From: Micrococcus luteus NCTC 2665
GTDB lineage: Bacteria; Actinomycetota; Actinomycetes; Actinomycetales; Micrococcaceae
DNA length: 32,000 nucleotides
Assembly: GCF_000023205.1 (NCBI RefSeq)
Contig: NC_012803.1
Location: forward strand, 2,220,001-2,252,000
Direction of reading: 5' to 3'
Part shown: piece by piece, positions 1 to 32,000 of the stretch
Layout of the letters: every line of letters starts with the position of its first letter
Position numbering within the stretch: position 1 is the stretch's first letter
Position numbers and translations under genes: made by a program
The notes under the pieces: model-generated
Databases searched by the model: none
The model's input: the letters and a program-made list of their open reading frames with translations, nothing else
Told to the model about the DNA's origin: nothing

Positions 1-77
1 GGATCACACGGTGGCCGCGTCCACGTCTGGAACGACGTGCCCGACCACCGGGCGCTACACCACTATGCGGGACTCAA
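1..77 (-). mobile_element. Terminal ~77 bp of a second IS256-family element that continues off the left edge of the window
   Basis: Bases 1-77 are close to the reverse complement of the transposase-proximal end of the complete IS at 5248-5328; GGATCACACGGTGGCCGCGTCCAC...GCGCTACACCACT is shared with a few mismatches. The terminus ...GGGACTCAA resembles the other IS end ...GGGACTTGA at 6662-6670. Confidence 0.7.
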
Positions 78-296
78 CTGCGATGCCGGCCGCGACCGTG
101 AAGCCGAGCACCGGCACATCGCGCCAGGTGGCGTCGGGTGTGACGGGGTCGGAGTGGGGGCGGATGGTCATCGGCCGGGTCCTTCCTGTGTGCTCCGTTG
201 CGGATCCCTTCCGGCGACCCTACGGCCTGCTCGAGCACGTCTCCGCATCGGGCGCCCTCCCTCGTGCCGGCGTCGGCGTCGCTCTACCGTGGGGCC

Positions 297-749
297 ATGG
301 ACTCCACGCTCTTCACCCGTTCGGCCGACCGCGCCGCCCACGACGACGTCAACTTCCGCACCCGCAAGTGGGTCAAGCCGGAGGACCTCAACGCGAACAA
401 CACCCTCTTCGGCGGCTCGCTGCTGCGCTGGGTCGACGAGGAGGCGGCCATCTACGCGACCCTGCAGCTGGGCAACCCGCGGTGCGTGACGAAGCTGATC
501 TCGGAGATCAACTTCCTGGCCTCGGCGAAGCAGGGCGACATGATCGAGATGGGCCTGCGCGCCACCGAGTTCGGGCGCACGTCCCTGACCATGCGGGCGA
601 AGGTGCGGAACATCGTGACCGGCGAGATGATCCTGACCATCGACAAGATCGTGTTCGTGTCCCTGGGCGAGGACGGCAAGCCCGTGCCCCACGGCTTCAC
701 CGAGATCACCTACGACCGCGACCGTCTGCCCCTGGACGGCCCCCTCTGA
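297..749 (+). CDS. Acyl-CoA thioesterase, hotdog fold (YciA-like)
   Basis: The translation from the ATG at 297 (MDSTLFTRS...NANNTLFGGSLLRWVDEEAAIYA...) matches the YciA-type thioesterase pattern. The upstream 33 codons of the tracked ORF look non-coding. Confidence 0.8.
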   Translation: MDSTLFTRSADRAAHDDVNFRTRKWVKPEDLNANNTLFGGSLLRWVDEEAAIYATLQLGNPRCVTKLISEINFLASAKQGDMIEMGLRATEFGRTSLTMRAKVRNIVTGEMILTIDKIVFVSLGEDGKPVPHGFTEITYDRDRLPLDGPL

Positions 750-777
750 GCCGGCCCGCCACCCCACGCGGTCCGGG

Positions 778-822
778 GGCGGAACTCGGGGATCCCCGCC
801 CGGAATACCGCCGAGTTCTGCC
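778..822. terminator. Candidate bidirectional terminator hairpin between convergent genes
   Basis: GGCGGAACTCGG (778-789) pairs with CCGAGTTCTGCC (811-822), 12 bp with one G-U. The loop contains the GGGGATCCCC palindrome. There is no clear U-tract. Confidence 0.35.
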
Positions 823-892
823 CCCAACGCGGGAGGGCCGGTGGCGGGGGCCGGGGCCGAGCCGGAGGACGCGGCCGAGCGTCCCCGGGACG

Positions 893-1492
893 TCAGAGCG
901 GCCAGACCTCCAGGGACTCACCGAGTCGGATGCTCACCCCGGAGACGCGCCCGCGCGGGCCGAGCAGGACGTGCACGACCGGGTCCGCCCGCTCGGCCTC
1001 CGCCACACCCCGCACCACCACCGCGCGCCGACTCCCGGCGGCGTGCGGGTCTGTGGGCAACGGGACGCCGTCCAGCTCGTGCACGGTCAGATCCGCCGGG
1101 GGCGTGCACGGACCGGCGAGGTCCTGGATCTCCTGCATGGTCTGCCGCAGCACGGTCTGCGGCAGGGCGGCGCGGGCCGTGCTGGTCATCAGGGCGTGCA
1201 TCGCGGTGAGGTCCCCGGTGAACCAGGCGCGGACGGCACGGTCGGCGCTCCGGCGCGCCGCCTCCGGCCAGCCGCCCTGTGGTGCCGCACCGGCGGTGGG
1301 TGCCGCACCCGGGTCCGCGGCGGTCTGGAAACGACGGTGCGCGGCCTGACGGCTCACCCCGAGGGTCTGGGCGATCTCCTCCCAGGTCCACCCGGACTCA
1401 CGGGCACGGTGGACGGCGTGATGCAGCCGCCGCTCGGCCGCCGCCTGGGCGGCCAGCGCGGCGGTCAGTTCCTCACAGGGATCGCGGGGCAT
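893..1492 (-). CDS. HTH-domain protein of unknown function
   Basis: N-terminal WTWEEIAQTLGVSRQAAHRRF looks like a helix-turn-helix. The start is uncertain: ATG 1492, with GGAGG directly abutting it, or GTG 1534. It overlaps the end of the upstream membrane gene. Confidence 0.6.
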   Translation of the reverse strand: MPRDPCEELTAALAAQAAAERRLHHAVHRARESGWTWEEIAQTLGVSRQAAHRRFQTAADPGAAPTAGAAPQGGWPEAARRSADRAVRAWFTGDLTAMHALMTSTARAALPQTVLRQTMQEIQDLAGPCTPPADLTVHELDGVPLPTDPHAAGSRRAVVVRGVAEAERADPVVHVLLGPRGRVSGVSIRLGESLEVWPL

Positions 1493-1865
1493 CCTCCGAG
1501 TCTGCCTCACCGGCGGACACCGGAAGGAGGGCACCGGCGCCGATGGCCACCGCGATGCCGAAGATCACGGCCGTGGCGCCCTCGAAGATGTTGAGCACGG
1601 TCAGCACGGCCGCGACGGCGGCCCCGGCCAGGATCTGCATGGCCTTCGGGCCATCCCAGGCGGGCTGCCAGCGGCTGAACAGCGAGCCAGCCAGGGCGCC
1701 GCCGCGGGCCTGCATCAGCGGAGCGCCCCAGGCACCCACGGTGTAGGCGAGGCCGATGATGGCGCCCGTGAGCAGGGCCGGCCCCGGGTCGGCGTCGGAC
1801 GTGAGGCCGTGGGTGACGAGGATCAAGATGATGGAGACGACGGTGGCGGTGAGCGTGCGAGCCAT
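1473..1865 (-). CDS. Small integral membrane protein
   Basis: Hydrophobic segments (TATVVSIILILVTHGL, LLTGAIIGLAYTVGAWGAPL, ILAGAAVAAVLTVLNIF, AVIFGIAVAIGAGALL). Start taken at ATG 1865. Confidence 0.6.
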   Translation of the reverse strand: MARTLTATVVSIILILVTHGLTSDADPGPALLTGAIIGLAYTVGAWGAPLMQARGGALAGSLFSRWQPAWDGPKAMQILAGAAVAAVLTVLNIFEGATAVIFGIAVAIGAGALLPVSAGEADSEDAPRSL

Positions 1866-1872
1866 GTGACCG

Positions 1873-1914
1873 AGGTTATGGCCGGCATCCGGAGGTGTCA
1901 ACACCGCGTTGACA
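1873..1914 (-). promoter_or_regulatory. Candidate promoter (leaderless) plus 19-bp palindrome
   Basis: On the minus strand: TTGACA (1901-1896), 17-nt spacer, TAACCT (1878-1873), then 7 nt to ATG 1865. TGTCAAC-ACCGC-GTTGACA is a perfect inverted repeat at 1896-1914. Confidence 0.4.
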
Positions 1915-1985
1915 GCCGGCCGGTGGCGCCGGCGGTGCCGGTGGTGCCTGTGGTGCCTGCCGACCCCGGTTCAGCCGACCCCAGC

Positions 1986-2621
1986 TCAGTCGATCCCGCG
2001 GGCGGCCAGGGCGTCCCCGACGTCGTCCGCGTGCTTGAAGCTGAGCACCAGCAGCGGCAGCGCCCAGGCCCACGGCGCCATCCGCACCCCGCGGGCGGCC
2101 TGCGCATGCCGGATCTGCTCGGCCAGCGCCCGCAGGTGGCCGATCGAGGAGAGCACCAGGCCCATCGCCAGGCCCACGCGGTCGGCGCGGAACCCCGCCC
2201 GCGCCAGGCGCGGCCCCGCCCACGGGATCCGCTCGACCGGCCGCAGCACCGCCTCGGCCACCCCGGTCATGTCCGCGATCCGGGTGGTGCGCGTCAACAC
2301 CTGCGCGGTGAGCACGAGCCCGAGCACGCGCGCCACCATGAGTCCGGCCGCGAACGCGTCGGTGAAGATCCACTGCGCCGCGAACAGGACCACGTAGAAC
2401 AGCCACAGAGCGCGCAGGTCGGAGGCGATCATCGCCGCACCGCGCCGCAGCCCGAAGCCCACGAGATACGCGGTCACGGCACCCACGACGGCGGCGCCCG
2501 CGGCCCACAGGGACAGCGGCAGCAGGGTCAGGGCCAGCACCCACGCCGCGAACAGGCCCGTCTTGAGGCCGGCGCGAGCGCGGTGCAGGGGCGAGTCGCC
2601 GTGGATGTACAGGGAGAGCAT
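1986..2621 (-). CDS. bioN: ECF transporter transmembrane (T) component, BioN/EcfT-like
   Basis: Start MLSLYIHGDSPLHR at 2621 forms an ATGA overlap with the ATPase stop. Membrane protein with two A-x-x-x-ARG type motifs (QAARGV, LAARGI). Third gene after bioY-bioM. Confidence 0.85.
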   Translation of the reverse strand: MLSLYIHGDSPLHRARAGLKTGLFAAWVLALTLLPLSLWAAGAAVVGAVTAYLVGFGLRRGAAMIASDLRALWLFYVVLFAAQWIFTDAFAAGLMVARVLGLVLTAQVLTRTTRIADMTGVAEAVLRPVERIPWAGPRLARAGFRADRVGLAMGLVLSSIGHLRALAEQIRHAQAARGVRMAPWAWALPLLVLSFKHADDVGDALAARGID

Positions 2622-3382
2622 CAGCGCAGCTCCGCCGCCACGGCGTGGTCCAGGAAGCGCTCGTACGCCTCGACCACGTCCTCGGCCGGGCCGGTCCGCT
2701 CCACACGGCCGCCGTGGATCCACACCGCCTCGTCGCACGCACGGGCCAGCTCGAGGTCGTGGGTCACCAGCAGCAGCTGGAACCCGTCCGGGGCCGAGGG
2801 GTCGGCGGCCAGCAGCCGGTCGGCCACGATCCGCCGGTGCCGGCCGTCCAGCAGGGAGGTCGGCTCGTCGGCGATCACCAGGGACGGCCCGGCGGTCAGC
2901 ACCGAGCACATCGCCAGCCGCTGCGCCTGCCCCGAGGACAGGGACAGGCAGGCCCGGTCCGCGAGCGCGGTGAGCCGGTGCTCCTGAAGCGCCGCGGCCA
3001 CGCGCGCGGCGACGTCGTCCTGGGTCAGGCGGTGGCCGGCGTCGTCCCTGAGCGACTTCACGGTCAGCTCCACGTCCTCCCGGACGGTGGGCATGACCAT
3101 CTGCGCGGCCGGGTTCGCGAACACGAAGCCGACGGTGCGGCGCAGCGCCTTCACGTCCCGGACGGCGTCCACCCCGTGCACGGTCACCTCCCCGGCGACG
3201 ACGTCGGCCAGCCCGGCGATCGCGCGGGCCAGCGTGGACTTGCCGGAGCCGTTCTCCCCGATCACCGCCACACGCGGGGCCGTGAGGGTGAGGTCCACGC
3301 CGTCGAGGAGCACGACGACGCCCTCGGGGCCGTCGGCCTCGACGCGGACGCCCGTGAGGGTGACAGAACGGTCCGGGCTCAT
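2621..3382 (-). CDS. bioM: ECF transporter ATP-binding component, BioM/EcfA-like
   Basis: Walker A GENGSGKST, ABC signature LSSGQAQR, Walker B LVIADEPTSLLD. ATG 3382 overlaps the bioY stop (ATGA). Confidence 0.9.
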   Translation of the reverse strand: MSPDRSVTLTGVRVEADGPEGVVVLLDGVDLTLTAPRVAVIGENGSGKSTLARAIAGLADVVAGEVTVHGVDAVRDVKALRRTVGFVFANPAAQMVMPTVREDVELTVKSLRDDAGHRLTQDDVAARVAAALQEHRLTALADRACLSLSSGQAQRLAMCSVLTAGPSLVIADEPTSLLDGRHRRIVADRLLAADPSAPDGFQLLLVTHDLELARACDEAVWIHGGRVERTGPAEDVVEAYERFLDHAVAAELR

Positions 3383-4044
3383 CGGAAGGCGCGGGGGTAG
3401 GCCTTCCACAGGCCGACGATGAGGATGACGGACACGACGAGCTTGATCAGGTCACCGGGCACGAACGGGGCCATGGAGAGGACGGCCGCGCCGAACTCCA
3501 TCCCGGCGATCCCGACGAAGCCGAGCACGCCGAAGAAGTAGACCATCACGACGCCGCCGATCAGCCCGGCGACGGCCGCCCCGAGCGCGACCCGTCCGGC
3601 GCCGAGGCCGGGACGGGCCCGGGAGGTGAGGGCCCAGAAGATCAGGCCGACGATCAGCGCGGACGGGATCCAGCCGAGGATGAAGCCGGCCGTCGGGCCG
3701 GCGAACACGCCCAGGCCGCCGCGGCCGCCGCTGAGCAGCGGCAGGCCGAGCGCCACGAGGCCGGCGAACAGCGCCATCGAGGCGGCCCCGCGCCACGGGC
3801 CGAGGATCACACCGGCCAGGATCACGGCGATGTTCTGCAGCACGATCGGGGCGGGCACACCGGCGACGGCGATCGGCGGCACCAGACCGAGCACGGCCAT
3901 CAACGCGGTCATGACCGCGATGCGCGCGAGGCTGCCGCCGGCGGAACCGCGACGGGGGCGGCCGGCGTCGGTGGGGCGGTCCGCCGTCGTGGTGGCCGCG
4001 GGGCGGACGTGGCCGTCATGGGACGAGGGCACGGAAGTGCTCAT
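3379..4044 (-). CDS. bioY: Biotin transporter substrate-specific (S) component BioY
   Basis: BioY-type sequence: PIVLQNIAVILAGVILGPWRG...GGLGVFAGPTAGFILGWIP...PFVPGDLIKLV. Confidence 0.9.
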   Translation of the reverse strand: MSTSVPSSHDGHVRPAATTTADRPTDAGRPRRGSAGGSLARIAVMTALMAVLGLVPPIAVAGVPAPIVLQNIAVILAGVILGPWRGAASMALFAGLVALGLPLLSGGRGGLGVFAGPTAGFILGWIPSALIVGLIFWALTSRARPGLGAGRVALGAAVAGLIGGVVMVYFFGVLGFVGIAGMEFGAAVLSMAPFVPGDLIKLVVSVILIVGLWKAYPRAFR

Positions 4045-4123
4045 GGAGGGACTCCTGGTGCGGAAGCGAGTGCGAGGGGGCGCTCAGCCGAGGCGCGGGG
4101 CGCATGGCGAGTGCCCGACGAGT

Positions 4124-4136
4124 TGAACAGTGTTCA
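4124..4136. promoter_or_regulatory. BioQ-type operator palindrome TGAAC-AGT-GTTCA upstream of bioY
   Basis: Perfect 13-bp palindrome TGAACAGTGTTCA about 80 nt upstream of the bioY start. It matches the TGAAC-N3-GTTCA motif reported for the actinobacterial TetR-type biotin repressor BioQ. Confidence 0.6.
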
Positions 4137-4346
4137 GGAGTCTACTGCAGGGGCGGAGGTGTGGGCGGCCGGGGTGCGTTCCCGGGGCGACACCGAGGCA
4201 GCGGTCGGCTTGGGCGTTGTGCTGACCGGCGATCAGCAGGAACGAGGTCTGCGGCCCGCCGAGCATCTCGCGGACCGCGGCCAGTACTGGCGAGCGGGGG
4301 CGTAAGGCGGGGTGGCCGGGCAGTCCGGGCAGGGCCATGACGTCTC

Positions 4347-4535
4347 GTGACCGGCCGGGCCCTGACCTCATTCCCCAGCATCCGCACCGACCTGCGCAAC
4401 GCCGGCGTGAACGTGGTGGACCAAGAGGCCGCCCGAGACGGGAACCTGGCCACCAGCCGCTCACCCGATGACCTCTGCCTTCTGTTCCGCCGTGGTGGTA
4501 CCGTCCAGCCCACCGGCGCCGGAAACCGCTCCTGA
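4347..4535 (+). pseudogene. Remnant of a DJ-1/PfpI-family gene (C-terminal piece only)
   Basis: [33 protein letters not shown] resembles the conserved C-terminal ...AGA.VVDEEVVVDGNL.TSR.PDDL block of PfpI-type proteins. No N-terminal part is present. Confidence 0.4.
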
Positions 4536-4703
4536 GCAGCCCGGTACGCCACATGGCACAGGCGGGGCTGACTACCGGCTCGACACCCGGCACCTCGGTA
4601 CCCGCAACCCTCCTATAAGCCAGCACCGGCCGGGGACGCGCCGGCCCTTCGAGGATCTCAGCCCACGTCCCACCTCAGGACAACCAGAAGGAAGTGATCG
4701 CGG

Positions 4704-5247
4704 ATGCGACGGATGACGCTGCCGAGCGGGGAGTCCATCCCTGTGCTGGGCCAGGGCACCTGGGGCTGGGGTGAGGACCCCGGCCGCCGCGGCGACGAGG
4801 TCGCCGCGCTGCACGCCGGCCTCGAGCTGGGCATGACGCTGGTCGACACCGCCGAGATGTACGCCGACGGCGGCGCGGAGGAGGTGGTCGGTGAAGCATT
4901 GGCGGGTCGCCGCGACGAGGCGTTCGTGGTCAGCAAGGTCCTGCCGTCCCACGCCTCCCGTTCCGGCACGATCGCGGCCTGCGAACGCAGCCTGAAACGC
5001 CTGGGCACCGATCGGATCGACCTCTACCTGCTGCACTGGCAGGGCAGGTACCCGCTGCAGGACACCGTCGCAGCCTTCCACCAGCTCGTCGAGGACGGGA
5101 AAATCCGATACTGGGGCGTCAGCAACTTCGACCACCGGGCCCTCGCCGAGCTGCAGGACGTGCCGGGCAGCAGCGGGCTGGCCACGGATCAGGTGCTGTA
5201 CAACCTGTCGCGGCGAGGACCGGAGTACGACCTGCTGCCGTGGTGCA
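4704..5247 (+). pseudogene. Aldo/keto reductase, 5' portion, interrupted by IS insertion
   Basis: [23 protein letters not shown]...[19 protein letters not shown]...IDLYLLHW is an AKR signature. GAAGGAAG lies 8-9 nt before the ATG. Reading runs into the IS and stops after ...LLPWCK. Confidence 0.85.
5238..5247. repeat. Left copy of the target-site direct repeat CCGTGGTGCA
   Basis: Identical 10-mer at 6671-6680, immediately flanking the IS. Confidence 0.8.
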
Positions 5248-6670
5248 AGTAGTGCCCCATAGAGTGGTGTAGCGCACGGTGACTGGGCACGTCGTTCCGG
5301 ATGTGGACGCGGCCACCGTGTGATCCTTCGAGTCAACCTTCCACAGAATCCTCGAACGGAGTCATCACGATGACCGCTCCTCATATTGTCGACCCTGCCG
5401 GCCTGCTCGGCGAAGCCCTGTCCGAAGCATCCCCGGATTTGATGCGTTCGTTGCTGCAGACCGTGATCAACTCCCTGCTCTCCGCTGACGCCGACGCGGT
5501 GGTCGGCGCCGAATGGGGTAAACCCACCCCGGGCCGAGCTACCCAGCGCAACGGGTACCGGCACCGGGACCTGGACACCCGGGTCGGGACCCTGGACGTG
5601 GCGATCCCCAAACTCAGGTCGGGCACGTACTTCCCGGAGTGGCTGCTCGAGCGCCGCAAAAGGGCCGAATCCGCGCTGATCACGGTGGTCGCCGACTGCT
5701 ACCTGGCCGGGGTCTCGACCCGGCGGATGGACAAACTGGTCAAGACCCTCGGGATCAACGCGCTGTCGAAGTCCCAGGTCTCGCGGATGGCCACCGAGCT
5801 GGACGAGCAGGTCGAGTCCTTCCGTCATCGCCCGCTCGGGGAGGCTGGGCCGTTCACGTTCGTGGCCGCCGACGCGCTGAGCATGAAGGTCCGCGAGGGC
5901 GGCCGGGTGGTCAACGCCGTGGTGCTGCTGGCCACCGGGGTCAATGGTGACGGCCACCGCGAGGTCCTCGGCCTGCGGGTGGCCACCTCGGAGACGGGGT
6001 CGGCGTGGAACGAGTTCTTCGCCGACCTGGTGGCCCGGGGCCTGACCGGAGTCCGCCTGGTCACTTCCGACGCCCACACCGGGCTCAAGGACGCCATCGC
6101 CGCGAACCTGCCCGGAGCGACCTGGCAGCGGTGCCGGACCCACTACGCGGCGAACCTGATGGGCATCACCCCCAAGTCCATGTGGCCGGCCGTGAAGGCC
6201 ATGCTGCACTCGGTGTATGACCAGCCCGACGCCGCCAGCGTGGACGCCCAGTTCGACCGGCTGCTGGACTACGTCAGCGAAAAGCTGCCCGCGGTGGCCG
6301 AACACCTCGATGGTGCCCGGGCGGACATCCTGGCGTTCACCACGTTCCCCAAGGACGTGTGGACCCAGATCTGGTCGAACAACCCGGCCGAACGGCTCAA
6401 CCGCGAGATCCGGCGTCGCACCGACGCCGTGGGCATCTTCCCGAACCGGGCAGCGATCGTGCGCCTGGTCGGGGCGGTGCTGGCTGAGCAGACCGATGAG
6501 TGGGCCGAGGGCCGCCGCTACCTCGGCCTCGAGGTGTTGGCCCGCTGCCGCCTCACCACCGTGGACGACACCGAGAACGAGGTGAACGCCGAACCGGAAA
6601 CCACCCTCGAACTCAGCGCCTAACAGCACCAATGGAGGATCAGAGCGTTACACCACTACTCGGGACTTGA
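5248..6670 (+). mobile_element. Complete IS256-family insertion sequence (~1.42 kb)
   Basis: Single mutator-type transposase gene. Imperfect terminal inverted repeats share the subterminal AGTGGTGTA(G/A)CGC block (5263-5276 and the reverse complement of 6645-6658). Flanked by a 10-bp direct repeat and by the two halves of one AKR gene. Confidence 0.9.
5370..6623 (+). CDS. IS256-family (mutator-type) transposase
   Basis: MTAPHIVDPAGLLGEAL...RNGYRHRDLDTRVGTLDVAIPKLRSGTYFPEWLLERRKRAE...CRTHYAANLM...NNPAERLNREIRRRTDAVGIFPNR is the typical IS256 transposase pattern. ATG at 5370 is preceded by GAACGGAG. Confidence 0.95.
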   Translation: MTAPHIVDPAGLLGEALSEASPDLMRSLLQTVINSLLSADADAVVGAEWGKPTPGRATQRNGYRHRDLDTRVGTLDVAIPKLRSGTYFPEWLLERRKRAESALITVVADCYLAGVSTRRMDKLVKTLGINALSKSQVSRMATELDEQVESFRHRPLGEAGPFTFVAADALSMKVREGGRVVNAVVLLATGVNGDGHREVLGLRVATSETGSAWNEFFADLVARGLTGVRLVTSDAHTGLKDAIAANLPGATWQRCRTHYAANLMGITPKSMWPAVKAMLHSVYDQPDAASVDAQFDRLLDYVSEKLPAVAEHLDGARADILAFTTFPKDVWTQIWSNNPAERLNREIRRRTDAVGIFPNRAAIVRLVGAVLAEQTDEWAEGRRYLGLEVLARCRLTTVDDTENEVNAEPETTLELSA

Positions 6671-6680
6671 CCGTGGTGCA
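6671..6680. repeat. Right copy of the target-site direct repeat CCGTGGTGCA
   Basis: Identical to 5238-5247. Confidence 0.8.
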
Positions 6681-6970
6681 CCGACCACCAGCTGCCGGTC
6701 ATGGCGTACTCGCCGATCGAGCAGGGCCGCATCCTTGACGACACGACGCTGAACGACGTCGCGGCCCGTCACAGCGTCAGCCCCGCGGCGGCGGCCCTTG
6801 CCTGGGTGCTGCGCCGCGACTCGCTCTGCACGATCCCCAAGGCGAGCAGCCCGCAGCACGTGCGCGACAACGCCACAGCACTGGACGTGCAGCTGACCCG
6901 CGAAGACCTGGATGCTCTGGACCGTGCGTTTCCGCCCCCGAGCGGACCGCGACCACTGGAAATGCTGTGA
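6671..6970 (+). pseudogene. Aldo/keto reductase, 3' portion
   Basis: In-frame PWCTDHQLPVMAYSPIEQGRILDD...AALAWVLRRDSLCTIPKASSPQHVRDNA. Removing the IS plus one repeat copy restores a single 834-nt open frame. Confidence 0.85.
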
Positions 6971-7061
6971 CCCTGCCCAAGGGCGCAGCCCGGTCGGTCC
7001 GGGCGGTCCGGGCAGTCCGGGCAGCGCTCCGGTCAGCGCAAGTCTCCGAAGGACCTGCCTG

Positions 7062-7304
7062 TCACCTCCTCCTGAACCTGTGCACGCCATCCATCGACTC
7101 CTTTCCTCGAGCCCTGTCGGGTTCGCGGTAGGCGCTGATCATCCGCTGGCAGGTCCCCCAAGTGGCCTCGAGCCGGGCCCTCTGCTTGTCGGTGAGCAAC
7201 CCGGTTCCGGCGTGCAGGGTTCGACGGGCGGAGTAGAGCGGGTCGCCCGTGCGGCCGCGGTGGCCATGCAGGTCCTGCTGGACCCGGCGGTGGCAGCGGA
7301 CCAA
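7062..7304 (-). pseudogene. ISL3-family transposase fragment
   Basis: QQDLHGHRGRTGDPLYSARRTLHAGTGLLTDKQRARLEATWGTCQRMISAYREPDRARGKE matches an internal block of ISL3 transposases, with an apparent internal deletion. No N- or C-terminal parts are present. Confidence 0.65.
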
Positions 7305-7409
7305 CGCGTCGCCGGCTAACCGGACTGCGAGCGACCGGCGTTGTGGACGCAGACGACCTGGACACTGGGCCGTGCGGTCAGGAGGATCTCCAAAGTCGGC
7401 GGCGGGGGT

Positions 7410-7775
7410 TCAGGCGATGTCGAGGAAGGAACGGAGCTCGGCGAAGGCCGACGGCACGACGGAGTAGTGCGCCCAGCGGCCCTTCTGCTCGCGCGTGAGC
7501 AGGCCAGCGTCGACGAGCTTCTTCATGTGGTGACTCACGGTCGGCTGGCTGATGCCCAGCGGCTCGGTGAGATCACAGGCGCAGACCGAATTGCAGCCCT
7601 GAGCAGCGACATGGGACAGAAGCCGGAGACGGGTCGGGTCGGAAAGCGCCTTGAGCAAGGACGCGATCCTCTCGGCCTCGACGCTGTCGACGGGCCCCGC
7701 TGAGAGCGTGCAGCACTCCTCAGGGCCGTTCATCGTCTCGAGCCCGGCAGCTGTGATCGCGGTCGTCGTGGACAT
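7410..7775 (-). CDS. arsR: ArsR-family As(III)-responsive repressor (Corynebacterium ArsR1-type Cys arrangement)
   Basis: ECCTLSAGP near the N-terminus, AAQGC, and the HTH LGISQPTVSHHMKKL. Divergent from acr3. Confidence 0.9.
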   Translation of the reverse strand: MSTTTAITAAGLETMNGPEECCTLSAGPVDSVEAERIASLLKALSDPTRLRLLSHVAAQGCNSVCACDLTEPLGISQPTVSHHMKKLVDAGLLTREQKGRWAHYSVVPSAFAELRSFLDIA

Positions 7776-7789
7776 GCCCCCACCTTACA

Positions 7790-7828
7790 TTGACAGTCAT
7801 CGATGTGAAGCATAGCGTTCGCATCGAT
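7790..7828 (+). promoter_or_regulatory. Candidate acr3 promoter overlapped by an inverted repeat (putative ArsR operator)
   Basis: TTGACA (7790-7795), 17 nt, TAGCGT (7813-7818). ATCGATG (7799-7805) and CATCGAT (7822-7828) form an inverted repeat. A further TCGATG lies at 7835-7840. Confidence 0.45.
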
Positions 7829-7857
7829 ATCCGTCGATGGAAGGTTCGGCCCCCCTC

Positions 7858-8949
7858 ATGAGTACGACCACCAAGGATGTGGAGCAGCCCCGCGTGATGA
7901 AGGAGATGTCCTTCCTCGATCGCTGGCTCCCGGTGTGGATCCTGGCCGCCATGGCAGTGGGTCTCCTGCTGGGGCGGTTCATCCCCGGCCTGAACACCGC
8001 GCTGGAGGCGGTGAAGATCGGATCCGTGTCCCTGCCCATTGCGATCGGACTGTTGGTGATGATGTACCCGGTCCTGGCGAAGGTCCGCTACGACGAGACC
8101 CGGCGTATCGGCGCGGACCGACGCCTGCTGGTGACCTCGCTGGTGCTGAACTGGATCGTCGGCCCGGCACTCATGTTCGCCCTGGCCTGGATCTTCCTGG
8201 CCGACCTTCCAGAGTACCGCACCGGCCTGATCATCGTCGGACTCGCACGCTGCATCGCGATGGTCCTCATCTGGAACGACCTCGCCTGCGGTGACCGAGA
8301 AGCAGCCGCGGTGCTGGTCGCGATCAACTCCGTCTTCCAGGTGATCGCCTTCGGTGCCCTGGGCTGGTTCTACCTCCAGGCGCTGCCATCCTGGCTGGGG
8401 CTGCCGACCACGTCGGCCGAGTTCTCGATCGGCGCGATCGTCCTCAGCGTGCTGATCTTCCTCGGGATCCCGCTGGTCGCAGGGTTCCTGACCCGCATCC
8501 TCGGTGAGCGAGCCAAGGGTCGGACCTGGTACGAGGAGCGGTTCCTCCCGAAGATCGGCTCCTGGGCGCTGTACGGGCTGCTGTTCACCATCGTGCTGCT
8601 GTTCGCCCTCCAGGGCGACGCGATCATCTCCGCACCGGGGGACGTGGCCCGCATCGCCCTGCCGCTGCTGGTCTACTTCGTCGTCATGTTCCTGGGGTCC
8701 TTCCTGCTCGGCCGCGCGATCGGCCTCGACTACGCGAAGTCCACGACCGTCGCGTTCACGGCCTCGGGCAACAACTTCGAGCTCGCCATCGCCGTCGCCA
8801 TCGGCACCTTCGGAGTCACCTCCGGCCAGGCCCTCGCCGGCGTCGTCGGCCCGCTGATCGAAGTCCCCGTCCTCGTCGCCCTCGTCTACGTCGCCCTCGC
8901 TATGGGGCGGCGCCTGTTCCCCGGCGACACCACCGCCCCCACCCGATGA
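7858..8949 (+). CDS. acr3: ACR3-family arsenite efflux permease
   Basis: MSFLDRWLPVWILAAMAVGLLLGRF...LLVMMYPVLAKVRYDE...GLARCIAMVLIWNDLA is the ACR3 signature. The start is ambiguous among ATG 7837, 7858 and 7897/7906. Confidence 0.9.
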   Translation: MSTTTKDVEQPRVMKEMSFLDRWLPVWILAAMAVGLLLGRFIPGLNTALEAVKIGSVSLPIAIGLLVMMYPVLAKVRYDETRRIGADRRLLVTSLVLNWIVGPALMFALAWIFLADLPEYRTGLIIVGLARCIAMVLIWNDLACGDREAAAVLVAINSVFQVIAFGALGWFYLQALPSWLGLPTTSAEFSIGAIVLSVLIFLGIPLVAGFLTRILGERAKGRTWYEERFLPKIGSWALYGLLFTIVLLFALQGDAIISAPGDVARIALPLLVYFVVMFLGSFLLGRAIGLDYAKSTTVAFTASGNNFELAIAVAIGTFGVTSGQALAGVVGPLIEVPVLVALVYVALAMGRRLFPGDTTAPTR

Positions 8950-8972
8950 CCCCACAGAAGGATCCCCTCGCC

Positions 8973-9401
8973 ATGACCACGAAGCGCCCTTCAGTCCTGT
9001 TCGTCTGCGTGAAGAACGGCGGCAAGTCCCAGATGGCCGCCGCCCTCATGCGCCATCACGCCGGGGATGAGGTCGACGTGCATTCCGCCGGCACCCGCCC
9101 GGGCACCGCCATCAACGCCCAGTCCGCGGAGGCGATCGCCGAGGTCGGCGCGGACATGTCCTCCGCCGTCCCGCAGCCGGTCACCCCCGAGCTGCTGCGA
9201 AGCGTCGACCACGTGATCGTCATCGGCGACGAAGCCGTCATCAAACCCGTCGAGGGCATGACCGCGCCGGTCACGACCTGGCACACCGATGAGCCCTCTC
9301 AGCGCGGCATCGAAGGGATGGAGCGGATGCGCTTGGTCCGCGACGACATCGACACCCACGTCCGCAAGCTCCTGACCGACCTCACCGGCACCGCGAACTG
9401 A
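8973..9401 (+). CDS. arsC: LMW-phosphatase-type arsenate reductase
   Basis: PSVLFVCVKNGGKSQMAAALM is a P-loop-like motif. GAAGGA lies 10 nt upstream of ATG 8973. An alternative ATG at 8946 overlaps the acr3 stop. Confidence 0.85.
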   Translation: MTTKRPSVLFVCVKNGGKSQMAAALMRHHAGDEVDVHSAGTRPGTAINAQSAEAIAEVGADMSSAVPQPVTPELLRSVDHVIVIGDEAVIKPVEGMTAPVTTWHTDEPSQRGIEGMERMRLVRDDIDTHVRKLLTDLTGTAN

Positions 9402-9429
9402 CCGCCCCGCAGCAAGGAGACTCATCATC

Positions 9430-10767
9430 TTGACCACCGCAACGAACTCACATCCCATTGTCGTCATCGGCGCTGGCCCCATCGGCCTTGCCGCCGCTGC
9501 CCACCTCTCTGAGCGCGGCCTGCCGTTCCTGATCCTCGAGGCCGGGACCGCGGCAGGAGCCGCGATCGCCGAGTGGGGGCACACGCGGCTCTTCTCGCCG
9601 TGGCAGCACAACCTCGACGCCGCCGCACAGCGTCTCCTCGAAGCTGCCGGCTGGACCGCACCCGACGCCGACGTTCTCCCGACCGGTCACGAACTGCGCG
9701 AGCATTACCTCGAACCGCTCGCGCAGCTTCCCCAGCTCGCCGAGTCGATCCGCTACGGGGCGCGGGTCACCGCCGTCTCCCGCGCCGGCATCGACAAGAC
9801 CCGCACCGCACGCCGCGAGGAGACCCCCTTCCTCGTCCGGATCCAGACCACCGACGGGCACAGCGAAGACGTGCTCGCCTCCGCGGTCATCGACGCCTCC
9901 GGCACCTGGTCCACGCCCAACCCCCTCGGACAGGCCGGGCTCCTTGCTCCCGGCGAGCAGCAGGCCCGCGCCGCGGGCCACATCACCGCGCCGCTGCCTG
10001 ACGTGCAGGGCCGCGACCGTGACCGCTTCGCCGGCAAGCGAGTCATGGTGACCGGTGCCGGCCACTCAGCCGCCAATACCCTGCTGGACCTCGCGGACCT
10101 GGAGGCCGACACCACCATCATGTGGGCCGCTCGCACCGCAGACCTCACCCGCGTCTACGGGGGCGGCGACCAGGACGAACTCGCAGCCCGAGGAGCGCTC
10201 GGCTCGCGACTGCGCCAGCTGGTCGACTCCGGACGCATCGCGGTCCTCACCTCCTTCACCAGCACTCGCTTCAGAGCCGACGACACGTTGACCGTCCACG
10301 CTGTGACCCCGGACGGGGAGCGAGAAGTGAGCGTCGATGTGCTGGTGCCCGCCACCGGGTTCCGCCCTGATCTCGGAATGCTCTCCGAACTCCGCCTGGC
10401 CCTGGACCCGGCCGTCGAAGCACCGTCCCAGCTGGAGCCGCTGATCGATCCCGAGTTCCACTCCTGCGGATCCGTCGAGCCTCACGGTGAGCGAGTCCTC
10501 GCCCACCCGGAGACGAACTTCTACATCGTGGGGATGAAGAGCTACGGCCGCGCCCCCACCTTCCTCATGGCCACCGGCTACGAACAGGTCCGCTCCATCG
10601 CAGCAGCCCTGGCCGGCGACCGCAAAGCAGCCGACGCAGTCCACCTCGAACTACCCGAGACCGGCGTATGCACCACCGACCTCGGCGGCGGCTGCGACGC
10701 CCCAGCCACAGCCGGCGACGCCTGCTGCAGCAGCCCGCAACTGATCGAGCTCCCCGTCGGCCGATGA
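9430..10767 (+). CDS. FAD/NAD(P)-binding oxidoreductase linked to the ars operon (ArsO-like), with a Cys-rich C-terminal tail
   Basis: TTG start 10 nt after AAGGAG (9414-9419). Two dinucleotide-binding motifs (VVIGAGPIGLAAA; VMVTGAGHSAANT). The tail is GVCTTDLGGGCDAPATAGDACCSSP. Confidence 0.8.
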   Translation: MTTATNSHPIVVIGAGPIGLAAAAHLSERGLPFLILEAGTAAGAAIAEWGHTRLFSPWQHNLDAAAQRLLEAAGWTAPDADVLPTGHELREHYLEPLAQLPQLAESIRYGARVTAVSRAGIDKTRTARREETPFLVRIQTTDGHSEDVLASAVIDASGTWSTPNPLGQAGLLAPGEQQARAAGHITAPLPDVQGRDRDRFAGKRVMVTGAGHSAANTLLDLADLEADTTIMWAARTADLTRVYGGGDQDELAARGALGSRLRQLVDSGRIAVLTSFTSTRFRADDTLTVHAVTPDGEREVSVDVLVPATGFRPDLGMLSELRLALDPAVEAPSQLEPLIDPEFHSCGSVEPHGERVLAHPETNFYIVGMKSYGRAPTFLMATGYEQVRSIAAALAGDRKAADAVHLELPETGVCTTDLGGGCDAPATAGDACCSSPQLIELPVGR

Positions 10768-10774
10768 GCAAACA

Positions 10775-10806
10775 GCGGGACGGCACGACGTTCTGTGCCG
10801 CCCCGC
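10775..10806 (+). terminator. Candidate terminator hairpin after the ars flavoprotein gene
   Basis: GCGGGACGGCAC-GACGTTCT-GTGCCGCCCCGC is an imperfect GC-rich stem just after the stop at 10767. No U-tract. Confidence 0.4.
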
Positions 10807-10830
10807 TGGGGTATAGCTTTACGAGGCGAC

Positions 10831-10862
10831 ACTGTAAGTTCAGCTCATACTGTATAGTTCAG
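10831..10862 (+). promoter_or_regulatory. Tandem ACTGTA(T)AGTTCAG motifs plus TATAGT -10 directly before cmtR
   Basis: ACTGTAAGTTCAG (10831-10843) and ACTGTATAGTTCAG (10849-10862) lie in an AT-rich island. TATAGT (10853-10858) is 7 nt from ATG 10866, which suggests a leaderless transcript. Confidence 0.45.
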
Positions 10863-10865
10863 TGA

Positions 10866-11225
10866 ATGCTGACTATCGCCTCTCGTGTTGATGTGATGAA
10901 CCGGTTGGGCCGAGCGATGGCCGACCCCACCCGGTCGCGGATCCTGATGACCTTGCTGGAACGGCCGGCGTACCCGGCCGAACTAGCGCGAGACTTGGGG
11001 CTGACCCGGTCGAACGTGTCGAACCACCTGGCGTGCTTGCGGGACTGCGGGATCGCGGTCGCCGTGGCCGAGGGCCGCCAGACCCGATACGAGATCGCCG
11101 ATGCACACCTGGCGCGGGCGCTGACTGCTCTGGTCGAGGTCACCCTCGCGGTGGATGAGAGTGCTCCGTGCATCGATCCCGCCTGCTCGCTTCCCGGATG
11201 CGACGCAGCTGGGGAGGGCGCATGA
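10866..11225 (+). CDS. cmtR: CmtR-type ArsR/SmtB-family Cd/Pb-responsive repressor
   Basis: Very close to the M. tuberculosis CmtR pattern: LGRAMADPTRSRIL...GLTRSNVSNHLACLRDCGI...GRQTRYEIADAHLARAL...APC. The sensing Cys pair C-x3-C is on the alpha-4 helix, with further C-terminal Cys residues. Confidence 0.9.
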   Translation: MLTIASRVDVMNRLGRAMADPTRSRILMTLLERPAYPAELARDLGLTRSNVSNHLACLRDCGIAVAVAEGRQTRYEIADAHLARALTALVEVTLAVDESAPCIDPACSLPGCDAAGEGA

Positions 11226-11824
11226 GCCTCACCTCGGTCTTGCAGGCGATGGGCCTGTTCGCAGCGACCAACATCGACGACATCATCGTGCTCTCCCTCT
11301 TCTTCGCGCGAGGGGCAGGCCAGCGCGGCACTACCGCCCGCATTCTGGCCGGCCAGTACCTCGGATTCGCCGGCATCCTCGGTGCCGCGGTCCTGGTGAC
11401 CATCGGCGCCGGAGCATTCCTGCCCCCGGCAGCCATCCCGTACTTCGGCCTCATCCCTCTGGGCCTCGGCCTCTGGGCCGCATGGCAGGCCTGGCGCGGA
11501 GACGATGACGACGATGACGACGAGGCCAAGGTTGCCGGCAAGAAGGTCGGCGTGTGGACAGTCGCAGGCGTCACCCTTGCCAACGGCGGCGACAACATCG
11601 GCGTCTACACCCCTCTCTTCCTCAGCGTGGAACCTCTCGCAGTAGTCGCCTACTGCATCGTCTTCCTCGCGCTCGTCGCGGTCCTGGTGGCCCTGGCAAA
11701 GTTCGTCGCCACCCGCCCCCCGATCGCCGAAGTGCTCGAACGCTGGGAGAACATCCTCTTCCCCATCGTTCTCATCGGCCTCGGCATCGTGATCCTCGTC
11801 AGCGGCGGAGCCTTCGGACTCTGA
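11222..11824 (+). CDS. cadD: CadD-family cadmium resistance transporter
   Basis: ATG 11222 overlaps the cmtR stop (ATGA). FAATNIDDIIVLSLFF...TLANGGDNIGVYTPLF are the two CadD-type repeats. A central DDDDDDDE loop is present. Confidence 0.85.
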   Translation: MSLTSVLQAMGLFAATNIDDIIVLSLFFARGAGQRGTTARILAGQYLGFAGILGAAVLVTIGAGAFLPPAAIPYFGLIPLGLGLWAAWQAWRGDDDDDDDEAKVAGKKVGVWTVAGVTLANGGDNIGVYTPLFLSVEPLAVVAYCIVFLALVAVLVALAKFVATRPPIAEVLERWENILFPIVLIGLGIVILVSGGAFGL

Positions 11825-12137
11825 CGTAGCGGCAGCGATCCAAACGGCCCCGACCGGGCGCACCCCTCTCGGTTCAGACCGCGACACCTACCTGCAGCCA
11901 GTCCTGCGTGATCGCGGCAACAAGACCGCCACGGAGCGCTGCAAAAACCCCGCCACCAAGCGAACGAAGCCACAGGGCAGGGCGTGTAAAGGGGTATACC
12001 CGCGTGGACGTGGGTCAAGAACACTCCGTGCGACCACGCAGCCCTGTCCGAAGCGCCCGCATCCCCTCAAGAATGGCGAGGCACATTCTCGCCACGGCGC
12101 TTGCCAGGTAGATGCGGACCCGTACAGGGACAGACGA

Positions 12138-12171
12138 CACGGGCCCGCCTGCCGGAGCAGACGGGCCCGTG
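12138..12171 (-). terminator. Terminator hairpin downstream of the Mn catalase gene
   Basis: Perfect 10-bp stem CACGGGCCCG (12138-12147) / CGGGCCCGTG (12162-12171) with a 14-nt loop, 25 nt after the stop. Confidence 0.55.
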
Positions 12172-12195
12172 CACTCCCTCATCGGGAAGGTCAGG

Positions 12196-13065
12196 TCACT
12201 CGCGGTGCAGCTTGTCCTGCACCGTGCCCGCCAGCTTCTCGACGCGGTTGGGCACCTCCGTGGTCCCGTAGAAACGGGAGTCCGGGTGGGTGGGCGGGGG
12301 CATGGGGACCCCCGCCGGCGGCTCGGACGAGTAGGAGAACTCGCCCTTGCCGTCCGGGGTGGGGCCTGCAGCCCACGAACCCTCCGCAGTGGCCTGACCG
12401 TCAGAGAACTCATAGTGCGTGTACGAGTGCTCCGTGGCCTCCTTCTTCTGCGGGAAGTTGCTCGGCACCGGCATCTCCTCCAGGCCGTCCTCCTGCAGCT
12501 CCTTCACAGCCGCCGCCCACTGGTTCTGGTGCATCGTGTCCCGGGCCAGCAAGAAGGAGAGCAGCTCCCGGATGCCCGGGTCATCGGTCATGTGATAGAG
12601 CCGGGCCACCTGGGTCCGCCCCTGCATCTCCGCGTTGAGGTTGGCGGTCATGTCGGCCAGCAGGTTGCCGCTGGCCGTGACATACGCTCCGGTCCACGGA
12701 TTCCCCATGCTGTCCACGGGGCGAGCACCGGCACCGGCCACGATGGCCTGCTGCAGATCGGTGCCCCCGATGACGGCGGCCACGGCCGGGTCATCCTGGA
12801 TGGCGTCGGTGGTGATCCCCACCGGGGCCTTCTCCAGCAGCTGGGCCACCATCGTTGCCAGCATCTCGACGTGACCGAACTCCTCGGCCGCCGTGCTGAA
12901 GAGCAGGTCCCGGTACTTGCCCGGAATGTGGGCGTTCCATGCCTGGAAGCTGTACTGCATGGCCACGGTGATCTCGCCGTACTGCCCGCCGATCACCTCC
13001 TGCAGCTTGCGGGCGTAGACCGCGTCAGGCTTCTCAGGACTGGAGACGTGCTGAAGCTTCTGCAT
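12196..13065 (-). CDS. Manganese (non-haem) catalase
   Basis: YARKLQEVIGGQYGEITVAMQYSFQAWN...AAEEFGHVEMLATMV is the di-Mn catalase signature. Confidence 0.9.
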   Translation of the reverse strand: MQKLQHVSSPEKPDAVYARKLQEVIGGQYGEITVAMQYSFQAWNAHIPGKYRDLLFSTAAEEFGHVEMLATMVAQLLEKAPVGITTDAIQDDPAVAAVIGGTDLQQAIVAGAGARPVDSMGNPWTGAYVTASGNLLADMTANLNAEMQGRTQVARLYHMTDDPGIRELLSFLLARDTMHQNQWAAAVKELQEDGLEEMPVPSNFPQKKEATEHSYTHYEFSDGQATAEGSWAAGPTPDGKGEFSYSSEPPAGVPMPPPTHPDSRFYGTTEVPNRVEKLAGTVQDKLHRE

Positions 13066-13147
13066 TGTGGATGTACAAGAGAGGACTCCCCTCGATCAAG
13101 TCGGATGCGTGAAGGCCCGAGGGGCTCCACGCCGGACAGCATCGACG

Positions 13148-13174
13148 CTACGCGGGTCTGACCGACCCGTGTAG
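13148..13174. promoter_or_regulatory. Inverted repeat upstream of the catalase gene
   Basis: CTACGCGGGTC (13148-13158) / GACCCGTGTAG (13164-13174), 11 bp with one mismatch and a 5-nt spacer, about 85-110 nt upstream of the catalase start. Confidence 0.25.
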
Positions 13175-13306
13175 TGCTGACCCACGCCGGAACTGCATCG
13201 GTCACCACCCGCGCCATGGACGCCAGCCCCACTCGGGGGGTGAGCGCTTTCGCCATCCTCCGCCTGCGGATGCGGCGGGTAGGTGACTCTCAGAGGCACG
13301 CGGCTT

Positions 13307-13326
13307 AAACGGTCGTTATCTGGAGT
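13307..13326 (+). repeat. Left inverted repeat AAACGGTCGTTATCTGGAGT
   Basis: Reverse complement of 17882-17901 with one mismatch; the 15-nt core is perfect. Confidence 0.8.
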
Positions 13327-13431
13327 CTGGTCAGAGGTGCCCATGACGTCCAGCACGAGGCTCAGCGGATCGGAGGTCTTCCTGGTGGACGCAGTTATCT
13401 TGGGGCCGTCTATGAAGCGGCTCGGACTCCG

Positions 13432-13821
13432 TTACCGCTCTTGGTTCGATATCCGTAGTCGCCCGAGGGCGTGTTCCAACTGTTTCCGGAGTCGCTGGTT
13501 CTCGGCGGTGAGGTCACTGACGCGCGCATTGGCAACTTCGAGGCGGCGTATCAGGGATGCATCGGTGGAACGTTGAGACGCGGGCAGCGGTACGCCGCCG
13601 GCTACTTGCCGGAGGTCGCGGAGTCGTCGGACCTCGGAGCAGAGGTCGTCCTGGGTGTAGAGCCAGGATCGCGAGACTTGCGCCTTCTCCGCGACGATCT
13701 GGAAGGTGACCGTGCCGCCCTCGCGGTCGAGGTCGCGAAGGGCCTGGGTTGCTTTGGCGCGGGTCGTCTCGTGACGTCGCTGGGCAGCGACGATCAGATG
13801 ATGGCTGTTATCGGCGTGCAT
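13432..13821 (-). CDS. Small TnpC-like / DUF6262-like protein
   Basis: MHADNSHHLIVAAQRRHETTRAKATQALRDLDREGGTVTFQIVAEKAQVSRSWLYTQDDL... ATG 13821 overlaps the upstream stop (ATGA). Its size (129 aa) and position match Tn554 tnpC. Confidence 0.75.
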   Translation of the reverse strand: MHADNSHHLIVAAQRRHETTRAKATQALRDLDREGGTVTFQIVAEKAQVSRSWLYTQDDLCSEVRRLRDLRQVAGGVPLPASQRSTDASLIRRLEVANARVSDLTAENQRLRKQLEHALGRLRISNQER

Positions 13822-15296
13822 CAGGTGCTTGCCTCGCCGTCCTGGTCGTCCTCCAACGTGCTGATGATCTGGTCGAGGTTTCCCAGGACCTGCTGGTTCA
13901 TCTCGATGAGTCGTTGCTGGCCGCGGGCTTCGGCAGCGGTGATGATCTGCACGACCTGCCGGCGGTGCTGGCGGTGCTCGGGTAGGAACTCGGAGGTGGT
14001 GATGAACATTGGGCAGCTCAGGCATGCGTTCGCGTGCGGGCAGGATTGCTGGACCGGCAGCCCGCAGAAGCCGTTGGGCAGGGCCTGGGTCGCGCGTCCG
14101 ACGCGCTGCTTGGCCCAGGCCGCCTCGGCCAAGGGTCCGTCCGGGTCGAGGGTGACCGTCTCGCCCTTGATGTTGACCTTCCGCGCGGCTTCCCAGTGCC
14201 GGCGGATCGTGGTGTCACTGAGGCGGGCGTAGTGGGCGGTCATGACGTGGGAGTCGTGGTCGAGAATCCGCCGGACCACTTCTTGGGGGACATCACGGTT
14301 GATCAGCCTGGTGCCCAGGGTGTGCCGGAAGCTGTGCGGGACGACGCGAACGGGGCGCCCGTGCTCGTCACGGATATCGCAGCGCTTGAGCCAGCTGTGC
14401 AGCGCCTTGCGGTAGACCCCGTCCCCGACCGACTCCTGGCCGTCGTCGTTGTCCGTGACTCGCGGGAAGAGCACCGGCTCCCCGCCCGGCCACCGCTCGT
14501 GCACACGGCGACGCTGCGCAGTGATGGCTTCGGCGAGGTCGGCGTCGATGGGCACCAGGGCTTCGCGTTTCATCTTGTGGTTGAGGTAGCGCAGGTAGGG
14601 CGCTCCCTCGCCGTCGTAGACGATGCAGTCGGTCGGCAGACGGACGGTGTCGGTGATGCGCAGCCCGCAGCCCATCAGGATCAGCGTGATCAGCTCATAG
14701 GCGGCGTTGTTCCACTTGGCGAGGTTGTCCGGGTTCTCCAGCTGAGCCATCACGGTTTCGCTCAGCGCGCGCGGTTGCCGGATGGCCTCCTTGGGGAAGT
14801 CCTCGCTGAAGAACATCACCGTCGAAGGCAGGGAATCGTCCCAGCCGTGCTGCCGGATGGTGGTGAAGAACAGGTTCAGCTGGCCGATCAACATGCGGTG
14901 CTTCACGGTGCCCGAGAACCGGGCGTGCAGGTGCGCGAGGTAGCGCTCCAGCAGGTCCCGGTCCAGGTCTGCCAGCCCCTGGACGGAGGGTGCCACGTCC
15001 GCGAGGAACTGCCCGAAGTGCGCGATCGCCCGGGTGCCCGAGGAGACGCTGACCACCCCGAGGCCCGTGGCCAGGCGCCAGCGGGCCCAGCGTTTGGCCA
15101 AGGCTTTGAGCCAGGGCTGCGGGATGTCCTCGAAGGTGATCCGGGCCAGCCGTCTGTCCTTGATGCCAAGTTCACGCAGCCGCCAGACGTCCTTGCCGTA
15201 CTCAGCATCCCAGCTGTTGGTCTGAAGGGACGTTCGGCGCCGCTCACGCCCGGCCCTTGATGGCTGTTCGGGCGCCAGCGGGCTCGGCGCACTCAC
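13821..15296 (-). CDS. Tyrosine recombinase, Tn554 TnpB-like
   Basis: GLRITD, HSFRHT, LDHDS and HYARL are catalytic-type motifs. C-terminal Cys cluster CGLPVQQSCPHANACLSCP. GTG 15296 overlaps the tnpA-like stop (GTGA). The longer tracked ORF extension overlaps the upstream gene and was not used. Confidence 0.85.
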   Translation of the reverse strand: MSAPSPLAPEQPSRAGRERRRTSLQTNSWDAEYGKDVWRLRELGIKDRRLARITFEDIPQPWLKALAKRWARWRLATGLGVVSVSSGTRAIAHFGQFLADVAPSVQGLADLDRDLLERYLAHLHARFSGTVKHRMLIGQLNLFFTTIRQHGWDDSLPSTVMFFSEDFPKEAIRQPRALSETVMAQLENPDNLAKWNNAAYELITLILMGCGLRITDTVRLPTDCIVYDGEGAPYLRYLNHKMKREALVPIDADLAEAITAQRRRVHERWPGGEPVLFPRVTDNDDGQESVGDGVYRKALHSWLKRCDIRDEHGRPVRVVPHSFRHTLGTRLINRDVPQEVVRRILDHDSHVMTAHYARLSDTTIRRHWEAARKVNIKGETVTLDPDGPLAEAAWAKQRVGRATQALPNGFCGLPVQQSCPHANACLSCPMFITTSEFLPEHRQHRRQVVQIITAAEARGQQRLIEMNQQVLGNLDQIISTLEDDQDGEAST

Positions 15297-16480
15297 AGTC
15301 GCACCTCTCGGCCGGTGAACCAACCCGCTTCCTCCAGCGCCTTGCGAGCGTCCTCGGCGCTCAGGTGCCCGTAGACGGCGGTGGTGGTGGTGATGTCGGC
15401 GTGGCCGAGGAGCTTGGAGACCACCTCGATCGGCACACCGTCGCGCAGCATCCGGGTCGCGGCGGTGTGGCGGTACCAGTGCGGGTCGAAGTCGATCCCG
15501 GTGCGCCGCCGCAGACGCTTGACCAGGTCGTAGACGGCCGTGTAGGTCAGCGGGTGACCGTGGGGTCGGCCCCAGAGGTTGACGAAGACGTAGTCGGAGT
15601 CTAGATCGTCGTACTCCAGGTGAAGGTAGTCGGCGTAGAGCCGGACCAGCTCCGCGCTGACCGGCACCGTCCGCGGTGCGCATGACTTGGAGCGGGCACC
15701 GTTGTCATTGACCCGGCGCTGGACCGTGATCTGGGACTCGGCAGCGGCAATGTCCTCATGCCGCAGCCCCAGCGCCTCACCGATCCGCATCCCGGTGTCG
15801 AACAGCACCGCGAACAAGAACCGGTCCCGCAGATGATCACAGGCATCGAGGATCGTCTGCACCTCGGCGGCGGAGAGCACGCGCGGGAGCTTGCTCTGCG
15901 CGCTCAGCACGATGGCCCGCCGAGCCTGCGGTTTGCCCTTGCTGATGTGGTGCAAGAACGGCTTCCACCCCGAGCCACGACCTCCGGCCGGCTGCCACGC
16001 CCTGAGCAGCTCTCCGAGGTCGACGCCGTGGCGCGCGGCGTGCTGGTAGAACGCGCTGAGCGCGGAGAGTTTCCGGTTGACCGTGGACTCAGTGCAGTGG
16101 TGCTCCACCGACGGCAACACCGGTACCGTCCCGTCGCGCAGCTGCGGCGGTCGGCGTAGCCAGGCGACGAACTCGGCGACGTTCTCCAATCGCACCTCAC
16201 GCCAGCCAAGGCCTTGGACGCCGAGGAACACGAACCAGTCCTTCAAGTCGTGAGCGTAGGCCTTAACCGTGTTCGACGACCGCTCGATCTGGGTCAAGTA
16301 CGCCAGATACCGCTCGATCGGAGCCACCGGGGCACCGTCATCACCCAGCACCGTCCACGACTCCACGGCATCGACCGGGGAGAGCACCCGCTGAACGAGT
16401 AAGCCCCGGTCCGTGCGGCTGCACGCGTCGTTTCGTAGTGTCAGCCCCCGACTGCCCAATGAAGATTGGGCGTCCTGCAT
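15293..16480 (-). CDS. Tyrosine recombinase, Tn554 TnpA-like
   Basis: SAM-like N-terminal domain (IERYLAYLTQIERSSNTVKAYAHDL), then GMRIGEAL, HWYRHT, LLGHADI and YGHL. ATG 16480 overlaps the SDR stop. An alternative TTG lies at 16510. Confidence 0.85.
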   Translation of the reverse strand: MQDAQSSLGSRGLTLRNDACSRTDRGLLVQRVLSPVDAVESWTVLGDDGAPVAPIERYLAYLTQIERSSNTVKAYAHDLKDWFVFLGVQGLGWREVRLENVAEFVAWLRRPPQLRDGTVPVLPSVEHHCTESTVNRKLSALSAFYQHAARHGVDLGELLRAWQPAGGRGSGWKPFLHHISKGKPQARRAIVLSAQSKLPRVLSAAEVQTILDACDHLRDRFLFAVLFDTGMRIGEALGLRHEDIAAAESQITVQRRVNDNGARSKSCAPRTVPVSAELVRLYADYLHLEYDDLDSDYVFVNLWGRPHGHPLTYTAVYDLVKRLRRRTGIDFDPHWYRHTAATRMLRDGVPIEVVSKLLGHADITTTTAVYGHLSAEDARKALEEAGWFTGREVRL

Positions 16481-17235
16481 CAGCTCGACGTATCGACCGT
16501 GTGGAGCCAAGCGTCAACATCCGGCCCGAGGACGGTGGCGTTGTCGGGAGCCAGGAGAACTCCCTCTGACAGCGCCGGCAGCGCAGGAGCGGTGACGCGG
16601 ACGGGGCGTGCGTCACCGAGCCGGTTCAGCAGCTTGGTCGTGAGCTCGGGCAACCGCACCACCTCTGGCCCGGTGACCGTCCTGGTCGCTGTGCCTGCGC
16701 GCCCCAGCGCAGCCTCGACCAGAACATCAGCAACTGCATCGGCAGCCACGGGCTGAACGAGCCAGTCCTCTACCCGAACCTCATCGTCCTCGAACGTGGT
16801 GGCCGATGGGTTGGTAGCGAACTCGTGCCACTGGGTGGACTTCACAACTGTCGACGGGACATCGCTGGCGGCCACGATTTCGTCTTGGGCGCGCTTGGCG
16901 AGGTAGTAGGGAAAGTCGTCGAAGACGGGATTGTCGACTCCACTGATGGATAAGAACACGAGGTGTCCGACCTGCTGGGCGGCACACGCTTCGACGACGT
17001 TGCGCGTAGCCGAAGTGAGGGCCTCGTGCAGGCCGACAGTCTCATCCGGCGGGAAAGCGTTGGAGGCGTCGATCGCGACGTCGACTCCTTCCAGCGCCTC
17101 GCGCAGGCCTTCCCCGGTGATCAGGTCCACCCCGGTAGCGCGTGAGACCTCAACGGGGCTGATGCCCCGGTCTTTGAGCTTGGCGACGGTGCGGGAGCCG
17201 GCGGTTCCCGTCGCTCCGATGACAGCGATCTTCAT
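16480..17235 (-). CDS. NmrA-like / atypical SDR NAD(P)H-binding protein
   Basis: MKIAVIGATGTAGSRTV is a Rossmann motif. 251 aa. ATG 17235 overlaps the Rrf2 stop (ATGA). Confidence 0.85.
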   Translation of the reverse strand: MKIAVIGATGTAGSRTVAKLKDRGISPVEVSRATGVDLITGEGLREALEGVDVAIDASNAFPPDETVGLHEALTSATRNVVEACAAQQVGHLVFLSISGVDNPVFDDFPYYLAKRAQDEIVAASDVPSTVVKSTQWHEFATNPSATTFEDDEVRVEDWLVQPVAADAVADVLVEAALGRAGTATRTVTGPEVVRLPELTTKLLNRLGDARPVRVTAPALPALSEGVLLAPDNATVLGPDVDAWLHTVDTSS

Positions 17236-17732
17236 GGTTGATGCTCTCCTTCTGGATGCTTGCGGTCGATGAACTCGGACAGTTGCTGACGGCTGTGGGC
17301 ATCGACACCGGCGGCCAGGTCAGTGATCGAAACCTGGGACAAGCTGGACCGCCAGGCGTCTTCGGCTTGTCTCATGGCTGAGGCGATGCGGCAGGGACCG
17401 CTGGCCTTGATCTCAGCCGAGCGTTCCTTGAACAACCCCTGACACCTAATCTCGGTGCAGCGGAAAATCGGACCGCGACCATCGAGGGCGTCAACGACGT
17501 CAGCCAGGGTGATCTCCTGGGCTGGGCGTGCCAACGCGAAACCTCCGGCTTGACCGGGAGTAGAGGTCACCAGGCCGTTAGCGGCCAGCTTCTGAAGGTG
17601 CTTGTTCAGGTATGTCGGGGACAGCCCGTACGCCTCGGCCAGTGCTGCGCTCGGCACCGGTTGGGTCGATCCGAACTGTTCCAGCACCACCAGGCAGTGG
17701 GCCGTCCACTCCACACCGTTCGGCAACTGCAT
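17232..17732 (-). CDS. Rrf2-family transcriptional regulator with three Cys
   Basis: MQLPNGVEWTAHCLVVLE...LAEAYGLSPTYLNKHLQKLAANGLV is a winged helix. The Cys cluster is FRCTEIRCQG...GPCRI. ATG 17732 is preferred over GTG 17741. Confidence 0.85.
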   Translation of the reverse strand: MQLPNGVEWTAHCLVVLEQFGSTQPVPSAALAEAYGLSPTYLNKHLQKLAANGLVTSTPGQAGGFALARPAQEITLADVVDALDGRGPIFRCTEIRCQGLFKERSAEIKASGPCRIASAMRQAEDAWRSSLSQVSITDLAAGVDAHSRQQLSEFIDRKHPEGEHQP

Positions 17733-17749
17733 ACTCAACACGCTACACC

Positions 17750-17774
17750 ATTCTGGATAGAGGATGTCCAGGAT
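17750..17774. promoter_or_regulatory. Inverted repeat just upstream of the Rrf2 gene (candidate operator)
   Basis: ATTCTGGA-TAGAGGATG-TCCAGGAT, 8-bp arms with one mismatch, starting 18 nt from ATG 17732. Confidence 0.35.
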
Positions 17775-17881
17775 GCTGACGTGCCCCGATCAGACGGTTC
17801 GTACTGCTGGCTCCAGCCTCACGACGTGGACGCCGGTCTACGACACGAAGCGGCAGGTCAGGGACTATTTCCTGCCGACGC

Positions 17882-17901
17882 ACTCTAGATAACGACCGTT
17901 T
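17882..17901 (-). repeat. Right inverted repeat ACTCTAGATAACGACCGTTT
   Basis: Reverse complement of 13307-13326 with one mismatch. Confidence 0.8.
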
Positions 17902-18091
17902 GTGGCACGCGCCCCAGATGTCTCCGGCAGTCTCCCCACGTCGCCTGCTAGGCGGTGTGACTTGCGCCGATGAATGTCCGGTATCTCGCACAGATCGCTG
18001 TCCGGCATAACCTCAGCTGGAGAAGTTGGGGCGGGTGAGTTGTTGCCCTCCGCCCTGGTGTCGGAACCGCATCATGCCGGATCGTGGGCGC

Positions 18092-18457
18092 ATGAGAGTG
18101 ACAGTCCGTGGAAACCGCTTGGTGAGCCTAGGGGCTCGAATCACTGTCGACGTCCCTGAGGGTCCGACGCCAGAGGTGCGGATTCACGCGCCGTTCTGCA
18201 GGCGAGCGATTCCCGTCTCGGAGATCTCCGACATCACTTCAGCCAGTGATGACGGCATGAACCACGGACTCCTCAACTGGTTCGTCACGGGCCGCGCTTC
18301 AGCCCCCGGCGGGGTCCGCATCAACAACGGCGGTCGGGCCCGCGTCACGATCCGGACCCGTGACGGGTCGCTCTTCAACGTCGTAGTGGACGATCACGAC
18401 CAGGCGAGCCGCCTGGTTGAGGATGTCCGGTCGATCAGAGCACGCTCATCCGGCTAA
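18092..18457 (+). CDS. Hypothetical protein
   Basis: Open frame with plausible composition (MRVTVRGNRLVSLGARITVDVP...RVTIRTRDGSLFNVVVDDHDQASRLVEDV). No family recognised. Start is ATG 18092 or 18074. Its stop TAA lies inside repeat copy C. Confidence 0.45.
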   Translation: MRVTVRGNRLVSLGARITVDVPEGPTPEVRIHAPFCRRAIPVSEISDITSASDDGMNHGLLNWFVTGRASAPGGVRINNGGRARVTIRTRDGSLFNVVVDDHDQASRLVEDVRSIRARSSG

Positions 18458-18468
18458 ATCGGTCGTTA
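18435..18468 (+). repeat. Third, direct-orientation partial copy of the element-end motif
   Basis: CGGCTAAATCGGTCGTTA (18451-18468) versus CGGCTTAAACGGTCGTTA (13301-13318), 16 of 18 by my count. Both are preceded by TCAGAG(G)CACGC. Confidence 0.6.
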
Positions 18469-18867
18469 GTGACGAGGGGCCCCGCCATGCGCCGTGTGCG
18501 CCACCTCCGGCCCTGCCCGCCCGCCGCACGGCTCGCCACAACCAACCCGCTAGAGCGGCAGCCGTCCGTACGTTTCGAGCGAGCCCTGGGGTGCGCGGGG
18601 GCGCCCACCTGGACACCCAGTGTCACGCCGACCGGATCCCGCCCGATACGCGAAGAGTCCACCGCGCGTCGTGTGGAACCTTGCCTGCATCTCGACAGCA
18701 AAGGCCCTTGCCCACCGATCCGCATCGTGACACAGTTCACCCCATGATGCAGCAGCAGTGACGCCGTGGGTCCGACGACCCACCACCGGCCTCCCCGCGC
18801 GCCCGTCTCGAGCACGGCTCGACGGGTGCCTCTGCGCCCACCCCTTTCTTCAGAAAGCAGTCACCGC

Positions 18868-19938
18868 ATGCCTGACATCATCGAATTCCCCCTGCCCGTC
18901 TCGTCGGACGACCCCCACTGGCGGGCCTACTGCCAGCTCGGAGACGAGTACAACCACGAACTGATCGGCACGACCGAGTGGGACGAGACCCCCACGGACG
19001 CGCTCATCCAGGCCGCCGCCGAGACCGACCACACGCTGCGCCGCTACCTGGCGTACGTCGACGGCGAGGCGGTCGGCTACGCCCGCGTCCTGATCAACCA
19101 GGTCGACGACCCTGACGCGGCCGCCCTCAACGTCTACGTCCACCCGCGGCACCGCGGACGCGGCCACGGCCGGGCACTGGCCGAGCGGCTCGTCCTGGAC
19201 ACCGCCGGCCTCACCCGTTTCGAGACCTGGCCGCTGACGCCGCGGCCGGTGGCCGGGCAACGGACGCTCACCCCGCCCAACGGCGCCGGCGCGGTGTCCG
19301 CCGAACATCCGGGTGTGCGTCTCGCCCAGTCCTACGGCTTCGCGCTCGTCCAGATCGAGCGGGTGAGCCGGTATGACTTCGCCGATCCGGGGATCGACCC
19401 CGCCGTCGCCCTGGCCGAGGCCGAACGCGTCTCGTCGGACTACGAGCTCCACGCCTGGGAGGGCGCGGCCGACGCGTCCCTGCAGGACGACCTTGCCGTC
19501 CTCAAGGCCCGCATGGCCACGGACGTGCCCTCCGGGGAACGCACCGTGGTGGAGCAGGTGTGGGACGCGGCCCGCGTGCGTCGCATGGACGAGCAGATCC
19601 TCACGACCGGGCGCCTCTTCCGCGCGGTGGCGCGGCACCGCGCCACCGGTCGGATCGTTGCCCTGAGCGAGCTGGTGGCGCCCCGCTCGCGCCCGGACGG
19701 GCTCATCGACCAGTGGGACACCATCGTGCTGCCCGAGCACCGCGGCCACCGCCTCGGCATGCGCGTGAAGGCGGCGAACCTCATCGCCGTGCGCGACGCG
19801 CTGCCCGGGGCCCGCGCGATCATCACGTGGAACGCCGAGGAGAACCGGCACATGCTCGACGTCAACGAGGCGCTGGGCTTCCGGCCCGTGCTGGCCGAGG
19901 CGTCCATGGAAGCGCCGGCACCGCTGCGACGTCGCTGA
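18868..19938 (+). CDS. Two-domain GNAT-family N-acetyltransferase
   Basis: Two acetyl-CoA motifs: VHPRHRGRGHGRALAE and VLPEHRGHRLGMRVK. Start taken at ATG 18868 (MPDIIEF). Confidence 0.8.
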   Translation: MPDIIEFPLPVSSDDPHWRAYCQLGDEYNHELIGTTEWDETPTDALIQAAAETDHTLRRYLAYVDGEAVGYARVLINQVDDPDAAALNVYVHPRHRGRGHGRALAERLVLDTAGLTRFETWPLTPRPVAGQRTLTPPNGAGAVSAEHPGVRLAQSYGFALVQIERVSRYDFADPGIDPAVALAEAERVSSDYELHAWEGAADASLQDDLAVLKARMATDVPSGERTVVEQVWDAARVRRMDEQILTTGRLFRAVARHRATGRIVALSELVAPRSRPDGLIDQWDTIVLPEHRGHRLGMRVKAANLIAVRDALPGARAIITWNAEENRHMLDVNEALGFRPVLAEASMEAPAPLRRR

Positions 19939-19962
19939 CGGCCCGCGACCCGCGGCGCCGCC

Positions 19963-20838
19963 TCACCCCCGCTCGAGCGTCCGCTGGGCCGCCTCCCGCA
20001 CCGCCCGCGTGAGCCGCACCAGGCGCGTCACGGGCAGTGTGGCCGCCTGCCAGTACAGGGGCACGAGGACGTCGTCGAGCCCGGGCACGCGGACCAGCCG
20101 GCCGGCGCGCACGTCCTCGACGGCCTGGGCGTCCACGAGCATCCCCCACCCCAGGCCGGCCCGGACGGACCGGTGGAACCCGTCGAACGACGGCGCCAGG
20201 TGCGTGGGCGGGGCGACGTCCAGCCCGGCGCCGCTCAGCGCGAGGCGCTGCAGGTCGTCCTTCGCGTTGTAGCGCATCATGGGCATCGCGCCGAGGTCGA
20301 CGACGTCGCCCGCCGCGTGCCGGGCGAGCAGGGCGGGCGAAGCGAGCGGGACGTAGCGCATGCTCCCCAGCGGCTCCGCCGCACACCCCTGCACCGGCTG
20401 CGGCTCCGTGGTGACGGCGGCCAGCACCTCGCCCCGGCGCAGCAGCCGGGCGCTGTGGTCCTGGTCCTCGACGTGCAGGTCCAGGACCGTGTCGTCCCAG
20501 TCGGCGGCCTCGGCCAGGACGGGCCCGAACCACGTGCCCAGCACGTCGGCGGGCACGGCCAGGGAGGTGACGCTGCGCCCGGCCGCCGTGCGGCCCAGCC
20601 CGGCCCACGCCTCCTGTTCGAGCACCCGCATGTGCCGGGCCACGCGCACCAGGCCGATGCCGGCCTCGGTCGGCTCGCAGGGTGTGCCGCGCCGGAGCAG
20701 CACCTGGCCCACCTCCCGCTCCAGGGCGCGGATGCGCTGGCTGACCGCGGAGGCGCTGACGCCGAGCTCGTACGCGGCCGCTTCGAACGAGCCCTCGTCG
20801 GCGATCGCACGTAGCGCCTGCAGCTGATCCAGGTTCAT
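19963..20838 (-). CDS. lysG: LysR-type regulator of the LysG/ArgP family
   Basis: MNLDQLQALRAIADEGSFEAAAYELGVSASAVSQRIRALE resembles the C. glutamicum LysG N-terminus. Divergent from a LysE-family exporter. Confidence 0.85.
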   Translation of the reverse strand: MNLDQLQALRAIADEGSFEAAAYELGVSASAVSQRIRALEREVGQVLLRRGTPCEPTEAGIGLVRVARHMRVLEQEAWAGLGRTAAGRSVTSLAVPADVLGTWFGPVLAEAADWDDTVLDLHVEDQDHSARLLRRGEVLAAVTTEPQPVQGCAAEPLGSMRYVPLASPALLARHAAGDVVDLGAMPMMRYNAKDDLQRLALSGAGLDVAPPTHLAPSFDGFHRSVRAGLGWGMLVDAQAVEDVRAGRLVRVPGLDDVLVPLYWQAATLPVTRLVRLTRAVREAAQRTLERG

Positions 20839-20909
20839 GAAGCAGAGCTTAGGCACCTGCAGTTCTCTTCGTTTGGCTCAGGCCCGGCCGGGCTCTAGCG
20901 TCCTCACCC

Positions 20910-21524
20910 ATGTGGACCCTCGCCGGCACCGGCCTGCTCACCGGACTCGCCCTCATCGTCGCCATCGGCGCCCAGAACGCCTTCGTGCTCCGCCAGGGCG
21001 TGCGCCGAGAGCATGTGGGCGCCGTCGTACTGGTGTGCATGGCCTCGGACGCCGTGCTGATCCTGGCCGGCACCGCCGGGGTGGGCGCGCTCGTGCAGGC
21101 CGTGCCGTGGCTGCTCGAGGTGCTGCGCTGGGGCGGTGCCCTGTACCTGCTCTGGTTCGCGGTCTCCTCCCTGCGTGCCGCGCTGCGCCCGCAGGGGCTC
21201 ATGGCCGAGCAGGCGCCGCGCACCGCGGGTTCGGTCATCGCCACCACGCTCGCGCTGACCTGGCTCAACCCGCACGTCTACCTGGACACCGTGGTGCTGC
21301 TGGGCAGCCTCGCCAACCAGCACGGCCCCGACGCGCGGTGGGTCTTCGCCGCCGGCGCCGTCGCCGCCTCGGTCCTGTGGTTCACCGCGCTCGGCTACGG
21401 CGCGCGCCTGCTGGCCCGGGTGCTCGCCGACCCGAAGGCGTGGCGCGTGGTGGACGTGGTGATCGCGGTGGTCATGGCGGTGCTCGCGGTCCGGCTCATC
21501 GCCGGTTCCGACGTGTGGGGCTGA
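20910..21524 (+). CDS. lysE: LysE/ArgO-family basic amino-acid exporter
   Basis: LALIVAIGAQNAFVLRQG...LTWLNPHVYLDTVVLLGS is the LysE family signature. Confidence 0.85.
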   Translation: MWTLAGTGLLTGLALIVAIGAQNAFVLRQGVRREHVGAVVLVCMASDAVLILAGTAGVGALVQAVPWLLEVLRWGGALYLLWFAVSSLRAALRPQGLMAEQAPRTAGSVIATTLALTWLNPHVYLDTVVLLGSLANQHGPDARWVFAAGAVAASVLWFTALGYGARLLARVLADPKAWRVVDVVIAVVMAVLAVRLIAGSDVWG

Positions 21525-21534
21525 GCCGGCAGAC

Positions 21535-21553
21535 GCCGGAGCGCGCCTCCGGC
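21535..21553. terminator. Short GC hairpin between convergent genes
   Basis: GCCGGAG-CGCGC-CTCCGGC, a perfect 7-bp stem. Confidence 0.35.
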
Positions 21554-21561
21554 ACGAGCCA

Positions 21562-22074
21562 CTACCCGCGCTCACCCCGGAGGTCGGCGCGAGCCTGACG
21601 CAACGCTTCGCGGTAGGACTCCGCCTTCTGGTCGTAGAGCCCCGCAGGCGAGGCCTCCCCTACGAGGTCGCTCAGCGAGGCACGCCGCTCCCCGCGTTTC
21701 CGCTGCTGATAGGACACGACGTCTTGGAGCCGGATGCGTCGGTGCCGACCACCGGTCGTCCTCTCGTACGGCAACGCGCCCTCCTCGAGCAGCCTCACCA
21801 GCGTGGGACGACTGATGCCGAGGAAGTTCGCCGCCTCCTGTGTCGTGAGCAGCTGGTCGACGGGTGCCACCGTGATGGCCTTGCCCACCCGCATCGCCTC
21901 GACGACGTCCCGCAGGACGTTGAAAGCCTCTGGCGGCAGGGGGACCTTCTGCCCATCAGGGCCGACCAGGGCGGCCGGCTGCGTCAGGCCGTCGAGGAAC
22001 CTGCCGACGTCGAGCATCTCCTCGAGGTCCGTCGGCGGCAGCACCGTGTGCTTGTCATTCACCGTCGCAGTCAT
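21562..22074 (-). CDS. Excisionase-family HTH protein (antitoxin-like architecture)
   Basis: LLTTQEAANFLGISRPTLVRLLEEGALPYERTTGGRHRRIRLQDVVSY is an excisionase/MerR-type HTH. The N-terminal LVGPDGQKVPLPPEAFNVLRDVV segment is typical of actinobacterial antitoxin-like proteins. Confidence 0.75.
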   Translation of the reverse strand: MTATVNDKHTVLPPTDLEEMLDVGRFLDGLTQPAALVGPDGQKVPLPPEAFNVLRDVVEAMRVGKAITVAPVDQLLTTQEAANFLGISRPTLVRLLEEGALPYERTTGGRHRRIRLQDVVSYQQRKRGERRASLSDLVGEASPAGLYDQKAESYREALRQARADLRGERG

Positions 22075-22149
22075 GGAACAAGACTACCCGCGAAAACGAA
22101 AAATTCGCAGTTTCCTCTCGCGTCCGCTTCCCCGCTCCGGGGCGCTGCG

Positions 22150-22677
22150 TCAACCGCGCGCGTAGGCGAGCGACTCCTCGATGATCCCGACGACGACGGC
22201 CAGCTCTGCCTCGTCCCGCGGACCGTAGAGCATCCACTCCGTGCCGAAGTCCGCGTAGCCATGCGGTTCGAGCCATCCGAGCTCGGCCAGACGGACGCCG
22301 CGCTCGGGCGCCAGGACGAGGTGCACTGACGTGTCGTCCACCCCATGCAGGTGCACCGGCTCCCAGCGCCGGCCTGGTGAGAGGTTGACCTCCGGGGTGC
22401 GCTCCTCCGGCCGGCCTGTCAGGTGGACGGCGCGCGACGTTGCTGGCGAGACGGTGCTGTGGCCCTCCTCGACGCCGTCGAGGGCGAACACCGCAGCGAC
22501 CAGACGGCCCCACAGCTCCGGCGATGATCGCTGATCAAGCTGTCGGTGGGGCCCCTCGGTCGACGTCGCGGGACGACCGCCCGGCCGGGGATCGTCAGCG
22601 GTGAGCCGGACACGGGGGCTCGCATCAGGATCCATGCAGACGATCCAGACGGGGCCCCGCCGGCCAGGCAAGGCCAC
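22150..22677 (-). CDS. Small luciferase-family (DUF5519-like) protein
   Basis: GRPATSTEGPHRQLDQRSSPELW...GVEEGHSTVSPATSRAVHL...EPVHLHGVDDTSVHLVL...MLYGPRDEAELAVVVGIIEES. Start is ATG 22677 (9 nt after the mesD stop) or ATG 22635. Confidence 0.55.
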   Translation of the reverse strand: MALPGRRGPVWIVCMDPDASPRVRLTADDPRPGGRPATSTEGPHRQLDQRSSPELWGRLVAAVFALDGVEEGHSTVSPATSRAVHLTGRPEERTPEVNLSPGRRWEPVHLHGVDDTSVHLVLAPERGVRLAELGWLEPHGYADFGTEWMLYGPRDEAELAVVVGIIEESLAYARG

Positions 22678-22686
22678 CAGGCCCCC

Positions 22687-23718
22687 TCACTCCCCGCCCA
22701 GCTCCTCCCGGAGGAGCCGGGCACCGGCCACGAGCGCCGCCGTCTTGTCCCGCGCCACCGAGCGAGCCAGCGGCGCCATGCCGCAGTTGGTGCTCGCGAT
22801 CAGCTTGTCCGCGTCCACGAACTCGAGGGTCTCCCGGAGGGTCGCCGCGACCTCCTCGGGCGTCTCGATCTCGTCGCTCGCCACGTCGATCGCGCCGACC
22901 ATCACCTTCTTGCCGCGCAGCAGGCCGATGAGCTCCGCCGGCACCCGGGAGTGGTGCCGCTCCAGGGCGATCGTGTCGATCGTGGACTCGCGCAGCAGGG
23001 GGAACGACGTCTCGTACTGGCGCCACTCCTCCCCGAGCGTGGCCTTCCAGTCGTTGTTCGCCTTGATCCCGTAGCCGTAGCAGATGTGCACGGCCGTCTC
23101 ACACGTCAGGCCCTCGGCCGCACGCTCGAGCGTCGCCACGCCCCAGTCGCGGACGTCGTCGAAGAACACGTTGAACGCGGGCTCGTCGAACTGCACGACG
23201 TCGACGCCCACCGCCGCCAGCTCCCGCGCCTCCTCGTTGAGGATGCGCGCGAACTCCCACGCGAGCTTCTCGCGGCTGCCGTAGTGGCGGTCGGCGAGGG
23301 TGTCGATCATGGTCATCGGCCCGGGCAGGGTCCACTTGATGGGCCGGTCCGTCCGCGCGCGCAGGGCCTTCGCGTCGTCCACGAACACCGGCGCCGGTCG
23401 GCCCACCTCCCCGACGACGGTCGGCACGCTCGCGTCGTACCGGTCGCGGATCCGCACCGTCTCACGCCGGTCGAAGTCCACGCCGCCGAGGTGCTCGATG
23501 AACGTGGTGACGAAGTGCTGGCGGGTCTGCTCGCCGTCGCAGACGATGTCGACGCCCGCGCGCTCCTGGTCGGCCACGGCGAGGGCGAGCGCGTCGAGCT
23601 GGCCCTCGCGCAGCTGCTCCCCCTCGAGCTTCCAGGGCGACCAGAGCGTCTCCTCCTCGGCGAGCCAGCCGGGCTTCGGCAGGCTGCCGACGAGGGCGGT
23701 GGGGATCAGGGTGGTCAT
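22687..23718 (-). CDS. mesD: Core (single-barrel) MetE-like methionine synthase, MesD-type
   Basis: 343 aa, corresponding only to the homocysteine-binding half of MetE. Contains LVGSLPKPGWL, Zn-ligand-type HICYGY and STNCGM. ATG 23718 overlaps the DUF1852 gene stop. Confidence 0.75.
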   Translation of the reverse strand: MTTLIPTALVGSLPKPGWLAEEETLWSPWKLEGEQLREGQLDALALAVADQERAGVDIVCDGEQTRQHFVTTFIEHLGGVDFDRRETVRIRDRYDASVPTVVGEVGRPAPVFVDDAKALRARTDRPIKWTLPGPMTMIDTLADRHYGSREKLAWEFARILNEEARELAAVGVDVVQFDEPAFNVFFDDVRDWGVATLERAAEGLTCETAVHICYGYGIKANNDWKATLGEEWRQYETSFPLLRESTIDTIALERHHSRVPAELIGLLRGKKVMVGAIDVASDEIETPEEVAATLRETLEFVDADKLIASTNCGMAPLARSVARDKTAALVAGARLLREELGGE

Positions 23719-24761
23719 CGGGTCTCCTCGGTGTCTCGTGCGGCGTGGGCGGCGGCCCAGCGCTCCAGCAGGTCGCGGTGCGGGCCCACGAAGTGCTCCT
23801 GCGTGTACTCCCCCTGCTCCCGGCCGAGGCGGGCCCGCTCCTCGCGGTCGTAGGCGATCCGGGTCTGCGAGAAGTCGCCGTGGTCCAGGCGCGGCCGGTA
23901 CACCTCGCCGGCCCCGGCGTTCGCGTTGTAGATCTCCGGCCGGTAGATCCGCTGGAAGGTCTCCATGGTGGCGATCAGCCCGGCCAGGGAGAGGTTCGCG
24001 TGGTCGTTGAGCAGGTCGCCCCGCGAGTAGAACGCCAGCGGCGCCACGGCCCCGCGCGGCAGGAAGCACCGGATCCCCAGGCCCATCCGGCCGAAGTAGC
24101 GGTCCGTGCGGGAGGCTTCGTCCTGGCGGTATTCGACCCCGAGCACCGGGTGCTCGTTCGTCAGCCGCCGGTAGGTGCGGCTCGTGGACACGCTGATGCA
24201 GATCACGGGCGGCTGCGGGAACCGATCCCGGTACGCCTGCGAGTCGAGCAGGTGCCGGAACAGCCGCCCGTGCAGGTCGCCGAAGCCGTCGGGCTCCTCG
24301 GTCCCCGGCGACGTCGCCGCGTGCGCGGGCAGCACCACGGAGAAGTCGTGGTCGCGGACGTAGGAGGAGAAGTTGTTCCCCACACTGCGGCCGAGCACGG
24401 CGCCCGTCGCGCGCTCGACCACCCGCACGTCGAGCATCTCCATGAGCGGGAAGTCGACGTCTGCGCCGTCGTCGGCGGTGAAGTGCACGTCGATCGAGAC
24501 GATCTCGATCCGTGCCGTGTAGCGGTCCCGCTCCGGGTTGTCCCAGGGGGCGAGGTCGTTGAGGCGCCCGTCGATCATGGCCAGGGCGGCGCGCAGGTTC
24601 TCCCGCCGGTCCGCGCCGCGGGCGAGGTTCGCGAAGTTCGTGGTGGCGCGCGTGCTGGCGGCGGGCGTGTAGTCCTCGTCGAACGGCGTGGTGTGGATGC
24701 TGAACGTCAGGTCGTCCACGCGGGTGGGCACGGTGCTCGGGACAAGGGTGGCGTGGCTCAT
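23715..24761 (-). CDS. mesX: DUF1852 protein, MesX-type partner of MesD
   Basis: TTNFANLARG, GNNFSSYVRDHDFSVVLP, PPVICISVS and TMETFQRIYRPEIYNANAG are blocks I recognise as DUF1852. ATG 24761 overlaps the upstream stop. Confidence 0.75.
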   Translation of the reverse strand: MSHATLVPSTVPTRVDDLTFSIHTTPFDEDYTPAASTRATTNFANLARGADRRENLRAALAMIDGRLNDLAPWDNPERDRYTARIEIVSIDVHFTADDGADVDFPLMEMLDVRVVERATGAVLGRSVGNNFSSYVRDHDFSVVLPAHAATSPGTEEPDGFGDLHGRLFRHLLDSQAYRDRFPQPPVICISVSTSRTYRRLTNEHPVLGVEYRQDEASRTDRYFGRMGLGIRCFLPRGAVAPLAFYSRGDLLNDHANLSLAGLIATMETFQRIYRPEIYNANAGAGEVYRPRLDHGDFSQTRIAYDREERARLGREQGEYTQEHFVGPHRDLLERWAAAHAARDTEETR

Positions 24762-26062
24762 CGGGTCCTCTCCGGAGTGCGGGCGCGGGTGGTGCGGTGG
24801 TGGGCGGGACGGGGCACCGTGGACGACGACGGCGCCCCGCGGCCGGCGGCGACGCGTGCGGCGCACTCGAGGCCCGCCTCGAGGTCCGCCTGCAGGTCGG
24901 CCACGTCCTCGATGCCGACGGAGAGCCGGACCAGGTCCGTGGGGACGGCCAGGGGCGTGCCCCGCACGGAGGCGTGGGTCATCTCGGAGGAGTAGCAGAG
25001 CAGCGATTCGACCCCACCGAGGCTGACCGAGAGCGCGAACAGCTCGGTGGCCTCGGCGAACGCGCGGGCCGCGGCCTCTCCCCCGGCCAGCCGGATGGAG
25101 ACGATGCCGCCGAAGCCGTCCATCTGCCGCGCGGCGAGCGCGTGGCCCGGGTGGTCGGGCAGCCCGGGGTAGAAGACCTGGGCGACCTCGGGGCGGCCCT
25201 GCAGCCAGCCCGCGAGCGCGGCGGCGTTGGCGCCGTGCCGGTCCATGCGCAGGCCGAGCGTCTTGAGGCCGCGGGCGGCGAGGTAGGAGTCCTGCGGGCC
25301 GGCGACCGCGCCGGCGGCGAACTGCTGGTAGGCCACGGCCTCGGCCAGCGCCCGGCCGCGGAACTCGCGGTCGGCCACCACCACGGCGCCGCCGAGCACG
25401 TCCGAGTGCCCGCCGATGTACTTGGTGGTGGAGTGCACCACCACGTCCGCGCCGAGGTCGAGGGGCCGCTGGAGGTAGGGCGAGGCGAACGTGTTGTCCA
25501 CGACCAGCAGCGCGCCGGCGTCGTGGGCGATCTGCGCCCAGGCGGCCAGGTCCGCGATGCCGAGCAGCGGGTTGGAGGGCGTCTCCACCCACAGCAGCGC
25601 GGTGCGGCCGGGGCGGACGGCCGCGGCGACCGCCGTCGGGTCGGTGATGTCCACGGGGGTGTTGGACACGCCCCACGGCTCGAGGACGGTGGTGATGAGG
25701 CGGTGGGTGCCGCCGTAGCCGTCGCCGCCCAGCACGATGTGGTCGCCGGGGCGCAGCACGGCCCGCAGGAGGGCGTCCTCGGCGGCGAGCCCGGAGGCGA
25801 ACGCGAACGCCCGGTCGCCGTGCTCGAGGGCGGCGAGCTGGGTCTCGAAGCCGTTCCGGGTCGGGTTGGAGCCGCGGCTGTACTCGTGCCCGGCGCGCAG
25901 CACGTTGATGCCGTCCTGCACGAAGGTGCTGGTCTGGTAGATCGGCGGCACCACGGCGCCGGTCAGCGGGTCGGGCTCCTGGCCGGCGTGCACGGCGGTG
26001 GTGGTGAAGCCGCGGACGGCGGGACGGGAGACGGAGCGGGTGGTGTGGTGGACGGCGGTCAT
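24758..26062 (-). CDS. Cys/Met-metabolism PLP enzyme (cystathionine gamma-synthase/lyase-like)
   Basis: TTAVHAGQEPDPLTGAVVPPIYQTSTF...HSTTKYIGGHSDVLGG, with the PLP lysine. Start at ATG 26062, 1 nt after the metY stop. Confidence 0.85.
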   Translation of the reverse strand: MTAVHHTTRSVSRPAVRGFTTTAVHAGQEPDPLTGAVVPPIYQTSTFVQDGINVLRAGHEYSRGSNPTRNGFETQLAALEHGDRAFAFASGLAAEDALLRAVLRPGDHIVLGGDGYGGTHRLITTVLEPWGVSNTPVDITDPTAVAAAVRPGRTALLWVETPSNPLLGIADLAAWAQIAHDAGALLVVDNTFASPYLQRPLDLGADVVVHSTTKYIGGHSDVLGGAVVVADREFRGRALAEAVAYQQFAAGAVAGPQDSYLAARGLKTLGLRMDRHGANAAALAGWLQGRPEVAQVFYPGLPDHPGHALAARQMDGFGGIVSIRLAGGEAAARAFAEATELFALSVSLGGVESLLCYSSEMTHASVRGTPLAVPTDLVRLSVGIEDVADLQADLEAGLECAARVAAGRGAPSSSTVPRPAHHRTTRARTPERTR

Positions 26063-26063
26063 C

Positions 26064-27413
26064 TCAGCGCACCTCCTGGGTGACGGCGGCGGTCTCGGGG
26101 ACGGCGGGCGTGGCGGCGGGGACGGCCGGCCCGGCGGCGGACACCACGGCCAGGGCACGGTCCAGGTCCGCGATCAGGTCGTCGGGACACTCCAGCCCGA
26201 TGGAGAGCCGGACGGTGGTCTCGGCGATCCCGGCGGCCTCGCGCTGCTGCCGCGTCAGGCGGCAGTGCGTCATGGTCGCCGGGTGGGAGACGAGGGACCG
26301 GGCGTCGCCGACGTTGACCACCAGCTGGAACAGCTCGAGCGCGTCGAGGAACGGGGCCACGGCCTCGGGGCCGCAGGCCAGGTCGAAGGAGAACACCGAG
26401 CCGACGCCGTCCGGGAAGTCACGGGCGGCCAGCGCCGCGCTGGGATGCCCGGCCACGCCGGGGTGGTGCACCCGCGCGACGGCGGGGTGCCCGGCCAGGT
26501 GTTCGGCCACGGCCAGCGCGGTGGCGGTGTGGCGGGCCACGCGCAGGTCGAGCGTCTCGAGCCCCTGGATGAACTGCGCCGCGCTCGCGGGGGCGAGGGT
26601 GGGGCCGAGGTCGTGCAGGAACTTGCTGCGGGCCAGCGTCAGGTAGGCGCCGCGGCCGTGCCGCTCCACCAGCGTCTGCCCGCCGTAGCGGGCCTTGGGC
26701 CGGGCCAGCTGCGGCCACCGGTCCGGCACCGCGCCGTAGTCGAACGTGCCGCCGTCCACGATCGCGCCGCCGAGCACCGCGCCGTGCCCGCCGAGGAACT
26801 TGGTGGCCGAGTGCACGACGACGTCGGCGCCGTGCTCCAGCGGCCGGTAGAGGGCCGGCGTCGCGAGGGTGCTGTCCACCACCACGGGCACGCCGGCCGC
26901 GTGGGCGAGGTCCGCGAGCGCGGGCAGGTCCGGGAGGGTGGCGAGCGGGTTGGTGATGGCCTCGAGGAAGAACGCGCGGGTGTCGGGCCGGACCGCGGCG
27001 GCCCACGCGGGCGGGTCCGCCGGGTCCGCGAAGGTGACCTCGATGCCGAAGTCCGCGAACGTGTCCGTCAGCAGGTCGACGGTGCCGCCGTAGAGCTGGC
27101 TGGAGGCGACCAGGTGCTTGCCGCCCTGCAGCAGCGCCAGCAGGGACAGCGCGACGGCGGCCTGGCCGGTGGCCGTGGCGATCGCGCCGATGCCGCCCTC
27201 CAGCGCGGCGAGGCGGTTCTCGAACACCGCGACGGTCGGGTTGCCCGTGCGGCTGTAGGTGAAGCCGGGGGTCTCGAGCCGGAACATCGATGCCGCTGTG
27301 GCGTGGTCCGGGAAACGGAACGCCGTGGTCTGGTGGATGGGCGGGACGACCGGCCGGTGGGGCGCGGCGGGCTCGTAGCCGGCGTGGACTTGCTGTGTGG
27401 CATGACGGGGCAT
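26064..27413 (-). CDS. metY: O-acetylhomoserine/O-acetylserine sulfhydrylase
   Basis: TQQVHAGYEP...PPIHQTTAFRF...FTYSRTGNPTVAVFENRLAALEGG...HSATKFLGGHG. GGAGGA lies 7 nt before ATG 27413. Confidence 0.85.
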   Translation of the reverse strand: MPRHATQQVHAGYEPAAPHRPVVPPIHQTTAFRFPDHATAASMFRLETPGFTYSRTGNPTVAVFENRLAALEGGIGAIATATGQAAVALSLLALLQGGKHLVASSQLYGGTVDLLTDTFADFGIEVTFADPADPPAWAAAVRPDTRAFFLEAITNPLATLPDLPALADLAHAAGVPVVVDSTLATPALYRPLEHGADVVVHSATKFLGGHGAVLGGAIVDGGTFDYGAVPDRWPQLARPKARYGGQTLVERHGRGAYLTLARSKFLHDLGPTLAPASAAQFIQGLETLDLRVARHTATALAVAEHLAGHPAVARVHHPGVAGHPSAALAARDFPDGVGSVFSFDLACGPEAVAPFLDALELFQLVVNVGDARSLVSHPATMTHCRLTRQQREAAGIAETTVRLSIGLECPDDLIADLDRALAVVSAAGPAVPAATPAVPETAAVTQEVR

Positions 27414-27416
27414 CTG

Positions 27417-27538
27417 CTCTCCTCCATCGGTCCTGGCGGTAGCACCGGGCCTGCCGTTCCCGGGGGTCCGAGTCCGGCGGGCGGGTTGCTGCGGCGTCGT
27501 CGAGCCAGATCTCTCGGCCGCTCTGGATGGGTGGTGAG
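27417..27538 (-). promoter_or_regulatory. S-box (SAM-I clan) riboswitch in the metY leader
   Basis: The minus-strand RNA CCCAUCCAGAGCGGCCGAGAGAUCUGGCUCGACGACGCCGCAGCAACC...CCCGGUGCUACCGCCAGGACCGAUGGAGGAGAG follows the S-box core AUCAAGAG-GG-GGAGGGA-UGGCCCGAUGA-GCC-GGCAACC...GGUGCUAA..CC...GAU. P1 pairs CCAUC with GAUGG, and the 3' strand runs into the SD. Confidence 0.6.
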
Positions 27539-27709
27539 CCCATCCCACGCGGTGGGCCGCCGAGAGTCCAGCGGGCGGCCGGCTCGCGCGTCATATGAGC
27601 CGCCCCCGCGCCATCCAGGACCGGCCGGAGCCTCTCCGGGGCGCGGCGGGCCGAGGCAGACCCGTGTGACGGACTGGCGTGGAGAGGGAGGTGTGTCAGA
27701 CTCCCGGGC

Positions 27710-28438
27710 ATGACACAGAGCACACCGGGCGGACCGGCCACGGACCTGCCCGACTTCCGGCCCTCGGGCAACCAGGGCGTGGACCCGGCGCTGTACGAGA
27801 TCGAGAACGCGGCCATGGACCGTGAGGGCGCCCTCTGGGCGGCGCTGCAGGAGGCGGCGCCTTGGGCCGGGCGGACGCTGCTCGACCTCGGTGCGGGCAC
27901 CGGCTTCTGGCTGCCCCGCTACGCCGACGCGGCCGAGACGATCGCCGTCGAGCCGGACGTGCGCCTGCTGGGGGCCGCCCGCGCCCGCCCCGGCGGGGCG
28001 CGCGTGCTCTACGGCTCGGCCGAGCAGATCCCGCTGCCGGAGGCGAGCGTCGACGTCGTGCACGCCCGGTTCGCGTACTTCTTCCCGCACCCGCGCTGGG
28101 ACGTCCGACCCGGCCTGGACGAGGTCACCCGGGTGCTGCGGCCCGGCGGCGCGCTCGTGGTGATCGACAACGACACCGAGCGCGGCCAGTTCGCCGAGCT
28201 GCTGCGGGCGAGCACGAACGCGGCGGCGCAGGGCCAGGACACGTACGCGCGCGAGTGGTGGGCCGGCATCGGGGCCGAGACCCGTGAGGTCATGAGCTCG
28301 TGGACCTTCGACTCCCGCGCCGACCTCGAGGCCGTCCTGCGGCTGGAGTTCGAGCGAGGGGTCGCCGACGCGTGGCTCGCCGAGCACCCCGCAACGACGT
28401 CGCTGAGCTACGGCTACCTGCTCCACGTGTGGCGGTGA
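27710..28438 (+). CDS. Class I SAM-dependent methyltransferase
   Basis: Motif I is LLDLGAGTGFW; post-I/II is VDVVHARFAYFF...LRPGGALVVID. GGAGAGGGAGG lies upstream. Confidence 0.8.
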   Translation: MTQSTPGGPATDLPDFRPSGNQGVDPALYEIENAAMDREGALWAALQEAAPWAGRTLLDLGAGTGFWLPRYADAAETIAVEPDVRLLGAARARPGGARVLYGSAEQIPLPEASVDVVHARFAYFFPHPRWDVRPGLDEVTRVLRPGGALVVIDNDTERGQFAELLRASTNAAAQGQDTYAREWWAGIGAETREVMSSWTFDSRADLEAVLRLEFERGVADAWLAEHPATTSLSYGYLLHVWR

Positions 28439-28591
28439 GCACGGACCCGCGTCGTCAGACGCCTGCCCCCCCGCACCCCTGACGCTGAGACGCCCCCGCC
28501 GCCGGAAGGACGGGCGCGGTGGCTGGTCGCCTCCAACGCCCTCGACGCGGGTGGCCGGTCCGCCACGGACGTCGCCCTGGACGTCCTGGCG

Positions 28592-29761
28592 GTGCTCCTG
28601 CTCGGCGTGGGCGCCGACGGCATGGGCGTGCTGATGACGCTCTCCGGGTTGGGATTCCTCCTGCTCGGCGTGCCCATCGGCATCGTGGTGGACCGGCACC
28701 TCAGCCCGCAGCTGCTCGCGGCCACCGGCCTCGCCAAGGCGGCGGTGCTCGGCTCGCTCGTCGTGGCGTGGGCGTTCGACGCGCTCACGTTCGGTCACCT
28801 CGCCGCCGTCATGGCCCTGCTGGGCGTGCTCACGGTGCTGGCCGAGACCACCCAGACCGCGCTCGTGCCGCGCGTCGTGCCGGCCACCGCCGTCGCCCGC
28901 CTGACGGCGCGGCTCGAGTCCGCCGACGCCGCCCTCGTGTTGATCGTGCCCGCCGCGGCGGGCGTCCTCGTCGGGTCGCTGGGCGCGGGACCCGTGCTCG
29001 GCATCGCGACGGCGTTCCTCTTCGCGGCGGCGATCGTCGCACTCCGGGTACGGCTGCAGCCCTCCGCCGCGGCGGACATTCCGGACGACGACGGGGACCC
29101 CGGCGTCGCGGACGTCCTCTCCCGCTGGGCCCGGTTCGGGAAGGACGCCGCGGAGGGGTGGACGGTCCTGCGGCGCACCCCGGTCCTGTGGCTGCTGACG
29201 ATGGGGTCGGTGGCCGCCAATGTGGGCATGGCCCTCTTCGCCCCGGTCGAGGCGGTCTGGATCCTGACCGACCTGCGGCTCGGGCCGGAGTTCCTGGGCG
29301 TCCAGATCACCGCGGGCGCGGTCGGGGCACTGGCGGCCTCGTCCCTGGCGGGCCGGGCCATCGACCGCCTGGGCGAGCGCCGGTGCATCCTCCTCGGCTC
29401 GGTCGGCTGCGCCGTGGCCGTGGGGCTGCACCTGCTGGCCTACGTCGACCGCGCTCATGCCGGGCCGTGGCTGCTGGCCGGCGCGGCCCTCTGGGGGTTC
29501 ATGGTCCTGCTCGGGAACATCACCCAGGCCGCCGTGACCGCCCGCGCCTGCCCCGAGGGCACGCTCGGGCGGGTCACCGCGATGCGCCGCACCCTCACCC
29601 GGGGCTCCGTGCCGCTGGCGACCCTCGCGGGAGGTGCGCTCGGGGCGACGCTCGGGGTCGGCTGGGCGCTCGCGGGGTGGCAGGTCCTGGCGGTGGTCTC
29701 GCTGGCCGCCGTCGTGCCGGCCGCGCGGTGGGTGGATGCGGGGCGCGACGACGTCGACTGA
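28592..29761 (+). CDS. MFS transporter (N-terminus probably extends upstream)
   Basis: Multiple TM segments typical of MFS_3/EntS-like exporters. The tracked start is GTG 28592, but the frame stays open and TM1-like (RWLVASNALDAGGRSATDVALDVLAV) back to 28439 with no ATG/GTG/TTG. Confidence 0.75.
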   Translation: MLLLGVGADGMGVLMTLSGLGFLLLGVPIGIVVDRHLSPQLLAATGLAKAAVLGSLVVAWAFDALTFGHLAAVMALLGVLTVLAETTQTALVPRVVPATAVARLTARLESADAALVLIVPAAAGVLVGSLGAGPVLGIATAFLFAAAIVALRVRLQPSAAADIPDDDGDPGVADVLSRWARFGKDAAEGWTVLRRTPVLWLLTMGSVAANVGMALFAPVEAVWILTDLRLGPEFLGVQITAGAVGALAASSLAGRAIDRLGERRCILLGSVGCAVAVGLHLLAYVDRAHAGPWLLAGAALWGFMVLLGNITQAAVTARACPEGTLGRVTAMRRTLTRGSVPLATLAGGALGATLGVGWALAGWQVLAVVSLAAVVPAARWVDAGRDDVD

Positions 29762-29800
29762 GGCCGAGACGCTGACGCGGACGCCGAGGTCGCTTAATGT

Positions 29801-30220
29801 GTGGCCATGGTCAGCCGCCCCGTGCTCCAGCAGCCGGTGATCGACGCCGTCGACATCCGTTCCGTCGCGGAGTTCTACCGCGAGCTCCTCGGCCTCCACT
29901 ACCGCGCGGGCGACGAGCTCGCGGACGGCCGCGAGCCGGACAGCGCGGACTGGCTCGTGCTGCTGGACGACGACGGCCGCCGCGTCCTGACATTCCAGCG
30001 CACCGAGGAACTGAAGCCCAGCACGTGGCCGTCACCCGAGGTGCCGATGCAGCTGCACCTGGATTTCACCGTGCCGGACCGCGATTCCCTCGACGCGGCC
30101 CACGGCCACGCCCTGCGCCTGGGCGGGCGCCTCGTCCTGGACCGCTCCGACGACGAGGACGAGCCCCTGTACGTGTTCGCGGACCCGGCCGGCCACCCCT
30201 TCTGCGTCTTCGTAGGGTGA
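29801..30220 (+). CDS. VOC-family (glyoxalase/bleomycin-resistance fold) protein
   Basis: IDAVDIRSVAEFYRELLGL...MQLHLDF...LYVFADPAGHPFCVF. Start is GTG 29801 or ATG 29807. Confidence 0.8.
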   Translation: MAMVSRPVLQQPVIDAVDIRSVAEFYRELLGLHYRAGDELADGREPDSADWLVLLDDDGRRVLTFQRTEELKPSTWPSPEVPMQLHLDFTVPDRDSLDAAHGHALRLGGRLVLDRSDDEDEPLYVFADPAGHPFCVFVG

Positions 30221-30255
30221 GCGCGGCAGACCGCGGCACGGCTCAGTGCCGTCGG
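30199..30255 (+). repeat. Direct repeat copy 1 (VOC 3' end plus downstream)
   Basis: 45 of 57 positions, ungapped, match 30849-30905 by manual alignment. The match includes CTTCTGCGT.TTCGT.GGGTGAGCG and CACGGCTCAG. Confidence 0.7.
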
Positions 30256-30267
30256 TAAGGTCGTCGG

Positions 30268-30780
30268 GTGATCCCGCAACCCACCGATCGACTCACGTTC
30301 CGGTGCATGACCGACGCTGACCTCGACGACATGTGCCGGCTCCTCGGAGACGCGGAGGTCATGCGCTACTACCCGCGAGCCAAGTCGCGCAACGAGGTGC
30401 AGCGGTGGATCAACTGGTCGAAGGACAACTACGCCACGCATGGGTTCGGCCTGTGGGTCATCGAACACCGAACCACCGGCGACTTCATCGGTGACTGCGG
30501 CCTGACCTGGCAGAACGTCGACGGCCAAGAGGTCCTCGAGGTCGGCTACCACGTCCTGCCAGAACGTCAGGGACAAGGACTGGCAACCGAGGGGGCCTCT
30601 GCCTGCCTGCGATACGGGTTCGAGACACTCGACGCAACGATGGTCACCGCGATCATCAACCCCGACAACATGGCTTCCCGTCGCGTGGCCGAACGAATCG
30701 GCATGACCGTGTGGAAGAGCACGCGTGATCCCAGCGGAGCGCCGATCGTGGTCTACAGCAGCCACGGCCACGAGGCATGA
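30268..30780 (+). CDS. GNAT-family N-acetyltransferase (RimJ/RimL-like)
   Basis: GTG start after TAAGG. LTFRCMTDADLDDM...GFGLWVIE...LPERQGQGLATEGA...NMASRRVAERIGM. Confidence 0.8.
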   Translation: MIPQPTDRLTFRCMTDADLDDMCRLLGDAEVMRYYPRAKSRNEVQRWINWSKDNYATHGFGLWVIEHRTTGDFIGDCGLTWQNVDGQEVLEVGYHVLPERQGQGLATEGASACLRYGFETLDATMVTAIINPDNMASRRVAERIGMTVWKSTRDPSGAPIVVYSSHGHEA

Positions 30781-30848
30781 CGAACTGAACTGCCGCCATG
30801 GGTGCGTGCCCATTGAGAAGACACGCCCTGCGTCCAGCCGGCCAGGCG

Positions 30849-30905
30849 CTTCTGCGTGTTCGTGGGGTGAGCGGGCCGGGCCACGCCACGGCTCAGCGGT
30901 GACGG
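30849..30905 (+). repeat. Direct repeat copy 2 (orphan VOC-like 3' end ...FCVFVG-stop)
   Basis: See 30199-30255. It encodes the same terminal FCVFVG-stop but has no upstream VOC body. Confidence 0.7.
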
Positions 30906-30983
30906 CGCCGGCTCAGCCCTCGAGCCGCTGGTCGAACTCCTCGTGGTCCAGCTGGCGGTGCATGCGGTCATCTTCAAGATACG

Positions 30984-31205
30984 GTGCCGTCCATGCATCC
31001 GGACCCGGCCGAGGCCATGCTGCGCGTCGCCCGGGCGCGCCCCGGCGGGGGCCGCGTCGAGTGGCGGCGGGGCACCGCGGAGCTGATCGAGCCGGCGTCG
31101 GCGGACCTGGCGGTGGGCCGCGTCTGGAGCGACTGGCACGGCCGCCCATTCGACGCGGCGGAGCACCCGTTGATGATCATCGAGGCCTGTCCACAGGGGG
31201 CCTGA
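30984..31205 (+). pseudogene. Fragment of a class I methyltransferase gene
   Basis: HPDPAEAMLRVARARPGGGRVEWRRGTAELIEPASADLAV resembles the post-motif-I region of SAM methyltransferases. Motif I and most of the fold are missing. Confidence 0.4.
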
Positions 31206-31261
31206 CCCGTCCACCCGTCATGGCAGGATGACGCATGCCACACGTGATGTGAGGGGGAACC

Positions 31262-31860
31262 ATGACGGACACGACCACGGCCCGCCCCATGCGGCCGACC
31301 CACCACGACGACGACCCGCCCGTCCGCGGGATCGGCCACCTCCGACACCCGGTGGTGTCGGGCGGGCTGATCGGGGTGGTCGGCGGCGGCGCCTTCCTGT
31401 TCGGCGGGATCGCGGGGCTGCCAGCAGAGCACCAGGGCACGCTGCGGGGCGTCGCCATCTCGCTCATCAGCTTCACCCTGGTGGTGGTGCTGCTGCGCCG
31501 GCGGATGCTGCCCACCGTGCCGACGCCCGCCCGCGGCGCGTCTACGGGATCGCCGTCGTCGCGATGCTGGCGCTCCTCCCCGTGACGCACGTGGTGGCAC
31601 TCGCGCTCGACGCACCGACGGCGCAGATCGCCCTGGTGGCCGCCGTGGTGGGCGGCCACTTCCTCCCATTCGCCCGGGCATTCCAGGCCCCGGTGTTCTG
31701 GTGGATCGGCGGGGCGATGGCCATGCTGGGGCTCGCCGGTGCCGTACTCGCGGCTCTCGGCGATCCCGTGGCCGGGCCCGCGGGGGCGGCCGCAGCGGGA
31801 ACTGCGATGCTCGTGATCGTCGCGGCACAGGGGCTGCTGGCGTCCCCTCGGCAGGACTGA
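31262..31860 (+). pseudogene. Membrane protein gene apparently split by a frameshift near 31530-31545
   Basis: The frame from ATG 31262 reads TM-like sequence up to ...LLRRRMLPTVPTPARG. TM-like sequence (RRVYGIAVVAMLALLPVTHVV...FWWIGGAMAMLGLAGAVLAAL) then continues in another frame to 31860. This could be a real frameshift or a sequence error in a GC run. Confidence 0.45.
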
Positions 31861-31870
31861 GGGCCGGACC

Positions 31871-32000
31871 ATGAACATGCTTCAGGCCATCCGCCGCTAC
31901 TACGCCGGCTACGCGCAGTTCAGCGGGCGCGCCTCCCGCGCCGACTTCTGGCTCGCGGCGCTCTACGTCTGGCTCCTGCAGGCCGTCGTTCACTTCGTGT
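31871..32000 (+). CDS. DUF805-family membrane protein, 5' part (runs off the window)
   Basis: MNMLQAIRRYYAGYAQFSGRASRADFWLAALYVWLLQAVV matches the DUF805 N-terminal F.GRA.R.EFW pattern. Confidence 0.65.
   Translation, partial: MNMLQAIRRYYAGYAQFSGRASRADFWLAALYVWLLQAVVHFV

Follow-up and report, generated by a model that had tools for sequence, protein, structure and literature searches.

The 32,000-nucleotide stretch of Micrococcus luteus DNA analysed here (the window) very probably carries a Tn554-family transposon from the actinobacterial branch, which inserts site-specifically and encodes the tyrosine recombinases TnpA and TnpB, a small TnpC, and two passenger genes upstream of tnpA. Comparison with alleles lacking the element delimits it to window positions 13316-17892 plus one extra 6-bp hexamer, corresponding to a net insertion of 4,583 bp (~4.6 kb). 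The sequence compared with M. luteus NCTC 2665 shows 3 differences in 16,870 bases, which identifies the host species.

Boundaries, terminal repeats and empty site

A preliminary description of this region reported three repeat copies, A, B and C, together with a direct octamer pair, and all of its repeat coordinates and sequences are confirmed on the window sequence (Table 1). Allowing up to three mismatches, the 15-mer AAACGGTCGTTATCT is found in the 32 kb only as A and B (0.14 matches expected; two matches are reached in 2 of 100 shuffles), while CGGTCGTTA occurs exactly three times, in A, B and C (0.06 expected), a number reached in none of 100 shuffles. In a repeat search, no inverted repeat of the region was longer than A/B, which spans 37 nt at 78% complementarity (13290-13326 versus 17882-17918). 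The two copies match at 19 of 20 positions when the hexamer and flank are counted, and at 10 of 11 for the arms alone.

Table 1. Features of the M. luteus element and its flanks (window coordinates)
Feature	Position	Strand	Description
Copy A	13307-13326	+	AAACGGTCGTTATCTGGAGT
Copy B	17882-17901		Reverse complement of A with one mismatch (G/A)
Direct octamer pair	13295-13302 and 17904-17911		GGCACGCG
Copy C	18451-18468	+	CGGCTAAATCGGTCGTTA; overlaps the stop codon of the 121-aa ORF at 18092-18457
tnpC-side host target flank	13295-13309	+	GGCACGCG then GCTTAAA; outside the element; unchanged in L087 and L083
tnpC-side junction hexamer	13310-13315	+	CGGTCG; same as the single empty-site hexamer, hence the target's own
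tnpC-side terminal arm	13316-13326	+	TTATCTGGAGT; inner part of copy A; conserved across the family
Subterminal arm repeat	13387-13402	+	GGACGCAGTTATCTTG; in the terminal arm's orientation; candidate accessory recombinase-binding site
tnpC	13432-13821	-	129 aa; DUF6262, Pfam PF19776; gene call in L081
tnpB, long tyrosine recombinase	13821-15296	-	491 aa; Pfam PF00589
tnpA, tyrosine recombinase	15293-16480	-	395 aa as called; Pfam PF00589, PF02899
NAD(P)H-binding (NmrA/SDR-like) cargo gene	16480-17235	-	251 aa; Pfam PF13460
Rrf2-family transcriptional regulator cargo gene	17232-17732	-	166 aa; Pfam PF02082, TIGR00738; coordinates in L081
tnpA-side end module	17805-17881	-	Contains palindrome CGTGGACGCCGGTCTACGAC (17825-17844); candidate promoter region and accessory sites
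tnpA-side terminal arm	17882-17892	-	ACTCTAGATAA on the + strand; inner part of copy B; 10/11 match to the other arm
tnpA-side junction hexamer	17893-17898	+	CGACCG; central two bases differ from the target CGGTCG, hence foreign ("brought-in")
tnpA-side host target flank	17899-17911	+	TTTGT then GGCACGCG; outside the element; contiguous with 13295-13315 in the empty sites

Two contigs (L087 and L083) carry identical flanking genes without the element. Both read GGCACGCG-GCTTAAA-CGGTCG-TTTGT-GGCACGCG at this position, with a single hexamer and with the two GGCACGCG copies 18 nt apart. The empty allele lacks only the A-to-B segment and retains copy C, the whole B-C interval and the 121-aa ORF. 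On the tnpC side, homology to three related loci (L001, L004, L005) and to a Kocuria rosea plasmid stops at 13307-13309, exactly at A, which bears out the proposal that A and B bound a recombinase-encoding mobile element. A dispersed REP-like repeat is excluded, as CGNNCG-TTATCT flanks tnpABC in 28 related loci. The target is intergenic: no convincing ORF spans the reconstructed empty site, so that an interrupted gene was rejected as a candidate here. Around its single hexamer, the empty target forms the near-palindrome CACAAA-CGACCG-TTTAAG, which resembles the joined ends of the element, AGATAA-CGRYCG-TTATCT. In base composition the element is not distinct and sits within a larger island of ~65% G+C.

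Each end consists of an 11-bp arm, TTATCTRGAGT, in inverted orientation and abutting a 6-bp CGRYCG hexamer. Where relatives have asymmetric hexamers, these are direct rather than inverted repeats, as seen for CCATCG (L019, L030, L043) and CGACCG (L072 and, at both ends, L095), indicating that the hexamer is a junction sequence outside the inverted repeat and ruling out its assignment to the repeat itself. The hexamers at the two ends are alike in most relatives; they differ, as in the window, in L001, L005, L020 and L037. Inside the tnpC-side arm, the subterminal motif GGAC-N3-GTTATCT lies at an equal distance in L001, L004, L005, L006 and L088, and cargo-less relatives have CGATCGTTATCG ~113 nt inside the end. 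The tnpA-side end module matches the corresponding end of L006 at 72%, and its GTGGAC..GTCCAC is conserved in L001, L002, L005, L006 and L088.

These data bear on three other readings of the repeats. An inverted-repeat transposon duplicating the 8-bp GGCACGCG on insertion was suggested by the direct orientation of the octamers, which flank the 20-nt repeats at distances of 4 nt and 2 nt; their placement adjoining both repeats is the sole notable thing about them, since the octamer alone is not rare (4 matches versus 8.0 expected, such an 8-mer being common in the G+C-rich DNA here). Both copies pre-exist in the two empty-site contigs, which makes them neither a target duplication nor a crossover core, and the unequal spacing does not fit a duplication either. 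Likewise, the target hexamer at one junction and a differing one at the other rule out a true target duplication. The predicted empty site, TCTCAGAGGCACGCGCCCCAGATGTCTCC, was wrong, as both contigs read ...TCTCAGAGGCACGCGGCTTAAACGGTCGTTTGTGGCACGCGCCCCAGATGTCTCC..., equivalently GGCTTAAA-CGGTCG-TTTGTGGC. We therefore give this reading virtually no credence. The same holds for GGCACGCG as a crossover core, the exchange falling in or beside the CGGTCG hexamer between the two octamers, and for a 5.2-kb element whose attL/attR would be A and C, B serving as an internal site that permits inversion. The latter drew on the sequence CGGCT(T)AAA(C/T)CGGTCGTTA common to A and C and on TCAGAG(G)CACGC preceding both, but it is excluded by the persistence of copy C and the B-C interval in the empty allele. 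Moreover, copy C lacks the TTATCTRGAGT arm, and its likeness does not stop at the hexamer but reaches the B-side flank beyond it (TTAGTGAC versus TTTGTGGC), so that it resembles the uninterrupted target rather than an element end. Aligned to the empty site (reconstructed or observed) on both sides of the hexamer, copy C reaches a local score of 29, compared with 19.9 +/- 2.5 for shuffles (maximum 29 in 300). Copy C is thus host sequence, an unoccupied target look-alike, GGCTAAAT-CGGTCG-TTAGTGAC.

It is also improbable, although less drastically so, that B is a secondarily recruited end, the Rrf2 and NAD(P)H-binding genes having been captured by skipping of an ancestral end at ~16489-16502 (ACACGGTCGATACG, minus strand). 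This fourth, degenerate copy, CGGTCG-ATACGTCGAG, lies upstream of the tnpA homology at a distance of ~100 nt and agrees with the arm at 6 of 11 positions; in a MAFFT alignment it falls opposite the terminal repeat of cargo-less relatives. Its spacing is nevertheless wrong for an ancestral end (132-134 nt in cargo-less elements), and no such relic exists in the cargo-bearing L001, L002, L004, L005, L006 and L088. The ~95-nt tnpA-side module beside B is conserved among the cargo-bearing relatives, which marks B as an authentic end.

Gene content and relation to known recombinase elements

The genes form a five-gene run, with rrf2 first, followed by the NAD(P)-binding gene, tnpA, tnpB and tnpC, in frames overlapping by 1-4 nt. 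An alignment of the upstream region indicates that the canonical tnpA ATG of the relatives is lost, the start now overlapping the stop of the upstream cargo gene. As judged by inspection of the translations, both recombinases have the catalytic R-H-R-Y residues, within the motifs GMRIGE, HWYRH and AVYGH in TnpA and GLRITD, HSFRH and AHYAR in TnpB. DUF6262 has been annotated as TnpC (PMC11947258). The NAD(P)H-binding gene lies within the element, in a stretch that has no homology in close relatives, whose cargo is different. An NCBIfam search, in which no Tn554-specific model was available, yielded only sub-threshold Xer and integron matches; an Rfam search of the window found no match, and a promoter and terminator scan gave nothing informative.

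As a reference, we used Tn558 on the Staphylococcus epidermidis plasmid p14-01514, recognised from the genes present (tnpA, a cfr-bearing tnpB region, tnpC, an NAD(P)H oxidoreductase gene and fexA). TnpA shares 37.5% identity over 92% with its Tn558 counterpart, TnpB 28% with the Tn558 TnpB fragment (E 1e-23), and TnpC 33% (E 3e-17). With Tn554, Tn558, Tn553 and Tn6674, the M. luteus element has in common homologous proteins encoded on one strand in the order tnpA-tnpB-tnpC, and site-specific insertion. The architecture had been described as unlike that of Tn554, which holds for the inverted repeats, far clearer than those of Tn558, and fails for the defining behaviour at the junctions: there is no target duplication, and one end has a foreign 6-bp sequence, as in Tn554. 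In that family each end likewise has a 6-bp junction sequence, one of which may be foreign, the "brought-in att" (PMC12486829). The classical Tn554 trait of absent or weak terminal inverted repeats is not shared by the M. luteus element, with its clear 11-bp inverted arms and subterminal repeats; the terminal symmetry of Tn558 is very weak, about 6/9 by eye between TTAAACATAG... and ...GCTAAGTATT, and imperfect inverted repeats have been described for Tn554 (PMC10214605). The M. luteus target, a near-palindrome mimicking the joined ends, also differs from the GATGTA core in radC used by the Tn554 family, and the cargo lies upstream of tnpA and is translationally coupled to it, whereas Tn554-family cargo lies downstream of tnpC. 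TnpB is shorter, 491 aa compared with ~630 aa in Tn554. Finally, Tn554 keeps the target's own att on the tnpA side and the brought-in att distally; the polarity in the window is the opposite, since here the tnpC side has the target hexamer and the tnpA side the foreign hexamer.

The element is a member of the actinobacterial class of Tn554-related tnpABC sets defined by Van Houdt et al. 2012 (PMC3414803), with which it shares adjacent short and long tyrosine recombinases and a TnpC relative, and which occurs on plasmids and chromosomes of Mycobacterium, Streptomyces, Rhodococcus and Arthrobacter. In the passages of that paper concerned with this class, it is defined by gene content and its attB sites are only speculated on; the present analysis resolves the ends, the junction hexamer, the empty site and the target. 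Strand-biased circularizing integrative elements (PMC10214605) are similar by description, having two tyrosine recombinases (one long), the TnpC-like Srap, imperfect inverted repeats of 13-19 bp, joined ends with a 6-bp spacer, a 6-bp footprint and a few selected target sites. They belong to another phylum (Gammaproteobacteria), however, and their core genes are intA, tfp, intB and srap, whereas the M. luteus element has no tfp (CDS2) between its recombinases. RIT (recombinase-in-trio) elements also place tandem tyrosine recombinase genes between terminal inverted repeats, but with three catalytic recombinases and 34-bp repeats (PMC10214605), compared with two PF00589 proteins, a non-catalytic DUF6262 protein and 11-bp arms here.

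A second insertion and the target sites of relatives

A 96.6%-identical element with the same cargo occupies a different locus in L095. The targets of these two independent insertions share a 17-nt core, GCCACAAACGACCGTTT, and have TTTGTGGC in common. Apart from L095 and an odd contig (L093), exact-protein look-ups with TnpC and Rrf2 led back to this M. luteus site, and a search for further insertion sites with the exact tnpA-side end gave no matches. Presence/absence polymorphism together with the second site suggests that the element is mobile.

Related loci number 80 across Actinomycetota, and the Kocuria rosea plasmid carries a 90%-identical core. At least 23 of the 80 lie in IS256-family transposase genes, at one shared codon motif (N-x-I-E-S-L-N). 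When the element and one hexamer are removed from L014, L030 and L037, full-length Mutator/IS256 transposases are restored, covering positions 13-374, 8-377 and 23-360 of the 379-position PF00872 profile. In L001, the closest relative, a complete DyP peroxidase N-domain (profile 2-146 of 146) reappears after the same removal. The shared 17-nt core and the codon motif of the relatives establish a high target-site specificity.

Transposition model and significance

By analogy with Tn554, Tn553 and the strand-biased circularizing elements, the two recombinases may connect the arms to form a circle whose 6-bp spacer is a copy of sequence from one flank; strand exchange on either side of a matching target's hexamer would then leave the carried spacer at one junction. 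A brought-in att and a circular intermediate with a 6-7-bp spacer are known for Tn554 and Tn553 (PMC12486829) and for the strand-biased elements (PMC10214605), in which one spacer is reported to predominate strongly and no empty site to be detectable once circles have formed. A metagenome-contig scan for arm-hexamer-arm, CTCNAGATAACGNNCGTTATCTNGAG, as expected from a circle or from tandem joined ends, gave no matches. Polarity follows no clear rule across the family: L037 and L020 point to the opposite polarity from the window, for which mutation or collapsed assemblies could account, and L015 is uninformative since both of its hexamers encode Ala-Ile. With the foreign hexamer on the tnpA side and such ambiguous or contradictory relatives, the strand-biased mechanism may not hold in its published form.

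This leaves some room for classical conservative integration and excision of the phage or ICE integrase type, with double-strand exchange over a 6-bp overlap, true excision regenerating the empty site, and the differing hexamer arising by heteroduplex segregation. Most relatives, and L095 too, have identical hexamers at their two ends, the side of the foreign hexamer varies between loci as unbiased segregation would give, and empty alleles exist, even if they may never have been occupied. However, the element has no Xis-like gene, and two mismatches in the centre of the overlap normally count against strand exchange by classical integrases. The TnpABC trio is moreover homologous to that of Tn554/Tn558, with documented brought-in att and biased circle spacers (PMC12486829). 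On balance, we regard classical integration as possible, though rather unlikely, and favor Tn554-type transposition.

A broader and more tentative proposal, to which we give slightly less than an even chance, is that the actinobacterial Tn554 branch acts as a "transposon of transposons". Many members would home, in either orientation, to C(G/C)ATCG within the N-x-I-E-S-L-N codons of IS256/Mutator genes, splitting and inactivating them. The clade of the window element would have switched its target to CANAAA-CGRYCG-TTTNTG, an intergenic near-palindrome imitating its own joined ends, and would have placed its cargo upstream of tnpA. In M. luteus, the Rrf2-type sensor heading the operon could make expression of the transposase responsive to a redox, NO or Fe-S signal.

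In a literature search of incomplete coverage, no published description of the ends, the target rule or IS256 homing was found. The end structure and target rule given here are apparently the first for this branch; they open the way to automated delimitation of such elements and their cargo. The type strain of a model actinobacterium thus contains a precisely delimited, insertion-polymorphic transposon that comes with an empty site usable in experiments, another natural target and a look-alike site that is unoccupied. It offers a G+C-rich system for the transposition mechanism of Tn554 and the strand-biased elements, above all for asking where the carried 6-bp spacer comes from and which polarity it has. 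That many relatives home to a conserved IS256 transposase motif is a clean case of one mobile element specialising on another.

Boundaries and empty target of the element

The inverted end repeats A and B, the third copy C and the flanking 8-mer were re-read in the window sequence, and every coordinate of the preliminary description proved correct. The A/B 15-mer has two matches with up to three mismatches against 0.14 expected, far beyond chance, and CGGTCGTTA has three against 0.06; a repeat search ranked A/B first in length among the inverted repeats found there. Over 16,870 compared positions, the window has three differences from LS483396.1, a record assigned to M. luteus NCTC 2665 in PMC12098357. 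The 8-mer is common here (four found, eight expected) and is remarkable for its position only.

Coordinates of the element, its surroundings and the IS256-motif loci
Feature	Position	Strand	Description
ArsR-like	7410-7775		
ACR3/SBF	7837-8949		
LMW phosphatase/ArsC-like	8973-9401		
Oxidoreductase	9430-10767		Pyridine nucleotide-disulfide oxidoreductase
ArsR-like	10866-11225		
Cad	11222-11824		
Mn-catalase	12196-13065	minus	Neighbour of the element
Flanking 8-mer	13295-13302 and 17904-17911		GGCACGCG
Copy A	13307-13326		AAACGGTCGTTATCTGGAGT
tnpC	13432-13821	minus	129 aa, DUF6262
tnpB	13821-15296	minus	491 aa, PF00589
tnpA	15293-16480	minus	395 aa, PF02899 + PF00589
NAD(P)H-binding gene	16480-17235	minus	NmrA/SDR-like protein
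rrf2	17232-17732	minus	Rrf2-family regulator
Copy B	17882-17901		Reverse complement of A, one mismatch
121-aa ORF	18092-18457		
Copy C	18451-18468		CGGCTAAATCGGTCGTTA; overlies the stop of the 121-aa ORF
L014 (junctions)	7875/11848		IS256-motif locus
L030 (junctions)	7874/11846		IS256-motif locus
L037 (junctions)	7878/11862		IS256-motif locus
L012, L013, L015, L017-L019, L022-L024, L026, L029, L034-L036, L041, L043, L050, L059, L075			Further IS256-motif loci

A scan with one genome per species yielded 80 related tnpABC loci, nearly all in Actinomycetota. In the closest relatives (L001, L004, L005 and a Kocuria rosea plasmid, L088), nucleotide homology ends at window positions 13307-13309, that is, at A, and on the other side at about 16396-16399, right at the start of tnpA. 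The DNA upstream of tnpA is different in each relative, an ABC transporter and a two-component system in Kocuria, and the passenger region therefore occupies the stretch from the tnpA-side end to tnpA. The string CGNNCG-TTATCT occurs, inverted, on both sides of tnpABC in 28 related loci, and cargo-less elements measure about 4.0-4.1 kb (L007, L016, L017). Since the base directly outside CGNNCG varies freely among relatives, the 11-bp TTATCTRGAGT is suggested to be the arm of the element and the hexamer its junction sequence. Conserved subterminal repeats, GGAC-N3-GTTATCT (13387-13402) and a GTGGAC..GTCCAC palindrome (17825-17844), are candidate accessory binding sites. The plasmid element (NZ_CP127860.1, 6004-12828) has the same end type and a 90% identical tnpABC core; its cargo differs, comprising an ABC transporter permease and ATPase, a histidine kinase and a response regulator. 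Just beyond its tnpA-side end is an erm gene (23S rRNA methyltransferase), and just beyond the opposite end are a serine recombinase and TnpV.

An exact-protein look-up with the neighboring Mn-catalase gave, besides occupied contigs, two in which the site is empty (L087 and L083), so that the element is polymorphic for presence and absence. L087 keeps the gene order of the window (LysR, GNAT, 121-aa ORF, Mn-catalase, Cad) and reads ...gtgactctcagaGGCACGCGgcttaaaCGGTCGtttgtGGCACGCGccccagatgtctcc... at the site, which equals the sequence predicted beforehand by a model with one hexamer in the target and one at each junction. The 30-bp empty target, attB, is GTGCCACAAACGACCGTTTAAGCC, and the net insertion comprises 13316-17892 plus six bases. 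The tnpC-side hexamer CGGTCG (13310-13315) is identical to that of the target; the tnpA-side hexamer CGACCG (17893-17898) is foreign, differing in its two central bases.

The empty allele, together with the end of the relatives' homology, bears out the earlier view of a recombinase element bounded by A and B, and it decides between the explanations offered for the repeats. An 8-bp target duplication and a crossover core formed by the 8-mer had both been considered; both copies of the 8-mer are already present in the empty site, 18 nt apart, and are thus neither. The empty site predicted in the preliminary description is contradicted by L087. Copies A and C had also been proposed as attL and attR of a larger element, but the empty allele keeps C together with everything between B and C, all of it host DNA, which excludes this reading.

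Two contigs vary around the target. L083 (start of a GCA_023147175.1 contig, 1-186) matches the window only to about 50 nt on the tnpA side of the target (~17950) and then continues into unrelated sequence; the target neighborhood thus differs between strains. L093 (a contig of JGI 3300053491) carries the tnpC-side junction with an identical flank twice, inverted, at 1076 and 3539. The copies enclose two Mn-catalase genes (289 and 293 aa), and another tnpBA set, disrupted in part, follows beyond them; the arrangement is a genuine inverted duplication or else a chimeric assembly.

Target sequence, junction hexamers and copy C

The same element with the same cargo occupies a second site in contig L095 (96.6% identity over 4,601 nt, TnpC identical). 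With tnpA on the plus strand, it is preceded by ...CTCGCCACAAA and followed by TTTGCGGCGCTC..., each junction having CGACCG, and the empty site of the window in the same orientation is GTGCCACAAA-CGACCG-TTTAAGCC. The two independent targets have the 17 nt GCCACAAACGACCGTTT in common, and A-rich and T-rich flanks also surround the clade members L004, L005, L006, L009, L016, L072 and L088. The preferred target is the near-palindrome CANAAA-CGRYCG-TTTNTG, which resembles the element's own joined ends, AGATAA-CGRYCG-TTATCT.

Deleting the element and one hexamer in silico from relatives restored long ORFs. In L014, L030 and L037, these are complete Mutator/IS256-family transposases (PF00872 positions 13-374, 8-377 and 23-360 of 379), with T-N-x-I-E-S-L-N as the conserved motif in which the junction falls. 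The same deletion in L001 (TnpA 90% identical to that of the window) reconstitutes a DyP peroxidase N-domain that spans the junction (profile 2-146 of 146). Some hexamers are asymmetric, and these appear at the two ends in direct orientation (CCATCG in L019, L030 and L043, CGACCG in L072), which places the hexamer outside the inverted repeat. The two junction hexamers are unlike each other in the window, L001, L005, L020 and L037.

Copy C, in the tnpA-on-plus orientation, is GTCACTAA-CGACCG-ATTTAGCC and matches the empty site to the left and right of the hexamer, with a local alignment score of 29 (shuffles 19.9 +/- 2.5, maximum 29 in 300); upstream of it, TCAGAG-CACGC likewise matches. The TTATCTRGAGT arm is missing from it, and no contig seen has an element there. 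We take C for a paralogous sequence that resembles the target and may be a secondary site. The 121-aa ORF, which has no match in Pfam or NCBIfam, is bracketed by two similar target-like copies of ~30-50 bp, attB and, at its stop, C. The G+C content is ~62-70% over 10000-18500 against ~74-76% to the right (beyond 19000), C being located near this shift, and gene mapping traces metal/metalloid resistance-type genes, the first six rows of the table, leftward to ~7400. The transposon is located at the right edge of what is probably an acquired island.

Family assignment and proposed mechanism

Gene content, protein homology, site specificity and the lack of a target duplication assign the window element to the Tn554 family. 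We compared its proteins with those of Tn558, a Staphylococcus epidermidis plasmid transposon recognized as such by gene content: identity is 37.5% over 92% for TnpA, 28% for TnpB (E 1e-23) and 33% for TnpC (E 3e-17), and the R, HxxR and Y motifs are visible in TnpA and TnpB. The element has clear 11-bp inverted arms, whereas the ends of Tn558 are weakly symmetric, and it differs from Bacillota members in its palindromic target and in cargo that lies upstream of tnpA and is translationally coupled to it. Its TnpB is also shorter than the Bacillota Tn554-type TnpB. A strand-biased circularizing element is excluded by the lack of a tfp gene, and a RIT element by the presence of two recombinases only. 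Van Houdt et al. 2012 used gene content to define the actinobacterial class to which the element belongs. A literature search of incomplete coverage returned no paper that describes the ends or targets for this class, which amounts to absence of evidence. The element is a new example, with exactly mapped ends, of known Tn554-type transposons.

From rrf2 to tnpC, each of the five frames overlaps the next by 1-4 nt. The canonical tnpA start of relatives (ATG-x-GTN-CAG-CG) reads CTT/TTA in the window (16396-16482, aligned with L001, L002, L004-L007, L009, L016 and L088), and tnpA is called instead from the ATG at 16480, overlapping the stop codon of the cargo gene for the NAD(P)-binding protein. 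The lost start and the overlaps suggest dependence of transposase expression on the operon of the cargo genes and the Rrf2 regulator it encodes.

Work on Tn554/Tn553 (PMC12486829) and on strand-biased circularizing elements (PMC10214605) points to a mechanism in which the two recombinases, helped by TnpC, would bring the arms together in a circle, with a 6-bp spacer copied from one flank. The joined ends would read ...ACTCTAGATAA-NNNNNN-TTATCTGGAGT..., a sequence found in none of the metagenome contigs scanned, and the circle would recombine with the target hexamer, leaving the carried spacer at one junction. The foreign hexamer of the window lies on the tnpA side, differing from Bacillota members and from the published Tn554 rule, and hexamer polarity is inconsistent among relatives. 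Because of these misfits, classical double-strand exchange with a heteroduplex overlap is a live alternative to the circle with a copied spacer.

Insertions into IS256-family transposase genes

The window itself contains an IS256-family transposase gene (5370-6623, plus strand, 417 aa) that interrupts an aldo/keto reductase gene (fragments 4713-5252 and 6701-6970). The reductase is uninterrupted (277 aa) in L083, which makes this a second insertion polymorphism of the window. The motif of this transposase, SNNPAERLN, has PAE, not PIE, and no Tn554-like element lies in it.

At least 23 of the 80 related tnpABC elements adjoin the codons of the conserved [T/S/N]-N-x-I-E-[S/R]-[L/T]-[N/F] motif in IS256/Mutator-family transposase genes. 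The elements lie in either orientation, and the transposases belong to at least three divergent types. This pattern looks like a transposon family homing to another transposon's gene, the more interesting by-product of the analysis. At L007 (7875/11892), the element has the downstream half of an IS256-type target on either side (…GTTCACCGACT before the element, AGTCGCTGAAC… after it); the flanks thus derive from two different target copies, which points to an inversion or to recombination between two copies of the element.

Follow-up and report, generated by a model that had tools for sequence, protein, structure and literature searches.

A Tn554-family transposon of Micrococcus luteus with an Rrf2 regulator and an SDR-like protein as probable passengers

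Introduction

In Micrococcus luteus NCTC 2665, genes for an Rrf2-family regulator and an NAD(P)-binding SDR-like protein precede and overlap genes for two tyrosine recombinases and a small third protein. The question raised by this locus is whether the regulator and its partner control the recombinases or are carried by them. The genes lie in a 32,000-nucleotide stretch of contig NC_012803.1, called the window here, and all coordinates refer to it. A preliminary description of the locus proposed either that the Rrf2 signal gates the recombination genes or that the regulator and SDR are fixed cargo.

Tn554-related actinobacterial elements were catalogued in 2012 (Van Houdt et al., Mob DNA 3:6, PMC3414803), and Table 2 of that paper lists two tnpABC copies in M. 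luteus NCTC 2665. The passages searched in it define the family by recombinase pairs and do not describe ends, target, or passenger genes. They stress an "abnormally long" recombinase, while the M. luteus clade has a short 491-aa form.

Results

The five genes belong to one transposon. Positions 13308-17900 very probably (roughly 85%) constitute a single Tn554-family transposon of M. luteus, with the Rrf2 and SDR genes riding as passengers. It is 4,593 bp long (about 4.6 kb) and contains all five genes, each encoded on the minus strand. Its parts, from left to right, are about 125 bp of left end, the passenger module, the genes tnpA-tnpB-tnpC, and a right end of 124 bp, with the following features.

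17882..17900, minus strand: left terminal inverted repeat (IRL), minus-strand sequence AACGGTCGTTATCTAGAGT, from inverted-repeat scan and motif search; within it, the attL copy of the recombination core takes up the outer 10 nt, AACGGTCGTT
17776..17881, minus strand: non-coding left-end backbone, common to sister elements with other cargo, with a GTCGTAGAC..GTCCAC motif
17753..17771, no strand assigned: palindrome CTGGATAGAGGATGTCCAG, a predicted RsrR-like operator 22-40 nt upstream of the Rrf2 ATG, belonging to the captured cargo
17232..17732, minus strand: Rrf2-family regulator of RsrR type, 166 aa, cargo gene 1 (Pfam Rrf2, E 1e-31; also NCBIfam Rrf2)
16480..17235, minus strand: NAD(P)-binding SDR-like protein, 251 aa, cargo gene 2 (Pfam PF13460 NAD_binding_10, E 2e-13)
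16403..16479, minus strand: spacer from SDR to the conserved tnpA start, made up of 3' flank native to the SDR (as far as about 16444) and then the decayed tnpA ribosome-binding site (RBS) region
15293..16402, minus strand: tnpA, tyrosine recombinase, 369 codons from the family-conserved start position (Phage_integrase and SAM-like N-domain, E 2e-36)
13821..15296, minus strand: tnpB, second tyrosine recombinase, 491 aa, with a CPHANACLSCP cluster (Pfam Phage_integrase, E 9e-18)
13432..13821, minus strand: tnpC, 129 aa (Pfam DUF6262, E 1e-9)
13308..13431, minus strand: right end, with an inner copy of AGATAAC (13394-13400) and, at 13326-13308, the terminal repeat IRR, ACTCCAGATAACGACCGTT; the outer 10 nt of IRR, AACGACCGTT, are the attR core

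The five co-oriented reading frames of the preliminary description are all present, and Pfam agrees with the identities given to their products, the small protein being a DUF6262 protein. The Tn554-like tnpA-tnpB-tnpC layout it recognized is borne out by Pfam, by gene order, and by homology. Against a Tn554-family reference from Enterococcus faecium (CP040238.1; radC, then tnpA-tnpB-tnpC-araC-optrA), the identity is 37% for TnpA (E 1e-69) and 33% for TnpB (E 1e-73). TnpC has no BLAST match to the Enterococcus TnpC, and both match DUF6262 (E 8e-15 for the Enterococcus protein). The R...HxxR...H...Y residues reported earlier for both recombinases align with those of the Enterococcus proteins (R206/H308/R311/H334/Y344 in TnpA and R213/H321/R324/H347/Y356 in TnpB). 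Likewise the cysteine cluster reported in the second recombinase is invariant between the two TnpB proteins as CPHANACLxC. The transposon is assigned to the actinobacterial Tn554-related family; the 2012 catalogue lists NCTC 2665, and the proteins of the window are exactly those of that strain.

The ends are defined by terminal inverted repeats, AACGGTCGTTATCT, which are perfect over 14 nt and imperfect over 19 nt and are the longest and top-ranked inverted repeat in a scan of 13200-18000. Homology with locus L085 begins precisely at 17900, beyond which the flank is different, and the empty-site junction confirms this end. Window positions 17901-17804 align at 72% with the left end of L006, and a further alignment of the left-end backbone takes in L085, L086, L005, and L001. 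The outer left repeat was searched for in L003 and not found there. Right-end homology in six relatives, including L001, L003, L005, L006, and L088, stops at 13308-13314.

A near-identical genome lacks the whole unit. M. luteus assembly L110 (GCA_023147175.1, 99.7% identical) has an empty site, attB, in which window positions 17940-17901 are joined to 13307-13268 through a single AACGACCGTT, with 40/40 nt matching on each side. Rrf2, SDR, and tnpABC are all missing from it. Since the Rrf2-SDR pair lies inside the inverted repeats and is absent together with tnpABC from the empty site, it arrived with the recombinases as cargo, and to this extent the earlier proposal of cargo stands. The insertion core is a near-palindromic 10 bp, AACGNNCGTT, present in one copy in the unoccupied site. 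Only this core is common to attL, attR, and attB, and there is no flanking target duplication. Its central dinucleotide is GT in attL as against AC in attR and attB, a difference that would be consistent with a heteroduplex or footprint model. The left flank of L110 matches for 59 nt and then diverges from the window about 120 nt inside the L110 contig end.

It is extremely improbable that an element with tnpABC only landed just downstream of a resident Rrf2-SDR operon, leaving the overlap as a by-product. DNA homology with the closest relatives does begin only at 16399, relatives of about 4 kb that lack cargo are frequent, and the SDR is full length, with many 251-aa homologues at 100% coverage. 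However, the left inverted repeat is upstream of Rrf2, at 17900, and L085 has the same IRL-Rrf2-SDR-tnpA unit (88% identity) in another flank. The L110 site, empty of the passengers as well as of tnpABC, refutes this explanation.

The passenger module occupies a slot that holds different cargo in sister elements. The slot is directly upstream of the tnpA RBS, between it and the left end. Five other regulator-plus-effector modules are found there, making six cargo types with that of the window.

L001: TetR and MFS
L002 and L005: LysR and Mqo
L006 and L117: MerR and amidohydrolase
L003: WYL, ABC, and NmrA-like
Kocuria plasmid: two-component system and ABC transporter

In each of the six types the cargo gene nearest to tnpA has the orientation of tnpA. 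Of the 80 closest tnpA loci, none has Rrf2 or SDR, and together with the five other modules this means that the cargo is not fixed for the family, contrary to what had been proposed. Sequence comparison indicates that cargo moves together with the element. L002 and L005 are from different genera and are 82% identical, L002 being a stand-alone contig bounded by the repeats, and the flanks of L006 and L117 differ.

The regulator is predicted to be an RsrR-type [2Fe-2S] redox sensor. Its closest solved homologue is Streptomyces venezuelae RsrR, PDB 6HSD (phmmer, E 1.5e-36 over 147 aa), and its start at ATG 17732 agrees with the N-terminus of that protein. Glu8, His12, and two cysteines (FxCTEIR and xxCxIA) line up in the alignment. 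In RsrR, Glu8 and His12 are the residue numbers of [2Fe-2S] ligands. The ligand types of the RsrR cluster have been described (PMC8204329). RsrR class 1 sites are 11-3-11 inverted repeats with a GGATA/TGTCC core (PMC5015018), and the predicted operator would match that 11-3-11 layout and shares the GGATA...TGTCC core with those sites and probes. The palindrome is the sole exact match in the window, where 0.22 matches with up to two mismatches are expected by chance. It is kept in the transposon-free locus L082 and also in L085 and L086.

S. venezuelae RsrR (PMC5015018; PDB 6HSD) likewise has a similar palindromic operator directly upstream and an adjacent NAD(P)-binding partner. The partner there is a divergent LysR-NmrA fusion, whereas here it is a downstream, presumably co-transcribed, stand-alone 251-aa PF13460 protein. 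Unlike in S. venezuelae, the pair is borne on a transposon; its cluster binding and redox response are predictions. The PF13460 match gives the SDR an N-terminal Rossmann fold, and its GxxGxxG motif is GATGTAG at residues 7-13. In Pfam the SDR itself does not match PF05368 (NmrA), which is recorded for some homologues. Its best solved relative is SimC7, at an E value of only 2e-4.

The tnpA start conserved in the family is not the one that overlaps the SDR. The preliminary description read every junction as a 4-bp overlap. This holds for Rrf2/SDR (ATGA, 17235-17232) and TnpA/TnpB (GTGA, 15296-15293), but SDR/TnpA (16482-16478) and TnpB/TnpC (13823-13819) are TGATG junctions with a 1-base overlap. 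Stop/start overlaps are commonplace in high-G+C operons. The start of the first recombinase, placed earlier at the SDR overlap, corresponds in relatives to 16402-16400, where they have a GGAGG-type RBS and ATG followed by a sequence, M-x-V-Q-R, that is conserved as far as Enterococcus. In the window copy this codon is TTA, and the GGAG of the RBS has become GGAC. It is about 26-27 codons downstream of ATG 16480 and the frame between is open; by hand calculation, an in-frame stretch of 26 codons at 65% G+C is free of stops with a chance of about 0.17. The possible starts are ATG 16480 (395 aa) and GTG 16387 (364 aa), and both versions are in use in public annotations. Between the window and L085 the 26-codon extension has seven nonsynonymous changes and one synonymous change, so it is not conserved coding sequence and is free of constraint at the protein level.

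The overlapping ATG came in with the SDR flank. Two loci without recombinases (L084 and L087) have an identical TGATGCAGGA after the SDR stop, so the ATG is already present there, and the earlier argument that chance could hardly account for the overlap does not hold. In addition, L082 and L086 have Rrf2-SDR pairs in which the SDR ends in the same way at its 3' side and no recombinases lie immediately downstream. This, and the position of the conserved tnpA start elsewhere, are two of the findings that the preliminary description had itself named as refuting its reading. The passenger module includes 36-80 bp of SDR 3' flank. L082 can be aligned to the window over 17775-16479 only, and the transposon-free B. 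sacelli locus as far as 16444.

Discussion

The overlap of the regulator and SDR with the recombinases comes from their being carried by a transposon. The element is a variant form of a kind already known, not a new regulatory system. No promoter belonging to tnpABC is evident downstream of the cargo, and transcription of these genes probably reaches them by read-through, both from the left end and from the cargo promoter. In that case the RsrR-like repressor, when oxidised, could reduce transposase expression as a side effect, and these elements would illustrate how the capture of cargo can make mobility dependent on a signal. A 7-bp hairpin after the SDR stop (GCCCAAT-CTTC-ATTGGGC, 16454-16471; fold z -1.8, no U-tail) could lower read-through. 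TnpA of the window copy would begin at the coupled ATG 16480, which adds 27 residues, or at GTG 16387, which removes the invariant V-Q-R; otherwise it would be impaired. Judged from sequence, Rrf2-gated transposase expression is possible.

It is doubtful that such gating has been selected, that is, that the five genes form a functional operon in which the RsrR-like sensor controls the transposase, the coupled ATG is the working tnpA start, and mobility responds to redox state. The genes are all co-oriented, no terminator-like site was found on their strand, and the sole operator match precedes the entire string. The native RBS and start of tnpA are gone, yet neither of the diverged copies (window and L085) has a stop in the frame as far as the coupled ATG, and the invariant V-Q-R N-terminus is kept only if translation starts at or above codon 8 of the extension. 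The native ATG has likewise been lost (CTA) in a second cargo lineage (L006, L117-L126), where the start of tnpA overlaps the last cargo ORF as ATGA. On the other hand, the ATG pre-exists in the SDR loci without a transposon, the extension changes mostly nonsynonymously, and four of the six cargo lineages retain a 60-180 nt spacer in which the native RBS and start are kept. Nor is a common signal implied by the cargo regulators, which are of unrelated kinds.

A broader proposal, which we regard as speculative and improbable, is that the clade captures passenger modules into the transposase leader and so wires transposase synthesis to the sensor of the cargo. In M. luteus, the RsrR-type [2Fe-2S] repressor would then keep transposition low while oxidised and allow it once it is reduced or its cluster is lost. 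Selection for coupling of cargo and tnpA would be marked by the movement of the tnpA start onto the last cargo stop in two independent lineages, and also by the orientation of the tnpA-proximal cargo gene, which is directed into tnpA in 6/6 cargo types.

Another possibility, less probable than not but a real one, is that the element is dead or dying, with its tnpA start mutated away, the overlaps without function, and Rrf2-SDR an ordinary chromosomal redox module. The second copy in NCTC 2665 is interrupted and truncated by an IS3-family element, and since the tnpA start and RBS of the window copy are degraded as well, the element may no longer be active in this strain. The insertion is found at the same position in L108, L109, and the metagenome contig L081, which are 98-99.98% identical to the window, and no new sites were seen within the species. 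However, tnpA, tnpB, and tnpC are intact, with 90-94% amino acid identity to relatives and all catalytic residues kept, an in-frame ATG is on hand, and near-identical genomes are polymorphic for the occupied and empty site.

For a transposon with passengers, a route like that proposed for Tn554 can be suggested. TnpA and TnpB, aided by TnpC, would cut the element out or copy it in circular form, and the joined ends of the circle would make up the palindrome AGATAACGNNCGTTATCT. The circle would then recombine with matching cores without target duplication. The transposition route of Tn554 is still called unresolved (PMC10214605), and the present element, which is small and has a defined empty site, may serve for studying it in the tractable, non-pathogenic Micrococcus. 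The passages searched in the 2012 catalogue treat actinobacterial elements mainly as recombinase pairs. The anatomy added here consists of the exact ends, a naturally occurring attL/attR/attB trio that shares a 10-bp palindromic core, and the cargo slot upstream of tnpA with its six different regulator-plus-effector modules.

The element resembles other recombinase-based elements in different respects. In Proteobacteria, strand-biased circularizing integrative elements and GInts (PMC10214605) also have a pair of tyrosine recombinases at one end together with a small TnpC-like protein, imperfect terminal repeats of 13-19 bp, target specificity, and a short footprint. A counterpart of their Tfp/CDS2 is absent here, and the cargo is on the opposite side of the recombinase genes. 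Tn554, Tn558, Tn6674, and the optrA elements of Staphylococcus and Enterococcus have the same tnpA-tnpB-tnpC order with overlapping genes. The M-x-V-Q-R N-terminus of TnpA and CPHANACLxC of TnpB are conserved between them and the M. luteus element, as are the absence of target duplication, the short variable crossover sequence, and the imperfect inverted-repeat termini (PMC10214605). In the Tn554 family, however, TnpB has 630 aa rather than 491, and the cargo is downstream of tnpC rather than upstream of tnpA and includes a drug-resistance gene in place of a redox regulator and an oxidoreductase-like protein. The targets differ as well. Tn554 itself is strongly specific for att554 in radC, while the M. 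luteus element is not in radC and its core is intergenic, and flanks in the clade differ outside the AACGNNCGTT-like core. The cargo-less relatives have high specificity for one codon position of IS256-family transposase genes.

Element ends and empty site

The five genes are consecutive minus-strand ORFs between 13432 and 17741, as read from the window, and an exact look-up identifies their products as ACS31539-ACS31543 of Micrococcus luteus NCTC 2665. The ORFs and Pfam matches agree with the preliminary description, which named an Rrf2 regulator, an SDR, two recombinases and a small third protein. It also described every junction as a 4-bp overlap; this holds for ATGA and GTGA, while the two TGATG junctions overlap by one base. 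Rfam and tRNA searches gave no matches.

Genes and junctions in the order of transcription
Rrf2, minus strand: Pfam Rrf2 (E 1e-31)
17235-17232, Rrf2/SDR junction: ATGA
SDR, minus strand: Pfam NAD_binding_10 (E 2e-13)
16482-16478, SDR/next ORF junction: TGATG, 1-base overlap
tnpA, minus strand: Pfam Phage_integrase with SAM-like N-domain (E 2e-36)
15296-15293, TnpA/TnpB junction: GTGA
tnpB, minus strand: second Pfam Phage_integrase (E 9e-18)
13823-13819, TnpB/TnpC junction: TGATG, 1-base overlap
tnpC, minus strand: 129 aa, Pfam DUF6262 (E 1e-9)

The block of five genes as a whole is a single insertion in a nearly palindromic core of 10 bp. The right terminus, ...ACTCCAGATAACGACCGTT/ at 13326-13308, has an inverted copy, /AACGGTCGTTATCTAGAGT, upstream of Rrf2 at 17900-17882, and no inverted repeat in the region is longer than this pair. 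The candidate element accordingly spans 13308-17900 (4,593 bp) and encloses Rrf2 and the SDR. Three independent lines of evidence confirm these ends. The first is a second Rrf2-SDR-tnpA copy (L085), found on a sequencing-run contig. Its 88% match to the window begins exactly at 17900, covers Rrf2, the SDR and the spacer and continues into tnpA; the flank upstream of it is unlike the window's, with a 220-aa GNAT gene. The second line is the architecture of sister elements. The third and decisive line is an empty site, reached by looking up the neighbouring Mn-catalase protein. LS483396.1 is 99.98% identical to the window over 16.9 kb, and GCA_023147175.1 is 99.7% identical yet does not have the five-gene block. 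The flanks of the empty site (attB) are identical to those of the window at 40/40 bases on both sides, showing that the block is a single insertion.

Junction sequences (a slash marks each junction)
attL: ...gtgccaca/AACGGTCGTTATCT
attR: AGATAACGACCGTT/taagccgcg...
attB: ...gtgccaca/AACGACCGTT/taagccgcg...

No target duplication is present at these junctions. The direct repeat GGCACGCG (13295-13302 and 17904-17911) was considered as one and rejected, as it belongs to the uninterrupted target. A first model, prompted by homology to relatives starting at 16399, had a tnpABC-only element inserted downstream of a resident SDR; it was rejected in view of the left repeat at 17900, the L085 copy and the empty site.

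On the left side the empty-site contig has only 59 nt in common with the window, then differs and ends about 120 nt further. Its positions 1-120, compared with 17960-18760 of the window, are unrelated up to the contig end, possibly through a further rearrangement or insertion. This part of the window contains a 143-aa ORF without a Pfam match at 18026-18457 and a weak second operator-like palindrome with two mismatches at 18609-18627.

Relationship to Tn554

The element belongs to a known transposon family and carries passengers. This is a simpler explanation than the one favoured in the preliminary description, in which the Rrf2 signal gates the recombination genes. A tblastn search against plasmids found an Enterococcus faecium element adjoining radC, with tnpA (361 aa), tnpB (630 aa) and tnpC (125 aa) followed by araC and optrA. 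TnpA is 37% identical to its counterpart there (E 1e-69) and TnpB 33% (E 1e-73), conservation extends to the catalytic R-H-R-H-Y residues and the CPHANACLxC cluster, and both TnpC proteins match DUF6262. The two elements differ in insertion target, TnpB is shorter in M. luteus, and the cargo lies upstream of tnpA rather than downstream of tnpC. In Tn554 the terminal repeats are imperfect, the target is not duplicated and the footprint measures 6 bp (PMC10214605); these features fit the variable central dinucleotide of the core found here.

The recombinase trio of this strain has already been catalogued: Table 2 of Van Houdt et al. gives M. luteus NCTC 2665 two Tn554-like copies (PMC3414803), and the passages of that paper searched do not describe ends, target or passenger genes. 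Newly described here are the element ends, the core and empty site, a slot upstream of tnpA with cargo of six module types, and a tnpA start that has been relocated more than once. The second copy in the genome (L114, LS483396.1 1757638-1774576) is 96% identical from the equivalent of window position 16243 to its right repeat. Its 5' end is cut by an IS3-family element, and neither a left end nor cargo was found within 8 kb. IS5-like copies and a TraG/TrwB-type coupling protein are neighbours, and this copy is probably in a conjugative-element remnant.

Relatives and the variable cargo slot

Sister elements are built alike and differ in their cargo. A scan of a genome collection with TnpA gave 491 relatives, and the best 80 were fetched and compared with all five proteins by tblastn. 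Nearly all of these 80 have tnpA-tnpB-tnpC. Neither Rrf2 nor the SDR was found in any of the best 80 of 491. In the closest relatives, from Brachybacterium, Citricoccus, Brevibacterium, Nesterenkonia and Dietzia, DNA homology to the window (79-92% identity) is confined to the stretch between 16396-16399 and 13308-13314. Many of the relatives form separate contigs of about 4 kb, as is typical of a repeated mobile element. The gene next to tnpA points into tnpA in all six cargo types, including the Rrf2-SDR module.

Cargo of sister elements
L001: TetR and MFS
L002, L005: LysR and malate:quinone oxidoreductase
L006, L117-L126: MerR/TipAS, amidohydrolase-HEAT and a 143-aa ORF
L003, L004: WYL regulator, ABC transporter and NmrA-like protein
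Kocuria rosea plasmid NZ_CP127860.1: two-component system and ABC transporter, perfect repeats 6.8 kb apart

In L003 the outer left repeat was not found, only an inner left-end motif. A left repeat at position 631 of L002 was rejected as spurious; this 5974-bp contig of Citricoccus sp. NPDC055426 itself has its start within the left repeat and its end within the right one, so that the whole transposon forms a separate contig. Such a contig points to multiple copies of the element in that genome, or to a circular form. On the K. rosea plasmid (L088, locus 1453-2214 and 2264-9092) the 6.8-kb transposon has an erm 23S rRNA methyltransferase gene 50 bp away, just outside its left repeat, and a serine recombinase and TnpV gene on the other side. 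The MerR/amidohydrolase element of L117-L126 lies inside a PRD-domain (BglG-type) antiterminator gene. In three relatives (L026, L035, L062) tnpB is interrupted by a second, more distant tnpA/tnpB pair, a pattern that resembles one Tn554-like element nested within another.

Many cargo-less relatives of about 4 kb have as their target a conserved motif in the gene of another transposase. They lie inside IS256-family (Transposase_mut) genes in L013, L014, L015, L017, L018, L027, L030, L035, L037 and L041, always at codon ~362/363 of the window's IS256-family protein (5301-6623) and in either orientation. Both halves of the split gene are visible in L013 and L030. The flanks are ...ATCTACACCACCAA / element / TCGCTGAACTACCAG, around the CGATCG core common to the element ends. 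No report of such targeting was found in the literature searched.

Source of the cargo and start of tnpA

The captured piece comprises the predicted operator, Rrf2, the SDR and 36-80 nt of 3' flank. These limits follow from homology to L082, a transposon-free locus (17775-16479), and to Brachybacterium sacelli (as far as 16444). The closest solved relative of the regulator is RsrR of Streptomyces venezuelae (6HSD, E 1.5e-36), with the N-terminal Glu, the His and two Cys aligned. DNA binding by RsrR is strongest in the oxidised state, and the neighbouring nmrA-like gene is its principal target (PMC5015018). The predicted operator, a palindrome at 17753-17771, is unique in the window, conserved in relatives, and has the layout and GGATA/TGTCC core of the published RsrR sites (PMC5015018). 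The SDR is full length, like many 251-aa homologues, and occurs alone in B. sacelli and five other contexts. The Rrf2-SDR pair is found in L082 and L086 without recombinases immediately downstream. An exact 34-mer spanning the SDR/tnpA spacer had no matches in a metagenome scan, and a protein-seeded metagenome scan with the SDR found no close relatives. The short L086 contig (1-1378 and downstream) begins within a stretch that matches the left-end backbone of the transposon (from window 17853 on), and its SDR stop is followed by HxlR and flavodoxin-like reductase genes in place of tnpA; the contig may represent a rearranged element or a cargo array of larger size.

The ATG at the SDR/tnpA overlap was imported with the SDR flank, since TGATGCAGGA also follows the SDR stop in two transposon-free loci (L084 and L087). 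Where the homology ends on the left, relatives start tnpA with ATG (or TTG) behind a GGAGG-type RBS, and the protein continues x-V-Q-R-V, an N-terminus conserved as far as the Enterococcus TnpA. This native start codon reads TTG in L085 and, at 16402-16400 of the window, TTA, and the RBS is degraded, with GGAC for GGAG. By hand count, codons 2-26 of the 26-codon extension upstream of it have seven nonsynonymous and one synonymous change between the window and L085, and the changes from the conserved start onward are synonymous. The extension is not a conserved coding region. For a TnpA made by this copy to keep the invariant V-Q-R, it has to begin at the coupled ATG or close to it. Annotations in public databases differ, giving 395 aa from ATG 16480 or 364 aa from GTG 16387. 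Also considered was an abrupt switch from cargo to backbone at codon 2 of tnpA, which would have pointed to a site-specific cassette mechanism. However, several members share CCGCACGGAG..CTGATG upstream, which places the cargo junctions 10-25 nt further upstream and at different points in different lineages.

The MerR/amidohydrolase lineage is a parallel case. Its native tnpA start is CTA, and tnpA begins four codons upstream (at 7001 in L117) with an ATGA overlap with the last cargo ORF. This conserved 143-aa ORF (L006 9582-10013; L117 6573-7004) has no Pfam match and overlaps the amidohydrolase stop by 4 nt.

Proposed mechanism and expression

Beside the observed anatomy, insertion polymorphism, homologies and variable cargo slot, a mechanism can be proposed. 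Transposition would proceed via a circle in which the joined ends form AGATAACGNNCGTTATCT, with the predicted joint AGATAACG-NN-CGTTATCT. The circle would recombine with cores of the same type. The tnpABC genes would be expressed as the distal part of the cargo transcript. This is suggested by three observations: the promoter/terminator scan found no terminator-like site on the gene strand, its one promoter-like and one terminator-like site both being on the opposite strand; a 7-bp hairpin after the SDR stop (z -1.8) has no U-run and is indistinguishable as a terminator from shuffled sequence; and the proximal gene runs into tnpA in every cargo type. Given such expression, control of the transposase by an RsrR-like repressor would be a consequence of cargo capture. 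That it is a selected, working gate is quite unlikely; impairment of this particular copy is somewhat less improbable.

Surrounding island

The element lies in a stretch of lower G+C (0.63-0.69) from about 4500 to 18500, compared with 0.74-0.76 for the window, and the whole stretch looks like a mosaic island. An IS256-family insertion sequence at about 5247-6670 (transposase ORF 5301-6623) interrupts an aldo/keto reductase gene, whose 5' part is at 4704-5252. The reductase is intact (277 aa) in the empty-site assembly, and the two alignment blocks overlap by 9 nt at the insertion, an overlap suggestive of a target duplication. A metal and oxidative-stress cluster at 7837-13065 adjoins the transposon.

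Genes of the adjoining cluster
7837-8949: ACR3-type arsenite carrier
8946-9401: low-molecular-weight phosphatase-type ArsC
9430-10767: flavoprotein oxidoreductase
10866-11225: ArsR
11168-11824: CadD
12196-13065: Mn catalase

What the first reader, a model, noticed from the sequence alone, without database searches (positions are those of the whole stretch)
22150..27538. Riboswitch-led metY / metB-like / DUF1852 (mesX) / core-MetE (mesD) operon: folate-independent methionine synthesis with an unknown methyl donor
**Seen in the sequence.**
- Four minus-strand genes are packed with a 1-nt gap or ATGA overlaps (26062/26064, 24758-24761, 23715-23718) behind an S-box-like leader.
- The last two genes are a 343-aa protein covering only the homocysteine/Zn half of MetE (HICYGY, NCGM) and a DUF1852 protein (TTNFANLARG, GNNFSSYVRD, METFQRIYRPEIYNAN).

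**Established knowledge, as I recall it.** Price, Deutschbauer and Arkin's work on folate-independent methionine synthases reported that the MesD family of core methionine synthases needs the DUF1852 partner MesX and oxygen. Its methyl donor is not known.

**Inference.**
- Here the pair is physically fused to the two homocysteine-forming PLP enzymes and to a SAM-sensing leader. That is strong cis evidence that it is the terminal methionine step in this organism.
- Two neighbours are candidates for the missing donor or accessory functions. One is a luciferase-family small protein starting 9 nt after mesD. The other is a divergently transcribed class I methyltransferase that shares the 300-bp control region.
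Basis: partly seen in the sequence, partly recalled or inferred. Interest (0 to 1): 0.75.

Follow-up and report, generated by a model that had tools for sequence, protein, structure and literature searches.

The report
Riboswitch-controlled methionine operon with MesX/MesD
This is a normal, already annotated methionine-synthesis operon of Micrococcus luteus that uses the known oxygen-dependent MesX/MesD methionine synthase under a SAM riboswitch, and the two neighbouring genes proposed as the missing methyl-donor helpers are not linked to it.

Summary
Four minus-strand genes, metY (26064-27413), metB (24758-26062), mesX (23715-24761) and mesD (22687-23718), are joined by a 1-nt gap and two ATGA overlaps. 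They sit behind a SAM-I riboswitch (27421-27533).

The family assignments are strong:
- Pfam MesX scores 533 bits.
- NCBIfam NF006589 scores 626 bits against a cutoff of 392.
- The zinc and homocysteine residues are present.

The window is 100% identical to a Micrococcus luteus chromosome. The riboswitch plus four-gene operon recurs in M. antarcticus and Citricoccus, and as a remnant in Kocuria. In 70 of 80 other mesX loci a LysR regulator sits upstream instead.

The proposal about the neighbours fails:
- The luciferase-domain gene is next to mesXD in 0 of 80 loci.
- It is deleted in two close Micrococcus relatives.
- It lies in a variable slot with a toxin-antitoxin remnant.
- Its close homologs sit in unrelated contexts.
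- The methyltransferase neighbours the operon only in Micrococcus. It pairs with an MFS transporter and, being SAM-dependent by family, could not supply net methyl groups.

The verdict is a known system in a lineage-specific operon and regulatory setting. The methyl donor remains unknown, and this locus does not bring it closer.

The parts
27421..27533 (-). SAM-I (S-box) riboswitch aptamer. It has a long P3 and a minimal P4. The 3' strand of P1 (GAUGG) runs into the metY Shine-Dalgarno sequence GGAGGAG.
   Evidence: Rfam RF00162 scores 43.5 bits, E=1e-8, against a gathering score of 44.4. Own model R1 finds orthologous elements in M. antarcticus, Citricoccus, Kocuria and Glutamicibacter at 104-141 bits. 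97% of cells are paired and 3 pairs carry compensatory changes.
27525..27545 (-). Possible anti-P1 hairpin. Upstream GGAUGGG pairs with the 5' strand of P1 (CCCAUCC). This would free the ribosome-binding site when SAM is low. Inferred only.
   Evidence: Minimum-free-energy fold. A GUGGGAUG element is also present upstream in Citricoccus and Kocuria but not in Glutamicibacter.
26064..27413 (-). metY-like O-acetylhomoserine sulfhydrylase family PLP enzyme (449 aa)
   Evidence: PF01053 scores 405 bits. The best NCBIfam models are O-acetylhomoserine aminocarboxypropyltransferases, but below their equivalog cutoffs: TIGR01326 scores 485 against 495.
24758..26062 (-). metB, cystathionine gamma-synthase (434 aa)
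   Evidence: NF005871 scores 609 bits against a cutoff of 513. PF01053 scores 440 bits.
23715..24761 (-). mesX (DUF1852, 'putative oxygenase MesX', 348 aa)
   Evidence: PF08908 scores 532.8 bits over the full profile. It keeps 140 of 149 positions that are invariant in 16 other actinobacterial MesX proteins. mesD follows mesX in 80 of 80 loci.
22687..23718 (-). mesD, core methionine synthase lacking the folate-binding N-terminal domain (343 aa)
   Evidence: NF006589 scores 626 bits against 392. PDB 3RPD scores 550 bits. It is 71-79% identical to the mesX-adjacent gene in 79 loci from other genera. Zinc ligands are H211, C213, E253 and C312. Homocysteine-binding residues are S11, E63 and D178.
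22651..22685 (-). GC-rich hairpin directly after the mesD stop. It may be a U-poor terminator or an RNA-stabilising element. Its function is not shown.
   Evidence: Fold energy -38.9 kcal/mol, z=-1.97. The simple consensus scan found no terminator.
22150..22677 (-). Neighbour judged not to be part of the system: small PF17648 'luciferase domain' protein. The start is GTG 22677 or ATG 22635.
   Evidence: PF17648 scores 64.5 bits. It is next to mesXD in 0 of 80 loci. It is absent in L001 and deleted in L091. Homologs lie in unrelated contexts.
21562..22074 (-). Neighbour judged not to be part of the system: HTH_17/excisionase-type protein. It is an orphan antitoxin of a VapC (PIN) module.
   Evidence: PF12728. 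In other strains it is followed, with overlap, by a PIN_3/VapC50_C gene. That gene is deleted here.
27710..28438 (+). Neighbour judged not to be part of the system: class I SAM-dependent methyltransferase. It is transcribed divergently and is followed by an MFS transporter (28592-29761).
   Evidence: Methyltransf_11/25. It is adjacent only in Micrococcus. It is absent in Citricoccus and Kocuria. It overlaps the MFS gene in other strains.

Best explanation
This is the methionine biosynthesis operon of Micrococcus luteus, metY-metB-mesX-mesD.

Enzyme steps, inferred from family membership:
- MetY makes homocysteine from O-acylhomoserine and sulfide.
- MetB feeds the transsulfuration branch through cystathionine.
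- MesD is a zinc enzyme with only the homocysteine half of MetE. It methylates homocysteine using a methyl group supplied by MesX in an oxygen-dependent reaction that needs neither folate nor B12. This was shown for other members by Price et al. 2021.

Control, inferred:
- Expression is governed by a SAM-I riboswitch. The closing helix P1 overlaps the metY ribosome-binding site.
- When SAM is high, P1 forms and hides the site.
- When SAM is low, an upstream complementary segment probably captures the 5' strand of P1 and translation starts.
- The downstream genes follow by translational coupling, through a 1-nt gap and two ATGA overlaps.

Lineage and neighbours:
- The fusion of mesXD to the riboswitch-led metY-metB unit is specific to the Micrococcus/Citricoccus/Kocuria lineage. 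Most other bacteria place mesXD under a divergent LysR regulator.
- The luciferase-domain gene and the HTH gene downstream are strain-variable cargo that includes a toxin-antitoxin remnant.
- The divergent methyltransferase belongs with its MFS transporter.
For: - Families.
- Junctions and catalytic residues.
- Riboswitch.
- Overlap with the ribosome-binding site and the alternative hairpin.
- No intrinsic terminator in the leader.
- The operon is conserved in M. luteus strains, M. antarcticus and Citricoccus, with a remnant in Kocuria.
- Purifying selection: dN/dS is 0.06-0.28 against M. antarcticus and 0.16-0.49 against Citricoccus.
- A LysR regulator is upstream in 70 of 80 other loci.
- The window's own LysR is ArgP/LysG and is paired with LysE.
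- Variable downstream slot.
- Published function of MesD/MesX: PMC7857596. No later paper in the library resolves the donor.
Against: - The riboswitch is 0.9 bits below Rfam's gathering score.
- Nothing here shows activity in M. luteus.
- Standard defined media for M. luteus contain L-methionine at 20 mg/L (PMC3945202; PMC7856521). The pathway may therefore be insufficient in the laboratory strain. From memory, unverified, this reflects a lack of sulfate assimilation rather than a methylation defect.
- M. luteus MesX is unusually divergent. Nine positions that are otherwise invariant have changed.
- No flavin reductase lies nearby, although one often does in other lineages.
- The presence of metE or metH elsewhere in the genome was not checked.
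Confidence: 0.85

Rival explanations
1. One reading: the luciferase-domain protein and/or the divergent methyltransferase are accessory or methyl-donor components of MesD/MesX in this organism.
For: - Physical proximity. The luciferase-domain gene starts 9-51 nt after mesD on the same strand.
- The methyltransferase shares the 297-bp intergenic region.
- Both genes are kept in most M. luteus strains sampled.
Against: - The luciferase-domain gene is next to mesXD in 0 of 80 loci.
- It is absent in M. antarcticus and removed by a 487-bp deletion in strain L091, while mesXD stays intact.
- Homologs at 70-75% identity in M. lylae, Curtobacterium and Actinospica have unrelated neighbours.
- Its predicted fold resembles the YjbR/MotA double-wing fold, not an enzyme.
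- The methyltransferase is absent next to the same operon in Citricoccus, Kocuria and Glutamicibacter.
- SAM-dependent methylation cannot yield net methionine.
- mesD plus mesX alone complement E. coli (PMC7857596).
Confidence: 0.03
2. In M. luteus the operon, or its MesX/MesD half, is a decaying or functionally shifted relic. The organism relies on external methionine or on another methionine synthase.
For: - Defined media for M. luteus are supplemented with methionine.
- M. luteus MesX is a long branch with 9 changes at positions invariant elsewhere, three of them next to the GNNFSSYVRD motif.
- Kocuria sp. LUK carries a truncated PLP gene in the same operon.
Against: - All four reading frames are intact.
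- MesX and MesD are 100% identical in protein sequence to the window in another strain (L091), and the exact MesD sequence recurs in eight further Micrococcus contigs.
- dN/dS is well below 1.
- 140 of 149 invariant MesX positions and all MesD catalytic residues are kept.
- The riboswitch is conserved.
Confidence: 0.08
3. The leader acts mainly by transcription attenuation or by Rho or RNA stability rather than by hiding the ribosome-binding site. Alternatively, mesX-mesD also has an internal promoter.
For: No experiment distinguishes these modes. High-GC actinobacterial terminators often lack U tracts and would escape the scan.
Against: The 3' strand of P1 runs directly into GGAGGAG, 6 nt before the ATG. 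There is no room for a terminator hairpin. The same geometry is found in Citricoccus and Kocuria.
Confidence: 0.15

Closest known systems
MesD/MesX folate-independent, O2-dependent methionine synthase (Price, Deutschbauer and Arkin 2021; Acinetobacter baylyi ACIAD3523/3524; Sphingomonas koreensis)
   Same: - A core MetE-like enzyme without the folate domain is encoded directly after a DUF1852 gene.
- It is 71-79% identical to mesX-adjacent MesD homologs across phyla.
- The zinc and homocysteine residues are conserved.
- The host is an aerobe.
   Different: - It is fused into one operon with metY and metB and placed under a SAM-I riboswitch rather than a divergent LysR regulator.
- No flavin reductase lies nearby.
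- The MesX sequence is unusually divergent, about 64% identical to other actinobacterial MesX proteins.
PDB 3RPD, 'methionine synthase (B12-independent)' structural-genomics entry
   Same: 550-bit match over residues 3-340, with the same HxC...E...C zinc motif.
   Different: It is a structure only, with no partner protein or donor bound. No MesX structure exists by sequence, and the MesX model has no significant fold match in the PDB.
SAM-I (S-box) riboswitch, Rfam RF00162, upstream of methionine and cysteine genes in Gram-positive bacteria
   Same: It has the conserved core, a four-way junction layout and a position ahead of a met operon. The Glutamicibacter orthologue passes the gathering score.
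   Different: - P3 is extended and P4 is very short, which puts the score just below gathering.
- The expression platform looks translational (the ribosome-binding site lies in P1), not the terminator/antiterminator classic in Firmicutes.
Full-length MetE (cobalamin-independent, methyl-folate dependent)
   Same: The C-terminal catalytic barrel is homologous (PF01717; 55-69 bits to MetE structures).
   Different: [quoted passage not shown] Its similarity to MetE is far lower than to MesD.

Membership tests
MesD (core methionine synthase family D) | Single Meth_synt_2 catalytic domain with no N-terminal folate-binding domain | tested here: met
   The protein is 343 aa. PF01717 covers residues 6-333 and no other domain is found.
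MesD (core methionine synthase family D) | Close sequence similarity to characterised MesD. Price et al. required at least 560 bits, about 72% identity, to ACIAD3523. | tested here: inconclusive
   ACIAD3523 itself was not available. Proxies agree: NF006589 scores 626 bits against a cutoff of 392, 3RPD scores 550 bits, and identity to the mesX-adjacent gene is 71-79% in 79 loci from other genera, including Moraxellaceae.
MesD (core methionine synthase family D) | Encoded next to a DUF1852/MesX gene | tested here: met
   The mesX stop overlaps the mesD start (ATGA). The same order is found in 80 of 80 loci.
MesD (core methionine synthase family D) | Zinc ligands (His-x-Cys, Glu, Cys) and homocysteine-binding Ser/Glu/Asp | tested here: met
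   H211, C213, E253 and C312, plus S11, E63 and D178, from alignment with 3RPD and A. thaliana MetE.
MesD (core methionine synthase family D) | Activity requires MesX and O2 and is independent of MetF and cobalamin | not testable with these tools
   Needs genetics or biochemistry. Known only for the Acinetobacter and Sphingomonas members (PMC7857596).
MesX (PF08908, DUF1852) | Full-length match to the family profile above the curated cutoff | tested here: met
   532.8 bits against 25, covering profile positions 3-323 of 323. 140 of 149 positions invariant in 16 other actinobacterial members are kept.
SAM-I riboswitch (RF00162) | Covariance-model score at or above Rfam's gathering score | tested here: not met
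   43.5 bits against 44.4, E=1e-8. The shortfall comes from a 28-nt P3 insertion and a 2-nt P4. The Glutamicibacter orthologue scores 57.8.
SAM-I riboswitch (RF00162) | Conserved core sequence and helices supported across orthologues, located ahead of sulfur or methionine genes | tested here: met
   Six sequences from four genera give 97% paired cells and 3 pairs with compensatory change. The element always lies directly upstream of metY or its remnant.
SAM-I riboswitch (RF00162) | Binds SAM and represses expression | not testable with these tools
   Needs in-line probing or reporter assays.
O-acetylhomoserine sulfhydrylase (MetY) | Score above the equivalog or subfamily cutoff of the curated models | tested here: not met
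   TIGR01326 scores 485.2 against 495.1. NF006004 scores 487.5 against 636. The family-level domain PF01053 is clear at 405 bits. Substrate specificity is therefore only inferred.
Cystathionine gamma-synthase (MetB, NF005871) | Score above the equivalog cutoff | tested here: met
   609.1 bits against 513.
PF17648 'luciferase domain' small proteins | Match to the Pfam domain above cutoff | tested here: met
   64.5 bits against 23.7. The family has no known bacterial function. The model, at pLDDT 90, most resembles YjbR and the MotA C-terminal domain, but only weakly (E 0.05).

The most novel reading that the evidence does not exclude
The Micrococcus/Citricoccus/Kocuria lineage runs MesX/MesD with no dedicated flavin reductase, under direct SAM control. 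In M. luteus the MesX protein is fast-evolving and altered next to a conserved motif. The system there may draw its reductant, or even its methyl source, from a different partner than in Proteobacteria. Citricoccus carries a ferredoxin after mesD. With a genome of only 2.5 Mb, M. luteus could be a favourable host for finding that partner by genetics.
Probability: 0.1. Interest if true: 0.6.

Novelty: new member of a known kind. Interest (0 to 1): 0.27.

Why it matters
MesD/MesX is the only known route to methionine that needs neither folate nor B12, and its methyl donor is still unknown. This locus confirms that the pair is a real, SAM-regulated part of methionine synthesis in a common skin and environmental actinobacterium. 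It also shows that regulation of the pair was rewired from a LysR regulator to a riboswitch by operon fusion.

The wider comparison may be a more useful lead for whoever tackles the mechanism. Two unrelated flavin reductase families, a ferredoxin and an MTHFR-like gene recur next to mesXD in other lineages.

Tried and rejected
- The default Rfam scan of the window found nothing. The riboswitch appeared only in an E-value scan of the leader. A SECIS_2 hit there (16 bits, E=3) is chance.
- Rfam scanning of seven other mesX loci found a SAM riboswitch only in Glutamicibacter, ahead of metY and not mesX. My own model found none ahead of mesX in the remaining loci.
- Sequence search of the PDB with MesX and with the luciferase-domain protein gave no hits.
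- Fold search with the MesX model gave no significant match. The best was endonuclease V at E=0.028 with TM below 0.3. A coproporphyrinogen oxidase hit at rank 20 is too weak to use.
- The consensus promoter and terminator scan found nothing in 21400-27900, as expected for 70% G+C DNA.
- I looked for statements on metE, metH or methionine auxotrophy of M. luteus:
  - The genome paper I tried by PMC id is not held.
  - The supplements of Price et al. held as text do not mention Micrococcus.
  - Searches for Mlut locus tags with methionine synthase found nothing.
  - The comparative-genomics paper says nothing on methionine.
- I considered whether the window's own LysR gene could be the usual mesX regulator. 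It is ArgP/LysG, paired with LysE, and unrelated to that cluster.
- I ran no further search on the methyltransferase, because the co-occurrence result was already negative.
Full report
**1. What is in the sequence**

ORF listing and direct reading confirm four minus-strand genes:

| Gene | Coordinates |
|---|---|
| metY-like | 26064-27413 |
| metB | 24758-26062 |
| mesX | 23715-24761 |
| mesD | 22687-23718 |

The junctions are exactly as described:
- metY/metB: TGA, then G, then ATG.
- metB/mesX: an ATGA overlap.
- mesX/mesD: an ATGA overlap.

**2. Protein families**

- The 348-aa protein matches Pfam PF08908, now named 'Putative oxygenase MesX', at 532.8 bits over the whole profile.
- The 343-aa protein has only the Meth_synt_2 catalytic domain.
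- It passes the NCBIfam equivalog NF006589 'methionine synthase' at 626 bits against a cutoff of 392.
- It matches the structural-genomics entry 3RPD at 550 bits, but full-length MetE structures at only 55-69 bits.
- Alignment gives zinc ligands H211, C213, E253 and C312, and homocysteine-binding residues S11, E63 and D178.
- MetB passes the cystathionine gamma-synthase equivalog at 609 against 513.
- MetY is clearly a Cys/Met PLP enzyme closest to O-acetylhomoserine sulfhydrylases, but just under their curated cutoffs.

The refutation conditions about MesD grouping and the DUF1852 profile are not met, so both assignments stand.

**3. The leader**

- The default Rfam scan reported nothing.
- An E-value scan of 27300-27800 found the SAM-I riboswitch at 27421-27533(-), at 43.5 bits, E=1e-8. 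This is 0.9 bits below gathering because of a 28-nt P3 insertion and a 2-nt P4.
- The orthologous element in Glutamicibacter soli passes gathering at 57.8 bits.
- A covariance model built from three sequences recovers the element directly ahead of metY in:
  - M. antarcticus, other M. luteus strains and Citricoccus sp. SGAir0253;
  - Kocuria sp. LUK;
  - three Glutamicibacter species.
- Across six sequences, 97% of cells pair and three pairs show compensatory change.
- The 3' strand of P1 (GAUGG) runs straight into GGAGGAG, 6 nt before the metY ATG.
- The minimum-energy fold pairs an upstream GGAUGGG with the 5' strand of P1. A similar GUGGGAUG element is upstream in Citricoccus and Kocuria.
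- No terminator-like hairpin is present.

I therefore infer a translational OFF switch, with the three downstream genes following by translational coupling. This step is inferred, not shown.

**4. Where the window comes from**

- The exact MesD protein occurs in Micrococcus luteus genomes.
- Window positions 14687-31718 are 100% identical to LS483396.1 (GCA_900475555.1).
- M. antarcticus ABH-515 is 98% identical over the operon.

**5. How general the arrangement is**

In 80 mesX loci from one genome per species, mesD follows mesX in all 80. The metY-metB-mesX-mesD order occurs only in Micrococcus among those 80.

Lookups of the two nearest MesX relatives add more detail:
- Citricoccus has the same four genes behind the same riboswitch.
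- Kocuria sp. LUK has the riboswitch, a 145-aa PLP-gene remnant, then mesX-mesD.
- In Glutamicibacter the riboswitch-metY-metB unit is divergent from mesXD.

Elsewhere the picture differs:
- A LysR-family regulator sits upstream of mesX in 70 of 80 loci, divergently in 62.
- An FMN_red reductase is beside the pair in 15 loci.
- A Flavin_Reduct protein is beside the pair in 14 loci.
- An MTHFR-like gene is present in 11 loci.

These findings are in line with the flavin-reductase association noted by Price et al..

None of these genes is in the window. The window's own LysR is ArgP/LysG and is paired with a LysE exporter.

The riboswitch control of mesXD is therefore a lineage-specific rewiring by operon fusion.

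**6. The two proposed accessory genes**

*Luciferase-domain protein (PF17648, 64.5 bits)*
- It is highly conserved across Actinomycetota, at 65-80% identity.
- It is next to mesXD in none of the 80 loci.
- Its close homologs in Micrococcus lylae, Curtobacterium and Actinospica have unrelated neighbours.
- Within Micrococcus, the interval between the mesD stop and the convergent lysE stop is a variable slot:

| Genome(s) | Content of the slot |
|---|---|
| M. antarcticus | 17 nt only |
| Strain L091 | 487-bp deletion removes the luciferase-domain gene |
| This window and most strains | luciferase-domain gene plus an HTH_17 gene |
| Three metagenomic contigs | luciferase-domain gene, HTH_17 and a PIN/VapC toxin |

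- The HTH gene is therefore an orphan antitoxin here.
- mesX and mesD remain intact in all these genomes.
- The predicted structure (pLDDT 90) weakly resembles YjbR and the T4 MotA double-wing domain (E 0.05), not an enzyme.
- The gene start is uncertain. GTG 22677 lies inside a GC-rich hairpin that follows mesD. ATG 22635 fits the homolog alignment. The public annotation's 113-aa version cuts off conserved residues.

*Methyltransferase (Methyltransf_11/25)*
- It flanks the operon only in Micrococcus.
- In other strains it overlaps the start of the downstream MFS transporter, so it belongs to that unit.
[quoted passage not shown] Price et al. use the same argument for Mmp10.
- Their complementation shows that mesD and mesX suffice in E. 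coli.

Both candidates are rejected.

**7. Is the system functional here?**

- dN/dS for the four genes is 0.06-0.28 against M. antarcticus and 0.16-0.49 against Citricoccus.
- M. luteus MesX is nevertheless the longest branch in the actinobacterial set.
  - It averages 64% identity to proteins that are 71-75% identical to one another.
  - It has 9 changes at 149 otherwise invariant positions, against 0-4 for any other member.
  - Three of those changes (R122V, G125R, I126S) lie just before the GNNFSSYVRD motif.
- Defined media for M. luteus routinely include methionine. From memory, unverified, this reflects missing sulfate assimilation rather than a methylation defect.
- I could not search the rest of the genome for metE or metH, so 'terminal step in this organism' is plausible but untested.

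**8. Comparison with what is known, and novelty**

MesD needs MesX and O2, does not need MetF, and its donor is unknown. Actinobacteria are among the hosts.
- Later papers in the library only cite this work.
- MesX has no solved relative by sequence. The AlphaFold model (pLDDT 79.7) has no significant PDB fold match. This is a property of the whole family, not of this locus.
- The locus is a new, well-supported member of a known system in an annotated genome.
- What is specific to it is the operon fusion with metY and metB, the SAM-I control and the divergent MesX.
- It does not make the donor question more tractable than before, beyond offering a small-genome host.

Interest is therefore modest.

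Noticed in passing
window 21525-22686; L001 12078-12095; L091 9033-9511; L087-L089: The interval between the mesD stop and the convergent lysE stop is a hypervariable slot in Micrococcus. It is empty in some genomes and holds the luciferase-domain gene plus HTH in others. Other versions hold the luciferase-domain gene, HTH and a PIN(VapC) toxin, or a different small ORF plus HTH. In this window the PIN toxin is deleted, which leaves an orphan antitoxin-like HTH_17 gene (21562-22074).
   Followed up: yes
window 22150-22677: The public gene call for the luciferase-domain protein (113 aa, start GTG 22491) cuts off residues that are invariant in 22 homologs (GPHRQLDQ...WGRLVA). The true start is ATG 22635 or GTG 22677. 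The predicted fold (pLDDT 90) weakly resembles YjbR and the T4 MotA C-terminal double-wing domain. Some homologs are fused to NUDIX domains.
   Followed up: partly
window 23715-24761 (MesX residues 122-126 and others): M. luteus MesX is a long branch. It is about 64% identical to actinobacterial MesX proteins that are 71-75% identical to one another. Nine positions invariant in the 16 others have changed, including R122V, G125R and I126S next to the GNNFSSYVRD motif. By contrast, MetY and MetB are 85-86% identical to their Citricoccus counterparts.
   Followed up: partly
loci L002-L080 around position 10001-12100: Recurrent neighbours of mesX-mesD in other lineages are a divergent LysR regulator (70 of 80 loci), an FMN_red reductase upstream (15 loci, Xanthomonadaceae), a Flavin_Reduct protein downstream (14 loci, Arthrobacter group) and an MTHFR-like gene (11 loci). 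Citricoccus (L098 9116-9442) has a Fer4 ferredoxin after mesD.
   Followed up: partly
L099 6340-9051 (Kocuria sp. LUK): The same SAM-I riboswitch is followed by a 145-aa remnant of a PLP enzyme and then mesX-mesD. There the riboswitch leads almost directly into the methionine synthase pair.
   Followed up: partly
MesX model m19b79675bfff (window 23715-24761): The AlphaFold2 model of MesX (pLDDT 79.7, pTM 0.81) has no significant fold match among 350,542 PDB chains (best E 0.028, TM below 0.3). There is also no PDB relative by sequence. The family may have an unsolved fold.
   Followed up: partly
window 22651-22685 (-): A GC-rich hairpin (-38.9 kcal/mol, z -1.97) sits directly after the mesD stop and covers the GTG at 22677. 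It may be a U-poor terminator. It is not conserved in M. antarcticus, where the deletion starts at 22680.
   Followed up: no
window 28532-29700 and 20447-20685 compared with L001: M. antarcticus ABH-515 lacks the MFS transporter gene (a 1169-bp gap) and 239 bp inside the ArgP/LysG regulator gene relative to this window. This makes three kilobase-scale or sub-kilobase deletions within 10 kb.
   Followed up: no
window 4704-18400: An aldo-keto reductase gene appears to be cut short at 5252 by an IS256/Mutator-family transposase (5301-6623). It is followed by an island of lower G+C with ACR3 arsenite efflux, ArsC-type phosphatase, a pyridine nucleotide-disulfide oxidoreductase, CadD, Mn catalase, Rrf2 and tandem tyrosine integrases.
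   Followed up: no
literature (PMC3945202, PMC7856521): Standard defined media for M. luteus contain L-methionine at 20 mg/L even though the genome carries this intact, conserved methionine operon. The reason was not established here.
   Followed up: partly
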